From: Candidatus Aminicenantales bacterium
GTDB lineage: Bacteria; Acidobacteriota; Aminicenantia; Aminicenantales; UBA4085
DNA length: 64,000 nucleotides
Reading direction: 5' to 3'
Assembly (NCBI GenBank): GCA_049515535.1
Contig: JBEKTZ010000004.1
Span: forward strand, 201,462 to 265,461
Position numbers and translations under genes: made by a program. Shown here piece by piece: positions 1-64,000 of the stretch (positions are counted from its first letter, which is position 1; every line of letters starts with the position of its first letter). The notes beneath the pieces are model-generated. The model made no database searches and was not told the origin of the DNA. It saw only the letters and a list, made by a program, of their open reading frames with translations.

Positions 1-1726
1 TAAAAGATTTATGGGCCGCCGTTACCAGGAGGTTCCGGGCGAAATCAAACAGGTTCCCTTCAAGGTCACGGAAGCGTCGAACGGTGATGTCCGGGTCGAA
101 GCGCTTAACAAGAAATACTCTCCGCCGGAAATTTCAGCTTTGATCCTTCAAAAACTGAAAAAGGCGGCAGAGGATTATTTGGGGGAGAAAATTGAGAAGG
201 CCGTCATTACCGTCCCCGCGTATTTCAACGACAGCCAAAGGAAAGCGACAAAAGACGCCGGCACGATCGCCGGCTTGGAAGTTGTCCGCATCATCAACGA
301 ACCCACTGCGGCCGCATTGGCCTACGGGATGGACAAAAAGAAGGACGAGACGATTGCCGTCTACGATTTTGGCGGCGGGACATTCGATATTTCCATCCTC
401 GAAGTCGGAGAAGGCATCGTCGAGGTAAAGTCCACGAACGGAGACACCCACCTGGGTGGGGACGATATCGACCAGCGCGTTCAGGACTGGATCGTTGCTG
501 AATTCAAGAAAGACGCGGGCATCGACTTGACCAAGGACAAGATGGCCATTCAAAGACTCAAAGAGGCGGCGGAAAAGGCCAAGATCGAACTCTCGACGAC
601 CATGGAGAGTGAGATCAATCTGCCGTTCATCACGGCCGACGCTTCGGGGCCGAAACACCTCTTGATGAAAATGACCCGGGCTAAACTTGAGCAGCTCGTG
701 GAAGATATCATCCAGAAATCCGTAGCTCCCGTCAAACAGGCCTTGACCGACGCCAACCTCAAATCGTCCGATATCGACGAGGTCGTTCTCGTCGGCGGTC
801 AGACCCGCATGCCGAGGATCCAGCAGCTCGTTCACGATCTTTTCAGCAGAGAGCCCCATAAGGGCGTCAACCCGGACGAAGTCGTGGCTGTGGGCGCGGC
901 CATTCAAGGCGCCGTCCTATCGGGATCGGTTAAGGATGTCCTTCTTCTCGACGTCACGCCGCTGACATTGGGTATCGAAACCCTCGGCGGGGTCTTCACG
1001 AAAATGATCGTCCGCAATACGACGATTCCGACCAAGAAGACCGAGGTCTTTTCAACCGCGTCCGACAACCAGCCGAGCGTTGAAATCCATGTTCTTCAGG
1101 GCGAACGGGAAATGGCCTCCGCCAACCGGACACTGGGACGGTTTCACCTCGACGGCATCCCGCCCGCGCCCCGCGGCGTGCCCAAAATCGAGGTGATGTT
1201 CGACATCGACGCGAACGGCATCCTTCATGTCCAGGCCAAAGACATGGGGACCGGCAAGCAACAGGCCATCACGATCACCGGCCACAGCGGTCTGGACGAA
1301 AAAGAAATCGATCGGATGGTGAAAGACGCGGAAGTTCATTCCTCCGAAGACAAGAAACGCCGGGAAATGATCGATGCCAAAAACCAGGCCGACCAGCTCG
1401 TCTATAGCCTCGAGAAGCTCCTCCGCGAGAACAAGGACAAGATTCCCGAAAGCGAGGCGGATCGAGTTCGGACCGAGATGGAAAACACCAAAAAAGCCAT
1501 CGAAAGCGAGAATGTCGATCGCATAAAGGAGGCCATGGAGAACTTGAACCGGGCTTCCCATAAGCTGACCGAGATGATGTATCAGCAGGCATCCCAGCAG
1601 CAAGCGCAGCCTGGAGGCGCCGACCAGCCCCACGCTTCTTCAAATTCGGACAAGGGCCAGGGCTCGGGCGGCGATGAAGGCGAAGTCATCGATGCCGAAG
1701 TCGTGGACGATGACAAAAAAAATTAA
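1..1726 (+). CDS. dnaK: Molecular chaperone DnaK (Hsp70), 5'-truncated by window edge (frame begins at nt 2)
   Basis: Translation has the Hsp70 hallmarks: [33 protein letters not shown] and [12 protein letters not shown]. The substrate-binding beta domain is followed by a full helical lid and an acidic C-terminus (EVVDDDKKN). The reading frame is open to nt 2, so the N-terminal ~70 aa lie upstream of the window. Confidence 0.95.
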
Positions 1727-1778
1727 GGCTACAAGAACCGCGCGTTCTTGGATATGATAAGGGCCGGGAGGGCCGGCG

Positions 1779-2900
1779 ATGAATATGGATTACTATCAGG
1801 TCCTGGGCGTTGGACGAAAAGCCTCGGTCGCCGAGATCAAGAAGGCTTATCGCAAGTTGGCCCGCAAATACCACCCCGATCTCAATCCCCATGATAAATC
1901 CTCCGAAGCCAAGTTCAAAGAGATTCAGGAAGCCTATTCCGTCCTTAGCGATCCAAAAAAGAAAACACAGTATGACCAGGTCGGGTTCGTCGGGGATCGG
2001 CCTCCCGGCGGCGGCCCGCAGGGACCGGCATCATCCGGGTTTGAAGGCTTCAATTTTTCGGATTTCGGAACGTCGTCCTTCCATGATTTTTTCGAGAGTA
2101 TTTTCAGCGGAGCGCCGGCCGGGCGAACGGCCGGGACGGCACAGAATCACCCCGAACGGGGAGAAGACCTCATTTATACGATGAACATCGGCTTTGAGGA
2201 CGCGATACGAGGTCTTCAGACGAAAATCAAATTGACCAGGATGGTGAATTGCGCGGGATGCGAAGGATCGGGCGCGTCACGCGGCGGCGGGGCTTCAACA
2301 TGTCCAACCTGCGGCGGCAGCGGCCGGACGAACATGCAGCGCGGGTTCATGAAGTTCTCCTCGGCCTGCCCGGCCTGCGGCGGAAGCGGAACCAAGCGCG
2401 GTAAAAGCTGTCCGGACTGCCGGGGCCAGGGCCTGGTCGAGCGGACGGATCTCATCAGCGTCAGGATTCCAGCCGGCGTAGACACCGGTTCCAAGGTCCG
2501 TATTCCGGAAAAAGGGAACGCCGGGCCGAACGGGGGTGGGGCCGGCGATCTTTATATCACAATCAAGGTGACGCCGCACCCGCTTTTTCGGAGAGAAGGC
2601 ACGAGTCTTTATGTCAAAGTGCCCATCACCGTTCCCGAAGCGACGCTGGGGGGCAAGATCGAGGTCCCCACGCTCGACGGCAGAACCGTGATCAAGATTC
2701 CGCCGGGAACGAAATCGGGCCAAAAGTTCCGGATCCGGGAGCGCGGCGCTCCGCTTCCCGGCGGGCGGGTGCGCGGTGATGAGTTCGTCGAGGTGACCAT
2801 CGTGCCTCCGGCATTCGGCGATGAGCGCGTCCGCGAGTTGATGAAGGAACTGGAAAAGATCGGCGGCGCGAACCCGAGAACCGACCTGGGAGCGAACTGA
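1779..2900 (+). CDS. dnaJ: Co-chaperone DnaJ (J domain, G/F region, CxxCxGxG zinc-finger repeats, C-terminal substrate-binding domain)
   Basis: YYQVLGV...[17 protein letters not shown] identifies the J domain with its HPD motif. Four CxxCxGxG repeats are present ([32 protein letters not shown]). It lies 52 nt downstream of dnaK. Confidence 0.93.
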
Positions 2901-2901
2901 G

Positions 2902-3306
2902 ATGAAAAGGAAATCGAAACCAAAGGAAAGCCGGGCGACCTACCATATCAGCAGCGTTTCCCAGCGCTATGATATCCATCCCCAAACGCTGCGTCTCTAC
3001 GAACGGGAAGGTCTCCTTCGGCCGTCGCGCAGCGAGGGCAACACCCGTCTTTATACGGATGAGGATCTCAAGCAATTGGAACTGATCCTGACGCTTGTGA
3101 GGGATCTGGGCGTAAATCTGGCCGGTGTCGAGGTCGTTCTTCATATGCGGACGAAAATCGAACAGATCGAGGCCGGAGTCAATGAGATGCTGGAATTTCT
3201 CAAAAAAGAATATTTCTCAGGCGGGGAAAACGAGTTCGAGAGGAGACAAACCGACCTGATGCCTCTCTCCCAGACTCGGATCATGAAGATCGAAAGGAAA
3301 GATTGA
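2902..3306 (+). CDS. hspR: MerR-family heat-shock transcriptional repressor (HspR-like)
   Basis: N-terminal MerR helix-turn-helix (YHISSVSQRYDIHPQTLRLYEREGLLRPSRSEGNTRLYTDEDL). The gene sits immediately after dnaK-dnaJ with a 1-nt gap, as in canonical dnaK-dnaJ-hspR operons. Confidence 0.75.
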   Translation: MKRKSKPKESRATYHISSVSQRYDIHPQTLRLYEREGLLRPSRSEGNTRLYTDEDLKQLELILTLVRDLGVNLAGVEVVLHMRTKIEQIEAGVNEMLEFLKKEYFSGGENEFERRQTDLMPLSQTRIMKIERKD

Positions 3307-3321
3307 GGGGCGTCGTCGAAT

Positions 3322-3338
3322 CCGCCCCCCAGGGGCGG
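3322..3338 (+). terminator. GC-rich hairpin (CCGCCCC-CCA-GGGGCGG) just after the hspR stop; no T-run follows
   Basis: 7-bp perfect GC stem with a 3-nt loop, read directly from the sequence. It could be an operon-end hairpin. The missing U-tract makes intrinsic-terminator function uncertain. Confidence 0.3.
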
Positions 3339-3371
3339 GTAAGGGCGGCGGCCGCCAGGCTTTTGAACTGA

Positions 3372-3596
3372 AGCATCAAACGCCAGATCCGGGATATTCA
3401 CGAGGCATTGGATGAAAAGGAAGTTTTTGTGTTAAAATGGCGGTTCGGATTGGATGACGATCAGCCCCTGACGCTCCGGGAGATCGGCGACAAGCTCCAC
3501 CTGACCAGGGAAGGCATCCGCCAGATCGAGCGGAAAGCGATGTACAAGCTGTCCCGGTCGAGAAAGCTTAGTCCATGGCGAGGAAATTTGAACTGA
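3372..3596 (+). CDS. Orphan ORF encoding only a sigma-70 region 4 (region 4.2 HTH) segment; possible sigma-factor remnant or small stand-alone region-4 protein
   Basis: The open frame SIKRQIRDIHEALDEKEVFVLKWRFGLDDDQPLTLREIGDKLHLTREGIRQIERKAMYKLSRS aligns to the RpoD C-terminus (VLxxRFGL...TLEEIGxxFxVTRERIRQIEAKALRKL). An in-frame stop lies at 3369-3371 and hspR ends at 3306. No sigma regions 1-3 can therefore be encoded upstream. The listed ORF uses a TTG start at 3408. Confidence 0.35.
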   Translation, partial: SIKRQIRDIHEALDEKEVFVLKWRFGLDDDQPLTLREIGDKLHLTREGIRQIERKAMYKLSRSRKLSPWRGNLN

Positions 3597-4357
3597 TGGC
3601 CGAGATAATTTGCTCCGCTTGCCAGGATACCGGCTGGGTCCTCGATGACGCGCAGGGCCACTCTCTGGCCAGACGATGTTCCTGCTTCATCGCCAAACAA
3701 GGCCGGATCCTGATTGCGAAGGCGAACATCCCAAAGCGCTATGAACGTTGCACGTTCGCCAATTTCGAGATCCACGATGAGACGCAGAGGGACGCCCTCA
3801 AAATATCCAAGAAAATGATCGAAAATTATCCCGTTCAGGAAATCGGGCTTCTTTTCATTGGTCCGCCGGGCGTCGGGAAAACGCATTTGGCCGTGGCCAT
3901 CCTGAATGAACTGATGAGCCGGAAAAACGCGGGCTGCGTGTTTTACGATTTCCGCGATCTCATCCGGGACATCCAAAGCACGTTCACCCCGGATTCGGTC
4001 CTCTCGGAATCCGATATCCTGGCGCCCGTATTCGAGAGCCAAGTGCTCGTCCTGGACGAATTAGGCGCGAAGAGGTCGTCGAGCTGGGTCGAAGAAACGA
4101 TATTTTATATCATCAACCACCGTTACAATCAAAAGAAAATGACGATCTTCACGTCGAATTTTCTCGATACGAGCGATGAAGAAGATCCGCGGCAGACGAT
4201 GTTCAAGAAGACCGATATCAACAAAAAGGGAGACGACTCGCTCGTCGACCGGATCGGCTACAGATTGAGATCCCGGCTTTATGAAATGTGCAAAGTCGTG
4301 GAAATTTCCGGAAAAGATTACCGCAAGATCGCCAAACAGGCCAGCTATCGGTTCTGA
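3575..4357 (+). CDS. DnaC/DnaI/IstB-like AAA+ ATPase (putative helicase loader) with N-terminal Cys cluster
   Basis: Walker A (GPPGVGKTHLAVAI) and Walker B (VLVLDELG) motifs are present, with the layout of DnaC-family loaders. An N-terminal CSACQDTGW...CSC cysteine cluster precedes them. The start overlaps the tail of the sigma-fragment ORF. Confidence 0.6.
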   Translation: MARKFELMAEIICSACQDTGWVLDDAQGHSLARRCSCFIAKQGRILIAKANIPKRYERCTFANFEIHDETQRDALKISKKMIENYPVQEIGLLFIGPPGVGKTHLAVAILNELMSRKNAGCVFYDFRDLIRDIQSTFTPDSVLSESDILAPVFESQVLVLDELGAKRSSSWVEETIFYIINHRYNQKKMTIFTSNFLDTSDEEDPRQTMFKKTDINKKGDDSLVDRIGYRLRSRLYEMCKVVEISGKDYRKIAKQASYRF

Positions 4358-6120
4358 TGCAACCGGGCGGCCAACTTTTCGCAGTTTTGCCGGATTTCAT
4401 AGGGGACGCGGCGGCCGAATGTGTCCAAGAAGGCCTTGATGTCCTTGATCTCATCTCGCCATTCCGCGGGATTGACCTCGAATAGTTTTTCCATGTCCCT
4501 GTGGGAGGTCTTCAATCCGTCCATCGCGAAGTCATTGATGTTCGGCACGAGCCCGATGGGCGTTTCCTTCGCTCCGACCCGGCCGTTCACCCGGTCGACG
4601 ATCCATTTGAGAACGCGCGCGTTGTCGCCGAAGCCCGGCCATAGGAATTTGCCGTTCTCGTCCACGCGGAACCAATTGACCGAGTAGATCTTTGGAGGCT
4701 TGGTGATGAAACCGCCCATGTTGATCCAGTGGCGGAAATAGTCGCCCATGTTATAGCCGCAGAAGGGAAGCATGGCGAAGGGGTCGCGGCGAAGCACGCC
4801 GACCTGGCCGGCCGCCGCGGCCGTCGTTTCCGATCCGGTCCTCGCGCCCATAAAAACGCCGTGAGCCCAATCGAAAGCTTCGGTCACGAGCGGAATCACG
4901 CGCGAGCGGCGGCCACCCAGCAGAATCGCCGAAATCGGAACGCCCTGCGGGTTGTCGAATTGCGGGGAGAGCGTCGGGCAGTTGTAAAGCGAAACCGTGA
5001 AGCGCGAATTGGGGTGGGCGGCTTTAGTCCCCTTGGCCGGATCCCAGGGCTTTCCCTGCCAGTCCAGCATGTTTTTCGGCGGGCCTTCCAGCCCTTCCCA
5101 CCACGGTTCGTTCGTATCGACGTCGAGGCCGACGTTGGTGAAAAGCGTCGGATAAAAATTCGAAGCTTTGAGAGTCCGCATCATATTGGGGTTCGTTTTC
5201 ATCGAGGTCCCCGGCGCGACGCCGAAGAATCCCGCCTCTGGGTTGATGGCCCACAGCCGGCCGTCCGGGCCGATGTTCATCCAAGCGATGTCGTCGCCGA
5301 TCGTCGTGATCTTATATTCGGGCAAAGCGGATTCCATCATCGCCAGATTCGTTTTCCCGCAGGCCGAAGGCATGGCCGCCGTCACGTAGGTCACGCTGCC
5401 TTTCATGTCCTCGATGCCGATGATGACCATGTGTTCGGCGAGCCACATCTGCCTCAGCCCGAGATACGAGGCGATGCGGAGCGAAAAGCATTTTTTCCCG
5501 AGCAGGGCGTTGCCGCCGTAGCCGGAGCCGATGCTCCAGACCAGGCTGTCCTGAGGGAAGTGCATGATGAAACGCCGGTTCGGATCGAAATCTCCGACCG
5601 AATGGATGCCCTTGACGAAATTTTCGGAATTGCCGATCTTTCTGATCGTATGCGGGCCCATCCGGGTCATGATCCTCATGCTGACGGCGACATAGGAGAT
5701 GTCGGTGATCTGGATGCAGGGCCTAGCGTAAGGCGAATCGGGATGGCCCATCATGTAGGGCAGGACATACATCGTCCGGCCCCGCATGGCGCCTTGGGAC
5801 AGCCCGATCAACTTTTTCTTGGCCTCGGCCGGGTCCATCCAATTGTTGTTCGGTCCCGACTGATCTTTTTCAGGATGGCAGACGAAGGTCAAGTGCTCGG
5901 TCCGCGCTACGTCCGTGGGATGGCTGCGATGGAGATAAGCCTTAGGCCACGTTCTGTGATTGAGTTCGCTGAAGATGGGGTTAGCGCCGATTTTCTCTTC
6001 GCGCATCCCTTTGTCGATGAGCCGGCGGGCCTCGCCCTCCGATCCATCGCACCAATAGATCTCTTTCGGTTGGAAAAGTCGGGCTTGTTCTTCGACCCAT
6101 CGTTCAAGCGGTGTGGCCAT
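4345..6120 (-). CDS. pckG: Phosphoenolpyruvate carboxykinase (GTP)
   Basis: MATPLERWVEEQARLFQPKEIYWCDGSEGE is the typical N-terminus of GTP-PEPCK. The P-loop region AMPSACGKTNLAMM is present. The listed ORF extends 42 codons further upstream, which I treat as non-coding leader. Confidence 0.88.
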   Translation of the reverse strand: MATPLERWVEEQARLFQPKEIYWCDGSEGEARRLIDKGMREEKIGANPIFSELNHRTWPKAYLHRSHPTDVARTEHLTFVCHPEKDQSGPNNNWMDPAEAKKKLIGLSQGAMRGRTMYVLPYMMGHPDSPYARPCIQITDISYVAVSMRIMTRMGPHTIRKIGNSENFVKGIHSVGDFDPNRRFIMHFPQDSLVWSIGSGYGGNALLGKKCFSLRIASYLGLRQMWLAEHMVIIGIEDMKGSVTYVTAAMPSACGKTNLAMMESALPEYKITTIGDDIAWMNIGPDGRLWAINPEAGFFGVAPGTSMKTNPNMMRTLKASNFYPTLFTNVGLDVDTNEPWWEGLEGPPKNMLDWQGKPWDPAKGTKAAHPNSRFTVSLYNCPTLSPQFDNPQGVPISAILLGGRRSRVIPLVTEAFDWAHGVFMGARTGSETTAAAAGQVGVLRRDPFAMLPFCGYNMGDYFRHWINMGGFITKPPKIYSVNWFRVDENGKFLWPGFGDNARVLKWIVDRVNGRVGAKETPIGLVPNINDFAMDGLKTSHRDMEKLFEVNPAEWRDEIKDIKAFLDTFGRRVPYEIRQNCEKLAARLHQNR

Positions 6121-6298
6121 GGCGCTTCCTTTCTCGATAGAAACCAAAAAATAACACAGGCGAAGGGATCTTGTCAAAATCCTCGGCCGGAAAAATCGGC
6201 TCGGCGGCACCGGCCGCGTCCGAATCGACGCGGACAGTTCCGTCATTCGATTTTAAATTGAATTTTGAATCCGTTTATGCTAATTTAGCCGGGACTGC

Positions 6299-6374
6299 TC
6301 CCCGGTAGCTCAATAGGCAGAGCGGTTGGCTGTTAACCAATAGGTTGGAGGTTCGAGTCCTTCCCGGGGAGCCA
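6299..6374 (+). tRNA. tRNA-Asn (anticodon GTT)
   Basis: Cloverleaf read by hand. Acceptor stem TCCCCGG/CCGGGGA, D stem GCTC/GAGC, anticodon stem GTTGG/CCAAT, loop CTGTTAA, T stem GGAGG/CCTTC with TTCGAGT loop. CCA is encoded and a T-run follows. Confidence 0.85.
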
Positions 6375-6399
6375 TTTTTTTTCGTGCCGCCCGTCATCC

Positions 6400-7137
6400 C
6401 TATTTCATGTTCCGGACGCGGACGTCGATCCCCTTTTGGTCTTTCAGGAGTTCGACCAACCTGGAAACGTCCGTATCGCCATAATGATAGGGATACAGGA
6501 CTTTAGGCTGGATGACCCTTGCGGCTTCAGCCGTCATCTCGGGCGACATCGTATAGGGGAGATTCATCGGCAGAAAAGCGATGTCGATCGTTCCGAGACG
6601 TTTCATTTCCGGGATGTTCTCCGTGTCGCCCGCGACATAGACGCGCTTATCGGCGAACGTGAGGACATATCCGTTGCCGTCTCCTTTGGGATGGAACGGG
6701 TTTCCCGGGCTGCGGACGCCGACGATATTATAGGCCGGAACGGCTTCGATCTTGATCCCCTGACAGGTCCGGCTGTCGCCGTTTTTCATGATGACGGCGT
6801 TCGGGAGCTTTTCCGCGCATTTTTGGGTGGCGAGAACTTCGGTCGTGGGTTTTGTCAGCTTTCCGATAAGGGCCGGATCCAGGTGATCCCCATGCTCGTG
6901 AGTGACCAGGATGATGTCCGCCTTGGCCAGCGGGCCGTAATCCCCGTAACGGCTTACCGGATCGATGTGAAGGATCTTGCCGTTGAACGAGATCATCAGC
7001 GAACCGTGTCCGATGAAGGTCATTTTCAGGTCGCCCTGAGTTGTTTTGAAGAGATCTTCTTCAAAGGCCGAAAGCTTCGTAGCCAGCAACAAAATCCCCA
7101 TCATCAGGGCTCCCGGTAATAAAGACCATTTAAACAT
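6400..7137 (-). CDS. Secreted MBL-fold metallo-hydrolase
   Basis: THEHGDH (HxHxDH) metal-binding motif. N-terminal signal peptide MFKWSLLPGALMMGILLLATKLSA. Start trimmed to the Met preceding the signal peptide. Confidence 0.75.
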   Translation of the reverse strand: MFKWSLLPGALMMGILLLATKLSAFEEDLFKTTQGDLKMTFIGHGSLMISFNGKILHIDPVSRYGDYGPLAKADIILVTHEHGDHLDPALIGKLTKPTTEVLATQKCAEKLPNAVIMKNGDSRTCQGIKIEAVPAYNIVGVRSPGNPFHPKGDGNGYVLTFADKRVYVAGDTENIPEMKRLGTIDIAFLPMNLPYTMSPEMTAEAARVIQPKVLYPYHYGDTDVSRLVELLKDQKGIDVRVRNMK

Positions 7138-7365
7138 GAAAACCTCCTTGGGCGCCGGGGACTTTTTTATGCGATGTCCGGCGACCGCCATGCCCTTCGC
7201 CCTTCTTCCGGCGGGGGAGAGGGTGATTTTATGACATCGTCATGATCTTACGGGAATGAAACCCATGGACCTTGGCCTGGGCGCGATCATGTTGATAAGC
7301 ATATTATAGCGAAGAAGCGTTCTCTTGACAAACCGGATTCCTCTTGTATCCGCATCGACAGCGAG

Positions 7366-8148
7366 CTATTTCGAAGAAAGGGCAGCGGATGTGTTCGGAG
7401 GGTCCGCTATCACCGCCGTTGGGGCCGGGTTAAAGGGATTGATCCGGGCGGCCAGCGAAAACAAGAATGGATAGCTTTCCTTGAGGTGCATGGCATAGGC
7501 GAGCCATTCGCTCGCGATCTTGGAATAAGCCCGCTGGACGTCGCCCGCCAAGTGGAGGTAATCCGCCTCGGGCAGGCCTTCAAGGTTTCCCTCGCGCATT
7601 TCGAGCTCATCCATGATATGGAAAACGGCCCACAGAAGATCGGTGAATTGGTCGTGTTCGAGGAGGTTTGGATTTTCGAGCAGCCGGAGGAGGAAGGTAC
7701 GGTGACCGCAGAAAAGCTCCCTGAGGTCGCGGAGAGTGGACGGCGCGACATGGACCTTGTAAGAAAAGCTTTTCGCCGCTTCTCCGGCTTTCGAAAAGTC
7801 CTTTTTCTGCCATGAGCCGCCGAAGACGAGCAAGGGCGCCAGTTGAGCCGAATTCTCCACGAACACCGGAAAGCTTTTCAGGATTTTCAGCCCCACTTCA
7901 TTAAAAAACGTCCCGATGACCATATTCATCTTCTTCATGAGAGTCTGTTTTTCGCGGCGGGATAGGACTTCCTCGACGATGATGATGACCACGAGAATAT
8001 AAATGAAAAGGAACGCAACGTTGTCGAACAGACCGGCCAACAATTTCGCCGGGTTGCCAAAAATGAAATAGTCCAAAGCGTAGACGACGAGGGAAGCTCC
8101 GATCAAGACCACTGACATGGCCACGCGCCAACGGCCGGCATTTTTCAT
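7366..8148 (-). CDS. Hypothetical membrane protein (2 N-terminal TM helices plus soluble domain)
   Basis: Long ORF with hydrophobic N-terminal segments. No motif I can assign to a known family. Confidence 0.5.
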   Translation of the reverse strand: MKNAGRWRVAMSVVLIGASLVVYALDYFIFGNPAKLLAGLFDNVAFLFIYILVVIIIVEEVLSRREKQTLMKKMNMVIGTFFNEVGLKILKSFPVFVENSAQLAPLLVFGGSWQKKDFSKAGEAAKSFSYKVHVAPSTLRDLRELFCGHRTFLLRLLENPNLLEHDQFTDLLWAVFHIMDELEMREGNLEGLPEADYLHLAGDVQRAYSKIASEWLAYAMHLKESYPFLFSLAARINPFNPAPTAVIADPPNTSAALSSK

Positions 8149-8197
8149 CTTGTCCTACCTCCTTATCGGGAAACCGGACCTCGGCGCGGCCGGGGTA

Positions 8198-9328
8198 TCA
8201 ACGAGGGGATATCCGTCTCGGGCAATCGGGGAGCGATAGGCTTTCCATGGGCCCCCGGCCATCGGTGACCGCGCATTCCTCGGGCCGGCAGCATGTCTCG
8301 CAGGTCCGTTTGAAGCCTCGATAACCCGTGAGGTCGACATGCGGGGCAAAAAAGCCGGGTTTTACGGGCTCTTTTTTCATGAGATCGGTGCTGAGATATT
8401 TCTTGTTGTCATCGGAGAATATCGTCACGACGACGGCATCCTTGCCGAGCTCATTTTGGACCATGAGGGCCCCCAGGAAGTTCGCGCCCGAGGATATGCC
8501 GACGGCGATCCCGAGCTCGGAAGCCAGTTTTTGGGCCATGATGATCGCATCGCCGTCGTCCACGGCGACGACCTTGTCGAGCCTGTCCAACTTGACGATA
8601 GGAGGGATGAACTCGTCGGAAATCCCCTGGATACGGTGTTTACCGACCTTGTGACCGGTGGACATTGTCGGCGAATTGGAGGGCTCTAAAGGATAGAGCT
8701 TGATTCGCGGATTCTTCTCGCGAAGGAAGCGCCCGGTGCCCATGATCGTCCCGCCCGTGCCCACGCCGGCGATAAAGGCGCCGGGCCTCAAGCCGTGGAA
8801 ATTGAGCTGCCACCAGATCTCAGGACCGGTGGTCAGATAGTGAGCTTCGACATTGTGCTCATTGGAGAACTGGCGAGGAAGAAACGAGCCGGGCGTGCGG
8901 GCTGCCAACTCTTCGGAAAGGCGGATGCTTCCGAGGAACCCGCCTTCCTCGGCGCTGACGAGATGGATCATCGCGCCCAGGCTCCGGATCAGGTTGATCC
9001 GCTCGAAACTCATCCAGTTGGGCATGAAGATGGTGATGGGATGTCCGAGGGCGCGGCCGATGGCCGAAAAGGCGATTCCCGTATTTCCGCTCGTCGCTTC
9101 TATGATCAGCCCTCCTGGAACAAGGGTTCCCGTCTCATAGGCTCTCTTGAGGATATGAAAGGCCATCCGGTCCTTGATGCTGCCAGTCATGTTCAAGTTT
9201 TCGGCCTTGGCGTAGATGATCCGTTTCTCGTCCCGGTAAGAAAATTCGATGGCCAGGAGGGGAGTGTTCCCGATCAGACTGGACAACTCGCGAATCCGGC
9301 GGTGTTGGTCTTCTGTGATGACGATCAT
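8198..9328 (-). CDS. cysK: Cysteine synthase / O-acetylserine sulfhydrylase-like PLP enzyme with ~55-aa Cys-rich C-terminal extension
   Basis: PLP-lysine region [21 protein letters not shown] and [10 protein letters not shown] are typical CysK/CysM motifs. The C-terminal tail [10 protein letters not shown]...DC is not part of canonical CysK. Start trimmed to MIVITEDQH. Confidence 0.8.
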
Positions 9329-9477
9329 ATGAAGCCTCCGATCCATGGGCAATCCGGAAAACGATAGTCTTCTATTTTTGAGTAGGAGGGGAGGGAAAGT
9401 CAAGCCATTAAAAATCGCGCCACTTGGGATATTTGACGCGATTTCCGTATTTCCATAAAATTGGACGGACGCGATCC

Positions 9478-9981
9478 ATGATCTATTACTTGAGCCTCGG
9501 AAGCAACCAGGGGATAGCTGAAAAGAATTTAGAAACGGCGCGGCTCGAGCTGAAAAGGACCGGGATCAAGATCCGACGGTGCTCATCGCTCTTTAAGACC
9601 GAACCTGTGGGTCTTATCGCTCAGCCGTGGTTTATCAATCAGGCCGTCGAGATCGCGACCGGCCTATCTCCTTGGGAATTATTGAAAGCCGTCAAAGGGA
9701 TCGAGGAAAGAATGGGCCGTCGGCCGTCCTTGCACAACGGGCCGCGGATCATCGATATCGACATCCTGCTGGCCGGGGATACCGTCGTCGATATGGCGGA
9801 ACTCGTCATTCCGCATCCGCGCTTGGCCAAACGGAATTTCGTCCTTGTCCCGCTCGCCGAGATCGCCGGCCGCGTCGTCCACCCTTTGTTGAAACGCTCG
9901 ATCGGCGATCTGATGGGCCGCTGCCGCGACCTTTCGAAGGTCGAAAGAGTCGGATCTAAAAAGCGTCCTCGATGTGCCTAA
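9478..9981 (+). CDS. folK: 2-amino-4-hydroxy-6-hydroxymethyldihydropteridine diphosphokinase (HPPK)
   Basis: [12 protein letters not shown]...[23 protein letters not shown]...[17 protein letters not shown] matches the HPPK signature. Confidence 0.85.
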
Positions 9982-10324
9982 TCCGAGGCCGGCTTTGGCC
10001 CTCGATGAGGACGGAAACGGCGTCGAATCGGCACGGACAATCCCCGAGGCGTTTTTTCTGGATATACCCTTCGGCGATCTTGCGGAGTTGGCTCTGCTTG
10101 GCATAGGTCACGGATTCCTCCGGATATCCGTAGCTTTCGCCCGACCTCGTTTTGACCTCGACGAAGACAAGCGTTTTGCGGTCCAAGGCGATGATATCGA
10201 TTTCTCCTCGGAAGAGACGGAATCCCCGTTCGAGGATTTTGAACCGTTTTTTTCTTAGGAACCGGGCGGCCGCATCTTCGCCAGCTTTACCCAGCGTCAG
10301 CCTGTCTTTTTTACGATCTTCCAT
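9956..10324 (-). CDS. yraN: YraN-family (UPF0102) endonuclease
   Basis: GEDAAARFLRKKRFKILERGFR...GEIDIIALDRKTLVFVEVKTR has the conserved YraN architecture. Confidence 0.8.
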   Translation of the reverse strand: MEDRKKDRLTLGKAGEDAAARFLRKKRFKILERGFRLFRGEIDIIALDRKTLVFVEVKTRSGESYGYPEESVTYAKQSQLRKIAEGYIQKKRLGDCPCRFDAVSVLIEGQSRPRIRHIEDAF

Positions 10325-11703
10325 CGCACGCCGTCTTTGGTGTCCTCAAGAACGACCCCGGCCTCTTCCAGTTCTTTGCGGAGCTGATCGGCCAACTTGA
10401 AGTTCCGATCCTTTCGCGCCCGTTCCCGTTCCCGGATCTTTGGCAGAAGCGCGTCCGGAAGCGAGGGCTCCTGTTTGGGCGGGAGGATCGCAAGGACCTC
10501 ATTCAAAGAATAGACGAACGACAACGCGTCTTTTGCGTCATCCGCGAGAAGTTTTTCCTGTTTGATCAAGACGTTGATCTTCTTGACGAAATCGAATAAG
10601 GCAGTCATGGCCTGGGAGACGTTGAGGTCGTCGGCCAGTCCGTCCTTGAACTTGCCCTCAGTTTTCCTGAAGAGCTTTTGAACCTCGGAGCTTTTTCCCT
10701 GGGAAAAGGAACGGTTCTCGAGTTCATAGAGGAAATCCTTGATCCTCTGCAGGGCGGACTGGGCTTGGCCCAGCGCTTCGAACGTGAAATTGAGAACCTT
10801 GCGATAATGGGTCGAGAGGAGAAGATAGCGGATGGCCATGGGATCGATCTTCCGCGTTTCCGTAAGATCCCGTAGCAGGAAAAAATTACCTTTGGATTTC
10901 GCCATTTTTTCGCCGTCGACGATCAAATGGTGGCAATGCAGCCAGAACCGCACGAACGGCTCTCCGGAATAGGCTTCGGATTGGGCGATCTCGTTTTCAT
11001 GATGGGGAAAGATATTGTCCATGCCGCCGCAATGGATATCGAACGTTTGGCCGAGATATTTCGAGCTCATCGCAGAACATTCGATGTGCCATCCGGGACG
11101 TCCAGGGCCGATCTCGGTCTCCCAAAATGGCTCTCCTGGCTTCGGAGCTTTCCAGAGGGCGAAATCGCGAGCGTGCTCCTTTTCGTACTCGTCCGACTCG
11201 ACGCGCTCCGTCGATTGGAGTTCCTCGACGTCGATTTTGGATAGTTTTCCGTATCCGGGGAATTTGGCGATGCTGAAATAGATCGAGCCTTCCTTGCGAT
11301 AAGCGAAGCCTTTTTCGATGAGCGCTTTGATGATCCGGACCATATCCGGGATGTGTTCCGTGGCCCGGGGATAATGGTCGGCCGGATCGATCCGGAGAAC
11401 CTCGAGATCGGCGAAGAAGGCCCGAATATATTCCGTGGTGTAAGCGTTCAGATCGACGCCTTTGGCCTTGGCCCCGCGAATGGTCTTGTCGTCCACGTCG
11501 GTGATATTCATGACGTGCGTCACCCGGAATCCGCAGAATTTCAGGAACCTTTTCAGCAGGTCCTCGAAAATATAAGCGCGAAAATTGCCGATATGAGCGT
11601 AATCATAGACGGTCGGGCCGCACGTATAGAGCTTGACATGGCCGGGTACAAGCGGAACGAAGATCTCTTTTTTTCCGTTCAACGTGTTGAAAAATTGAAT
11701 CAT
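10297..11703 (-). CDS. cysS: Cysteine--tRNA ligase
   Basis: HIGH-class motif in CGPTVYDYAHIGNFRAY and a KMSKS-type KMAKSKGN motif. Zinc-binding Cys residues present. Confidence 0.93.
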   Translation of the reverse strand: MIQFFNTLNGKKEIFVPLVPGHVKLYTCGPTVYDYAHIGNFRAYIFEDLLKRFLKFCGFRVTHVMNITDVDDKTIRGAKAKGVDLNAYTTEYIRAFFADLEVLRIDPADHYPRATEHIPDMVRIIKALIEKGFAYRKEGSIYFSIAKFPGYGKLSKIDVEELQSTERVESDEYEKEHARDFALWKAPKPGEPFWETEIGPGRPGWHIECSAMSSKYLGQTFDIHCGGMDNIFPHHENEIAQSEAYSGEPFVRFWLHCHHLIVDGEKMAKSKGNFFLLRDLTETRKIDPMAIRYLLLSTHYRKVLNFTFEALGQAQSALQRIKDFLYELENRSFSQGKSSEVQKLFRKTEGKFKDGLADDLNVSQAMTALFDFVKKINVLIKQEKLLADDAKDALSFVYSLNEVLAILPPKQEPSLPDALLPKIRERERARKDRNFKLADQLRKELEEAGVVLEDTKDGVRWKIVKKTG

Positions 11704-11780
11704 GAGCAGACATTATACAATATCGTTCGATTCTCGCCAAAAAATGAGATCAAGAGAGGACGGCTCGGTCCGGCTTTCGA

Positions 11781-11809
11781 TTGACCGGCGGAGATATTTA
11801 TGCCATAAT
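11781..11809 (+). promoter_or_regulatory. Predicted sigma-70-type promoter (TTGACC-N17-CATAAT) in the divergent cysS/LKR intergenic region
   Basis: Hexamers read directly from the sequence, ~40 nt upstream of the 11851 start codon. Confidence 0.4.
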
Positions 11810-11850
11810 ATGGCTTAATTCAATATTCCTTTCTTAAACGAGATCCAACC

Positions 11851-13173
11851 ATGAACCAGCTCGCCATCGGCATCCGGCGTGAGGACAAAAACGATTGGGA
11901 ACGCCGTGTCCCCCTTATCCCCAGCCATGTCCGTGAACTCATGAAGGCGCACGGGCTCAAGTTTTACGTCCAGCCGTCTCCGATCCGGGTCTTCGCGGAT
12001 GACGATTTCCGCCTGGAAGGGGCGAAAATTCAAGAAAGCCTCGCTCCCTGTCGGGTGGTTCTCGCGGTGAAGGAAATTCCCCTGCCGTTCTTCGAGGAAG
12101 GGAAGACCTATTTCTTTTTTTCCCACACGATCAAGGGCCAGGCCGCTAACATGCCCATGCTCCAGAAAATGATCGATCTGCGCTGCACGCTTATCGACTA
12201 TGAGAAGATCGTTGACGAGAAAGGACGAAGACTGGTGTTCTTCGGCCGTCAGGCGGGGGACGCCGGCATGATCGACACGCTCTGGGCTCTGGGCCGCCGC
12301 CTCGAGATCGAGAGCGTCAAAAATCCCTTTTCGGAGCTCCGTCAAACCTATCGGTACCTAAGCCTTGTCGAAGCCAAGGAAGAGATTGCTTACATCGGCG
12401 AAGAGATCCGGCGATCGGGCTTGCCCAAAATCATGGTCCCGTTCATCTGCGGCTTCGCCGGATACGGGCATGTCTCCCAAGGAGCCCAGGAGATATTCGA
12501 TCTCCTGCCGAGCGACGAGATCGAGCCCGAGGAATTCGCGGACTTCATCGCCGGCGGGAATTTCTCTCCCCACCGCGTTTATAAAATCGTCTTCAGGGAA
12601 GAGCATATGGTCAGGCCCCGAGGGAGGGGACGAGTTTTCGAACTCCAGGATTATTATCAGAATCCGGAGAAATACGAACCCGTTCTCGAAAGCTTTCTTC
12701 CCCATCTCACCGTCCTCGTCAACGGAATTTACTGGGCTCCGAAATATCCGCGCTTCGTCACGAAAAAATTCATCCGGGAGCTCTATGACAAGGAAGCGCG
12801 GCCCCGGCTTCGCGTCATCGGCGATATCTCATGCGATGTCGAAGGCGGTATCGAAATCACGGTCCGGGCCACCGATCCCAAAAATCCGGTCTACGTCTAT
12901 GATCCCCTCAAAGACGAGGCGATCTCGGGGTTCGAAGGCCGCGGTCCGGTCATCATGGCCGTGGATAATTTGCCGGCCGAGATCTCGCTGGAGTCCTCGG
13001 TTTTCTTCAGCCAGTCGCTCCGACCTTTCATCCCGGACATCGCCCAAGCGGACTGCGCCGGTTCGTTTGATTCCTGCCGGCTTCCGGACCCGATAAAGAG
13101 AGCCGTGATCCTGTTCAAGGGCGAATTCACGGACAATTATCGATACATGCATGGTTTTTTGAAATCACCTTGA
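11851..13173 (+). CDS. Lysine-ketoglutarate reductase-like / saccharopine dehydrogenase (L-lysine-forming) domain protein (AlaDH/PNT fold)
   Basis: IGIRREDKNDWERRVPLIP...FFFSHTIKGQAANMPML...LIDYEKIVDEKGRRLVFFGRQAGDAGMID aligns to the LKR half of eukaryotic AASS/LYS1. Confidence 0.7.
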   Translation: MNQLAIGIRREDKNDWERRVPLIPSHVRELMKAHGLKFYVQPSPIRVFADDDFRLEGAKIQESLAPCRVVLAVKEIPLPFFEEGKTYFFFSHTIKGQAANMPMLQKMIDLRCTLIDYEKIVDEKGRRLVFFGRQAGDAGMIDTLWALGRRLEIESVKNPFSELRQTYRYLSLVEAKEEIAYIGEEIRRSGLPKIMVPFICGFAGYGHVSQGAQEIFDLLPSDEIEPEEFADFIAGGNFSPHRVYKIVFREEHMVRPRGRGRVFELQDYYQNPEKYEPVLESFLPHLTVLVNGIYWAPKYPRFVTKKFIRELYDKEARPRLRVIGDISCDVEGGIEITVRATDPKNPVYVYDPLKDEAISGFEGRGPVIMAVDNLPAEISLESSVFFSQSLRPFIPDIAQADCAGSFDSCRLPDPIKRAVILFKGEFTDNYRYMHGFLKSP

Positions 13174-13207
13174 TACGGGGAGAACAGCCATCAAAAAAAT
13201 ACTCGTT

Positions 13208-14515
13208 TTGGGTGCGGGGTTTGTCGCCGGTCCGGTCGTAAAATATTTTCTGGAACGTCCCGAAACGGATGTCACGGTCGCGGATATGGATCTCGAAAAG
13301 GCGAAGGCACTCGTCGGCTCACGGGCCAATGGCCAAGCGCTCGTTTTGAATCTCAGGGATCAAGACGGATTGAATAAAGTCATCGCGGGCGCCGACGTCG
13401 TCGTCAGCCTCGTGCCTTACACATTCCATCCCCTGGTCGCCGAGACCTGCATCGCTCTGCGCCGAAACATGGTGACGACGTCCTACGTCGGCGAAGCGAT
13501 GAGAGCGCTGGACGAGAAGGCCCGCGAGGCGGGCATCGTCATTCTCAACGAAGTCGGGCTCGATCCGGGGATCGACCACATGGAGGCCATGCGGATCATC
13601 CACGAGGTAAAAAACCAGGGCGGAAAAATCCTGGGCTTCACGTCCTACTGCGGAGGGCTGCCGGCGCCCGAAGCCAATAACAATCCTTTCGGCTACAAAT
13701 TTTCATGGAGTCCGCGCGGTGTCCTCCTGGCCGGGAAAAACGCCGCCCATTATTTGAAGGACGGTCAGGATGTCCAAGTATCCGCCGAGAGCCTTTTCGA
13801 TCACTATACGATGATTCCCGTCGAAGGGTTGGGCCGATTCGAAGGATATCCGAACCGCGATGCGTTGCCGTATATCGGGCTTTACGGGATCCCGGAGACA
13901 CGGACGATGTTCCGAGGGACGTTGCGATACCCCGGCTGGTGCGAGACATTGAAGAAAATCGCGGACCTCGGACTCCTTGAGCAGGACGAGATGGATTTGA
14001 GGGGGAAAACGCACGCGGATCTCGTCCGAGACTTGGCCGGCGTGCCCGAAGCGCAGGACATCAAAAGCGAGTTGCGCAGAAAATTGGGCCTGAAGCCGGA
14101 TTCCAAAGTCATCGACAAACTGGAATGGCTTGGACTCTTGAGCGAAGATCGGATTTCCCTCGAATACGGATCCCCTCTCGACGTCCTCGAAATGCTCATG
14201 CTCAAGAGACTCCAATATGAGGAAGGCGAAAGGGACATGGTTGTCCTTCAGCACGAATTCGTCGCCGTCGATGACCGAGGCAAAAAACAAAAAATCACGT
14301 CGACCTTGATTGATTTCGGCGTTCCCGGCGGCGATTCATCGATGGCCCGGACTGTCGGTCTTCCCGCCGCGGTAGGTACGCGCCTTGTCCTTGAAGGCCG
14401 GATCCGAAGGACGGGTGTCTCGGTCCCGGTTCATCCCGAGGTCTACGGCCCGATTCTCGAGGAGTTGGAAAATCACGGCATCATTTTCAACGTGAAAAAA
14501 TCCTGGGCCGACTGA
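13208..14515 (+). CDS. Saccharopine dehydrogenase (L-glutamate-forming)-like protein (LYS9 / AASS SDH-half homolog)
   Basis: FTSYCGGLPAPEANNNPFGYKFSWSPRGVLLAG and EGYPNRDALPYIGLYGI match the SDH domain. The Rossmann motif (KKILVLGAGFVAG) begins before the listed TTG start, so the true start may lie a few codons earlier or use a non-canonical codon. Confidence 0.7.
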   Translation: MGAGFVAGPVVKYFLERPETDVTVADMDLEKAKALVGSRANGQALVLNLRDQDGLNKVIAGADVVVSLVPYTFHPLVAETCIALRRNMVTTSYVGEAMRALDEKAREAGIVILNEVGLDPGIDHMEAMRIIHEVKNQGGKILGFTSYCGGLPAPEANNNPFGYKFSWSPRGVLLAGKNAAHYLKDGQDVQVSAESLFDHYTMIPVEGLGRFEGYPNRDALPYIGLYGIPETRTMFRGTLRYPGWCETLKKIADLGLLEQDEMDLRGKTHADLVRDLAGVPEAQDIKSELRRKLGLKPDSKVIDKLEWLGLLSEDRISLEYGSPLDVLEMLMLKRLQYEEGERDMVVLQHEFVAVDDRGKKQKITSTLIDFGVPGGDSSMARTVGLPAAVGTRLVLEGRIRRTGVSVPVHPEVYGPILEELENHGIIFNVKKSWAD

Positions 14516-14531
14516 GTTCGAGGAGGGGAAC

Positions 14532-15338
14532 ATGAAGAGAAAAGCCGCCGTCGCTGGATCTTTCTATCCCGGGAATCCTCAAGAACTTCGCCGAATGCTC
14601 AGCCGAATGGTCGATCTTGAAGCCCCAAAGACCAAGGCCCTGGCCGTGGTTTCGCCGCATGCCGGATTGATCTATTCCGGCCCAGTGGCCGGCGCGGTCT
14701 TCTCTTCCGTGGATCTGCCCGACACCATCCTCATCCTCGCGCCGAGTCACCGCCCGATGCGATCCCTCTTCGCCCTGATGAAGGATGGAGAGTGGGAAAC
14801 GCCGTTGGGGACCATCCCCGTCGCTTCCGGGCTGGCGGAGTCGATCCTGAACTCCTCGGATCTGGTGGCTACGGACTCGGCCGCCCATGCCCAGGAGCAT
14901 TCGCTCGAAGTCCAGCTCCCCTTCATCCAATACATCAAAACCCGATTTTCGATCGTCCCGATCAATATTTCGCATCTCGCCTCATACCGGGATCTGGAAG
15001 AACTGGGAGGAGGCATCGCCGCCGGTATCCTCGCTCAGAACGAGGAAGTGCTGATCGTCGCCAGCACGGATATGAGCCATTACGTCAGCCGGGCCGAAGC
15101 GGAACGGAAGGATTTCCTGGCCATCCGGAAAATCCTGGAACTCGATCCTAGAGGATTGTTCGACATCGTCGGATCCGAGGACATCAGCATGTGCGGCTAT
15201 CAGCCCGTCACGGCCGGTCTGATCGCGGCCAAGAAGCTCGGCGCGAAGAAGGCGGAACTCGTCAAATACGCGACGTCCGGCGACCGCACGGGAGATGATC
15301 GGGAAGTCGTCGGCTACGCCGGAATCAGGATTATCTAA
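14532..15338 (+). CDS. Memo1-like protein (AmmeMemoRadiSam system protein B family)
   Basis: GSFYPGNPQELRRML...AVVSPHAGLIYSGPVAGAVF is the conserved Memo/protein-B N-terminus. Confidence 0.7.
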   Translation: MKRKAAVAGSFYPGNPQELRRMLSRMVDLEAPKTKALAVVSPHAGLIYSGPVAGAVFSSVDLPDTILILAPSHRPMRSLFALMKDGEWETPLGTIPVASGLAESILNSSDLVATDSAAHAQEHSLEVQLPFIQYIKTRFSIVPINISHLASYRDLEELGGGIAAGILAQNEEVLIVASTDMSHYVSRAEAERKDFLAIRKILELDPRGLFDIVGSEDISMCGYQPVTAGLIAAKKLGAKKAELVKYATSGDRTGDDREVVGYAGIRII

Positions 15339-15396
15339 ACCCCCGGCCTTCATTGACTTCGCCTCGACTCCGGTTATAATATCCTACGGAACGATC

Positions 15397-16440
15397 ATGA
15401 AAAACCCCGGACTTCGAGACAAAGACAAGATCGTCCTGAAAGCGATCGTCGAGCATTATCTCAAGATCGGCAAACCTATCAGCTCGGGCTTCATTCATCA
15501 GAAAAGAGTTCTCTCCGATTCCCCCGCCAGCCTCAGGAACATCATGCTCAAGCTCGAGGAACTCGGTTTTCTTTCTCAGCCGCACGCTTCGGCCGGCCGG
15601 ATTCCGACGGATAAGGGCCTCCGTTTTTATGTCAACAGTCTCCTCGAGGAATCGCCGTTGTCGCTCGATCAAATGAGCCTTCTGACGAGCGATCTGTCCA
15701 TAAAGAAGGGGGACCTGAATTCGCTTCTTCATCGGATCTCGCTCCACCTGGCCGACCAGTCGGACAGCCTGGGTTTCGTCCTCTCGCCGCGCATCTCCAA
15801 GATCCATTTTCATCATCTCCGGTTCATCAAGATCGCCGAAAACAAGGTGATGATCATCCTTGTGACGTCGTTCAACGTCGTCCTGACGGAAATCGTTTCG
15901 ACGGAAACCTATTTCGACCAATCCGAGCTCGACCAGGCTTCGCAATACATCAACCAGAATTTTCACGGCAAGAACCTGCTGCTCGTCCGGGACCGCCTGC
16001 TCGGCGAGCTTCCCAAATATCAATCCAAGTTCGAGCAGGCGTTCAATAAGCTGATGTCCCTCATCAAGGACTCGATCGTTCAGGAAGACATGGAGAATCC
16101 CATCATCCTCCAGGGAACGGCCAGGCTCATCGATAAGTTCGAAACCTTCGACATGGCCAAAATGAAGTCGCTGTTCCAGAACTTCGAGGAAAAAGCCAAT
16201 CTGGCGAAGCTCCTTTCCGATTTCATATCCCTTGACCGGGTGAAAGTGCTCATCGGCTCCGAGTCCAACCTGCCGATCATTTCGGACTGTTCGCTCGTCC
16301 TCTCCCATTATGGAGACGAGAATCAGGTCATGGGCTCCCTGGGCATCATCGGGCCGAAGCGGATTCCCTATAAAAAGATCATTCCGCTCGTCGACAATGT
16401 CGCCAAAAGACTGAGCCGGACGATCAGCCAAAACCACTAG
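15397..16440 (+). CDS. hrcA: Heat-inducible transcription repressor HrcA
   Basis: Length and position directly upstream of grpE fit HrcA. N-terminal winged helix (KDKIVLKAIVEHYLKIGKPISSGFI). Start trimmed from the upstream-extended ORF to MKNPGLRDK. Confidence 0.75.
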   Translation: MKNPGLRDKDKIVLKAIVEHYLKIGKPISSGFIHQKRVLSDSPASLRNIMLKLEELGFLSQPHASAGRIPTDKGLRFYVNSLLEESPLSLDQMSLLTSDLSIKKGDLNSLLHRISLHLADQSDSLGFVLSPRISKIHFHHLRFIKIAENKVMIILVTSFNVVLTEIVSTETYFDQSELDQASQYINQNFHGKNLLLVRDRLLGELPKYQSKFEQAFNKLMSLIKDSIVQEDMENPIILQGTARLIDKFETFDMAKMKSLFQNFEEKANLAKLLSDFISLDRVKVLIGSESNLPIISDCSLVLSHYGDENQVMGSLGIIGPKRIPYKKIIPLVDNVAKRLSRTISQNH

Positions 16441-16457
16441 AGAAGGCGAAGGAACAC

Positions 16458-17153
16458 ATGGATATCGAAGACGAAAAAGAGCAGGAAGAAGATCCGGGGG
16501 AAGACACGGGACACCAGCCGGACGCGGATTCCGCCGGGGACGCCCCGGAAGACGAAAAAGAAAAGGGAACCGCGACGAAGAAGGCCGCGAGCGAAGAACA
16601 TGGCGGGCATGATCAACATGAAAAAGCGGATCATGAGGACGCTAAATCCTTGAAAGGAAAGCTCCGGAAGAAAGAGCATGAGATCAAAAACCACAAGGCG
16701 GAAATCGAGGAATTGAGAAAAGAGAAAGCCGAGATCAAAGATAAATTCCTCAGAGCGCTGGCCGAGATGGACAATCAGCGGAAGAGGCTCGAGCGGGAGA
16801 AGAGCGAGTTTTATCAGTTCGCTCTCAGCGATCTCCTCAAGGAAATATTGCTGGTTCTCGATAATTTCGAAAGAGCCCTGAAGAACAGGGATCAAACGGA
16901 TGACAAAAGCTTCCAAGAAGGCGTCGAGCTCATCTCTAAGCAGTTCCAAGATATGATCCGGAAACAAGGCCTGACTCCTGTCGGAGAGGAACATCAGAAA
17001 TTCGATCCCTCGGCCCACCATGCGGTCCTGACCGAAGAATCCGATCAAATCGATGAGCCGGAAATCGGCGAAGTGCTCCAGAAAGGCTACTTCCTCAACG
17101 ACCGGCTTCTCCGTCCCGCCCTGGTCAAAGTGATGGTTCCCAAAAAGAGCTAG
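16458..17153 (+). CDS. grpE: Nucleotide exchange factor GrpE
   Basis: Acidic N-terminus. Coiled-coil segment, then RALAEMDNQRKRLEREK...DLLKEILLVLDNFERAL and a C-terminal beta domain (GYFLNDRLLRPALVKV). Confidence 0.88.
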   Translation: MDIEDEKEQEEDPGEDTGHQPDADSAGDAPEDEKEKGTATKKAASEEHGGHDQHEKADHEDAKSLKGKLRKKEHEIKNHKAEIEELRKEKAEIKDKFLRALAEMDNQRKRLEREKSEFYQFALSDLLKEILLVLDNFERALKNRDQTDDKSFQEGVELISKQFQDMIRKQGLTPVGEEHQKFDPSAHHAVLTEESDQIDEPEIGEVLQKGYFLNDRLLRPALVKVMVPKKS

Positions 17154-17154
17154 A

Positions 17155-18723
17155 ATGGGCCCCATCATCGGCATCGATCTCGGCACGACGTATTCCTGCA
17201 TGGCCCACCTCGCGGGAGGGCAGCCGCGCGTCATTCCTAATCTGGAGGGGTCCACGACGACGCCGTCCATGGCGGCGTTCACGGCATCGGGGGATACCCT
17301 GATCGGGAGCATCGCCGCGAGACAGGCCGTCACGAATCCCGCAATGACGCTGTACGCCGTCAAGCGGCTGATCGGGAAAAAAGCGGGGTCTCCGGACGTC
17401 CAGAAAATCCGGAAGAGATTGCCGTACAAGCTGGCCGAAGCCCCGAACGGCGATGTCCTGATCGATATCGGGAACCGGATGATCACCCCCCAAGAGGTCT
17501 CGGCCTTGATCCTCGCCTACCTCAAGAGATGCGCCGAGTCCTATTTCGGCGAAGACATCATGGATGCGGTCATAACCGTCCCCGCGCATTTCGGCGATCA
17601 CCAAAGACAGGCGACCAAAGACGCCGCCGCCATCGCCGGGCTGAACGTCCTCCGTGTCATCAACGAGCCGACCGCCGCGAGCCTGGCCTTCGGCCTCGAC
17701 CAGAAGAAGAACGGCCGAGTGGCCGTCTTCGACATGGGCGGAGGGACGTTCGACATCACCCTGCTCGAGATCCATAACGGCGTGTTTCACATTCTTGCCA
17801 CGAACGGCGACTCCTTCCTTGGCGGCGAGGATTTCGACCAAAAAATCATCGACTGGTTCGTGGAAGAGGCGAAAAAAGAGCTTGGCATCGATCTCTCGGG
17901 CGACTTGTTCGCCCTGCAGAGAATCAAGGAGGCCGCGGAGCGGGCCAAGCGGGAGCTTTCGTTCACTCACGAAACCGAGATCAACCTGCCGTTCATCCAC
18001 GCCGCGCCGAGAGGTTCGGGTCATTTCCGCAAAGTGATATCGCGGTCCCTCCTTGAAAGCCTCACCGCGGATCTCGTCGAAAGGCCGTTTTCCCTGGTTG
18101 AACGGACTCTCGAAGAAAGCGGGCTCAAGCCGGGAGGGATCGACCACGTGATCCTCGTCGGAGGGCAGACGCGCATGCCGCTCGTCCGCGAGCGCGTTTC
18201 AAAATTCTTCAGGAAGAAAATTCACGAGCATGTCCATCCGGATGAAAGCGTCGCCCTGGGGGCGGCCATTCAATCCGGAATCCTGGAGGGAGAGCTGCGC
18301 GACCTTGTCCTGCTTCTGGACGTGACATCGTTCGCCCTCGGCATCGAGACCGAACGCGACGGCTACGAAAAAATCATCGAGAAGAACGCCACGATCCCCT
18401 TGAAGAAGGCCAAGGCCTTCACGACGGTCGAGAACAACCAGCGCCAAGTCAAAATCCATGTTTTGCAGGGCGACGGACCGCGCGCTTCGGACAGCGTGTC
18501 ATTGGCCAAGTTCGATCTCATCGGCCTTCTGCCGGCCCTGGCCGGAATCCCTCAAATCGACGTGACGTTCGAGATCGACGCGGACGGCCTGGTCAAGGTA
18601 TCGGCCAAGGATGCCTTGTCGGGCAAGGAGCAGAAGATCGTCGTCCGGCCCTCTTCGGGATTGAGCCGGCAGCAGATCAACAGCCTCCGGTTGAAGGCGC
18701 GGGATAAAGAGGCGAAGACGTAA
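17155..18723 (+). CDS. Hsp70-family chaperone paralog lacking the C-terminal alpha-helical lid (522 aa)
   Basis: Nucleotide-binding-domain motifs [24 protein letters not shown] and INEPTAAS, plus the interdomain linker LLLDVT and a beta-sandwich SBD. The protein ends ~25 aa after the SBD (...[23 protein letters not shown]), whereas the window's dnaK continues ~130 aa further. It sits in the dnaK position of an hrcA-grpE-X-dnaJ operon. Confidence 0.85.
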
Positions 18724-18727
18724 AGTC

Positions 18728-19858
18728 ATGGCCAAAAAAGATTATTATGAGGTGCTGGGGATTCCGCGGAGAGCCGCAGTCGACGACATAAAGAAAGCTT
18801 ACCGGCAAAAGGCATTGAAACACCATCCCGACCGCAACCCCGGGAATAAAGAAGCCGAGGAAATGTTCAAAGAAGCGGCCGAGGCGTATAGCGTCCTCGG
18901 CGATCCTCAAAAACGGTCCCTCTATGATCAGTACGGACCCGACGGACTCCGGGGCGAAGCGTTCTCGGGATTCAACGCGACGGTCTTCGAGGACTTCGAG
19001 GACATCCTCGGGAATATTTTCGGTTTTAATTTCGGCTTCGGGGATGTTTTCGGCTCCGGAACGAGACAGAGAGGCTCCTCGTCCCAACGCGGCCGGGATC
19101 TGGCTCTGGAGATAGAAATCACGCTCGAAGAGGCCGCGGCAGGCGTCGCCAAGGACATTTCCCTCCACCGGGCGGAGCCTTGTCCTTCGTGTCAGGGAAC
19201 GAAGTTGCGGCCGGGAACAAAGAAATCGATCTGTTCTTCATGCGGCGGCCGCGGGCAGATCCGCCATCATCAGGGTTTCTTCACGTTGGCAAGGACCTGT
19301 CCGCAATGCGGAGGGAGCGGAGACATCATCGCCACGCCTTGCGATGAATGCCGCGGGACTGGCCACATGCGGCAAAAAAAAGCGCTGAATGTCCGAATTC
19401 CGGCGGGTATCGATAACGGATCCCGGCTCCGTATCCAGGGGGAGGGGGAAGCCGGGGACGGGGAGGGGAGAAGGGGAGATCTTTACATCGCCATCAAGGT
19501 CATGACGCACGATTTCTTCGTGCGTGAGCAGAATCATCTGTATTGCGAAATCTCGATCGCGTTTGTCCAAGCCGCGCTTGGCGTAACCATCGAAGTTCCC
19601 ACGCTCGAAGGCGCCGAGAAGCTCAAGATTCCCCCCGGCACGCAATCCGGCGAGGTTTTCCGGTTAAAGGGCCGGGGGATCAAAGACCTGGAGAGCCGAA
19701 GGCTCGGCGACTTGCTCGTCAAGATTCAAGTGAAAACCCCGGAAGACCTGTCCAAGGAACAAAAGGGCGTGTTGCGCCAGCTGGCCGAGTTGCGCGCTGA
19801 AAATCTGGATTTCATCGACCGGGAGACCGTGATGAAAGAAAGACGTCGCGTCCATTAG
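18728..19858 (+). CDS. dnaJ: Co-chaperone DnaJ (second copy)
   Basis: J domain DYYEVLGI...HHPDRNP, a G/F region and four CxxCxGxG zinc-finger repeats. It starts 5 nt after the Hsp70 paralog. Confidence 0.9.
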
Positions 19859-20011
19859 AGCCGCCTTTGATATCGAACCATTTTTGCGTCGACAACAAAA
19901 GGGCCGAAGGATGGAAAGCGGTTTCCCGCGGCGGTTGTAAGTCCGTCGGCGCGGGCGACACGATCGCAAAGGCGGAAATGGCGGCCCCGGTTTCGGGGTC
20001 GATTCTCCCGC

Positions 20012-20968
20012 ATGTCAGGAATCTCTAGGATGTTTCTTCAAGGACAGAAAGTCGGAAAGTATGAAATCATCCGTTCCCTTGGGAGCGGCGGATTCGGGTC
20101 CGTCTTCCTGGCTAAAGACACGTGGCTCGACATCAAGGTGGCCATCAAGGTTCCCCATAAGCAATCCCAGGAGCTTTTCAAGCTCCTCAAAGAGCCACGC
20201 CTTCAGGCCGCGCTCAACCATCCCAATATCGTCCGCATGATTTCGGCGGAAAAAGAGGACAAGACTTTTTTCATGGTCATGGAATACGTTCGCGGGAAGA
20301 CGATGGAGAAGATCCTTCAGAAAGAGAAAGTCCTCGATGTGGAACAGGCCATGGACTATACCAAGCAGCTGTGTGCCGGCGTGGATCATGCCCACAAGAA
20401 CAAGATTATCCATCGGGATCTGCGACCATCGAACATCATGGTCTCGGAGGAAGGAACGGTCAAAATCACGGATTTCGGGACGTCGGCGTGGCTGCAGAAC
20501 GTGCCCTATGCTTCGACGCGGATCGGATCGCCGCCCTACATGGCGCCGGAGCAGTTTCAGGGCAAGGCGACATTCGCCTCGGACATCTATTCCATCGGCT
20601 GCATCCTCTATGAAATGATCATCGGCCGTCCGCCGATTTTCGATCCGGATCCTTTCAAGATTCTGGAAAAGGCGCAGGAGGGCAAGATCACGCCTCCGCG
20701 CCTGAAAGACACCCGCGTTCCTCGCGAGCTCGACGACATTATTATGAAATGCCTAGCGTCGAAGGTCGAGGATCGCTACCAGCGCCCTTCTGAAATCATA
20801 CGGGCCATGTCCGAGATCAAGGGCGAGAAACACCATAAATCCGAGATCGAGGATATTCTGGGCCGGATCAAGGCCCGCGAGCAGTCCTCGGCCGAGCAAT
20901 GCTGGAACTGCCGGCGACATCTGCCGCTCCGCTCGAAAATCTGTCCTTATTGCGGAGAATCCGTATAG
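20012..20968 (+). CDS. Ser/Thr protein kinase with C-terminal zinc-ribbon (CWNC...CPYC)
   Basis: GxGxxG loop (LGSGGFGSV), catalytic loop HRDLRPSNIMV, and DFG/APE motifs. Terminal CWNCRRHLPLRSKICPYCGESV forms a zinc ribbon. Confidence 0.8.
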   Translation: MSGISRMFLQGQKVGKYEIIRSLGSGGFGSVFLAKDTWLDIKVAIKVPHKQSQELFKLLKEPRLQAALNHPNIVRMISAEKEDKTFFMVMEYVRGKTMEKILQKEKVLDVEQAMDYTKQLCAGVDHAHKNKIIHRDLRPSNIMVSEEGTVKITDFGTSAWLQNVPYASTRIGSPPYMAPEQFQGKATFASDIYSIGCILYEMIIGRPPIFDPDPFKILEKAQEGKITPPRLKDTRVPRELDDIIMKCLASKVEDRYQRPSEIIRAMSEIKGEKHHKSEIEDILGRIKAREQSSAEQCWNCRRHLPLRSKICPYCGESV

Positions 20969-21066
20969 ACTCCAATCTTTTCATAGCCGGGCTCCGGCGT
21001 TGACTCCACGAAGCCATTCTGAGTAAGATAACTCCTTAGGTCGAATTCGAACATAAGGAGTGATAT

Positions 21067-21996
21067 ATGAGTCCTTTTCGGGAAGATGCAATCGTCTGGA
21101 TGAACGGCCGACTCGTGCCTTGGAAAGAGGCGAATATTTCCATCGCTTCGCACGTGATCCATTACGGAAGCTCGATCTTCGAAGGTTTTCGCGCTTACGC
21201 CAACTCCAAGGGCACGGCCATCTTCCGGTTGGGGGCTCATACGAAGCGGCTCTACAATTCCTGCAAGATCTATCGCATGGTCGTCCCGTACAGCCAGGAC
21301 GAATTCAACCGGGCCATCATTTCGACCGTCGAAGCCAACCATCTCAAGGAATGCTATATCCGGCCCATCGTTTATAGAGGGTACGGCTCGCTCGGTGTCG
21401 ATCCTTTTCCCAATCCGGTCGATTGCGCGATCCTCGTTTGGGAATGGGGCAAGTATCTGGGTGACGGAGCGCTGGAGAGCGGCGTGGACGTCAAGGTTTC
21501 GACCTGGCAGAGAATGGCGCCGAATTCCTTTCCCGCCTTGGCCAAGACCGGCGCCAATTATATGAACTCCCAGCTCATCAAAATGGAAGCCAAGTTGGAG
21601 GGCTACAGCGAAGGCATCGCCCTCAACATCCGGGGACATATCAGCGAGGGCAGCGGCGAAAATATTTTCCTGGTGATGAACGGCGTCATCTACACACCGC
21701 CCTTGTCGTCCTCCGTCCTGCCGGGGATCACCAGGGAATGCGTGATGATCTTGGCCCGCGAAGCGGGCTACATGGTCGTCGAAGATACGCTCCCCCGTGA
21801 GATGCTTTACATCGCGGACGAGGTCTTTTTCACGGGTTCGGCGGTCGAGATCACGCCGATCCGTTCGATCGACAAAATCGTCGTCGGCGACGGCAAGCGC
21901 GGGCCCGTCGCCAAGCATCTTCAGGAGAAATTTTTCGGGATCATCAGAGGAGAGATTGAGGACAAGCTTGGCTGGTTGACCTACGTCAATGTCTGA
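21067..21996 (+). CDS. ilvE: Branched-chain amino acid aminotransferase
   Basis: Fold-type IV PLP aminotransferase features: [14 protein letters not shown]...[11 protein letters not shown]...[11 protein letters not shown]...[14 protein letters not shown]. Confidence 0.85.
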
Positions 21997-22012
21997 GGGT
22001 GAGGGAAAATAC

Positions 22013-23167
22013 ATGAACATCAACGATATCTTGAAGATCGCGACTGAAATGGGCGCCTCCGATCTCCATCTCAAGGCTGGAAATCCCCCTCAATTGCGGG
22101 TCCAAGGCATCCTGACCTCGCTCTCACAGCTTCCCCGCCTGACGCCCAAAGACACCGAGGAACTAGCCAACCAGATGATGGGCGAGCCCCAGCGAAAGAC
22201 GCTCAAGGAGGACCTCGACCTGGACCTGGCCTACAGTTTGGCCGGCTTCGGCCGGTTCCGCGGCAGCATCTTCAAGCAAAGGGGATCGATCGCCATCGCC
22301 CTTCGCATCATTCCTTTCGACGTCAAGCCGATCCGGGAACTGCTTCTGCCGGATATCCTCGAGAAGATCTCCGGTTACGAACGGGGCTTCATCCTCGTGA
22401 CCGGTTCCACGGGAAGCGGCAAGAGCACGACCCTGGCTTCCATGATCGATTTCATCAATGGCAGCCGGCAAAAACATATCATCACGATCGAGGATCCGAT
22501 CGAATTCCTTCACAAGGACAAGAAGAGCACGATTTGCCAGAGAGAGATCGGCTGGGACGTGAAGAGTTTTTCTCGAGGGCTGCGCAGCGCGCTCCGCGAA
22601 GACCCCGACATCATCCTCGTCGGAGAGATGCGGGATGTGGATACGATCGAGACCGCGCTGATCGCTGCCGAGACGGGCCATCTCGTCCTCAGCACACTCC
22701 ACACTCTCGACGCTTCCGAAACCATCAACCGGATCGTTTCCGTGTTCCCGCCGTACCAGCAGCGACAGGTTCGCATCCAGCTCGCCAGCATTCTGCGGGC
22801 CGTCATATCGATGCGGCTTCTGCCCCGCAAGGACGGAAAGGGCCGGGTACCCGCCGTAGAGGTGATGATCACGACGCCCTATATCCAGGATTGCATCCAG
22901 GACCGGGAAAAGACCAGGCTCATCCGTGACGCCATCACCGCGGGCGTGTCGCAATACGGGATGCAAACGTTCGATCAATCGATTTATCACCTCTTCAAGC
23001 AGGATCTGATCTCGTTCGAGCAGGGCCTCCGCTATTCGACGAGTCCGGACAACTTTCGTCTGCGCGTCCAGGGCATTCAATCCACGATGGACATCGCCCA
23101 GGAGGAAATGGAAAAAACGATGAGCCGGACCGGCCTCCGCGACAACGGCCGGGAAAAAGAAAGATAG
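22013..23167 (+). CDS. pilT: Type IV pilus retraction ATPase PilT
   Basis: GASDLHLKAGNPPQLRVQG and the Walker A GSTGSGKSTTLASMID. Asp-box and His-box regions of PilT/PilU ATPases are present. Start trimmed to MNINDIL. Confidence 0.8.
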   Translation: MNINDILKIATEMGASDLHLKAGNPPQLRVQGILTSLSQLPRLTPKDTEELANQMMGEPQRKTLKEDLDLDLAYSLAGFGRFRGSIFKQRGSIAIALRIIPFDVKPIRELLLPDILEKISGYERGFILVTGSTGSGKSTTLASMIDFINGSRQKHIITIEDPIEFLHKDKKSTICQREIGWDVKSFSRGLRSALREDPDIILVGEMRDVDTIETALIAAETGHLVLSTLHTLDASETINRIVSVFPPYQQRQVRIQLASILRAVISMRLLPRKDGKGRVPAVEVMITTPYIQDCIQDREKTRLIRDAITAGVSQYGMQTFDQSIYHLFKQDLISFEQGLRYSTSPDNFRLRVQGIQSTMDIAQEEMEKTMSRTGLRDNGREKER

Positions 23168-25804
23168 ATGAACGCCCAGGATATTCGCCGGACGTTTTTG
23201 GATTATTTCTTCAAGAAAGGCCATAAAATCCTGCCGAGCTCATCGCTCCTGCCCAAGGACGATCCGACCATCCTGTTCACCAACGCCGGGATGAACCAGT
23301 TCAAGGACATCTTTCTCGGCCTTGAGAAGCGGAGCTATAAACGGGCGACGACGGTCCAGAAATGCATGCGCGTAAGCGGCAAACACAACGATCTTGAGCA
23401 AGTCGGCCGGACACGAAAGCATCATACATTCTTCGAGATGCTCGGCAATTTTTCGTTTGGGGATTACTTCAAGGAAGACGCCATCGCCTTCGCCTGGGAG
23501 CTCATGACCGAGGTCTTCAAGTTCCCCCAGGACCGCCTCTATGTGACCGTTTATGAAGAAGATGACGAGGCTCTGGGGATTTGGCGCCGGGAAGCCGGGG
23601 TGCCGGAAGAAAAGATCTTTCGGCTGGGGAAAAAGGACAATTTCTGGGCCATGGGCGAGACCGGTCCCTGCGGTCCATGCTCGGAAATCCATTACGACTT
23701 CGATCCCGGGTACGAAAAAGGGACGCCGCTCGAACTCATCGAAAAGGGAAGCGACCGGATGGTCGAACTTTGGAACCTGGTATTCATGCAGTTTGTCCAG
23801 GACGAGAAGGGAGTCCTTCATCGGCTGCCGGCGCCCTCGATCGACACGGGCATGGGCCTCGAAAGGATGGCCGCCTCGCTCCAGCACAAAACGAGCACTT
23901 TCGACACCGACCTGTTCCGGCCGTTGATCGGGGACATCTGCGGATTCGCGTCGCGGGAATACCCGGCCCACGATGACGGCGACATTGCCGTCCGCGTCAT
24001 CGCCGACCATACCCGGGCGATCGCGTTTCTGATCGGCGACGGCGTCATGCCGGCGAACGACGGCCGGGGCTATGTCCTCCGCCGGCTCATCCGCCGGGCC
24101 TTCCGCCACGGGAATCTCATCGGCATCGATAAACCGTTTGTCTATAAGCTCGTCGGCGCGGTCAGCGACATCATGAAGGACGCCTATCCGGAGCTCTTGT
24201 CGTCGCTGATCTTTATTTCGAAGATCTGCCGCGCCGAAGAAGAGCGGTTCGCCCAGACGCTCGCGTCCGGACTGCGCTATTTCCATCAGTTCGCCGGACA
24301 AGCCAAGCGTTTGGGCGGCAAGACGATTTCCGGAGAGGCGGCCTTTAAGCTCTACGATACGTTCGGCTTTCCCTTCGATCTTTCCCAAGAGCTGGCCCAG
24401 GAAGAACGGCTGGCCGTCGACGAGGAAGGCTTTAAAGTGGAACTTGAGAAACAGAAAGAACGAGCCCGTCAGTCCTGGAAAGGCGATACGCAACAGAAAG
24501 AACGGAAGGCTTATGACAAGATCAAAAACGCCGTCGTGAAGTTCTCCGGATACGACAGGGACGGGATTTCGGAAGCGGGCGTTTTAGCCCTATTCAAGGA
24601 CGGTTCACAGGTTGTCGAGCTCCGCGCGGGGGAGACGGGAGAGGTCGTCCTCGACGTCACGCCGTTTTATGCCGAGGCCGGCGGGCAAGTGGGAGACACG
24701 GGACTGATGAAGAACGCGCGTTTTTCGGCCGTCGTCGAAAACGCTTTTTATCCGGTCCCCGGGATCATCAGCCACAAGACCAGGATCCTCTCCGGGACTT
24801 TAAGGGAAGGCGATAGGATCGACGCGGTCATCGATGCGGTCCGGAGGACGGCCATCCGCGATAATCATACGGCCACGCACCTTCTCCATGCGTCCTTGCG
24901 CCAGGTTCTCGGCGACCATGTCAAGCAGGCCGGGTCGTTCGTCGCCACCGAGCGGTTGCGTTTCGATTTCACGCATTTTCAAGCCCTGACAGCCGCGGAA
25001 ATTCGGAAAGTCGAAAACCTCGTGAATGAGAAAATCAGGGAGAACATCCCCCTCGGCATTAAGGAAACCAGCTTGGAGGAAGGTTTGCGCGAAGGCGCGA
25101 CGGCGATCTTCGAGGAAAAATACGGGGAAAAAGTCCGCATGGTCTCCGTCGGGGACTTCAGCAAGGAGCTCTGCGGCGGCGCGCACGCTTCGGCGACGGG
25201 CGAAATCGGGCTCTTCAAGATCATCGAGGAATCGAGCGTGGCCGCGGGGATGCGGCGCATCGAAGCTCTGACCGGGGGCGAAGCCCTGGCGTATATCCAG
25301 GAAAGCGAGGCGATTCTCCAAGATGCCGCCGCATCGCTTCATGCGCCGCGTCAAGGCCTCGCGGATCATCTCGAGAGGATAAAGGATCTCCTTAAAGAAA
25401 AAGATCACGAGATCAGATCTCTGCGACAAAAAATGCTGCGGGAGGAAATCGAAAAACCCGCCGGTGACCTCAAGACCGTCAAAGGCGTTTCCGTGTTCAT
25501 TCAAAGAATGGATGGCTTGAATCCGGGCGAAGCGAGAGGGCTGGCGGATAACCTTAAACAGAAAATCAAATCGGGCGTCGTCATTCTCGTATCGGCGCTC
25601 GACGATAAGGTTTTTCTCGTCGTCGGCGTGACCAAAGACCTGACGGACCGCGTGTCGGCGGCTGAGATCATCAAACGGGCGGCGCCGATCGTCGGAGGCG
25701 GGGGAGGCGGACGCCCGGATTTCGCTCAGGCCGGGGGGACCCTGACGGGAGATCTGGACCGAGCCCTTCAAGAATGCCTGGCTGTCATCGATCAGTCTCT
25801 TTAA
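23168..25804 (+). CDS. alaS: Alanine--tRNA ligase
   Basis: 878 aa. N-terminal FLDYFFKKGH...TILFTNAGMNQFKD, an editing domain with H..H...CGG..H, and a C-terminal DHHA1-like domain. Confidence 0.95.
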   Translation: MNAQDIRRTFLDYFFKKGHKILPSSSLLPKDDPTILFTNAGMNQFKDIFLGLEKRSYKRATTVQKCMRVSGKHNDLEQVGRTRKHHTFFEMLGNFSFGDYFKEDAIAFAWELMTEVFKFPQDRLYVTVYEEDDEALGIWRREAGVPEEKIFRLGKKDNFWAMGETGPCGPCSEIHYDFDPGYEKGTPLELIEKGSDRMVELWNLVFMQFVQDEKGVLHRLPAPSIDTGMGLERMAASLQHKTSTFDTDLFRPLIGDICGFASREYPAHDDGDIAVRVIADHTRAIAFLIGDGVMPANDGRGYVLRRLIRRAFRHGNLIGIDKPFVYKLVGAVSDIMKDAYPELLSSLIFISKICRAEEERFAQTLASGLRYFHQFAGQAKRLGGKTISGEAAFKLYDTFGFPFDLSQELAQEERLAVDEEGFKVELEKQKERARQSWKGDTQQKERKAYDKIKNAVVKFSGYDRDGISEAGVLALFKDGSQVVELRAGETGEVVLDVTPFYAEAGGQVGDTGLMKNARFSAVVENAFYPVPGIISHKTRILSGTLREGDRIDAVIDAVRRTAIRDNHTATHLLHASLRQVLGDHVKQAGSFVATERLRFDFTHFQALTAAEIRKVENLVNEKIRENIPLGIKETSLEEGLREGATAIFEEKYGEKVRMVSVGDFSKELCGGAHASATGEIGLFKIIEESSVAAGMRRIEALTGGEALAYIQESEAILQDAAASLHAPRQGLADHLERIKDLLKEKDHEIRSLRQKMLREEIEKPAGDLKTVKGVSVFIQRMDGLNPGEARGLADNLKQKIKSGVVILVSALDDKVFLVVGVTKDLTDRVSAAEIIKRAAPIVGGGGGGRPDFAQAGGTLTGDLDRALQECLAVIDQSL

Positions 25805-25849
25805 ATTCACCCCAAAAGGGGATTGAACTTTGTCGAGAATAAGGGCATC

Positions 25850-26440
25850 ATGAAGGCGATGATGCCGATAAAAAAACGGGCGATCTCCGGGTTGTCGGTT
25901 TTCTTTTGTGGGCTGATTTCTCTCGGCTTTGGCGCGAAGATCGATCCTCGTCTCAAGTCGAGATACGATCCTATCATCCGGAGAATCGCCGCCCGATATA
26001 CCGTCGATCCCGCGCTTATCCATTCGATCATCGCCGCGGAATCCGCCTATAACCGATGGGCCATTTCGAACAAGGGCGCCTTGGGACTCATGCAGCTCAT
26101 GCCCGAAACCGCGAAGGACTACGGCGTCCAGGACGCTTTCAGTGCCGACGACAATATTGAGGGAGGCGTCAAATTATTGAAAAATCTCCAGAAGATCTAT
26201 CCCCGGCAGCCTGACCTGGTGATCGCGGCTTACAATGCCGGGCATAAAGCCGTTCAGGATCACGGCGGCATTCCGCCCTATCCCGAAACGCGGAATTACG
26301 TAGCCCAAGTGAAAGATTATTGGGCCAAGGAAAGCAGGCCCCGGAAAACCACGATTTACGAGTTTGTCGACAGCCGCGGAAAGCGCGTCATCACCAACGA
26401 CATTCGTCTGCTCTCGGCCTCCAAAAGCCGGACCCCGTAA
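25850..26440 (+). CDS. Lytic transglycosylase (SLT domain), lipoprotein/secreted
   Basis: ESAYNRWAISNKGALGLMQLMPETA...AYNAG is the SLT catalytic-Glu signature. N-terminal hydrophobic segment. Confidence 0.75.
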   Translation: MKAMMPIKKRAISGLSVFFCGLISLGFGAKIDPRLKSRYDPIIRRIAARYTVDPALIHSIIAAESAYNRWAISNKGALGLMQLMPETAKDYGVQDAFSADDNIEGGVKLLKNLQKIYPRQPDLVIAAYNAGHKAVQDHGGIPPYPETRNYVAQVKDYWAKESRPRKTTIYEFVDSRGKRVITNDIRLLSASKSRTP

Positions 26441-26492
26441 TCTCGACGGCGGCCGGGGCTCCGGGTTTTGCCCGAGGGGGCGCTTCCACCGT

Positions 26493-26523
26493 ACTCGCCC
26501 GTGGATATAAGGCACGGGCGAGT
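26493..26523. terminator. Perfect 11-bp-stem hairpin (ACTCGCCCGTG-N9-CACGGGCGAGT) between convergent genes
   Basis: Read directly from the sequence. It lies between the + strand SLT gene (ends 26440) and the - strand lipid-kinase gene (ends 26550). A bidirectional terminator hairpin is plausible, but there is no U-tract. Confidence 0.35.
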
Positions 26524-26549
26524 GGCGAGCCGAAGGCTCGTCCCTTGAC

Positions 26550-27488
26550 TCACAGATAGCCCTTGATCAGCAGGCTGCGGGGAACCATTTCAAAAGTCGC
26601 CGGCAGCGTCCCCAACTGCTCGCCGTCCAGCTCCAGAAGCACGATTTCTCTTTCATCTTCCGGAATAGCTTCGATCTTCCGGCTTTGAATGAGGCAGATC
26701 TTGGGGTGGTTCAGGTGCGTGCCATTCATCAGCTTCCAGCCATTGAGGCAAAACTCAAGGAATTTCATGCTTTTAACGTATACGAAATCGAACAAGCCGT
26801 CGTCGAGACGGGCGTTCGGCGCAATTTTCATCCCTTTGCCGAAGATCCGGCCGTTGGCCACGGCGCCGATAAGATACTCTCCCGGCGGCAGATCGCGATC
26901 GTCCACGCGGATCCGGACGCGCTTGCTTTTGTATTGCATCATGGTCGTGACCAGGCAGCGGATATAGGAAGAAGCTTTGCGTTCCAAGCGCCTCTGGTTG
27001 ACCTTATGAACGACTTCGCCTCCGACGCCGAAGTCGGCCACATTGAGAAAGAAACGCTCATCGAAGCCGCCTCCGGCAGTCCGAAATTTCACCTTGCCCA
27101 CGTCCATGGCGTTGGAGGGCGCCTGCGTAATCACGGACATCGCATCCTTGAGCTTTAGAGGGATCTTCAAGCTCCGCATCAAATCGCAACCCGTTCCCGA
27201 AGGAACGATGCCCAGCGTCGCTTCGGGATTGATGATCTTCCTGTTCTCGTAAAATCCGTTGGCGATCTCGTTCATGGTCCCGTCGCCGCCGACGCCGATG
27301 ACGAGTTCGATGCCGTCTTTGATCGCGGCCCGGGTCAGCTCGATCGCGTGGAGCGGACGATCGGTGAATTCGTATTTGAACTCCCGGATGAAATGCTTGA
27401 TGCCCTCCCGGATATGGCCCCACCGTTTGCGGGTTTGTCCCTTGTTCGATTCGGGATTGACGATGACTTGGGTCTTGAGTCGTTTCAT
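26550..27488 (-). CDS. Diacylglycerol-kinase-family lipid kinase (DAGK_cat; YegS/BmrU-like)
   Basis: IVNPESNKGQT...ELVIGVGGDGTMNEIANG...GIVPSGTGCDL is the DAGK catalytic-domain signature. Confidence 0.8.
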   Translation of the reverse strand: MKRLKTQVIVNPESNKGQTRKRWGHIREGIKHFIREFKYEFTDRPLHAIELTRAAIKDGIELVIGVGGDGTMNEIANGFYENRKIINPEATLGIVPSGTGCDLMRSLKIPLKLKDAMSVITQAPSNAMDVGKVKFRTAGGGFDERFFLNVADFGVGGEVVHKVNQRRLERKASSYIRCLVTTMMQYKSKRVRIRVDDRDLPPGEYLIGAVANGRIFGKGMKIAPNARLDDGLFDFVYVKSMKFLEFCLNGWKLMNGTHLNHPKICLIQSRKIEAIPEDEREIVLLELDGEQLGTLPATFEMVPRSLLIKGYL

Positions 27489-28012
27489 GGCTGGGGAGGA
27501 GGCGGAGGAAGGGGGCCGGGCTGTTGCGGCGCGCTCTGAGCCCCAGGCCGCGTCTTTTTACCGCAGAGCGCGATTCCGATCACGCCGCCCAATGCGCCCA
27601 GAGCCGCGCATAAAGCCGCTGAGATGAGCAATCCGAAGAATATCACGGCCAGCGAGACCGGTTCGTTTCCTTGGTTCATCAGGTCGCTCAACTGAGCGGG
27701 CATCTGCTTCATATAATCGGCGAAATATTCCATGATTTTTTTCGTCAAGACCTCTTCCATGGGACGGAACGGGATGCTGATCAACGCGCGGATAAAAGCG
27801 GCCAGGATTCCGGCAAAGGCGCCGACGAGGGCGCCGTCTCCGGACGATAAGACGATCGGGGAATCTTTCCAGAGGAGGTAAGCGGCCAGCGCGGCGCCGC
27901 CGATGATCCATAGACAACAACAACAGTTCACGAAAGGAATGCCGGAAAGAAGGCCGGCGGCCGCGCCCCCAAGCAGGGCGGGCATGAATAAACGAGGCTT
28001 TGGATCGTTCAT
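27485..28012 (-). CDS. Hypothetical small membrane protein (CCCC motif, Pro-rich C-terminus)
   Basis: Several predicted TM helices. VNCCCCLW and a terminal PQQPGPLPPPPPQP. It overlaps the downstream kinase start by 4 nt, which suggests an operon. Confidence 0.5.
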   Translation of the reverse strand: MNDPKPRLFMPALLGGAAAGLLSGIPFVNCCCCLWIIGGAALAAYLLWKDSPIVLSSGDGALVGAFAGILAAFIRALISIPFRPMEEVLTKKIMEYFADYMKQMPAQLSDLMNQGNEPVSLAVIFFGLLISAALCAALGALGGVIGIALCGKKTRPGAQSAPQQPGPLPPPPPQP

Positions 28013-28045
28013 CCGCGTTTCCTCCTTTCGGCTCGAATGATCATT

Positions 28046-28519
28046 CTATTTTTTATGTGCGCGCAATGCAAGTTCGCCCAGGCCGGTCAAGAAATAGAAG
28101 GGAAGGATCGAGCCCCAGAGAAAGCCGGTCGCGAAGCGAAGGACATTGGATCCCGTCCAAAAACCCAGCCTATTGGCGATGGCGTCGATGGCGATGGGCG
28201 CGGAAACGATCCAGAAAAAGGCCGGCTTCGGCAGGCGGACCGAAGAAAATCCCCTTTGGAATGGATAGAGGACCAGTCCTCCCAAAAAGCCCGCGTATAT
28301 TCCGAGGCATCGGGCGCAGACCGCAAGCGGGAAACCGAAGAGATGGAAGGACCGAGAAGGAATCTGGTGGCAAACCGTCGAAAAACAGGAATAGATCAAA
28401 GGCGCGACGCCGCTTGCCTGGCTGCGGAGGTAAGGCGCCGCGCCGATGGCGCCCAGCCAAAAACTCGTGATCAACAGCGTTGACCAATAAATGATCGCTA
28501 TCTTTCGTTCGATGCGCAT
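28046..28519 (-). CDS. DUF2085-like membrane protein
   Basis: Polytopic. CxxC...CARC pattern typical of DUF2085. Confidence 0.5.
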   Translation of the reverse strand: MRIERKIAIIYWSTLLITSFWLGAIGAAPYLRSQASGVAPLIYSCFSTVCHQIPSRSFHLFGFPLAVCARCLGIYAGFLGGLVLYPFQRGFSSVRLPKPAFFWIVSAPIAIDAIANRLGFWTGSNVLRFATGFLWGSILPFYFLTGLGELALRAHKK

Positions 28520-28531
28520 GGTCGTATTTCG

Positions 28532-29716
28532 TCAAGCGGCGTTTTTCCACCGGATATAAAACAGAGCCGAGACGATGATCATGAAGCAGATCGTGGGGAC
28601 GGACCAAGCCATGAACCGCGCGTAGAAATGCCGTCCCATCAGGTCATAGAACGAAAAGCCGATGATCAGGAAAGCGGCGACAAGCAGGACTTTCCAGGGC
28701 TTGGGAAAGACCGCGAAATGTCTGAGAACGAGAACGATCGCCGGGAAGGCGGAAAGAAACGTGTAATCCCAACCGAGCGGTGAGAGCAACGGGATGGAGA
28801 CAAGAAGGAGGGCGGATTCCGCGAGAACGGAGGGCCGGCGTCGCCTGCCTTTAAGAATGAACAACAGAAGCGTCGCTAAGGCCAGCGCCGCGACGGCGGC
28901 GCCGAACAGGGCGACGGACATGGACTCGTTCCCCGTCCACTTGACGAGGCAGGCCAGCAAAGAGACATTGTCCTGGGAGGTGAAAAGCGAAGGGGTGGAT
29001 TGAGAGAGGCTCACGATCCATTCCTTGATGACGGCCAGGTTTCCCTGCGGACCGTAGAAGAAAATCGGGACGCATAACGAAACGGCAAGGACCATCATCC
29101 CGGGCGCCAGGACCCGCCATTTCTTTTTCCATAGGAAATAAGGAAGGAAGATCAGGGCATAGGGTTTGAGCGCGGTAGCCAACCCCCAGAACAAACCGGC
29201 CGTTCGTTCGCTCGTCGCTGAGGGCATTTCTTCGTCTTTCACCAGCGACCAGGTCATTCCCATCAGGATCGCCGTGATCACGGCATTGATCTGTCCGAGC
29301 TGGAGCTCGCGGAGAAAATATTTGGCGAGAATGAGAAAGGATATGAGCGCTGCGGGCAGAATCCGCCCGCGCTCGAAAGACGCGAGTTTGAGCGATAGAA
29401 AGACCAGCACGCAGGACGAGACAATGACCAGATAATACCAGATCGCTTTGGCCGCGGCGAGCGGCAGCCGAGATAGCGGAAGATAGAGCAGGGCTGAAAA
29501 AGGGGAATATTTGAACTGCCAGTGGCCGTCCGATTCCCAGCCCGGGTCGGGTTTCCAGGACCGGTAGAGCGTTTCGCCCAGGGCCAGACGGTGTCCGGCC
29601 GTATAATTGACTTGGAAATCATGCATCTCATTTTTGATTTTGCCCAGAAAAAGAACAAGGGATAAGATCAATCCCGCAAGGATCAAGAGGAGACGTAGTC
29701 TTTCGCGGCGGGCCAT
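28532..29716 (-). CDS. Polytopic membrane protein, DUF2029/GT87-like (putative glycosyltransferase)
   Basis: About 10 TM helices with loop motifs reminiscent of the PimE/GT87 mannosyltransferase family. Assignment by resemblance only. Confidence 0.45.
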   Translation of the reverse strand: MARRERLRLLLILAGLILSLVLFLGKIKNEMHDFQVNYTAGHRLALGETLYRSWKPDPGWESDGHWQFKYSPFSALLYLPLSRLPLAAAKAIWYYLVIVSSCVLVFLSLKLASFERGRILPAALISFLILAKYFLRELQLGQINAVITAILMGMTWSLVKDEEMPSATSERTAGLFWGLATALKPYALIFLPYFLWKKKWRVLAPGMMVLAVSLCVPIFFYGPQGNLAVIKEWIVSLSQSTPSLFTSQDNVSLLACLVKWTGNESMSVALFGAAVAALALATLLLFILKGRRRRPSVLAESALLLVSIPLLSPLGWDYTFLSAFPAIVLVLRHFAVFPKPWKVLLVAAFLIIGFSFYDLMGRHFYARFMAWSVPTICFMIIVSALFYIRWKNAA

Positions 29717-29744
29717 GGTTTTTCATGCTACTCCGGCCCGGAAG

Positions 29745-29776
29745 TTCTGTCAATTTTCATTTTGGAATTGACAGAA
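29745..29776. promoter_or_regulatory. Perfect 11-bp inverted repeat TTCTGTCAATT-N10-AATTGACAGAA overlapping a TTGACA -35 hexamer; putative operator in divergent promoter region
   Basis: Read directly from the sequence. It sits between the minus-strand membrane operon start (29716) and the plus-strand peptidase-TPR gene (29842). The right arm contains TTGACA, and TAATAA/TATAAT lie downstream. Confidence 0.45.
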
Positions 29777-29841
29777 TTTTAGCCGAAGTGTAATAATATA
29801 ATTTATTCGTTCGATATCCTGTCGGACGTTCAGGAGGAATC

Positions 29842-31674
29842 ATGAATATGAAAACAGCCAAAGCTCTCGCTTTAAGCCTGGCGGTTTTTTTGTCGGGATT
29901 GACGCTTTACGGTCAGACGGAGGAATCCGCCAAGATTCTCGCCCAGACCGGGCCGAGCGTGATGAGCCTGGTCGCCTACGGAAAAGACAAGCAGGAAATC
30001 GCCAGGGGTTCGGCTTTCGCCTTTGCCGAAGGCCTGGCTGCGACGAGCTATCATCTTATCAGCCAGGCGGCGAATTGCGTCGGGTTCAACATGAAAAAGA
30101 AAGAAGTGGACATCCTCGGCGTCGTGGCTGTGGATAAGAACCTCGATCTCGCTCTGGTCAAATACGACGGTAAGGTCACGCCTCTGAGTCTGGGAGCTCC
30201 CGATGAGATGGCCGCCGGATCCAAAATTTTTGCCATCGGCGCCAATGAGGCGGGAGAAATCATCGTCTCCGACGGCTCGATCAGAGGCTTTTTCGATCTC
30301 AGCGGAAGCCGGAAAGTCGCAGACGTATCGCTGGCCGTCCCCGGCACCTTTTCGGGATGTCTCGTGATCGGGGCCGGTGGAAAAGCGCTCGGCCAGGTTC
30401 AGCTTATGGATAGCCGTCTTAAATTCATGGTGCCCCTAGGCGCCATAGGCGCCCTTCCCAGGACAGGGAAAGTGACGCCGTTCAAGAGTTGGCCGCCCGA
30501 AAACTATATGGAGACATTGGAGGCTTCCTGGCTAACGGGGCAACTCTATACGTTCCTGGGAGAGCCGTATAGTGCCCAAAAGGGACTGGAAAAAGTCATC
30601 AAGTCTCAGCCGAACAACCTGGAAGTCTGGTCGCTTCTGGCGAAAGTTTATGATGGACAGAGGGATTATCAGAATGCCGTCACGGCCTTTAAAAAGATCA
30701 CGGAACTCGACCCCAAACGGGCCGACGCGTTTTACGGCCTGGGGCAGATTTATATCCGCCTGCAACAGCCTGCGGAAGCGCTCGCCGCGTTGAACCAGGC
30801 CATCGAAATCGATCCTTCGAACAAAGAAGCCTTTCTCTTTCTGGGCAACGCCTACGAAGATAGCCGCGAGTTTCAAAAGGCCGGCGACGCGTACGAAAAA
30901 TACCTGGCCATGAAGACCGAAAAACCCTGGACGGCCTATCAACGCTTGGGTATGTCGCGCTTGAACGCGAACCAATTCGACGCCGCCGCTTCGGCCTTGG
31001 CCGAAGCGCTCAAAGCGCAGCCGCAAGATCCCAACATCGGATTCAATCTCGCCCAGGCTTACCAAAAAGCCGGCAGGCTTCAAGAGGCGGAAGAGACCTA
31101 TAAAAAGCTGGCTGAAATCTCACCCAAGGACGCCGGCAATTGGTATAGCTACATTTTGAAGATGTACAGCGACGCGCAGAAATCGGATAAGGCCATCGAA
31201 GCCGCCAGGAAAATCGTCGAACTCAAGCCGAACGATGAGCTGTCGCTGATCAATCTCGGGAACATGTACCAACAGGTCCAAAAGTATGCGGAAGCCATCA
31301 CGGCGTACCAACAGGCCCTGAAGATCAAACCGGGGTACGATCTCGCCCATTTTCAGATCGGTGCCTGTCTCTATAATCTGAAGCGGTACACGGAAGCGAT
31401 CGAGTCCTTCAAAAAGACCGTCGCGATCGACCCCAATAATGGCGCGGGTTGGCAGTACCTGGCTATCAGCGAAATGCAGCTCAAGAGATTCGATGCCGCC
31501 CTTGATCCGATGAAAAAAGCGGCAGAACTGCAACCGACCAGCGGCAACATCTTGTACAACCTGGCCATCATCTACCTTAACCTTAAGGACAAGTATAGTG
31601 CCGCGGACATCCAGAAAAAGTTGCAGACGATCGACCCCAATCTTGCTGCGAAGCTCAAGGCGCTGATCAAATAA
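29842..31674 (+). CDS. Secreted trypsin-like serine peptidase domain fused to a long TPR-repeat domain
   Basis: Signal peptide. The N-terminal ~200 aa resemble an S1-type peptidase (His in SYHLI, Asp in DLALVKY, Ser in GTFSGC). The C-terminal ~400 aa are tandem TPRs (AFYGLGQIY, AFLFLGNAY and others). AGGAGG RBS 6 nt upstream. Confidence 0.6.
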   Translation: MNMKTAKALALSLAVFLSGLTLYGQTEESAKILAQTGPSVMSLVAYGKDKQEIARGSAFAFAEGLAATSYHLISQAANCVGFNMKKKEVDILGVVAVDKNLDLALVKYDGKVTPLSLGAPDEMAAGSKIFAIGANEAGEIIVSDGSIRGFFDLSGSRKVADVSLAVPGTFSGCLVIGAGGKALGQVQLMDSRLKFMVPLGAIGALPRTGKVTPFKSWPPENYMETLEASWLTGQLYTFLGEPYSAQKGLEKVIKSQPNNLEVWSLLAKVYDGQRDYQNAVTAFKKITELDPKRADAFYGLGQIYIRLQQPAEALAALNQAIEIDPSNKEAFLFLGNAYEDSREFQKAGDAYEKYLAMKTEKPWTAYQRLGMSRLNANQFDAAASALAEALKAQPQDPNIGFNLAQAYQKAGRLQEAEETYKKLAEISPKDAGNWYSYILKMYSDAQKSDKAIEAARKIVELKPNDELSLINLGNMYQQVQKYAEAITAYQQALKIKPGYDLAHFQIGACLYNLKRYTEAIESFKKTVAIDPNNGAGWQYLAISEMQLKRFDAALDPMKKAAELQPTSGNILYNLAIIYLNLKDKYSAADIQKKLQTIDPNLAAKLKALIK

Positions 31675-31732
31675 ACCGCTGGCGCGGGGCGACGGCAACA
31701 CGAGGAAAGACGGGCCGACGGGCTCATGGAAA

Positions 31733-31761
31733 TTGACAAGAGCGACGCGAGTGTGTTATAA
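31733..31761 (+). promoter_or_regulatory. Predicted strong sigma-70 promoter TTGACA-N17-TTATAA (TG-extended) upstream of tRNA-Leu/tig
   Basis: Consensus -35 and near-consensus extended -10, read directly. It lies ~130 nt upstream of the tRNA. Confidence 0.4.
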
Positions 31762-31889
31762 GAAAAGTCCTTCGTTCTAATCCAGAACTGATATCGCGTC
31801 GCCGGTTCCTTATTCCATAGAGAAAGGCCCTTTTCATAAAGGGAATCCAGATCGAGGAACAACCTGCTTCCTATCGATATGTTCTTGAT

Positions 31890-31973
31890 GGGCAGATGGC
31901 GGAATGGCAGACGCGCTAGGCTTAGGACCTAGTTCCTGATGAGGGAGTGCGGGTTCGACTCCCGCTCTGCCCA
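31890..31973 (+). tRNA. tRNA-Leu (anticodon TAG), class II with long variable arm; CCA not encoded
   Basis: Acceptor GGGCAGA/TCTGCCC, anticodon stem CTAGG/CCTAG with loop CTTAGGA, long variable arm, T arm GCGGG-TTCGACT-CCCGC, discriminator A. Confidence 0.8.
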
Positions 31974-31996
31974 TGTTTGAAAAAGGATAGATCCAG

Positions 31997-33280
31997 ATGA
32001 GTGACCCAAGCGAACGCCTCAAGAGCGAGATCAGAGACTTGAGCGGAACCCAGAAAGAAATCGTCGCTGAACTCCGGGCGGAAGACGTCGGCCGCGAATA
32101 TGAACGCGTTCTCGATCAATACGCGGGACGCGTCAAGCTGAAAGGCTTCCGCCAGGGCAAAGCGCCCAAAGCCCTCGTCAAGCAGATGTTTGCCCCCGAT
32201 ATCCAGAAATCCGTCCTGGATACGCTGATCCCCCAGGTCTTGGACGAGATTATCGCTTCGAACAACATCCGCGTCGTCGGCACTCCCGTCATCGACGACG
32301 TTTCCTGCGAAGAAGAACAACCCCTGAAATTCAAGGCCGTGATCGATGTCTGGCAGGAATTCGATCTGCCCTCCTACAAAAAGATCAAAGCGAAAAGGAA
32401 GGAAGCCGTCGTGACGGACGAGGACATCGAGCGGGCCATGGGCGAGCTCCGCGAAAAAGCCGCCGAGGTCGTCCCTGTCGAAGAGCGGGGAGTAGTCGCC
32501 GGTGATTATGCCGTCATTGAACTCCAAGGGAAGGACCAGAAAACTAAAAGGCTCATGCCTTCGGAAAAAGTCGCCGTCCTGGCCGGTCACGAGAGCAACG
32601 ACCCGGCCATCAACGAACATTTGATCGGACTGAAACCGGGAGAAGAGAAGAAATTCGTTTTTTCTTATCCCGCGGAGCATAAGAGCAAGAAACTGGCGGG
32701 AAAGGTGATCGAATACAGGCTCAAGCTGGATTCGATCAAAGAAAAACGGCTTCCCCCGCTGAACGACGATTTCGCCAAGACGATAGGCGAGTTCGACAAC
32801 CTGACCGCGCTCAAGGATAAGATCCGCCAGGAAATCCTGACCGCGCGCGAGCAGAGCGGTCGGCGCGAAACGGCCGAAGAGATCCTTCGGGTCGTTATGG
32901 ATCGCACGTCGGTCGTTCTGCCGACGAGCGTCGTCGAGGACGAAGCCGAAACGGTCTTGAAGAACATGTTGTCGTCCGCCGCTTTGCAGCAAAACCTGAC
33001 CAAGGAGACGCTGGAGGCGCTTCAGGCGAGCGCCAGAAAACAAGCCGAGACGAACCTCAAACGCCACCTCATCTTGCGAAAGATCGCCGAAATAGAGACA
33101 CTCAAAGTCGGCGAGGAGGATGTCGATCAGGAGATCAAAGCTCTAGCCAGAGCCAATAATATCCCCTTGGCCAGAGCGATCGAAACCTTCAACCAGGAGG
33201 ATCGTCGTGAAAGCCTCAAGACCAACCTTCTCTTGAGGAAAACGATTGACTTTCTGGTCGGACAGGCTATACTAGAATGA
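31997..33280 (+). CDS. tig: Trigger factor
   Basis: Ribosome-binding N domain with [16 protein letters not shown] (the GFRxGxxP signature), a central PPIase-like domain and a C-terminal arm. Position upstream of clpP-clpX. Confidence 0.88.
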
Positions 33281-33296
33281 GCCAAACATCATTCCC

Positions 33297-33893
33297 ATGA
33301 CTTTAATCCCCTTTGTCGTCGAACAAGACGGAAAAACCGAGCGCGCTTATGACATCTATTCGAGATTGCTCAAAGACAACATCATTTTTGTCGGGACCGA
33401 GATTACCGATGACGTGGCCAACCTCGTCACCGCGCAGCTCCTGTACCTGGAGGCCGAAAACCCGGAAAAGGAGATTTCTCTGTATATCAATTCCCCGGGA
33501 GGAAGCATCACTGCGGGGCTCGCGATTTACGACACGATGCAATTTATCGGCAATGACGTATCCACCATTTGTGTGGGTCAGGCCGCCAGCATGGCCGCCT
33601 TGCTGCTGGCTTCAGGCACCCCGGGAAAACGCATCTCCCTTCCGAATTCCCGGATCATTCTCCATCAGCCTTTCGGAGGATACCAGGGACAAGCTTCGGA
33701 TATCGCCATCCAGGCCAAGGAGATCCTCCGGATCAGAGAAAGTATTTATCATATCCTGGTCAAACATGCGGGCCAGCCGAAGGCCAAGATCCAAACGGAC
33801 ATCGAGCGGGATTTCATCATGACCGCGGCGCAAGCGAAGGACTACGGTTTGATCGATCGGATCATCACGACGAGGACCCGGGCCAAGAAGTAG
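33297..33893 (+). CDS. clpP: ATP-dependent Clp protease proteolytic subunit
   Basis: Catalytic Ser in GQAASMAA and His in ILHQP. The overall sequence is highly conserved ClpP. Confidence 0.95.
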
Positions 33894-33935
33894 GTCGCGG
33901 ACCGACGGCCCCGCACCTTCAGACCAGGCAGAAAA

Positions 33936-35204
33936 ATGAGCGACGATATGGATGACGACACGCAGGAGAAGATGAACACACCGGCTAAATGCAGTTTCTG
34001 CGGGCATAACCAGGCCCAGGCCTGGAAATTGATCGCCGGTCCGGGCGGCATTTTTATCTGCGACAAATGTATCGAAGTCGGCCATTCCATGGTGGCCGGA
34101 GACAAGACCAATGCGGATGAACCCTTGGCGGCCGCCGATTTTCCGACCCCCCATCAGATAAAGGAGGCCCTCGATGAGCATATCATCGGCCAGGAGAAGG
34201 CCAAAAAGAAAATCTCGGTAGCGGTTTACAACCATTATAAGCGGATCTCCCTGCCGCGGACGAAGGGGGAAGTGGAGATATCCAAAAGCAACATCCTTCT
34301 CATAGGACCGACCGGAACGGGCAAGACGCTGATGGCCCAGATCCTGGCCAAGATCCTGTCCGTGCCGTTTGCCATCGCCGATGCCACGACCTTGACCGAA
34401 GCCGGCTATGTCGGCGAGGACGTCGAAAACGTCGTTCTGAAGCTCTTCCAGGCGGCCAAAGGCCAGATCGCCAAAGCGCAAAAAGGCATCATCTATATCG
34501 ACGAGATCGACAAGATCAGCCGAAAAAGCGAGAGCCCCTCCATCACTCGAGACGTTTCGGGCGAGGGGGTGCAACAGGCCCTCCTCAAAATCATCGAAGG
34601 GACCGTGGCCGGTATCCCTCCCCAGGGCGGTCGGAAGCATCCCTATCAGGAATTCATCCCTATCGACACGACCGACATTCTCTTCATCTGCGGCGGAGCC
34701 TTTGTCGGGCTGGACAAGATCATCGCCCAGAGAATGGGGAAAGCCGTCATCGGATTCAATTCGGATACGAAACTGAAAAGGCCGGATATGAGCGCCGAGC
34801 TTCTCCAGGAGCTCATCCCGCAGGACTTGATCAAATATGGCCTGATTCCGGAACTCGTCGGCCGGATCCCGGTGGTTGCGCCGTTTTCGGAACTCGATGT
34901 CAACGACCTCGTGGACATCCTGACCGAACCCAAGAACGCCCTGATCAAGCAATATCAGAAGCTCTTTGAAATGGAAGGCGTGGAGCTCGAATTCACGGAC
35001 GACGCCCTCCAGACCATTGCCCGGAAATCGCTGGAGCGCCGGCTCGGCGCCCGGGGTCTCCGGACGATCATCGAAGACCTTATGCTCGATATCATGTTTT
35101 ATCTGCCCTCGTCCAAGAAAACGGCCAAGATCAAAATCACGAAGCGCATGGTGGAAGAGAACGAACTGAGCTTCGCCCGCGTCAAGCAGGCCATTGGAGA
35201 ATGA
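33936..35204 (+). CDS. clpX: ATP-dependent Clp protease ATP-binding subunit ClpX
   Basis: N-terminal C4 zinc finger (CSFCGH...CDKC). Walker A GPTGTGKT, Walker [11 protein letters not shown], the GYVG pore loop and sensor motifs. Confidence 0.95.
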
Positions 35205-37663
35205 CCATGGAAAATTCCGGCGAAAATCAAGAAATCCTGAGGAACGTCCCCCTCATTCCTCTGCGGGAGCTGGTCATTTTTCCCTCGACCCTCGTTCCCT
35301 TCATCATCGGACGGCCGTCCTCGATCCAGGCCTTGGAGAAAGCCGTCGAAGGCGACAAGATGGTCCTCCTTGCGGCCCAAATCGACCCTTCGCTGGACAA
35401 CCCCGGGCCCCAGGACATCTACTCCATAGGCGTCACAGCCAAGGTTATCCGGACCGTTCCGATGGACGATCATAATGTCAGGGTCATCGTCGAAGGGAAG
35501 CGCCGGGCGCGCATCCTGGAATACGTCAGCTCGATTCCGTTCTATCATGTGCTGGCCAAAGAGATCAAGGCCGCTCCCGAACCGGGCAAAGAATCGCCCG
35601 ACGACATGAAGCGCGTCCTGGCCCTCTTTGAGGAATACCTCAAACTCAGCCAGAACACGAACTTTCAATCCATTATCCCGGCGCTCCGCGACCACACGGC
35701 CGACCGGATCGCGGACATCATCTCATCGCATCTTTTTCTTCCGCTCGAGGAGAAGCAAAACCTGCTGGAGACGATCAGCAGCCGCGAGCGGATACGACGC
35801 CTTCATTTCCTCATCGAGAACGAGATTTATAAGATGCAAAACAACCTGCGCAAGGACGGAAAAGTCCTGAACCGTCGCAAGATCCCGTTAGGACGGGAGG
35901 GCGGATCGAATTTTTTTTCACCAAGCGGAACGTCCGGGCAGAAAAAAGAAGAGCAGGCCAACGAGATCGAAGAGCTGAAGAAGAAGGTGGCTGCGGCCAT
36001 GATGCCGGCGGACGCCAACGAAAAAGCGCGGAAGGAAATCGAGAGGCTCGAAACCATGCCGCCGATGTCGGCCGAGGCCACGGTCTGCCGCAATTATCTG
36101 GATTGGCTCCTGGCCGTGCCCTGGAATAAAAAATCGCGCGAAAAACGCAGCCTCAAGGAGGCCGAGCGGATCCTGAACGAAGATCATTACGGCCTGGAAA
36201 AGGTCAAAGAGCGGATCCTCGAATTCTTGTCCATTCGTCAACTCGTTAAAAGCCCCAAAGGTGTCATCCTAGGACTGATCGGCCCGCCGGGGGTGGGAAA
36301 AAGCTCCCTCGGAAAATCGATCGCGCGGGCCACGGGGCGAAAATTCGTCCGCCTTTCCCTGGGGGGAGTCCGGGACGAGGCTGAGATCCGCGGTCACCGC
36401 CGGACCTATATCGGAGCTTACCCGGGCCGGATCATCCAAATGATCAAGCGGGCCGGCACCAAAAACCCGGTTTTTCTTTTGGACGAAGTGGACAAGATGA
36501 GCATGGACTTCCGGGGCGATCCGGCTTCGGCGCTCATGGAAGTGCTCGATCCTGAACAGAATTGCGCTTTTCTCGACCATTATCTCGACACGGATTTCGA
36601 CCTGTCCCAGGTCATGTTCATCGTGACGGCCAACATGCCCGATGCCATTCCGCCGCCGCTCCTCGACCGTATGGAAATCATCCGCCTCCCCGGCTATACC
36701 GAGGACGAGAAGCTCCAGATCGCCAAGCAGTTTCTGTGGTCGAAGCAACTAAAAGCCCATGGAATTTCGGATAAGAACCTGGAGATCTCGGACAAGGCGA
36801 TCATGAAATTGATCAACGAATACACGCGGGAGGCCGGCGTCCGCAGCCTGGAGCGCGAGATCACTTCGATCAATCGCAAGGTCGTCAAGAAAGTGGTCAC
36901 GAAAGGCAGGTCCCATAAGGAAAAAGTGACCGTCAAAAACCTGGAGTCCTATCTTGGCGTGCCTAAATTCAGGCGGTCTGAGATCGATAAGGAGGACGAG
37001 ATCGGCGTGGCCATCGGCATGGCCTGGACGGAATTCGGGGGGGAGCTTCTGACCTTCGAAGCCACAAAAATCCATGGCAAGGGGAGCTTCACGTTGACCG
37101 GCCAGCTCGGCGAGATCATGCAGGAATCGGCCCAAGCCGCATTCAGTTTTGTCCGGGCCAAGGTCTTCGAGCTTAACGTGGCCAGGGACGTCACCAAGAA
37201 TTTCGATATCCATATTCACGTCCCCGAGGGGGCGACACCCAAAGAAGGGCCATCGGCGGGGATCACCATCGCCATCGCCATCCTGTCGCTGCTCACGGAG
37301 ATTCCCGTGAGCAAAAAAGTGGCCATGAGCGGCGAGATCACGCTCCGCGGCAAGGTGCTGCCGGTCGGCGGCATCAAGGAAAAATTGCTGGGCGCGCATC
37401 GCGAAGGCATCAGGGAGGCCATCCTTCCTCTCGACAACAAACCCGATTTGAAGGACCTGCCTAAAAAGATCTCCCAGGACATGAAGATCCATTTGGTTGA
37501 AAATATGGAGGAGGTCTTGAAGATCGTTTTGACACGCGACCTCCCGCCCAAATACGGGCAGCATAAACGGAATAAAAGCACGAAGGGCGACAACCTCGCT
37601 GAAATTCCGGTCGGAGAAGGGGAGGGGACCGGGACGCCGAAGGAACCCCCCCTAACGCATTAA
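35201..37663 (+). CDS. lon: ATP-dependent Lon protease
   Basis: LON N-terminal domain. AAA+ module (GPPGVGKSS, Walker B LLDEVDK). Protease domain with catalytic [10 protein letters not shown] Ser and Lys. Confidence 0.95.
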
Positions 37664-37669
37664 TGAGAG

Positions 37670-39001
37670 GTGAACACCATGACGAAAGAATTGAAAGACG
37701 CCAAGGAACCGGCGAAAGAGTTGAAAGAATTCAGCCTGATCGAATTGGAAAGCAAAGAAACGAAGGAATTGATCAAGATCGCCAGTCAGATCGGGCTTCC
37801 CGACGAGGAGATCGAGAAGGACAACCGCCATAACCTCGTCTTCAAGATTCTTGAAGCCCAGGCCAAGAAGCAGGGACTGCTTTTTTCGGAAGGCGTACTC
37901 GAGTGTCTGGAGGACGGGTTCGGGTTTCTCCGGGCTCCCGAATTCAGCTATCTGCCAAGCCAGGACGACATTTATGTCTCGCCGTCGCAGATCCGAAAAT
38001 TCCAGCTAAGGACGGGCGACACGCTCTCCGGCATCGTCCGGCCCCCGAAAAACGGCGAAAAATATTTCGCCCTGATCAAGATCGAAGCGATCAATTTCAT
38101 GGAGCCTGACATTCTCATCGATTCCCGAAGAAACGTCCATTTCGAGCAGCTGACCCCGGTCTATCCTCATGAAATGATCAAGCTCCAGGACGGCAATCCC
38201 AAGAACCTGAACGCGCGCATCATGGAGCTCATGACGCCCATCGGAAAAGGTCAGAGAGGCCTGATCGTATCGCCCCCCCGGGCGGGGAAGACAACGCTGC
38301 TGAAGACCATCGCCAAGTCCATCGAGAAGAATCATCCGGAAATTTTTCTGATCGTCCTGCTCGTCGCCGAAAGGCCCGAGGAAGTGACCGATTTCCAGCG
38401 GAGCGTCAACGGCGAGGTCGTCGCCTCGACGTTCGATGAGCCGCCCGCCCGAAACGCTCAAGTGGCGAACATCACCCTCGAAAAGGCCAAACGCCTCGTC
38501 GAGATCAAGCGTGATGTGGTCATCCTTCTCGACAGCATCACCCGCTTGGCCAGGGCGCACAACGCCATCATTCCTCCGTCGGGCAAGGTCCTCTCCGGAG
38601 GCATAGACGCCAACGCCCTGAACAAACCCAAGAAATTCTTCGGCTCCGCGCGCAAGGTCGAAGAAGGGGGCAGCCTGACGATCATCGCCACGGCCTTGAT
38701 CGACACCGGCAGCCGGATGGACGAAGTCATTTTCGAGGAGTTCAAGGGCACGGGCAATATGGAAATCAACCTCGACCGCCGGCTGGTCGACAAACGGACA
38801 TTCCCGGCCATCGACATCAACCGGTCGGCAACGCGCAAGGAAGAGCTGTTAATCGAAGAAGCCGATCTCAACCGGATCTGGATCCTGCGCAAGGTGCTAA
38901 GCCAACTCTCGGAAGTCGAAGCCATGGAACTGCTGATCGACCGGCTGGGGAAGACAAAGACCAATCTGGACTTCCTGAACGCGATGAGCAAAGGGCTTTA
39001 A
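37670..39001 (+). CDS. rho: Transcription termination factor Rho
   Basis: N-terminal OB/CSD RNA-binding region ([17 protein letters not shown]). RecA-like ATPase with P-loop [11 protein letters not shown]- and R-loops. Confidence 0.93.
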
Positions 39002-39175
39002 AAAGACCGAGATCAGACCGCCGGCGTTCGGGTCGCCCAAAACGGGACTTATGGAAGCCGTTCCCGGCTTTCGTATCGCCGGCCCGCATTTCCTTATTTT
39101 CCATTCCGCCAAAATAAAGAGTATAATCCATCTTGATTTTTGTGATGATTGAAAATGAAGGAGGATCTTTTTCCC

Positions 39176-40006
39176 ATGAATAAAACGAGTTTGAAAGCCT
39201 CAGCTTTAATTATATTGTTGGCTCTTATGATCCCGGCGGCGTCACGGGCGCAAAATGCGGCGGTGGAAAGCCGATGGGCCAGCGGGAACATCAAGATCGA
39301 CGGCGTCGCCAAAGAATGGGACGGTATTCCGCTTTTGACCTGGGATAAGGCCGAAATCCAATACGCTTTCCAAAACGACGCGGACACGCTTTATATCCTG
39401 CTCATATTCAAGAATCCTAAGTACCGCAGCAGCGTCGAAGAGGAAGGGCTGGTCGTTTATTTCGACGAAGCGGGGAAAACAAGAAATGATTACGGCATCA
39501 GCTTCCGTAAACGCCGGATCACGGCGGGAGAGCTGCTCAATCTCCTGGCAAAAGAAGGCCCCGTTTCTGACGATCAAAGGACGCAGGTGCAGTCGAAGCC
39601 CTTCTATGATTATTATGACAGCGAAGTAAAAGTCGCAAAGCTGGAATCGTCCCAAACACCCGGTGCAGGCGATGGGCGACGGGCGATCTTCCGCTATGCC
39701 CCGCAACAAAAAACGATGGTGTATGAGTTCGCCATCCCGCTAAATCGAGTTTCTACGGCTGCGGCTGGAGTCGGAGGGCAGCCCGGGGCGACTATCGCTC
39801 TCGGCTTCGAATGGGGAGGGCCAACGGAGGAACAGAGAAAAGCAATGATCCGCTATCAAGGCGGGAAGGCGAGCATATCCAACGAAGAGATCGACGGTGG
39901 AAAAACCGACCTTGTTATGCAAAAGACAGGATCTTCGGACCGCATTCCAACGAAATACTTCTTTTGGAACGAAGTACGGTTGGCTACTAAATCTCCGAGC
40001 GATTAA
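39176..40006 (+). CDS. Hypothetical secreted protein
   Basis: Signal peptide (MNKTSLKASALIILLALMIPAASRA). No recognisable catalytic motif. AGGAGG RBS upstream. GC content lower than the surrounding core genes. Confidence 0.55.
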   Translation: MNKTSLKASALIILLALMIPAASRAQNAAVESRWASGNIKIDGVAKEWDGIPLLTWDKAEIQYAFQNDADTLYILLIFKNPKYRSSVEEEGLVVYFDEAGKTRNDYGISFRKRRITAGELLNLLAKEGPVSDDQRTQVQSKPFYDYYDSEVKVAKLESSQTPGAGDGRRAIFRYAPQQKTMVYEFAIPLNRVSTAAAGVGGQPGATIALGFEWGGPTEEQRKAMIRYQGGKASISNEEIDGGKTDLVMQKTGSSDRIPTKYFFWNEVRLATKSPSD

Positions 40007-40402
40007 CCGAAACAAGCACGCCGGAAAAGGCGACGAGGCGACAGTCAGCTATTACTTTTCGCTTTTTTGAAATAATATAAAACCGATAATCTTAAATTCT
40101 GGGAAAAAGACCTCATATTGATAAAAATATTATCCTAATCGTTAATCCGCGATTAATCGTAATATGAATTGAGCCCAATAGAAGGGGATGGTTTTCCACA
40201 TATGCACAATTTGTTGTCTGCGATTTTTTGCACAATAGGGGAATAGTTGTAACAGATTGAATATAAAAGAAATAAAAAGGATATATAAAATGAGTCGCAT
40301 AACGATTATTATGTAAACTAACTAATTCTTTGCCATAATCTCCTAAAAAAGAGACGCCTAAGGCTAAATAGAAAGGTTTTTTCCTTCCCCCAAAAAAAGC
40401 GC
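40007..40402. other. ~400-bp AT-rich non-coding block (roughly 30% GC against ~60% background) with short palindromes
   Basis: No ORF of 60 aa or more on either strand. Contains the palindrome CGATTAATCG at 40150-40159, flanked by TAATCG repeats, and a near-DnaA-box TTTTCCACA at 40192-40200. It is immediately downstream of parB. Confidence 0.6.
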
Positions 40403-41209
40403 TTATTGGTGCTGTTTGAGCTTAGAAATCAAATCTTCGAGGATACGGATGATTTCCTGCCTGTTGACCGATTCCTTTTTGAATTCAATGCGAAGGCTGA
40501 AAGATCGATCTTCCTTCGGACTATAATTAAAAACATAAGATTTCTGTTTCTTCTTGTCTGCGTCCTTACTTTTCAGGAGTTTGGTCAAGTCGCGGGTGTC
40601 CTCTCTTTTTAAACCTCGCTCTTTTATATTGTCGAGGAGCGATGTCATTTCGTTCTCATTCTTGAGTTTGGAAATCTCGATCAAAATGCTTCGATTTTTA
40701 TCTAATGAATGGGTTTGGCAAAGACGGCGTATCGAAGCGGGTATCTTGCTGATGTTGATGATTTCCGTAATGGTGGATCGCGCTTTGCCGATTTTCTCGG
40801 AAATTTGGCTATGGCTATAACCATAGGTATCCATTAAAGCCTTTAACCCGTCCGCTTCTTCGAAGATGTCAAGGTCTTTGCGCTGAAGATTCTCTATCAG
40901 CGAGATTTCCATGGCCTCGTTATCAGTCGCGTTCATTTCAATACAGGGTATGTCCTTGAGGGCCGCGTTTTTGGATGCCACATAGCGGCGTTCTCCGGCG
41001 ATGATCTCGTATTTATCGCCCTTGGGACGGACGATGATCGGCTCCAGAACCCCCTTGGCTTTGATCGACGTCACCAACTCTTCGATATTTCCTAGCTCGC
41101 TGCGCGCTTGGCGGGGGTTAGGCTCAATGCGATCCAACGCAATGAGGCGTAACAGCGGAGCGCTGGCTTTTTTGGAAATGAACTCGACGAAATGCGTGTC
41201 ATGCCGCAT
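40403..41209 (-). CDS. parB: ParB/Spo0J-family partition protein with divergent C-terminal region
   Basis: ParB N-terminal box (LEPIIVRPKGDKYEIIAGERRYVAS, GxRR motif) and an HTH (SHSQISEKIGKARSTITEII). The C-terminal ~110 aa are Lys/Glu-rich and not recognisably Spo0J-like. Start trimmed to MRHDTHF just after the parA stop. Confidence 0.75.
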   Translation of the reverse strand: MRHDTHFVEFISKKASAPLLRLIALDRIEPNPRQARSELGNIEELVTSIKAKGVLEPIIVRPKGDKYEIIAGERRYVASKNAALKDIPCIEMNATDNEAMEISLIENLQRKDLDIFEEADGLKALMDTYGYSHSQISEKIGKARSTITEIINISKIPASIRRLCQTHSLDKNRSILIEISKLKNENEMTSLLDNIKERGLKREDTRDLTKLLKSKDADKKKQKSYVFNYSPKEDRSFSLRIEFKKESVNRQEIIRILEDLISKLKQHQ

Positions 41210-41237
41210 TCCGATGGTGTCCGGAAGTCCTGATCGT

Positions 41238-42002
41238 TTAGTTTTTTGCACGGTCCAAAATCTCCTCGGCCACTTTTTTGTATTGGAGAGAGCCGATCGA
41301 AGCGGCCGCATAAGTGAAGATCGATTCCTTATAAGCCGGGCTTTCTTCAAGCTTGACGCTCTTAGAGATATGGGTATGAAAGACTTTTTCGCCGAAGACG
41401 CGTTGAATGCGCTCGACCACGTCTCTAGCGATATTTGTCCGGGTATCATGCAAAGTGATCAAAACCCCGAGGATTTGGAGTCCGGGATTCGCTACTCGTC
41501 TCACCTTCTCGATCGTCTCGAGAAGATCATCCGTCCCCTCGAGACTGAGGAACGATGATTGAATAGGAATCAGGAGATGTGATGCCGCCACCAAGGCATT
41601 CAAGGTAATCAAGCCGAGCGTCGGCGGCGTATCGATGAAGATGAAATCATAGCGTTCGCGGATCGGCTCGATGATGTCTTTCAAACGAAAATGCCCGTCA
41701 ATCTGACCCAGCAAAGACGCTTCAAGTTTGGCCATGGATGTCCTGGCGATGGCGACATCCAAACCTGGGACAGTGGATTTCATGATCACGCTTTGGATTT
41801 TCATTTCAGGACGCATGAGAACATCATAAAGAGACATTTCGCTGCGATCAGGATCTTTGACGCAGAACTTTGTGCTATGGCCCTGAGAATCGGTATCGAC
41901 AAGGAGAATGCGGCAGCCGCTGAGCGCTAAAGCGGCCGATACATTGACGGCTGTCGTGGTCTTGCCGACTCCCCCTTTCTGATTGGTTATGGCGACGATC
42001 AC
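41238..42002 (-). CDS. parA: ParA/Soj-family partition ATPase
   Basis: Deviant Walker A NQKGGVGKTTTAVNVSAALA, Walker A' LLVDTDSQ and Walker B FIFIDTPP. Confidence 0.88.
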   Translation of the reverse strand: MIVAITNQKGGVGKTTTAVNVSAALALSGCRILLVDTDSQGHSTKFCVKDPDRSEMSLYDVLMRPEMKIQSVIMKSTVPGLDVAIARTSMAKLEASLLGQIDGHFRLKDIIEPIRERYDFIFIDTPPTLGLITLNALVAASHLLIPIQSSFLSLEGTDDLLETIEKVRRVANPGLQILGVLITLHDTRTNIARDVVERIQRVFGEKVFHTHISKSVKLEESPAYKESIFTYAAASIGSLQYKKVAEEILDRAKN

Positions 42003-42395
42003 AATTCATGACTCCGAAAAATTTCTTGAGGATACATTTTAAAAAAACCCTGAACTACCATAACGAATATCGCCGAAAAGTTCAAGCTTTTATTTTTGGG
42101 GATGTCGGCCGGCCGACATTTGATGTAACTGTCGAGATATCAAATAATTAGGAGATAAATAGTGACGAGCGGCGAGAACGGGATTCACGGAATAAAAGAA
42201 AAATGGTTCGAAGATATCGCCAAAGGGAGTTCATCCGGCGCCTGATTTTTTCAGATCGATTTATAATACAATTAATCTATAGGAATAGTAATATATTATT
42301 GAAGTCTCTGCTATCTTTGCATATAATGCGTTGGAGAAAATTGAAAAGAATTTTATGAGTCATTCACGATGATAAAAATTTCATAATAAGGCTGG
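42003..42395. other. ~390-bp AT-rich divergent intergenic region between parA (-) and the permease (+)
   Basis: Low GC and no ORF of 60 aa or more. It contains the 18-bp palindrome at 42102-42119 and AT-rich stretches that could serve as promoters. Confidence 0.6.
42102..42119. repeat. Perfect 18-bp palindrome ATGTCGGCCGGCCGACAT about 100 bp upstream of parA; candidate centromere-like or operator site
   Basis: Read directly from the sequence. It is GC-rich and embedded in an AT-rich promoter region. It does not match the canonical parS (TGTTNCACGTGNAACA). Confidence 0.5.
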
Positions 42396-43787
42396 TTGAT
42401 TTTGAATGAGCTCGATCGAAAACTTGGCCTTGCGGATTCCGTTTTCCTCGTTATAGGATCCGTTTTTGGATCCGGCATTTTTCTCACAACCGGCATCATA
42501 GCCGGCTATATTCCCTCTCCGGGTCTGATCTGTATCGTTTGGATTCTCGGAGGAGTCCTGACTCTGTTGGGGGCCTTGGCTTATGCCGAACTCGGAACAT
42601 TATTTCCCGGGGCGGGAGGACCTTACATCTATCTCAGAGAAGCCTACGGCCCATCGGTCTCATTTCTTTACGGCTGGACGTTTTTTTGGGTGATAGGAGG
42701 AGGAGGGATCGCCGCGCTGGCCATGGGGTTCGCCGAATATGCAGGGGTCCTGGTTCCTGGACTATCAGCCGATAAACTTCTTCTAGATTCAGGCCTCGGA
42801 CCGATCAAAGTTCATTTGACCGGCGCCCACTTCACGGCCGTTTTTTCGATCGTGGTTCTTTCCTTGCTCAACCTTTTCGGTGTCAAATCAGGGGTCCTCT
42901 TCCAGAACTTCATGACGGTCTTGCGCTTCCTTGCCCTGGGCGCTTTTGTCGCTTTCGGTCTCGTTCTCGGACGCCATCCCGGCCTGCTTAATCTGCATCC
43001 GCTATTTCCGAAAGGCCCTCTCCCCTCCTGGACTTTGTTCGGCGCCGCCTTCTTGGCCGTCGTATGGACCTATGACGGTTGGTATTCCGTGAACTGCGCC
43101 GCGGAAGAAGTCCGGAACCCGCAACGAACGATTCCTCGCTCGCTTGTCCTGGGCACGATAGCTGTTACCGTGCTTTATTTGATGGCCAATATGGTTTATA
43201 GTATAGCTCTTCCGGTGGAGAATATGCGTGGTGTCGTCCGGATCGGTGAACTCGCGGCTCTCCGTCTTTTCGGGCCCGGCAGCGCCCTGTTTTTTTCGGC
43301 CTTGATCGCCGTCGCTATTCTAGGTTGCCTGAGCGCGAATATTCTGTACTGCCCTCGAGTCTCATTCGCCATGGCTCGGGACGGCTTATTCTTCAAAAGT
43401 CTCTCGGTCGTCCATCCCCGGAAACGCGTTCCTTCGAACGCCATCCTGGCCCAGATGATCTGGTCGAGCTTGCTCTGCTTTTCAGGAACGTATCAGGGCC
43501 TCATCGAATATGTGGCCTTCGCCCTGGTCCTCTTCTTTGCCGCCACGGGCTTTTCCGTGTTCGTTCTCCGGCGGAAGATGCCGGAGCGGGAACGTCCCTT
43601 CCGGACATGGGGATATCCCGTTTTACCGGCTCTTTACATCGTCTCCAACTCGGCCATTTTCTTTGCCGTGATCATAGCCCGGCCGCTCCAGGCCTTGGCC
43701 GGAGCGATCCTGATCGCGGCCGGTCTGCCGGCGTATTTGCTCTGGATGAAAAACAAGCGGATCCGCGCCGATGGAGCAAGGGCATGA
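42396..43787 (+). CDS. APC-superfamily amino acid/polyamine permease
   Basis: 12 predicted TM helices and the N-terminal APC motif GSVFGSGIFLTTGIIAGY. TTG start as listed. Confidence 0.8.
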   Translation: MILNELDRKLGLADSVFLVIGSVFGSGIFLTTGIIAGYIPSPGLICIVWILGGVLTLLGALAYAELGTLFPGAGGPYIYLREAYGPSVSFLYGWTFFWVIGGGGIAALAMGFAEYAGVLVPGLSADKLLLDSGLGPIKVHLTGAHFTAVFSIVVLSLLNLFGVKSGVLFQNFMTVLRFLALGAFVAFGLVLGRHPGLLNLHPLFPKGPLPSWTLFGAAFLAVVWTYDGWYSVNCAAEEVRNPQRTIPRSLVLGTIAVTVLYLMANMVYSIALPVENMRGVVRIGELAALRLFGPGSALFFSALIAVAILGCLSANILYCPRVSFAMARDGLFFKSLSVVHPRKRVPSNAILAQMIWSSLLCFSGTYQGLIEYVAFALVLFFAATGFSVFVLRRKMPERERPFRTWGYPVLPALYIVSNSAIFFAVIIARPLQALAGAILIAAGLPAYLLWMKNKRIRADGARA

Positions 43788-45556
43788 GACGCGTCGTGAA
43801 AGTTCTTCCGGAAGGACTGGATTTGAGAGCCGCACCGGGCGAACTTCTGTCCGATGTCATGGAGAGAGCCGGTATCCCCCTCAGCTTGTATTGCGGGCGC
43901 CGGGGCTTATGCGGCAAATGCCGCGTCGAAATCGTCCGCGGAGCGATTCCTGAGGCGGATGAATTCGAGCGAAGTCTCATGGCGCGAGGGAGTCTTCCCA
44001 AAAACCATCGTCTCGCCTGCCGCTTCCATGTCGATAGCGATGTGTCTGTCCGCGTTCCTCCGGGATCTCGGATCCTCCAAATGCCCGTATTGAGCCGGGG
44101 AACCGGACGCTCCGTCGCGTTGGCTCCCGCCATAAAAAAAATAAGGTTCTCCTTATCGAGACCCGGCCTTGTCTCCGCCGATAGCGTCTTGGATTCGATC
44201 CATCTCCAATTCCCCGGGATCGCGCTTCGCGGGCCCTCTCTGGAAACGTTGCGGCGATTGTCCCGCCACGCTCTCGTGGAAAGCGGGCCGGCCAGAGACA
44301 TGACCGCTGTCATCCATGCCGATGCAGAATTGCTCGATATAGAGCCGGGAGACACAACCGCCAGGAATTTCGGCCTTGCCATTGACCTGGGAACGACGAC
44401 CGTCGTCGTCGAACTCCTGGATTTGAACTCGGGGACCTCTCTGGGCTCAGTGACCGGGCTCAACGCTCAGGCCCAATTCGGAACCGACGTCGTGTCGAGA
44501 ATCACGGCGGCTTATATGGACGCGGGAAAACTCAAGGAACTGCGCGCCTCCGTCGTCGCGGGCCTCAACGCCATGATCGGCGTGTTGATCGCTGAAAATC
44601 AGGTGTCTTCGGACGCCGTGTATGAAACGGTCCTGGCCGGCAATACGGCCATGAACCACCTCTTTCTCGGCCTGTCCGTCGCGACACTGGCCGTCGCTCC
44701 CTATCATGCCGTCTTCAGCGTCCTCCCGGCGCTTCCGTCGGCCGAGACGGGGCTCACCGTCAACCCTCTCGGAAAAGTTTATCTCGCTCCCAACATAAAA
44801 AGTTTTGTCGGCGGAGACATCGCCGCCGGACTGGCCGCGGTCGGCATGGACCGTCAAAAAGGAAATTTCCTTTTCGTCGATTTAGGAACGAACGGGGAAA
44901 TCGTCATCAAAAAAGGGACCCGTTTTACGACAACGTCGACGGCCGCCGGACCCGCTTTCGAAGGAATGGCGATCGGTTGCGGCATGCTCGCTCTTCCCGG
45001 CGCCGTTTATAAGGCCCACTATGGAAAAAATCTGATGATTGAGACTATCGGCGGGTTGCCGGCGCGCGGCATCTGCGGCACGGGCCTCATCGACCTCGTG
45101 GCAGGCGCCTTGGACAAAGGCCTCGTTTCTTCCCGGGGAAATGTCCTGAATCCATCCAGGACAATCGCCGTCACGAAGGATATCTCCTTGATCCAGAAGG
45201 ATATCCGCGAGATCCAATTGGCCGTCGCGGCCATAAAGACGGGCATCCGGATGTTGCTCGGGGAGAACAGGATGACGACCGGAGATCTTGACGGCATTTA
45301 CGTAGCCGGAGCGTTCGGAAATTACCTCAGCATTGATAACGCCGTGAAGCTTGGCCTTCTCCCCCGTTTCAACCGCCGTAAGATCCATTTCGTCGGCAAT
45401 ACCTCGGTGGCCGGGGCCAAGGCCCTCCTCTTGTCGCTCTCCGAACGGAGGCGCTGTGAGAAAATGGCTCAAAAAATTCGTCATGTCAGTTTGGCAAAGG
45501 GCGACGAATTTCAAGCGGCCTTCGTCGAAGCGCTGGAGTTCAAAGCCTGGAGTTGA
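43785..45556 (+). CDS. RACo-type reductive activator of corrinoid proteins (plant-type 2Fe-2S ferredoxin domain plus ASKHA ATPase domain)
   Basis: N-terminal ferredoxin Cys pattern YCGRRGLCGKCRV...LACRF. The C-terminal region has ASKHA motifs (LAIDLGTTT, FVDLGTNGEIV, AGAFGNYL). The ATG overlaps the permease stop (ATGA). Confidence 0.65.
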
Positions 45557-45592
45557 GTCAGGAACGCAAATTCCGCCTGAAGGAGTCTTTCC

Positions 45593-46258
45593 ATGGAATT
45601 GAAGAATCGTCTGTTGCGAATGATGGCCGCGGCCATCGTCGAAGGTGACAAGGAAACGGCCGAAGTCCTGGCCAGGAAAGCCTTGGCCGAGAAGCTCGAT
45701 CTCCACGAGGTCATCGATAAAGGATATCTCCCGGGCATCCAAAAAGTCGGCGAACTCTGGGAGAAGGGGGAGTATTTCCTGCCCGAGCTCATCACCAGCG
45801 CCGAATGCATGAAGGCGGCCATGGCCGTTCTCAGACCGTCGCTGGAAGCCTCCCACGCGAACAGCTTGTCCCGTGGAAAAATCGTTATCGGGACGATCGA
45901 AGGCGATATTCACGATATCGGGAAGAACCTGGTCGCGTCGATGCTCTCGGCCAATGGGTTCGAAGTCATGGATCTGGGCGCCGACGTCAAGCTGACCCGA
46001 TTCATCGATAAAGCCCAGGAAACGCAGGCGGAGATCATCTGCCTGTCCGCCCTGCTCACGACAACGATGCTCAATCAGGGGCGTCTGATCGAACTGCTCA
46101 AGGAGCGCGGACTTCGCGAACGGTTTAAAGTGCTCGTGGGCGGCGCCCCTGTGACGCGGAAATGGGCGGCGGATATCGGGGCGGACGGCTACGGGGAAAA
46201 CGCGCCGAGCGCCGTCAAACTAGCCCTGGAGATCAGCCCGAAAAGAGGCCAATTATGA
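45593..46258 (+). CDS. Cobalamin-binding corrinoid protein (B12-binding domain with N-terminal helical cap)
   Basis: DxHxxG motif (GDIHDIGKN) followed by a Rossmann-like B12-binding fold. Layout matches MtmC/MtbC/MtgC-type methyl carriers. Confidence 0.75.
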   Translation: MELKNRLLRMMAAAIVEGDKETAEVLARKALAEKLDLHEVIDKGYLPGIQKVGELWEKGEYFLPELITSAECMKAAMAVLRPSLEASHANSLSRGKIVIGTIEGDIHDIGKNLVASMLSANGFEVMDLGADVKLTRFIDKAQETQAEIICLSALLTTTMLNQGRLIELLKERGLRERFKVLVGGAPVTRKWAADIGADGYGENAPSAVKLALEISPKRGQL

Positions 46259-47724
46259 TCCGGGCCAAGCGTCCCAAGGTCGAGCTCCTCAGCCGGACGT
46301 TCGTCGAGAAGATCATCGGTGAAGCTCTGCTTCTCCTGGAGCGGCAAGGCGTATTTGTCGAGAACGCGGAAGCCCGCGCGCTCTTCAAGCTCGCGGGAAT
46401 GTCCGTTGACGAAACGCATTTCCGGGTCCTTATCCGACAAAAGCTCATCGAGGAATCCCTTGCCTCGACGCCGTCGGCCTTTAAAATCTATGACCGCTCG
46501 GGAAAAAAGGCCTTTACCATAGGACGCGATCATGTCCATTTTGACCCGGGCTCGGCGGCCGTCAAAATCCTTGACCATACGACGCGGCAGGAAAGGAGGC
46601 CCGAGACGGGCGACTTGATCCGGCTGTCCCGGCTGACCGAGGCCTGCGAGCACATCCATTTTCAAAGCACCGCTCTCGTCAGCGGCGATGTCCCGGAGAA
46701 TATCGCCGACAGCTATCGGCTTTTCCTCAGCCTGCAATTCTCATCCAAACCGATCGTGACCGGAACGTTCCGGACGACGGGTTTCCGGCCGATGTTCGAG
46801 ATGCTGGCCGCCGTCCGCGGCGGGAGCGACGAGCTCCGGCGAAAACCGCTGGCCATATTCGACGCCTGCCCCTCCCCTCCCCTGAAATGGAGCAACCTGA
46901 CCGCGCAGAGCCTCATTGACTGCGCCCGGGCCGGTATTCCTTCCGAACTCATTTCCATGGGACTGACGGGCGCGACCTCTCCGGTAACGATTGCCGGCAC
47001 ACTCGTTCAGCACGTGGCCGAGAACCTGGCCGGTCTGGCGATCTGCCAGCTCGCGGGCAAGGGCGTGCCCGTGATCTTCGGCGGTTCGCCGGCAAGCTTC
47101 GACATGCGCAAAGGCACGACGCCCATGGGGGCGATCGAAACGATGATGATCGATATGTCCTATGCTCAAATCGGAAAACACCTCGGCCTTCCGACGCACG
47201 CTTATATGGGTCTGAGCGACGCCAAGATCAACGACTCGCAATCCGGATTGGAAACGAGCATGGGCGCCGTCCTCGCGGCGCTGGCCGGCATCAACGTCGT
47301 ATCTGGCGCCGGGATGGTGGATTTCGAGAGCGCGCAGAGCCTCGAAAAAATTCTGATCGACAATGAAATCTGCGGCATGGCCTACCGGCTAATCGAGGGG
47401 GTCGCCCAGCGTGATGAACCCCTGGCTCTGTCCCTTTTTGAGAAGCTCGGTCCGGAAAGCCAGTTCCTGACCATGCCCCATACGCGGAAATGGTACAGGA
47501 TCGAACACATGCTAACGTCCTTGGCCGATCGCGATACTTATGACGCCTGGGCCGCGCAGGGCGCGAAATCCATGGCCGATAGGGCGCACGAGCGTATCGA
47601 CCAGATCCTCGGCGGGACCGCCCCGAACCTGCTGAGTTATGACCTTCAGAAAGAACTCCGGAGGATCATGCTCGACGACGCCGTGATCAACGGATCCGGA
47701 AGCCTTCCGGAGATCCGGTTTTAA
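46255..47724 (+). CDS. MttB-superfamily methyltransferase, non-pyrrolysine member (quaternary amine:corrinoid methyltransferase-like)
   Basis: About 490 aa with MttB-like TIM-barrel layout and no in-frame amber codon. Its start overlaps the corrinoid-protein stop (ATGA). The methyl-donor substrate cannot be determined from sequence. Confidence 0.65.
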   Translation: MIRAKRPKVELLSRTFVEKIIGEALLLLERQGVFVENAEARALFKLAGMSVDETHFRVLIRQKLIEESLASTPSAFKIYDRSGKKAFTIGRDHVHFDPGSAAVKILDHTTRQERRPETGDLIRLSRLTEACEHIHFQSTALVSGDVPENIADSYRLFLSLQFSSKPIVTGTFRTTGFRPMFEMLAAVRGGSDELRRKPLAIFDACPSPPLKWSNLTAQSLIDCARAGIPSELISMGLTGATSPVTIAGTLVQHVAENLAGLAICQLAGKGVPVIFGGSPASFDMRKGTTPMGAIETMMIDMSYAQIGKHLGLPTHAYMGLSDAKINDSQSGLETSMGAVLAALAGINVVSGAGMVDFESAQSLEKILIDNEICGMAYRLIEGVAQRDEPLALSLFEKLGPESQFLTMPHTRKWYRIEHMLTSLADRDTYDAWAAQGAKSMADRAHERIDQILGGTAPNLLSYDLQKELRRIMLDDAVINGSGSLPEIRF

Positions 47725-48330
47725 GTGAACGAGCAGGTCATTCTCGGCGATTTCTCGTTTCGCTGGGACCACGATAAGATCCTGGTTCGAATCGGGTGCA
47801 AGGGCGGAAGAAGGGCGGCGGCCCCTTCTCTCCTTGCCCTCCTTGAGGAAATAGAGACGAAGCTTCCCGATCTGCTTAGGCCAAGGGGGGCGTATACGAT
47901 TATCGGTCACGAACAAACGAACGGGCATGGCGTCTTCGACAAAGCGGTCTTGGTCGCCCTTGGCCTCGTCACAGCCGGACCGATGATCGAGGCGGCATGC
48001 GAGAAATCATTCCAACAGGGCGATCCGATCAGCGGGCTCGTCTTGGATGCCTTCGGGACGGACGCGATCGTTCAAATCTTCAAGCAGACCGAGCGCCGCA
48101 TCGTCGAAGAGGCCTTACGGCGCGGCCTATGGCCGAGCAAGAGATTCTCGCCGGGATATCGCGGCTGGCCGCTCGAAGAACAGCGGTTTCTCTTTGGGAA
48201 GATCGACGCCTCGGCCATCGGCGTGCGCCTCAACGAATCGTGCATGATGGTTCCGCGCAAATCGAATTCCTTTCGGATCAATTTCTACGCCGACCGGAGC
48301 CTAACGAGCCGCCGCCTGGAAAAAGAATAG
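47725..48330 (+). CDS. Stand-alone homolog of the methionine synthase (MetH) reactivation / AdoMet-binding domain
   Basis: KRFSPGYRGWPLEEQRFLFGKIDAS resembles the conserved RxxPGYPxxPDHTEKxxLFxLLDA core of the MetH activation domain. The GTG start directly abuts the upstream stop. Confidence 0.5.
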   Translation: MNEQVILGDFSFRWDHDKILVRIGCKGGRRAAAPSLLALLEEIETKLPDLLRPRGAYTIIGHEQTNGHGVFDKAVLVALGLVTAGPMIEAACEKSFQQGDPISGLVLDAFGTDAIVQIFKQTERRIVEEALRRGLWPSKRFSPGYRGWPLEEQRFLFGKIDASAIGVRLNESCMMVPRKSNSFRINFYADRSLTSRRLEKE

Positions 48331-48355
48331 GCGAACTGGCCTAATCGGCGATTTT

Positions 48356-50743
48356 ATGGTAAAACTAGCGCTTATCCGTATGAATAACCGGCAAAAAAAC
48401 ATCGCTTTTTTCCTTTTATTCCTCGTTTTGACTCTTCTTTTCACGTATCCGCTCGTTCTTCGCATCGGCTCGGCTCTCCGGGGGACCGACCTCAACGCCT
48501 TGGGCGATCCTTTGTTCAACACCTGGGTTCTTGCCTGGGACGACCATAAGATCTCCCGGCTGGATTTTAAGGGGTTCCTGGACGCCAATTCGTTCTATCC
48601 CCAGCCTCATACGCTTCTGTATTCCGAAATTCTTCTGCCCCAGTCGTTATTGGCCCTTCCCGTCCAGCTCCTGACCGGCAATCCCGTCTTTGCCTATAAC
48701 TTCGTTTTCCTCTTGGGCTTGATCCTATCGGGCTACGGCATGTTCCTTCTGGCCCGGCATTTGACAAAGAGCGTGGCCGGCGGAATAGCCGCCGGAATGA
48801 TCTTCGCTTTCTCGCCTTTCTTCATCTCTCACTTTTTCCAGATCCAGATCGTCACCGCCTGGGGCATTCCATTCGCGTTTTTATATCTTCATAAATTCTT
48901 CGAACAAGACCGGCTCAAATATCTTCTTCTCTTCACTTTTTTTTATGTCGCGCAGGCCCTGAGCAACGATTATTATGCGCTTTATCTGTCGTTCTTCATG
49001 GGTCTTTGGATCTTCTATTTCGCGATCGCGCAGAAGAAATACCGTCAAATCCGCTTTTGGGCGCAGATGGGTCTGTTCTGCCTGATTTCTCTGACGATGA
49101 CAGGACCTATTTTTTATCAATACGCCAAGATCCATAATGAGATGGGATTTGTCCGGGGAATGGATTTTTATGCCCGCTTGACCAGTTATCTGGCCGCTCC
49201 CCCCGTCAACTGGCTTTACGGCAGGATCACGGCCCGCTTTATCATCCCCGAAGGCGAGCTGTTTCCCGGAATCATGGCCTTCGTCTTGGCTACGATCTCG
49301 ATCATCACCCTCGTCAAAGCCCGCGAACGCCGGACACCGGAAAAGCAAGACGAACCTAAAAAGTCGTTTTACGTCATACACCGCGTCCTCAATATCCTGA
49401 TCCTCATGTCTGCCGTCATCGTAATCTTCATCATGGGAGAAGGGGGTTTGGATCTGAATATTTTCGGCGTCAAGCTCATCAGGGCGCACAACCTGGGTCG
49501 TTCGCTGGCGCTGTTCTGCGTCCTTCTCATCGCCCGGATCCTCCTCGACATGGTCTTCAAATTCGAGCGCCGAACTCCGAAACATCCGGATGAAAGAAAC
49601 CTCATCGTCTATGCGGGAATGCTTCTCCTGGCCTTTCTCTTCACTTTTGGACCCCATGGGCCATATCTCTACCTGTATAAATACATTCCGGGTTTTCAAG
49701 CCGTCCGCGTCGCTTCCCGGTTCGGCGTCATGGTCATGTTTGCGTTGGCGGCGTTGGCGGCCTTCGGTCTCAGGGACATGATCTGCCGTTTTCGTCCGAC
49801 GAAAAAGACGGTCTGGACCGTCGTGGTCCTGCTGATCATCGGGATCGAATATCTTTCCGTCCCGATTCCCTATTACACGATTCCCGTCAAAAGGGAAATC
49901 CCTGATTGTTATCAATGGTTGGCGGCGTCGCCGGAGCGCGGTGTTCTGGTTGAACTCCCTCTGCCGTCCTATGCCCAGGGCGCCGGTTCGGTCGAAACGG
50001 CGCGCATGTATTTTTCGACCTATCACTGGAACTCTTTGATCAACGGCTATAGCGGCTGGTTTCCGCCGCTCTACAGTGAACTCTGCCGGCGCTGGGAGCA
50101 GTGGCCTCTTGAGAAGCTTTTGCGGGATTTCCGGACCCTGGGCGTGAAATATGTCCTGATCCATTTTGACGAGTTCGCAGAGAATGAGAGGCCGGCTTAC
50201 AAAGAAAAATTCGCTGCTGTCGAGAGCGAACTCCATCTTGTGAAACAATTCGAAGATGATTATCTTTGCGAAGTGATGCCCAAGAATGTCATTCCGGCGG
50301 AACGACCCACTCCGGCCGGGATGAAAAAACTCGACCGGACGGGCTGGACTGTCCGAGCTTCAATTAGCAACGATCGAGCCCCCCTGGCCATCGACGGCTC
50401 CCTGGAAACGCGCTGGGACTCGGGCGCGCAGAACCCGGGCGATTTTTTCGAGATCGACCTGAACAAGCCATCCGTCTGCCGCTGCGTCTCGCTGAAGTTC
50501 GGCCCGAGCGGCCTCGATTTTCCGCGCGGATACAAGATGGAGATTTCGAACGACGCAAAGACCTGGACCGAAGTCGCCCGCGATGAACAAACCGACCTTC
50601 CAATCCTAAGATACGTCAAACCCAGAAATCTGGATTTGGACATCTTCATGCCTCCCAGGGAGACCCGCTATATCCGGATCACGAACCTGGGCGCGGACAA
50701 TAAGTTTTACTGGTCGATTTACGACATCCAGATCTATCAATAA
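48356..50743 (+). CDS. Large polytopic membrane protein (GT-C-like N-terminal region) with C-terminal F5/8 type C (discoidin) domain
   Basis: About 14 TM helices over ~600 aa. The C-terminal ~150 aa carry discoidin-like motifs (SLETRWDSGAQNPGDFFEIDL...YIRITNLG). Confidence 0.6.
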   Translation: MVKLALIRMNNRQKNIAFFLLFLVLTLLFTYPLVLRIGSALRGTDLNALGDPLFNTWVLAWDDHKISRLDFKGFLDANSFYPQPHTLLYSEILLPQSLLALPVQLLTGNPVFAYNFVFLLGLILSGYGMFLLARHLTKSVAGGIAAGMIFAFSPFFISHFFQIQIVTAWGIPFAFLYLHKFFEQDRLKYLLLFTFFYVAQALSNDYYALYLSFFMGLWIFYFAIAQKKYRQIRFWAQMGLFCLISLTMTGPIFYQYAKIHNEMGFVRGMDFYARLTSYLAAPPVNWLYGRITARFIIPEGELFPGIMAFVLATISIITLVKARERRTPEKQDEPKKSFYVIHRVLNILILMSAVIVIFIMGEGGLDLNIFGVKLIRAHNLGRSLALFCVLLIARILLDMVFKFERRTPKHPDERNLIVYAGMLLLAFLFTFGPHGPYLYLYKYIPGFQAVRVASRFGVMVMFALAALAAFGLRDMICRFRPTKKTVWTVVVLLIIGIEYLSVPIPYYTIPVKREIPDCYQWLAASPERGVLVELPLPSYAQGAGSVETARMYFSTYHWNSLINGYSGWFPPLYSELCRRWEQWPLEKLLRDFRTLGVKYVLIHFDEFAENERPAYKEKFAAVESELHLVKQFEDDYLCEVMPKNVIPAERPTPAGMKKLDRTGWTVRASISNDRAPLAIDGSLETRWDSGAQNPGDFFEIDLNKPSVCRCVSLKFGPSGLDFPRGYKMEISNDAKTWTEVARDEQTDLPILRYVKPRNLDLDIFMPPRETRYIRITNLGADNKFYWSIYDIQIYQ

Positions 50744-50773
50744 GCGGGAGGATATGCTTGATACGGGGTAGAT

Positions 50774-52030
50774 ATGAACAAGGCTCCAGGAAAGAAACTC
50801 TATAAGGGACCCGAAATCGTCGCCCTTCTGCTCTTCATTTTGCTCTCGGCTTACGTTTATGTCGGTTTTTATTCACCCGACCCCTATGCCCTGAGACATG
50901 TCAGGACTTTATACGTCGTCCTGATTTTATGGGGTGCGCGGTTTTTGATCCCCCTCTGCGTGATAGGCGTTCTGCTCCTTTATAGAAAAGTGAAAAAAGG
51001 CCTCATTTCCCGGGCCCATATTGGTCTCGTGTTCGGCGGAGTCGTCCTGGGACTGTTCTTGATTTATCCTTTCGTGAATATTTTTTATGAAAAATCTCAT
51101 CGGCGCGCGGAGGGACTGCGCGATTATCATCCCTACTTTCAAGTGAACCCTCCCCTGCCTTCCGCTTCATTCAAGTCCCAGGGTCCGGATCTCTGGACCG
51201 TCATGTGCCTCGGAGGTTCGACGACGCAGTTCAAGGATTCGAAAGGACGCGACTGGCCTTCGCGGGTCGAGGACATCCTTCGCGACCGATATCGCGGTCA
51301 GAGGGTCGAAGTCCTGAATATGGGCATGATGTGGTACACCTCGCTTCATTCCTTGATGAATTACGCCGTCAATTTACGGCCTTTCAAACCCCGGGTGATC
51401 ATCGTCATGCACGCCATCAACGACCTTTTGCAAAATGCCGACTTTTCCTATTTCAGCCATGGTCCGTTCCGTGAGGACTACGGCCATTTCTTCGGGCCGG
51501 TCAACAACCTGTTCAATCGTCCGGGACTGCTCCGATCCGTATGGGATACGATCGGATATTTTTGGTATTACAAGCCGCGCCAGGTTATCGAGCAGACGGA
51601 TTTTCCCGGACTCATTCCCTTCCGGCGCAATATCAACGGGATCATCGACCTGGCCGAAAAAGACGGCGCCACGGTGGTTCTGATGACGCAGCCAACCCTG
51701 CTGAAAGACAATGTCCCGGCCGAAGAAAAGGCTGTCTTGACGATGGTCAATGATGAGGCCATAGGCCCGGAGAAATGCTGGTCCGTCGCGACGGCCTGGC
51801 GCGGAATGCGGGCCTATAACGACGCCGTGCGAGACATCGCCCGCGAGAGGAATGTCTATCTCATAGACCTGGAAAGGCAGATTCCCAAAACCCTGGAATA
51901 TTTTTCCGACGAAGTCCACTATAAGGACAAGACTTTTGATATCATCGGGAGTACTATCGCCGGAGAACTGATCAGGAGGGACGTCCTGGCCGCTACGCCT
52001 ACGGAAAAGCCGTCACGAAAAGCCCCTTAG
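50774..52030 (+). CDS. Membrane-anchored SGNH/GDSL-family hydrolase
   Basis: Three N-terminal TM helices followed by SGNH block I (VMCLGGSTT). Catalytic Asp/His plausible near the C-terminus. Confidence 0.55.
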   Translation: MNKAPGKKLYKGPEIVALLLFILLSAYVYVGFYSPDPYALRHVRTLYVVLILWGARFLIPLCVIGVLLLYRKVKKGLISRAHIGLVFGGVVLGLFLIYPFVNIFYEKSHRRAEGLRDYHPYFQVNPPLPSASFKSQGPDLWTVMCLGGSTTQFKDSKGRDWPSRVEDILRDRYRGQRVEVLNMGMMWYTSLHSLMNYAVNLRPFKPRVIIVMHAINDLLQNADFSYFSHGPFREDYGHFFGPVNNLFNRPGLLRSVWDTIGYFWYYKPRQVIEQTDFPGLIPFRRNINGIIDLAEKDGATVVLMTQPTLLKDNVPAEEKAVLTMVNDEAIGPEKCWSVATAWRGMRAYNDAVRDIARERNVYLIDLERQIPKTLEYFSDEVHYKDKTFDIIGSTIAGELIRRDVLAATPTEKPSRKAP

Positions 52031-52072
52031 CCGGAGCCCCGGCCATACGGCTTCTCTCGCGATCGGCCGTCG

Positions 52073-53470
52073 TCAGAGTTCGATGGTTTCTTTATAGCGG
52101 GGAACCGTAACCGGCCATTTCTTTTCTCTCTCTAAGAATGCGGCCAGTTCCAGGGACACCTCTTCCTCCCCGTGGGTCAAGAAAAGCCGGCGCGGCGGCG
52201 TTTTGAAGGCCCCGAGCCAGCGGAGGAGATCGTCTTTGTCGGCATGACCCGAGATCCCCTCGATTTTTTCAATCCGGGCCTTGACTTGGAACATTTTTCC
52301 ATTGATCCGGACCTCTCGGTCCCCCTCGATGATCTGCCTCCCCAGCGTGTGGCGCGCCTGGTAGCCCACAAAGAGGATCGTGCATTCGGGGCGTTCGATG
52401 TTATGCATCAAATGGTGCTTGATCCGGCCTCCCGTGCACATGCCCGACCCGGCCATGATGATACAAGAGCCTTTGATGGTATTGATGCCTTTGGATTCTT
52501 CGGGGGTCGTGAACAGTTTCAAACCGGGGAATTCAAAGGGATGCTCGTTCGAATGCAGAAGATCCGCGGTCTCCTCATCCATGTATTCCGGATACTGCAT
52601 ATAGACTTTGGTCGCCTCGACGGCCATCGGACTGTCCAGAAAAACCAGCAGGCGGGGAATTTTCTTGGCGCGGACGAGTCGGGCGATATAGAACAAAAGC
52701 CTCTGAGCACGCTCCACGGCGAAAACCGGGATGACGATGTTGCCGCCCCGGGCGACGGTCTCGTTGACACACCGCGCGAGCCGGCTTTCGATCTCTCCGG
52801 GGGCCTCGTGGATCTTGTCGCCATAGGTCGATTCCATGATGATGAAATCAGCGCTTTCGAAAACGGATGGATCGTGAACCAGAGGCTTATGCCATTGACC
52901 GATGTCCCCGGAGAAAATGATTCTCCGCTTCCGGCCTCCCTCGCGGACATCGATATCCAACATGGATGACCCGAGAATATGGCCGGCGTCATGGAACCGG
53001 ACGGTGGCCTGGCCGTTCAATGGGAGAGGCTGAAGATAGGCGACGTTCTCGAAAAGCGGGAACGACGCCCGGGCTTCCTCGCTCGTGTAGAGGGGGATTT
53101 CCGGATTCGGCCCGCTCCGGCCCTCTTTCTCATGACGTTTCTTTTTCAAGTTCACGTCTTCTTCCTGGATATGGGCGGTATCCAGGAGAATGATCTTGGT
53201 CAGGGCCGTCGTCGGGGCCGTCGCTTTGATTTTTTGAGAGTAGCCGAGTTTCACGAGACGGGGGATGAAACCGGAATGGTCCAAATGGGCATGCGTGAGG
53301 AGGAGAACGTCGATTTCTTCCGGCGGGACGGGGAACTTCTCCCAATTTCGATCGAGATAAGGCCGTTCCTGAAAAAGGCCGCAATCCACGAGGATTTTCA
53401 ACCCGGCGGCCTCGAGCAGATATTTGGAGCCCGTGACCTGGCGATCGGCGCCCAGAAATTTCAATCTCAT
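52073..53470 (-). CDS. MBL-fold beta-CASP ribonuclease (RNase J / CPSF-like)
   Basis: HAHLDHSG motif 2, beta-CASP motifs A-C and an RNA-metabolising C-terminal domain. Confidence 0.8.
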   Translation of the reverse strand: MRLKFLGADRQVTGSKYLLEAAGLKILVDCGLFQERPYLDRNWEKFPVPPEEIDVLLLTHAHLDHSGFIPRLVKLGYSQKIKATAPTTALTKIILLDTAHIQEEDVNLKKKRHEKEGRSGPNPEIPLYTSEEARASFPLFENVAYLQPLPLNGQATVRFHDAGHILGSSMLDIDVREGGRKRRIIFSGDIGQWHKPLVHDPSVFESADFIIMESTYGDKIHEAPGEIESRLARCVNETVARGGNIVIPVFAVERAQRLLFYIARLVRAKKIPRLLVFLDSPMAVEATKVYMQYPEYMDEETADLLHSNEHPFEFPGLKLFTTPEESKGINTIKGSCIIMAGSGMCTGGRIKHHLMHNIERPECTILFVGYQARHTLGRQIIEGDREVRINGKMFQVKARIEKIEGISGHADKDDLLRWLGAFKTPPRRLFLTHGEEEVSLELAAFLEREKKWPVTVPRYKETIEL

Positions 53471-53955
53471 GATTTCCCTTGAAGTCGGCAGGTATCCGCC
53501 TGGCCAGCGATATAAGTCTGCCAGCTCTTCCGCCGCGGAAAATACATGAAGAGGAGGATGAGCGAGGCGAGCAGGAGCACATAAAAATCCTGATTGAGGC
53601 CTCTGATGAAAAATAGGGCCAGTCCGATCAGGGCCGGCATTTCGGCAAAGGTCATAGCGAACACCGAAGACCGGTAAAGGGCCTGGACCAAGGCCTCCGG
53701 ATAGCCCCCATGGGCGCCCCTCTTTAAAAGCCGGCCGTTGATGATCCTGTTCAGGATGACCAGGACGACGGCCGCCGCGAAAAAGGAGTACCGAAGCGTC
53801 CGCGGGTCTTTGATTTCGGCGAATCCGGAAAACGGTCTGAAGCGGGCCCTGATGATTTCGACAAGAATCAAATATAGAAAAGGACAGACGGCGAGCGCCA
53901 CCGCGCTGAACTTGGCTGCTGAAAAGGCTTTATCCAATTCTTTCGGATGTTCCAT
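53467..53955 (-). CDS. Hypothetical membrane protein
   Basis: Four predicted TM helices. Overlaps the downstream gene start by 4 nt. Confidence 0.45.
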   Translation of the reverse strand: MEHPKELDKAFSAAKFSAVALAVCPFLYLILVEIIRARFRPFSGFAEIKDPRTLRYSFFAAAVVLVILNRIINGRLLKRGAHGGYPEALVQALYRSSVFAMTFAEMPALIGLALFFIRGLNQDFYVLLLASLILLFMYFPRRKSWQTYIAGQADTCRLQGKS

Positions 53956-54002
53956 GAATAGGTTGTCCCTCCTTCATTTCCTCTCTTCTGTCATGACGGA
54001 TC

Positions 54003-55175
54003 TCACTCGACGTAAAGCAGAAAGCCCTTCAGATAGTCGCCTTCCGGATGATAGAGGTTCACGGGATGATCATAAGCCTGGTGATGCCTCTGTAAGATCC
54101 TCACGTCCCGCGATGCCTCCCGCGCGGCCTGAAAAAGGACTTGTTGGAAAAGCGTCTCGGTTACGAAGAACGAGCAGGAGAACGTCAGGACCAGGCTTCG
54201 CGGGGGGGCTTTCTGAAAGATGAGGCGGTGGATGTCTTTGTAGCCCCGGCAGGCCCCCGTCACATCGCTTCTCTTTTTGGCAAATGCGGGAGGATCGAGA
54301 ATGATGAAGTCGTAATCCAGAGTCCGTTCCCTTATGAAATCGAATACGTCCGCGACATAAAAACGGGACTTTTCGGAGTCATAGCCGTTGATCCGGCAAT
54401 TCTCACGGGCCAGATCGAGCGCCCGGTCGGAAGAATCGACGCTGTCGGCCGAAACGGCTCCGCCCGCGAGAGCGAAGACCGAAAAACCGCCCGTGTAAGA
54501 AAATGCGTTGAGGACCCTCCGTCCCCCGGCGAGAGAGCGGACGAGAAGGCGCATCTCGCGCTGGTCGAGATAAAACCCCGTTTTTTGCGATGGGACGATA
54601 TCGACGAGGAATCGCAGACCGTTTTCAAGGATCTCGAAAGGTCCGACGGGCTCTCCGCGCAAATATCCTTCGAACATTCCGAGTCCCTCTTCACGGCGCG
54701 AAGGGAGGTTGGATTTTTCATAAATCACGCGCGGGGCCAAGCGGCGGGTGACGAGATCCAGGACGAACGGTTTGAGCCTTTCCATACCGAGTGTCGAGAT
54801 CTGAAGAACGAGAACATCGTGATAAAGGTCGGCGATGAGTCCGGGAAGCCCATCCCCTTCCCCATTGACGAGCCGATAAGCGTTCGTCGAAGCGCCAGCG
54901 AAAGTTCGTCTAAGGGCGATGGCCCGTTCGAGATTGTCTGCGATGGCGTCGAGCGGCGGCTTCTCATCGAAGTTCACCATCCGCCCGATGATCGAGCATT
55001 CCCGGTTGAAATAGGCGTGTCCCAGAAATTCCCCCTCCGCGGCGCGCACCGGCAAGATACTCCCATTTTCGAAAAAGGAGGGCAGGGACTTGACCGCCCC
55101 GGAAAAGATCCAATGATGGCGGTTTTTGACGGCCTTCTCCTTGCCTTTATGAAGGAAGACGGCGGGCTGTTCCAT
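54003..55175 (-). CDS. rlmI: Class I SAM-dependent RNA methyltransferase, RlmI/RlmK-like (PUA plus MTase)
   Basis: N-terminal PUA-like region (KAVKNRHHWIFSGAV). SAM motif I VLNAFSYTGGFSV and motif IV DFIILDPPAF. Start trimmed from a long upstream extension to MEQPAVF. Confidence 0.75.
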   Translation of the reverse strand: MEQPAVFLHKGKEKAVKNRHHWIFSGAVKSLPSFFENGSILPVRAAEGEFLGHAYFNRECSIIGRMVNFDEKPPLDAIADNLERAIALRRTFAGASTNAYRLVNGEGDGLPGLIADLYHDVLVLQISTLGMERLKPFVLDLVTRRLAPRVIYEKSNLPSRREEGLGMFEGYLRGEPVGPFEILENGLRFLVDIVPSQKTGFYLDQREMRLLVRSLAGGRRVLNAFSYTGGFSVFALAGGAVSADSVDSSDRALDLARENCRINGYDSEKSRFYVADVFDFIRERTLDYDFIILDPPAFAKKRSDVTGACRGYKDIHRLIFQKAPPRSLVLTFSCSFFVTETLFQQVLFQAAREASRDVRILQRHHQAYDHPVNLYHPEGDYLKGFLLYVE

Positions 55176-55180
55176 CTGTT

Positions 55181-55570
55181 TTACGCGGATTTCGATCCGA
55201 CCAGGATTTTCACGAGAGGACGGTCGGGCTCGGCAAAGACATAGTCCGGGAGATCGGCAGGACAGACCCACCGGACCTCGTCGTGGTCGTTGAGAACGAG
55301 TTCTCCTGACAGGATCGTGACCTGATAAGCCAGGAGCTCGATGTCCATGAATTCCGAATCGTAATGAAACGAGCCTAAACACGCGCCGATCGCGGATTCG
55401 ATACCGAGCTCTTCCATGAGTTCCCTTCGTAGACATTCCTCCGGGCTTTCGCCGGGCTCGATCTTGCCTCCGGGAAACTCCCAGACGTTTCCAAAGAGGT
55501 CCGATTTCCTCCGGCGAGCGATCAAAACGGCTCCATCCCTTTCGATCACGGCCGCCGTCACTTTTGGCAT
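55181..55570 (-). CDS. NUDIX hydrolase (MutT-like)
   Basis: Nudix box GGKIEPGESPEECLRRELMEELGI. Confidence 0.8.
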   Translation of the reverse strand: MPKVTAAVIERDGAVLIARRRKSDLFGNVWEFPGGKIEPGESPEECLRRELMEELGIESAIGACLGSFHYDSEFMDIELLAYQVTILSGELVLNDHDEVRWVCPADLPDYVFAEPDRPLVKILVGSKSA

Positions 55571-55638
55571 GGCTTTCAAATCATAAGTTTTCCCTGAGTT
55601 TTTGGCAAGGTTCGGCTTTTGTGTTAAAATATTTTCCC

Positions 55639-57081
55639 ATGAAAATAGCCCTTATCGCCTCCGAAGTCGCTCCTTATGCCAAAACGGGCGGTTTGGCCGA
55701 TGTGGCCGGAGCCCTGCCCCGATATCTCGTCAAGTTGGGCATGGAGGTTAAAGTCTTCATGCCGTTATATCGGGAAGTTCGTCAAAAGGGATTTCCCTTA
55801 ATGAAAATCGTCGACCGGATGACGCTCGATTGGTCCGGCCAAGATGAACCCTTCACCGTCTGGGAATCCGCGGAAGGAGCCGCTTCGACCTATTTTATCG
55901 ACAAGCCCGCATTCTTCGACCGCGAATGTCTTTACGGAACGCCGGCCGGCGATTATCCGGATAACGGCCGGCGGTTCGCTTTTTTCGCGAAAGCATCTCT
56001 GGCCGCCCTCAAAACGCTGAATTATGCGCCGGACATCGTTCATGTCCACGATTGGCAGGCTGCCATCGCTCTGGCTTGCCTGAGATTCATCTATGGCCAG
56101 GACGCTTTTTTCAAGAATACCAAATCGCTTTGCACGATCCACAACCTTGCTTATCAGGGGCTTTTCGATAAAAGCTTACTGAATGAGATTGGCCTGCCTG
56201 AGCATCTGTTCACTATGGACGCTTTGGAGTTTTACGACAAGGTCAGTTATCTTAAAGCCGGGATTCTTTATGCCTCGGCCCTAAGCACCGTCAGCTATCG
56301 CTATAGCCAAGAGATTCAGACTCCGGAATTCGGCTGCGGTCTTGAAGGACTGCTCAAAAAGCGCAGCGATGTCTTGACCGGGATCCTTAACGGCGTCGAT
56401 TATGCCGCCTGGGATCCGGGCGTCGATTCCTGCCTTGCCGCCAACTACACGCCCGCCGACCTCAAAGGCAAAGCGGAGTGCAAGAATGATCTTCTTGATG
56501 CTTTCAACTTGCCGGTCTCCAAGAAAGTCATTCCGGTCATCGGTATGGTCTCCCGCCTGGCCGGCCAGAAAGGACTCGATATTCTGATGGACGCCCTGGC
56601 TAAGCTTTTCCCCTTGGGAATCAAGCTCATCATCCTGGGGACGGGCGAAGAGAAAATCCAGGAAGCGCTCTCCTTTCTGAGAAATCGTTATCCATCGTTT
56701 TTCGGCCTTGAAATCGCCTTTGACGACCGATTGGCCCGCAAGATCTATGCCGGAAGCGATATGTTGCTCATTCCCTCCCGCTACGAGCCATGCGGACTGA
56801 CGCAGATGTATGGTTTGAAATACGGTTCGATCCCCATTGTTCGCGCCACGGGCGGTCTCGATGACTGTATACAGGACTTCAACCCTGAAGAGGGACGGGG
56901 AAACGGGTTTAAATTCGAGGCCTATTCGCCGTTAGATCTTCTCGGGGCCGTCCGGAGAGCCATCCACATTTATGAAAAAAAAGCGTTATGGGACATCCTT
57001 CTCCATAACGCCATGGCTTGTGATTTTTCCTGGGAGCGCTCGGCGCAGGAATATATCCTGCTTTATCAAAACATCGTCTGA
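55639..57081 (+). CDS. glgA: Glycogen synthase (ADP-glucose type, GT5)
   Basis: MKIALIASEVAPYAKTGGLADVAGALP contains the conserved KTGGL motif. GT-B C-terminal domain. Start trimmed to MKIALIA. Confidence 0.9.
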   Translation: MKIALIASEVAPYAKTGGLADVAGALPRYLVKLGMEVKVFMPLYREVRQKGFPLMKIVDRMTLDWSGQDEPFTVWESAEGAASTYFIDKPAFFDRECLYGTPAGDYPDNGRRFAFFAKASLAALKTLNYAPDIVHVHDWQAAIALACLRFIYGQDAFFKNTKSLCTIHNLAYQGLFDKSLLNEIGLPEHLFTMDALEFYDKVSYLKAGILYASALSTVSYRYSQEIQTPEFGCGLEGLLKKRSDVLTGILNGVDYAAWDPGVDSCLAANYTPADLKGKAECKNDLLDAFNLPVSKKVIPVIGMVSRLAGQKGLDILMDALAKLFPLGIKLIILGTGEEKIQEALSFLRNRYPSFFGLEIAFDDRLARKIYAGSDMLLIPSRYEPCGLTQMYGLKYGSIPIVRATGGLDDCIQDFNPEEGRGNGFKFEAYSPLDLLGAVRRAIHIYEKKALWDILLHNAMACDFSWERSAQEYILLYQNIV

Positions 57082-57096
57082 GAGAGACCTGAATCT

Positions 57097-57993
57097 TTAG
57101 GACCCGAACCCGATTTTGACGCCGATCGAGACAGCGAAGCCGGAAAGTCCGAGTTTGGCCGAGCGGGCGTTCGAAAACGTCGTGCCGGACGGCATCTCCT
57201 CCTGAAAGGCGAGCTGGCCGTAAGTCTTTTGGTTGACGTTCCAATCGTAATACCAGGCGGTCGAGTTGGTTCCGTTATCGTTGAAATTCCAGAAGTCCCC
57301 GCTCCCCTGCTCCGTCCAGTCGCCCTTGAATCCGCTGACCGAGGCGAGACGCCCTACGACGCTGAAAACCGCCGCGATCCCGGGCGATAAGGCATATTCG
57401 ATTCCGACCCCGATTTGGACGCCGAATCCCAAATGGCGCTCGGACTTGAAAATGAACTGATCGGTGCCGCTGAAGACCTGTGTGGTATCGTTGGGGAGTC
57501 TCATGCTGAGGTTCACGGCATCATTCCAATCGAGATTGGCGATGTAGAGGCTGGGTCCGGCCGAAAAATCCAAAGTGAACTTCGACGAGATAGGCCGGAA
57601 ATAATGAAAATTGATCGAGATCGGCATGACCGTGAAGCCGGGCGAGAGCCGCTCTTTGATCGAGATGGAATTGCTCTCGGTGCTGCTCTCGTAATCGACC
57701 TCGCTGTCTTTGGATATCCTGGAATAGCCGAATCCGAGCCCGATGCCGATGTCGGACCGAAGATAATACAGGATTTCAGCCTGAAAATTCAGGCCGGCAT
57801 GAGGAGAGAGAAATTCGCCGGTCAGCCCCGAATATGCGGCGGTGAGATAATCCGTCTGTCCCTTTAAACCGGCGGCGAAATCGCCCGCGGAGATCGAGTT
57901 CCAGCCGCTTCCCAGCTTCAGGGCGAACTTTTGGGAGAATCCAAACGAAGCGATGAAGAACAAGGACAAGGCCAGGGCGAACGATCTCTTCAT
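57097..57993 (-). CDS. Putative outer-membrane beta-barrel protein
   Basis: Signal peptide, alternating amphipathic beta-strand pattern and Gly/aromatic-rich segments. Confidence 0.5.
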   Translation of the reverse strand: MKRSFALALSLFFIASFGFSQKFALKLGSGWNSISAGDFAAGLKGQTDYLTAAYSGLTGEFLSPHAGLNFQAEILYYLRSDIGIGLGFGYSRISKDSEVDYESSTESNSISIKERLSPGFTVMPISINFHYFRPISSKFTLDFSAGPSLYIANLDWNDAVNLSMRLPNDTTQVFSGTDQFIFKSERHLGFGVQIGVGIEYALSPGIAAVFSVVGRLASVSGFKGDWTEQGSGDFWNFNDNGTNSTAWYYDWNVNQKTYGQLAFQEEMPSGTTFSNARSAKLGLSGFAVSIGVKIGFGS

Positions 57994-58071
57994 GGCACGC
58001 TCCTATCCGGCAGGATGTTAGCGGGAATGGCCCGAAAAATCAATTCCCTTGACGATTTCTTGCTTTTCGGC

Positions 58072-59094
58072 TCATTCCCGAAGGAACTTGGCCGCCCCTT
58101 CGGGCGGAACGGGGTTGATGTAGAAACCCGTTCCCCATTCGAATCCGGCGACATGCGTCAGCACGGGAATGATCTCGATATACCAATGGAAGATTCCCTC
58201 GATCTGAGGCCAGACCTTCCGGGCGAGACCGGGATGGGGCGCCTGGTGGAGGACGATATTGTAGGGCGGGTCCAGAAGGATGGCTTTCAACTTGGCCAGC
58301 ACGGACTTCAAGCCTTCGGCGAGAGACGGGAGCTCTTCATCCCGCGTCGAGGAAAACGAAGGCGCGTGGCGGAGAGGATGAATGCGCATCTCGAAAGGAA
58401 AGCGGGAGGCGAAAGGAGCGAGAACGGCGAAATGGGCATTGACCAGGACCACGCGTTCATCCCTCGCGAGCTCGTCTTGGATCGTCCGGCAAAAAACACA
58501 TTCCTGGAAGCGCTTGAAAAAGCGATCCGAAGCGTAAATCTCCTCTTTAACTCCTTTGGGGATGATCGGCGTGGCGACGATCTGGGAATGCGGATGAGTC
58601 AACGACGCGCCCGCTTCCTTCCCCTTGTTTTTGAAAAGCTGGATGTACTGATATTGGGCCTCGGTTTCGATACTCCGGATCCGCTGTCGGTACGTCCAGA
58701 GGATATCGCGCACATGCTCCAGGGGAAGATCGCTCAATTCTCTGTCGTGGTCGGGAGATTCGATGATGACCTCGTGGACGCCGACGCCGGGCATGGATTC
58801 GAAGATCCCGTTGATTTTTTTCTGGGGGGGGGCTCCTCGCGTCAAGGCGGGAAACTTATTGGGGACGACTCTCACGCGCCAATTCGGCCTGTCGGCTGCC
58901 GTCGCTCCCTCCCTGACAGCGAAGACTTCCGCGGGTGTTTTGGTTTCATTGCCGAGGCAGAAAGGGCAGAACCCCGAGCCCGATTCCTTTTTCTCTGTTT
59001 GCGGCGGCCGGAAATCGTCGGGCCTCTTGCTCCGCTCGGAGGCGATGATGACCCAGCGGCCGCTGATCAGGTCTTTTCGCAATTGCGAAGTCAT
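58072..59094 (-). CDS. galT: HIT-family GalT-like nucleotidyltransferase (galactose-1-phosphate uridylyltransferase / ADP-glucose phosphorylase-like)
   Basis: Zinc site CPFC. HxHxQ active-site motif (THPHSQIV). Two-domain GalT layout. Confidence 0.75.
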   Translation of the reverse strand: MTSQLRKDLISGRWVIIASERSKRPDDFRPPQTEKKESGSGFCPFCLGNETKTPAEVFAVREGATAADRPNWRVRVVPNKFPALTRGAPPQKKINGIFESMPGVGVHEVIIESPDHDRELSDLPLEHVRDILWTYRQRIRSIETEAQYQYIQLFKNKGKEAGASLTHPHSQIVATPIIPKGVKEEIYASDRFFKRFQECVFCRTIQDELARDERVVLVNAHFAVLAPFASRFPFEMRIHPLRHAPSFSSTRDEELPSLAEGLKSVLAKLKAILLDPPYNIVLHQAPHPGLARKVWPQIEGIFHWYIEIIPVLTHVAGFEWGTGFYINPVPPEGAAKFLRE

Positions 59095-59444
59095 CGGTCG
59101 ATGATTTCCCGAATCTTCGACTTGAGTTCTTGGAGCGACGAAGATTTGACGATATAGGCATCGGCCGCCCAGGTCATGAAATCTTCTTTATAGCTTTGAT
59201 ACGCAGTGTTGATGATGATCGGAATATCCTTGCGCAAGCCCATGATCTGGGTGATGAACTCCACGCCGTCACGACCCGGCATCCGGATATCCGTGATGAT
59301 CAAATCGAATCGCTCGCGATTTAGGGCCTCGAGTCCTTGTTCCGCGTTCTGGGCGGTCGTCACCGCATAGCCCTCCCGACTCAATTCCTCCTTGTAGAGG
59401 AGGCATAAGTCATCTTCGTCCTCGACGATCAGAAGTTTTTTCAT
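59091..59444 (-). CDS. Single-domain response regulator (CheY-like receiver)
   Basis: DD pair (IVEDEDD), phospho-acceptor Asp in LIITDIRMPG, and T/K motifs. Confidence 0.85.
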   Translation of the reverse strand: MKKLLIVEDEDDLCLLYKEELSREGYAVTTAQNAEQGLEALNRERFDLIITDIRMPGRDGVEFITQIMGLRKDIPIIINTAYQSYKEDFMTWAADAYIVKSSSLQELKSKIREIIDR

Positions 59445-60796
59445 GCGTCCGTTCTCCCTTCCTCAGCGCTCTTAAAGTGGAGTTGGAACGTGGTGCCCCG
59501 TCCGGCTTCGCTGTCCACTTCGATTCTCCCTCCGCAGGATTCCATGACCCGTTTGACGTAGAGAAGTCCCAATCCCAAGCCTTTGTCTTTCGTCGAGAAA
59601 AAAGACGAAAAAAGCTTTTCCCTGACGGCGGGAAGCATGCCCTTCCCGTTATCGTGCACGCTGACCACGACCCAGTTTTGGTCTTCACGGCGGCCCTGAA
59701 TCGAAACGCAGCCGCCCCTTGACGAGGCTTCCAAGGCATTGACGATAAGGTTGCGGAAAGCCTCGCCCACATAGGTTGCATCGCCAAGAATCCGCGGCAA
59801 GTTCTCCTCGAAGTTGACGCGGATCTCGATCTCTTCGCTTTTCATTTTGAGGGCTGAACCTTGAATGGCGCCCTGGAGAACGGACGGCAAATCGAAGGGG
59901 ACCATTTTTCTGAGATCGACCTTAAGAAAACGGGCAAGCCTGTCGACGACATCCTCGAGCCTCCGGATTTCTTTCCTGATGATCTCGAGATTGCGTCGTT
60001 TTTTGGCCTCGTCGCTCGGGGAATTGAGGAGTTGGTCAGTGAACCCCCCGATCGCTGTCAGGGGGTTGCGGAGCTGATGGGTGATGAACATCGCCATCTC
60101 TCCCAAAGCCGCCAAGCGTTCCATCTCGATCATCCTGTTATGGAGAAGAGTGGCGTACATATAGTTCCCGGCCATCAGGCCGCACAAGCTGGCCAGCTTG
60201 ACGTCCTTGGGTTCGATAGGCCGCAGAGTATACGCGTTATCGAGGATAATGAGACCCATGACCTCTTCTCCCCGGACGAAGAGCGGCACGCAGAGGAACT
60301 CCTCGACGTCGATCACTTCGAGGAACTTCGGATCGATCTGTGGTTCCTGCCGGGCGTTTCGGACGAGGAGCATTTCTTTGCGAGCTGCGGAAGTCGCGGG
60401 AATGGTCAGGTTGTCCTGGGCCAGCGAATAGACGAGCGGCTTGACGATCTGGCTGAGCGAGTCGGCCTGCCGAGTCAGCAGCCAGCGGTTATGCTCGATG
60501 ATCTCGATATAGCCGATGCCGGGCGTCGACAGGACGTCCCATATGCTTTTCGCTTCCTCGGCCGACCGCGGACCCAGCCAGGCCTCGCCTTTGAGTTTGT
60601 CGTCGGCCGTCCGGAAGAGCATGGCCCGGTTGAATCCGACGCCCGATCCAGACGTCAGCGCCGTCAGGATAACGAGAAGATTGTCTTCGATGGAAAAGGG
60701 TTGAAAGAAGCTCTGGGAGATGATGGAGAGAAGCGCCAACTCCTTGGGTTCCTTGCTATGGAAGTCCGGCGCAAGGAACTGGAAGCGTTCGATCAA
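59441..60796 (-). CDS. Cytoplasmic sensor histidine kinase with N-terminal GAF domain
   Basis: H-box FITHQLRNPLTAI. N, G1 (DNGKGM) and G2 (GLGLGL) boxes. No TM segments. Confidence 0.85.
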   Translation of the reverse strand: MIERFQFLAPDFHSKEPKELALLSIISQSFFQPFSIEDNLLVILTALTSGSGVGFNRAMLFRTADDKLKGEAWLGPRSAEEAKSIWDVLSTPGIGYIEIIEHNRWLLTRQADSLSQIVKPLVYSLAQDNLTIPATSAARKEMLLVRNARQEPQIDPKFLEVIDVEEFLCVPLFVRGEEVMGLIILDNAYTLRPIEPKDVKLASLCGLMAGNYMYATLLHNRMIEMERLAALGEMAMFITHQLRNPLTAIGGFTDQLLNSPSDEAKKRRNLEIIRKEIRRLEDVVDRLARFLKVDLRKMVPFDLPSVLQGAIQGSALKMKSEEIEIRVNFEENLPRILGDATYVGEAFRNLIVNALEASSRGGCVSIQGRREDQNWVVVSVHDNGKGMLPAVREKLFSSFFSTKDKGLGLGLLYVKRVMESCGGRIEVDSEAGRGTTFQLHFKSAEEGRTDA

Positions 60797-61977
60797 ATAA
60801 GTCTCCAGTTCTTGGGCACGATCCGGATCCCGTCGCCGTAAATCTTGAAGTGCTTGCCGTCTTTTTCCGCGTCTTCGCCGATGACGAAATCGTCAGGGAT
60901 GATGGAATTCTTGTCGACGATCACTTTTTTTAAACGGGCGCGCCGCCCGACTTTCACGCCGGTGAAGATGATCGAATCTTGGATATCCGCGTTTTCGCCG
61001 ATACTGACCGCGGGAGAAAGAATCGAATTGCGGAGCTTGGCCTGGACCATGCGGCATCCCGGACCGATGATGGTATTGGTGGCCGTGCTTTTGTCCATGT
61101 AGGCCGGAGGAAATTGACCTTGATAGGTGCGGAGCGGCCAGGCGGCGTCCAGAATTTCGAACGGGGGGTTTGGCGATAGAAAGGCCATATTGGATTTCCA
61201 ATAGGCGTCGATCGTTCCGATATCTTCCCAATAGCCCTCATAAAGGCAGGCGGAAACCTTTTGCTCTCCGATGAGACGGGGAAGAATGTCCTTTCCGAAA
61301 TCATGGCTGCTTTTCGGGCTTTTGGCATCCTGCATCAAAGCCCGGATCAGGATGGGCGTCTTGAAGAGGTAAATGCCCATCGAGGCGAGCGAAAGATTTT
61401 CGTCGGCGGGGAGGGACGGAGGATTTTTCGGCTTTTCCAGGAAATCGGTGATCCGACCGTCCGCATCGATTCGCATGATGCCGAACCTCCGTCCGTCCTG
61501 GCGCGGGACGGGCTTGGCCAGGACGACGGCGTCGGATTCGGTTTCGAGATAGAATTGGATCATCTTCCGATAATCGGCTTTGTAGACATGATCCCCGGAG
61601 AGCACCAGGACGACTTCGGGATTATCCTGTTGGATGGAGTAGATATTTTGGAAGACCGCATCGGCCGTCCCTTCATACCAGCGGTCGCCGACTCTCCCCT
61701 GGGCGGGGAGCGAAATGATGAAGCCCCGGCTTTCGGGGTGATAAATGTTCCAGCCATGGAGGATATGACGTTCGAGCGACAGGGACTTGTACTGGGTGAG
61801 AAGAGCGATCCTCCGCAGTCCAGAATTCAGGCTGTTGGATAGGCTGAAATCGATGATCCTATAGGTCCCGAGGAACGGGACCGACGGCTTGGCCCTGTCC
61901 CTTGTCAGCGGGTAAAGGCGATCGCCCCTGCCTCCGCAAAGGATCATGACTAGCGTTTTCTCAAAAAGCTGCGGCAT
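60793..61977 (-). CDS. glgC: Glucose-1-phosphate adenylyltransferase
   Basis: ILCGGRGDRLYPLTRDRAKPSVPFLG is the GlgC N-terminal signature. Left-handed beta-helix C-terminus. Start trimmed to MPQLFEK. Confidence 0.88.
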   Translation of the reverse strand: MPQLFEKTLVMILCGGRGDRLYPLTRDRAKPSVPFLGTYRIIDFSLSNSLNSGLRRIALLTQYKSLSLERHILHGWNIYHPESRGFIISLPAQGRVGDRWYEGTADAVFQNIYSIQQDNPEVVLVLSGDHVYKADYRKMIQFYLETESDAVVLAKPVPRQDGRRFGIMRIDADGRITDFLEKPKNPPSLPADENLSLASMGIYLFKTPILIRALMQDAKSPKSSHDFGKDILPRLIGEQKVSACLYEGYWEDIGTIDAYWKSNMAFLSPNPPFEILDAAWPLRTYQGQFPPAYMDKSTATNTIIGPGCRMVQAKLRNSILSPAVSIGENADIQDSIIFTGVKVGRRARLKKVIVDKNSIIPDDFVIGEDAEKDGKHFKIYGDGIRIVPKNWRLI

Positions 61978-63946
61978 CGGACCTGACGGGCTCCTGGCCA
62001 TCGATCATTGTTATGCGGGCTTCGAATTCCTTGCCTCCCCCCAGCTCGATGGGCCAGATCGGGAGGAGGCAGAAACCTTGATGAATTATATCATAGCCCT
62101 TCTCGGATTGGGAAAGCGTTTGAAGCGGAAAATGCCAAAACTCCGTCTTAGGGACGACTTCGAAACGGATGCGGCCGCCGCATAAATCCGCGCCGTACTC
62201 TCGAAAGACGATCTCTTCCGGGATTTGATAGAGATTCCACTCGCTGGCAAAGAGGATCCTGACGGATATCTCGGAAGAGCTTTTGATCGATAACCGAACG
62301 CGGACGGCACGGCCTCGCGGTTCGATTCTTTTTTGAAAACGGACGGTGATCCGCTCATCCCCCATTCGGACATGGCCGTCCCGCTGAAGCCACAGATCCG
62401 GCTCCAGAATCCGGCCGTCGTATGGCTGATCGAGGAAATCGCCCAGCTCGCGGTTCGATCCGCCTTTGAATTCCTTGAGGGTCGTCTCCGGATGGAGGAA
62501 ATGGTCCAACGCGGACCGGCGGGGACGCGAATCATATCGGAAAAGCTTTTCGGCTTCCGGGGGAAGCGCTTTAGTCAGCTCATGGATGCTCTTGCCTTGT
62601 TCCGGACCAATGGGTTTGGGGACGTGGTAGGCTTCTTGACGGCGGGACAGGACGTCGGTCAAATTCCGGGACGTGGGATAATGGTCGATTTCGGCAAAAC
62701 TTCCCCCGGCGGAGGGCTTGACGATCAGGCCGAACGTCTCGTCCTGACGGATGGATTCCACGCGTCCGTCCAGGTCGAAATCGATTTCCCGCCAGCCGCG
62801 ATATGGCTCCGACATTTTCTCAGCCTTCAAAAGGTGTTCGTAAGCGGCCTCCCGCAGATGCGGAAGGTACAGGCCCCCGAAAATTCCGTGCCAAATGGGA
62901 TCGTTGCCCTGGCCTTTGTAAAGCTCTTTTTTGGCGGCCTCATTGTTTTCGACGGCGTTGACCTTTCGCGAAACCAAGACCATCCTCTTATTCAGATGAT
63001 CGGACTCCGGATATTTCAGAAAGAACTCGCGAAAAAAACCCCCGCGGATAAACCGTCGAGCTTCGGGCGAGTTCTTCGCTTTGACCGCTTTAAAAACGAC
63101 GGCGGCCTCGGGCTCGAGGACCCACTCCATCATCTCTTCATAGGACGCGGGAGGAAGATAAACGCGTCCCGCCGGCGGCAGTTCATCGAGAATTTCGGAG
63201 TATGTCCGGGTCCGGACGTTCTTTTCCTTCAAAAAACGCAGGAAACGAGACAGCCAGCCGTCGTCAAAGACCCATTTTCCGGTCCCGGGCCACAAACCGA
63301 ATTTTTCGCCGTCGTCCCCGAGAATGGCCAATCCTCCGCCGGCTTGAATTTCCGCAAGATATCTCTCGATATCGTCCAAGGGCCGGAAGGGAATGAGATA
63401 ACGCAATTTCTTGTCGATGGGAAAGAGCTTCAGCGGATACCCCTCGTCTTCCGTCATGTAATACGCATGGATGTCGCGCACTCCGGCGTAATGAAAATGC
63501 TCTTCATCGAGAAGCGTGTATTCGATGCCGGCTTGGGCTAATGTTTTCGGCAGCGTCGGCTCCCAGACGCGTTCCGTGAGCCATAGGCCGCGGGGGCGAA
63601 CATGGAAATGCTCTTCGAGGAATCGGCTCATCATCCGGATCTGTCCCTGCCGGTCCTCTTCGGGGATGATGGTCAGGATGGGCTCGTAGAAGCCTCCGCC
63701 CAGGAGCTCGACCTGGCCGCGCGCGACCATCGCTTTGAGAGTGTCCCAGCACTCGCGCTCTTTCTCTTTCATGTATTCCAACAGCGGGCCGGAATAATGA
63801 GCCGTAAATTTGACGTCTGGATGCTTTTCGAGCTCCCCCAAGAAAGGCTTGTAACAGTCCTTGAACGCCGTTTCGAAGACCGACCTGAAATTGCCGACGG
63901 GCTGGTGGTTGTGGACCGCCAGAAGAAAGACGCTTGGATCAGTCAT
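61961..63946 (-). CDS. GH57-family glycoside hydrolase (alpha-glucan branching enzyme / amylopullulanase-like)
   Basis: LLAVHNHQPVGNF...ELLGGGFYEPIL is the GH57 N-terminal signature with the HQP motif. Catalytic Glu/Asp region present. Start trimmed to MTDPSVF. Confidence 0.8.
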   Translation of the reverse strand: MTDPSVFLLAVHNHQPVGNFRSVFETAFKDCYKPFLGELEKHPDVKFTAHYSGPLLEYMKEKERECWDTLKAMVARGQVELLGGGFYEPILTIIPEEDRQGQIRMMSRFLEEHFHVRPRGLWLTERVWEPTLPKTLAQAGIEYTLLDEEHFHYAGVRDIHAYYMTEDEGYPLKLFPIDKKLRYLIPFRPLDDIERYLAEIQAGGGLAILGDDGEKFGLWPGTGKWVFDDGWLSRFLRFLKEKNVRTRTYSEILDELPPAGRVYLPPASYEEMMEWVLEPEAAVVFKAVKAKNSPEARRFIRGGFFREFFLKYPESDHLNKRMVLVSRKVNAVENNEAAKKELYKGQGNDPIWHGIFGGLYLPHLREAAYEHLLKAEKMSEPYRGWREIDFDLDGRVESIRQDETFGLIVKPSAGGSFAEIDHYPTSRNLTDVLSRRQEAYHVPKPIGPEQGKSIHELTKALPPEAEKLFRYDSRPRRSALDHFLHPETTLKEFKGGSNRELGDFLDQPYDGRILEPDLWLQRDGHVRMGDERITVRFQKRIEPRGRAVRVRLSIKSSSEISVRILFASEWNLYQIPEEIVFREYGADLCGGRIRFEVVPKTEFWHFPLQTLSQSEKGYDIIHQGFCLLPIWPIELGGGKEFEARITMIDGQEPVRSDAAAF

Positions 63947-64000
63947 GAGGCCGGATTCCCGATTGATGATAAGCTTCGCGGATATAGCTTTCAAAGAGAA

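Follow-up and report, generated by a model that had tools for sequence, protein, structure and literature searches.

An Aminicenantales operon that encodes an MttB-family methyltransferase and two predicted corrinoid activators

Described corrinoid methyltransferase systems and the operon

The non-Pyl methyltransferases of the MttB family from Desulfitobacterium hafniense (MtgB-MtgC-MtgA) and Eubacterium limosum (MtpB, MtcB, MtyB, and MthB) are first methyltransferases (MT1) that use acidic quaternary amines, and they work with a cognate corrinoid protein, a RamA-type activator and a pterin-binding second methyltransferase (MT2). In the characterised non-Pyl MttB systems, the methyl group is passed to tetrahydrofolate or coenzyme M and not to homocysteine. 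Glycine betaine is bound by MtgB through cation-pi contacts of Y97 and F356 and carboxylate contacts of R312 and H348, and R312 is conserved across all characterised acidic quaternary-amine methyltransferases (PMC13080624), those of D. hafniense and E. limosum included. The Methanosarcina barkeri system comprises MttB, MttC, and RamA (7XCL, 7XCN); its MttB carries pyrrolysine and its acceptor is coenzyme M, via MtbA.

Other described systems include methionine synthesis. In Ruegeria pomeroyi, MtgBCDE combines methylamine demethylation and methionine synthesis on one corrinoid carrier, which is common to an MttB-family enzyme and a homocysteine module and is repaired by RamA (PMC12478193). The split MetH, a three-part enzyme in Phaeobacter inhibens, is served by a RamA-like protein and a second reactivation protein (PMC5764234). 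In the TM0268/TM0269 pair of Thermotoga maritima, TM0269 (1J6R) is a separate gene beside its presumed corrinoid client and serves a fused Hcy-Pterin-B12 MetH that uses methyl-tetrahydrofolate. The core methionine synthases MesA/MesB also make methionine independently of folate from a free corrinoid protein, as is proposed below for the operon, but MesA-D are MetE-like rather than PF02574 proteins and have no MttB linkage (PMC7857596).

The operon described here, located in a 64-kb stretch of Candidatus Aminicenantales DNA (the window), is a variant of this known kind; the described systems that come nearest to it are roseobacter MtgBCDE and the TM0268/TM0269 pair. Like the roseobacter systems (PMC12478193, PMC5764234), it has a separate MttB-family enzyme, a free corrinoid protein, a RamA/RACo-like activator and a second reactivation protein, while a stand-alone homocysteine S-methyltransferase (HcyMT) is found in sister operons. 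In the roseobacters, however, the pterin-binding MtgD is required, the second reactivation protein is DUF1638 instead of PF02965, the genes are scattered, MtgC is CmuA-like, glycine betaine serves as the substrate, and the bacteria are aerobic. The window, in contrast, has no pterin module, a MetH-type reactivation protein (ACT), an MttC-like corrinoid protein and an MttB without the betaine-binding residues; its genes are packed into tight operons, and the lineages that carry them are uncultured and represented by MAGs only. The initial annotation had suggested an undescribed variant system; as an idea it is not entirely new, a link between MttB-family enzymes and a split methionine synthase having been shown in Ruegeria in 2025 (PMC12478193).

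Gene order and gene products

The operon (42396-48330) consists of five intact ORFs on the + strand, with no in-frame stops. The features assigned are the following:

42299..42327, + strand: promoter-like site TTGAAG-17-TATAAT (10/12), from a consensus scan; weak assignment
42396-43787, + strand (start at 42402 in the public gene call): APC-superfamily permease (ORF, PF13520)
43784-45556, + strand: RACo-type activator, 590 aa (Pfam)
45593-46258, + strand: corrinoid protein, 221 aa (TIGR02370)
46255-47724, + strand: MttB homolog, 489 aa (PF06253)
47725-48330, + strand: ACT, 201 aa (family profile and fold)

Start/stop overlaps had been claimed for the operon, but only two of the four junctions are overlaps; the others are one abutment and one short spacer. 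The permease and RACo genes overlap by ATGA at 43784-43787, one base before the position given earlier (43785); the corrinoid protein and MttB genes do so at 46255-46258, beginning where it had been placed; and the MttB stop codon abuts the GTG start of ACT (TAAGTG, 47722-47727). The RACo and corrinoid protein genes are instead separated by a 36-nt spacer with an AAGGAG ribosome-binding site. The five-gene operon is real. The identical gene order is present in at least six other contigs, with protein identities of 57-95%, and the dN/dS of each of the five genes is 0.15-0.27, that is, all of them are under purifying selection; given this recurrence and this constraint, the arrangement is more than chance. 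Upstream, the promoter-like site sits in the 390-nt AT-rich gap that runs from the divergent parA to the permease gene; six such sites were found by the scan versus 2.6 expected in shuffles. No riboswitch or other Rfam family was matched upstream of the operon.

The identities first proposed for the five products are borne out by Pfam and NCBIfam profiles, PDB matches and the fold of ACT. The permease (463 aa from the TTG at 42396, or 461 aa from the TTG at 42402) matches AA_permease_2 (PF13520, E 1.5e-55) and, in NCBIfam, generic amino-acid-transporter models only, every one under its cut-off. The activator begins with a 2Fe-2S ferredoxin domain (Cys37, 43, 46, and 79), continues with a linker and a middle domain, and ends in an ASKHA ATPase domain; the profile search by which its assignment was queried matched Fer2 (6.9e-9), Raco_middle (1.5e-52), and RACo_C_ter (1.7e-65). 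It is also a full-length match (residues 14-583, E 1.5e-85) for Carboxydothermus hydrogenoformans RACo (3ZYY), which, together with the 2Fe-2S domain, sets it apart from M. barkeri RamA. The RamA and AcsV equivalog models were both rejected, their cut-offs not being reached (160 vs 500 for RamA, TIGR04270). It is predicted to be an ATP-dependent activator that reduces Co(II) to Co(I) in the partner corrinoid protein. The latter comprises a B12-binding_2 cap and a B12-binding Rossmann domain (Pfam), scores 228.5 bits against TIGR02370 (curated cut-off 215.3) and has the DxHxxG motif as DIHDIG (D105-G110). Its closest PDB match is M. barkeri MttC (7XCN_M, E 3e-57), and it also matches the MetH B12 domain 1BMT (E 6e-30).

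The MttB homolog matches the MTTB profile PF06253 over residues 2-470 (E 1.1e-89; 301.2 bits, cut-off 25). As had been stated, it is a non-Pyl protein: the pyrrolysine position is Leu320 (CTG), with no UAG in frame. The model of the Pyl-containing trimethylamine methyltransferase (TIGR02369) was rejected (395.8 vs cut-off 525, no in-frame stop), and a PYLIS_3 match was sub-threshold (33.6 vs 38) and is explained by coding homology. Placed against the characterised members, it is equidistant from D. hafniense MtgB (2QNE/9YCE, E 2e-65) and M. barkeri MttB (7XCL, E 6e-64), and the latter also has its SDAK and GAGM segments, which surround the active site. It is not of the betaine type, however. 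The positions of MtgB Y97, R312, H348, and F356 are occupied by S, H, S, and E, residues that are common to 69-71 of the 73 linked MttB homologs; the sequences thus define a distinct subfamily, and an MtgB-type glycine betaine methyltransferase was rejected as an identity, all four binding residues being replaced. The betaine or carnitine substrate suggested earlier is unsupported, because this subfamily lacks the MtgB binding residues, R312 included. Its presumed function is that of an MT1, with Co(I) in the corrinoid protein as the methyl acceptor.

For ACT, the proposed homology to the MetH activation domain is supported by the family profile and the fold. In the suggested search with Met_synt_B12 (PF02965), the single sequence scored below threshold (20.5 bits vs cut-off 25, E 3.7e-4), and 38 of the 46 family members were matched at E <= 1e-3 (best 1.1e-9). 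The sole PDB match of the family profile is 1J6R (TM0269, E 1.6e-11). The AF2 model (pLDDT 96.3) gives 19 Foldseek matches at E <= 1e-3, all MetH reactivation domains, again with 1J6R at the top (E 6.8e-13, TM 0.76 over 197 columns). By hhalign, the match to the E. coli MetH domain is weak (E 1e-3, 48 columns); its RPAPGY nonetheless aligns with RFSPGY of ACT (residues 140-145), in which P143 and G144 are invariant in the family and R140, S142, and Y145 reach a conservation of at least 90%. The pattern RxxxGY is the AdoMet-binding motif (R1134-Y1139 in E. coli MetH). ACT and TM0269 are alike in their short fold, in the RxSPGY motif and in being a separate gene, even though their sequence identity is only about 16% and ACT neighbours a free MttC-like corrinoid protein and MttB rather than a fused MetH. 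From motif and model, ACT is predicted to be an AdoMet-dependent reductive methylator of the partner corrinoid protein. An ATP-type and a SAM-type activator are thus encoded in one operon, as the initial annotation had noticed.

Gene neighbourhoods and the methyl acceptor

The surroundings of ACT point to a functional link with the corrinoid protein (Corr) and MttB. An ACT homolog is flanked on either side by at least 3 kb in 43 genome loci, and in 35 of them both a corrinoid protein and this MttB lie no more than 4 kb away. The orders are Corr-MttB-ACT, Corr-ACT-MttB, and Corr-HcyMT-ACT-MttB, and the clusters come from Aminicenantes, Zixibacteria, Terriglobales, and other MAGs. Since some genomes keep ACT alone or RACo-ACT only (L016, L024, L026, L038, L058, and L065), ACT may also serve a different client. 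Metagenomes, those of the gut among them, contain homologs with 27-39% identity directly upstream of a fused Hcy-Pterin-B12 MetH, which is followed by MetF; no MetH was found in any Aminicenantes locus examined.

The absence of a pterin-binding MT2, already claimed for the operon, extends to the 64-kb window and to the 10 kb further left (74 kb in all), which were read from a JGI contig with an identical DnaJ and the same gene order. No Hcy-binding gene was found there either, so that the stand-alone PF00809 and PF02574 genes of MtgBCDE and the split methionine synthase have no counterpart in this span. Among about 170 related loci, no pterin-binding (PF00809) gene was detected beside this MttB subfamily, although very distant MT2s could be missed by the tblastn screen, for which the E. 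coli pterin domain was the query; the sole pterin matches were fused classical short MetHs with an ACT homolog directly upstream. The neighbours in these loci included no other recurrent gene family of unknown kind. Neither the Pfam scan of window ORFs nor the loci's gene tables reported DUF1638, and ACT would fill the role of that reactivation protein here.

HcyMT (PF02574, E about 1e-70), whose zinc-site motifs, Cys and GGCCG, are invariant, is a better candidate for the missing MT2 than a pterin protein. Of 80 ACT-anchored loci, 11 include it in the cluster, and the HcyMT-anchored look-ups gave the order Perm-RACo-HcyMT-Corr-MttB (Perm, permease) in all seven distinct Aminicenantes loci. 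Four of these seven operons lie between parAB and a beta-CASP gene, which is the slot of the window operon. HcyMT overlaps RACo and Corr by 4 nt each in L174 and L177, a metagenome scan added five more operons of the same order, and the deepest branches of the NJ tree built from the linked MttBs all go with HcyMT. Its occurrence in sister operons, in the same slot and in the deepest branches, favours a MetH taken apart into separate proteins over a catabolic system of the MtgBCA type. A general role as methylcorrinoid:homocysteine methyltransferase is supported by L107, where HcyMT is beside CoFeSP subunits and RACo, and homologs with at least 56% identity were found away from MttB in 9 of 15 well-flanked loci.

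It is important to note that HcyMT was not found within 10 kb in any member of the window-type clade (L003/L010, L005, L011-L013, and L066), an observation that weighs against the MetH-like reading. The same can be said of the complementary distribution of the two proteins: most Perm-RACo-HcyMT-Corr-MttB operons have no ACT, and the window-type operons have no HcyMT. The full set occurs together only in some loci (L079, L092, L093, L081, L084, L085, and L087). Another point against this reading is that the acceptors in the characterised non-Pyl MttB systems are tetrahydrofolate or coenzyme M. The slot is dynamic, with HcyMT only in L117, Perm-HcyMT in L096, and MttB remnants in L034/L052.

Proposed route of the methyl group and rival explanations

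With about even confidence, we propose that the operon is part of an undescribed, folate-independent synthesis of methionine from an imported methylated compound, in the form of a disaggregated MetH-like system. The permease would import a methylated nitrogen compound, probably non-acidic, and the MttB-subfamily enzyme, standing in for the methyl-tetrahydrofolate module of methionine synthase, would take a single methyl group from it to methylate Co(I) in the MttC-like corrinoid protein. We infer that in this genome the methyl group flows towards homocysteine: HcyMT would demethylate the methyl-Co(III) protein to give methionine, acting in the window lineage, unlike in the sister lineages, from another locus. 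After oxidation of the cofactor to Co(II), the 2Fe-2S cluster of RACo and ATP would drive its reduction, and ACT would trap Co(I) as methyl-Co(III) with S-adenosylmethionine. RACo and ACT are not necessarily alternatives, as the electron from RACo may be coupled by ACT to SAM methylation.

The operon might otherwise serve catabolic methylotrophy as MtgBCA does, the imported amine being demethylated and an unlinked pterin-binding MT2 loading tetrahydrofolate with the methyl group, which would then be oxidised or used in acetogenesis, with RACo and ACT only keeping the cofactor active. All characterised bacterial non-Pyl MttB systems work so (PMC13080624; PMC12478193 for MtgD), HcyMT is missing from the window operon, and a dedicated permease suggests bulk uptake. 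We nevertheless consider this explanation doubtful, given that no pterin-binding neighbours were detected in about 170 loci (very distant MT2s aside), that HcyMT is recurrent, translationally coupled and present in the deepest branches, and that elsewhere MetH is the only known partner of ACT. It is improbable that the operon is a decaying or repurposed remnant, its pathway left incomplete by the loss of the homocysteine module from an ancestral Perm-RACo-HcyMT-Corr-MttB(-ACT). HcyMT does lie inside sister operons at the same, dynamic slot; but the five ORFs are intact, the active-site signature of MttB is kept, the dN/dS values hold against relatives of 57-79% identity with the same HcyMT-less order, and HcyMT homologs are often apart from MttB anyway.

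The initial annotation had itself considered that the 201-aa protein might merely serve a split metH elsewhere. In that case its adjacency would be incidental, and ACT would reactivate only a classical short MetH and have no role with the MttB corrinoid protein; the homologs upstream of fused MetHs, arranged as in TM0268/TM0269, and the Aminicenantes loci with ACT alone would agree with it. This is quite improbable because the linkage of ACT to Corr and MttB is tight in variable gene orders, ACT often lying between the two, and spans several phyla; moreover, ACT abuts the MttB stop codon in the window, and the Aminicenantes loci have yielded no MetH. The ACT homologs beside classical short MetH in other taxa weigh against dismissing this scenario fully. 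Reverse operation, in which ACT would load the corrinoid protein from SAM, MttB would methylate an amine and the permease would export the product, would explain two methyltransferase-like partners without a classical MT2. It is highly improbable, since precedent is lacking, direct SAM-dependent N-methyltransferases make the route unnecessary, the ACT-less sister operons with HcyMT cannot run so, and RACo would still be needed.

A broader form of the methionine proposal, which we regard as unlikely, is that the S/H/S/E MttB is no ordinary demethylase of quaternary amines but a new methyl-donor module; with the corrinoid protein and HcyMT, it would make up the principal methionine synthase, B12-dependent and independent of folate, in Aminicenantes, Zixibacteria, and uncultured lineages related to them, with RACo as the dedicated electron donor to ACT and HcyMT encoded elsewhere in the window lineage. 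If true, the transfer from RACo to ACT would be a two-protein repair relay not yet described.

The permease, presumed to be the importer of the methyl donor, is confirmed as a recurrent partner: of the 43 ACT-anchored loci, 9 have a homolog adjoining MttB or HcyMT, as do 7 of the 15 anchored on HcyMT. In the distant locus L081, a homolog with 37% identity lies downstream of MttB.

Organisation of the operon and its surroundings

The five-gene corrinoid methyltransferase operon of the initial annotation is confirmed by its reading frames, junctions and domain profiles. Five plus-strand ORFs without internal stops lie between a divergent parA and the gene of a 795-aa membrane protein, and the features of the region are the following:

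41238-42002, minus strand: parA, divergent from the operon
About 70 nt upstream of the permease gene, in the AT-rich gap: promoter-like TTGAAG-17-TATAAT, from a consensus scan
42396/42402-43787, plus strand: ORF, permease, APC by Pfam and NCBIfam
43784-45556, plus strand: ORF, RACo, with Fer2, middle and ASKHA domains
45593-46258, plus strand: ORF, corrinoid protein, TIGR02370 above cut-off
46255-47724, plus strand: ORF, MttB homolog, PF06253
47212-47311, plus strand: Rfam match to PYLIS_3, the mttB pyrrolysine insertion sequence, below the gathering score of 38 (33.6 bits)
47725-48330, plus strand: ORF, 201-aa homolog of the MetH reactivation domain (ACT)
48356-50743, plus strand: 795-aa membrane protein, multi-pass, its C-terminus an F5/8 type C domain, starting 25 nt past ACT with no terminator between

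The start/stop overlaps proposed for the five genes hold at 43784 and 46255 (ATGA) and as a TAA/GTG abutment at 47722, whereas 36 nt separate the RACo and corrinoid protein genes, and this gap contains an AAGGAG site. No intrinsic terminator was found on the plus strand after ACT, and with the threshold relaxed to E <= 1 the sequence before the operon still matched no cobalamin, SAM or other Rfam riboswitch or leader family. The 795-aa F5/8-type-C protein was rejected as an operon member because its downstream position is not conserved in relatives, in which the usual downstream gene is BNR/sortilin-like and on the opposite strand. Purifying selection acts on each of the five genes (dN/dS 0.15-0.27 versus the related loci L003 and L005), and therefore the operon, which lacks the stand-alone homocysteine S-methyltransferase (HcyMT) of its sister operons, does not appear to be decaying.

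The remainder of the window is of housekeeping character (dnaK/dnaJ, PEPCK, cysS, alaS, lon, tig, rho, and parAB). The GC content is 0.455 at 40001-42400, a segment spanning parB/parA and the 390-nt AT-rich intergenic region before the operon, versus about 0.55-0.58 elsewhere. Two chaperone sets are present: dnaK (5'-truncated by the window edge)-dnaJ-MerR/HspR-like at 11-3306, and a separate hrcA-grpE-dnaK-dnaJ operon at 15295-19858. An IstB/DnaC-like AAA ATPase gene (3575-4357, plus strand), wedged between chaperone genes and PEPCK and preceded in the conspecific contig L173 by a 62-aa sigma70_r4 ORF, is perhaps the remnant of an IS21-type element or else a helicase-loader-like gene.

The MttB homolog and its substrate-binding positions

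The MttB homolog matches PF06253 with an E-value of 1e-89. According to a 2026 study (PMC13080624), glycine betaine is bound in MtgB by Y97, F356, R312, and H348, and every characterised member with an acidic substrate retains R312. When aligned with the Desulfitobacterium hafniense glycine betaine enzyme (DhMtgB) and Methanosarcina barkeri MttB, the window protein carries Ser, Glu, His, and Ser, respectively, at these positions, and Leu at the pyrrolysine (Pyl) position; the same four residues recur in 69-71 of 73 linked homologs, which share 48-79% identity. Since the MtgB binding residues, R312 included, are replaced, the betaine- or carnitine-type substrate first expected for this enzyme is unlikely. 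In a rough neighbour-joining tree, in which the characterised comparators were restricted to DhMtgB and M. barkeri MttB from PDB alignments (MtpB, MtcB, MtyB, MthB, and Ruegeria MtgB being left out), the MttBs linked to ACT or HcyMT form one clade apart from both enzymes. All its deepest branches carry HcyMT, and the window-type permease-RACo-corrinoid protein-MttB-ACT clade is monophyletic and nested inside Aminicenantes. By these comparisons, the window MttB is a member of a distinct subfamily.

A pyrrolysine reading of the window gene was also considered and rejected. The PYLIS_3 match begins exactly at codon 320 (CTG, Leu), the counterpart of the UAG that encodes Pyl in M. barkeri mttB. 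The frame contains no stop, and the sub-threshold match looks like an echo of coding homology.

A second MttB lineage, with 29-30% identity to the window protein, is found at L121:4886-7870 and L125:4569-7858, also in an MttB-corrinoid protein-HcyMT arrangement. It has T/W/H/G at the four MtgB positions (Y97/R312/H348/F356), where the window protein has S/H/S/E, and Cys at the Pyl position.

Corrinoid carrier and reactivation proteins

The corrinoid protein contains the DxHxxG motif and resembles M. barkeri MttC most (E 3e-57) and MetH less (E 6e-30), and the permease is of the amino-acid type. The proposal of a RACo-type activator is well founded: besides its three domains, the protein aligns along its entire length with 3ZYY, the structure of RACo from Carboxydothermus (E 1.5e-85), and its N-terminus contains four Cys.

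The assignment of ACT to the MetH activation domain was likewise upheld. ACT alone scores only 20.5 bits on PF02965; 38 of the 46 proteins in its family match that profile. In the PDB, a profile built from the family hits TM0269 (1J6R) and nothing else (1.6e-11), and a fold search with the AF2 model (pLDDT 96.3) retrieves 1J6R (TM 0.76) and then MetH reactivation domains only. The motifs RxSPGY and MxPRKS, invariant or nearly so in the family, have RPAPGY and MWPGAS as their aligned counterparts in E. coli MetH. Direct profile comparison with the E. coli activation domain gives a weak match of 48 columns, so the assignment rests on 1J6R and the fold search. The family is large (3061 clusters of stand-alone short proteins at 50% identity and E <= 1e-10), and in other taxa homologs with 27-39% identity lie directly upstream of a classical fused Hcy-Pterin-B12 MetH followed by MetF, which makes this family the generic reactivation partner of MetH in stand-alone form.

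A scan of GTDB species genomes recovered 80 loci with ACT homologs. Within 7 kb of ACT were found this MttB (60 loci), the corrinoid protein (59), RACo (13), a PF02574 gene (11), and the permease (8); among loci with at least 3 kb on either side, both MttB and the corrinoid protein lay within 4 kb in 35 of 43. The order varies (corrinoid protein-MttB-ACT, corrinoid protein-ACT-MttB, corrinoid protein-HcyMT-ACT-MttB) across Zixibacteria, Terriglobales, and other taxa. This linkage outlasts rearrangement and therefore argues for a functional tie of ACT to the MttB and corrinoid protein genes. Loci were annotated by tblastn and simple ORF calling, with taxon labels as in the records; several TPA MAGs labelled 'uncultured Eubacteriales' group with Aminicenantes sequences.

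RACo and ACT are immediate neighbours, in that order, with no corrinoid protein or MttB nearby, at L016:5152-7546 and L024:8195-10585 (Desulfaltia and an Aminicenantales MAG); such an isolated pair is consistent with cooperation of both repair proteins. Apparent pseudogenisation of MttB is seen in some lineages, as short N-terminal remnants after corrinoid protein-ACT (L034:10106-10466, L052:7186-7344) or as two overlapping ORFs (L092:9562-11027).

Homocysteine methyltransferase and the proposed pathway

The interpretation given in the initial annotation stands in part: the betaine or carnitine substrate is not supported, whereas the claim that no pterin-binding second methyltransferase (MT2) is encoded was borne out by tblastn and Pfam in the operon, the 64-kb window, and a 10-kb left extension. 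In the window and extension, no MT2 or MetH was detected by tblastn with E. coli MetH domains, Aminicenantes HcyMT, and a short MetH, or by Pfam searches of about 30 other window ORFs and the extension, and no pterin-binding gene stands beside this MttB subfamily in any locus examined. The recurrent gene instead is HcyMT, of about 295 aa (PF02574, E about 1e-70), with invariant zinc motifs (Cys and GGCCG). Five HcyMT context look-ups yielded seven distinct Aminicenantes loci, all permease-RACo-HcyMT-corrinoid protein-MttB, with 4-nt overlaps at both HcyMT junctions in L174 and L177; four of the seven occupy the chromosomal slot of the window operon, with parAB on one side and a beta-CASP gene on the other. 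A metagenome scan added five more such operons, as well as corrinoid protein-HcyMT-MttB clusters in more distant lineages.

The parAB-adjacent slot was compared between window 41238-48330 and other Aminicenantes loci (L117, L096, L090/L091/L177, L062, L045, L082). Its contents vary: L117 has only HcyMT, L096 permease-HcyMT, and further subsets and orders of the permease, RACo, HcyMT, corrinoid protein, ACT, and MttB genes include permease-RACo-HcyMT-corrinoid protein-MttB, corrinoid protein-ACT-MttB(-permease), and permease-RACo-corrinoid protein-MttB-ACT. The slot acts like a modular cassette in which genes are often gained and lost. HcyMT (at least 56% identity) is unlinked from MttB in 9 of 15 well-flanked loci. 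Clusters lacking HcyMT also occur in OY970122.1, in the order RACo-corrinoid protein-MttB-ACT, in GCA_022866045.1, and in the MAG that contains ERZ27250059 k141_528924. Given this frequent unlinking and the variable slot, an unlinked HcyMT in the window genome is plausible; among the five HcyMT contexts none shared an assembly with an HcyMT-less cluster, all being in operons of other assemblies.

In a scheme drawn entirely from sequence, the permease would import a methyl donor, MttB would methylate Co(I) on the corrinoid protein, and HcyMT, acting in trans in the window genome, would pass the methyl group to homocysteine. Once the cofactor is oxidised to Co(II), RACo would provide ATP-driven reduction, and ACT would use AdoMet to trap Co(I) as methyl-Co(III), by analogy with MetH, in which flavodoxin and the activation domain perform AdoMet-dependent Co(I) trapping. 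Split MetH, with a RamA-like activator alongside a second reactivation protein, offers a precedent (PMC5764234), as do TM0268/TM0269 for a separate activation protein and MesA-D for folate-independent methionine synthesis from corrinoid proteins (PMC7857596). The closest system is Ruegeria MtgBCDE, which joins an MttB-family enzyme and a homocysteine module on one common corrinoid protein, but requires the pterin-binding MtgD, has DUF1638 where the window has PF02965, and differs in its scattered genes, betaine substrate, and aerobic hosts (PMC12478193). Our literature search found no paper naming PF02965 together with PF06253, and none on MttB-HcyMT operons.

If correct, this scheme would mean that the recently found link of MttB-family demethylases with methionine synthesis, described in aerobic marine Alphaproteobacteria, also exists in widespread uncultured phyla of sediments, there in a simpler form that dispenses with folate and consists of MttB, a corrinoid protein, and a homocysteine module. 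The occurrence of a MetH-type SAM-dependent ACT with an ATP-dependent RACo in one operon makes RACo testable as the source of reductant for stand-alone activation domains in bacteria with no assigned reductant for them. The sharply conserved non-betaine active-site signature allows a new substrate class of the MttB superfamily to be sought. Present annotations call these genes trimethylamine methyltransferase or hypothetical protein; for these clades, metabolic reconstructions from MAGs, in which mttB homologs are often interpreted as catabolism of glycine betaine or TMA, would have to be revised.

Other HcyMT contexts were also observed. At L107:2718-7879, HcyMT (6968-7879) directly follows RACo (5058-6983) and a pair of CdhD-family genes for CoFeSP subunits, one of which encodes an FeS domain. 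The arrangement suggests a methionine synthase that would draw on the corrinoid iron-sulfur protein of the Wood-Ljungdahl pathway by way of a PF02574 module, and fits HcyMT as a general methylcorrinoid:homocysteine methyltransferase. At L098:8000-8611, a DUF3786 gene lies directly 3' of a stand-alone HcyMT, with a corrinoid protein (39% identity) and RACo about 4.5-5 kb downstream and without MttB; this may be a further donor module that serves the same acceptor.
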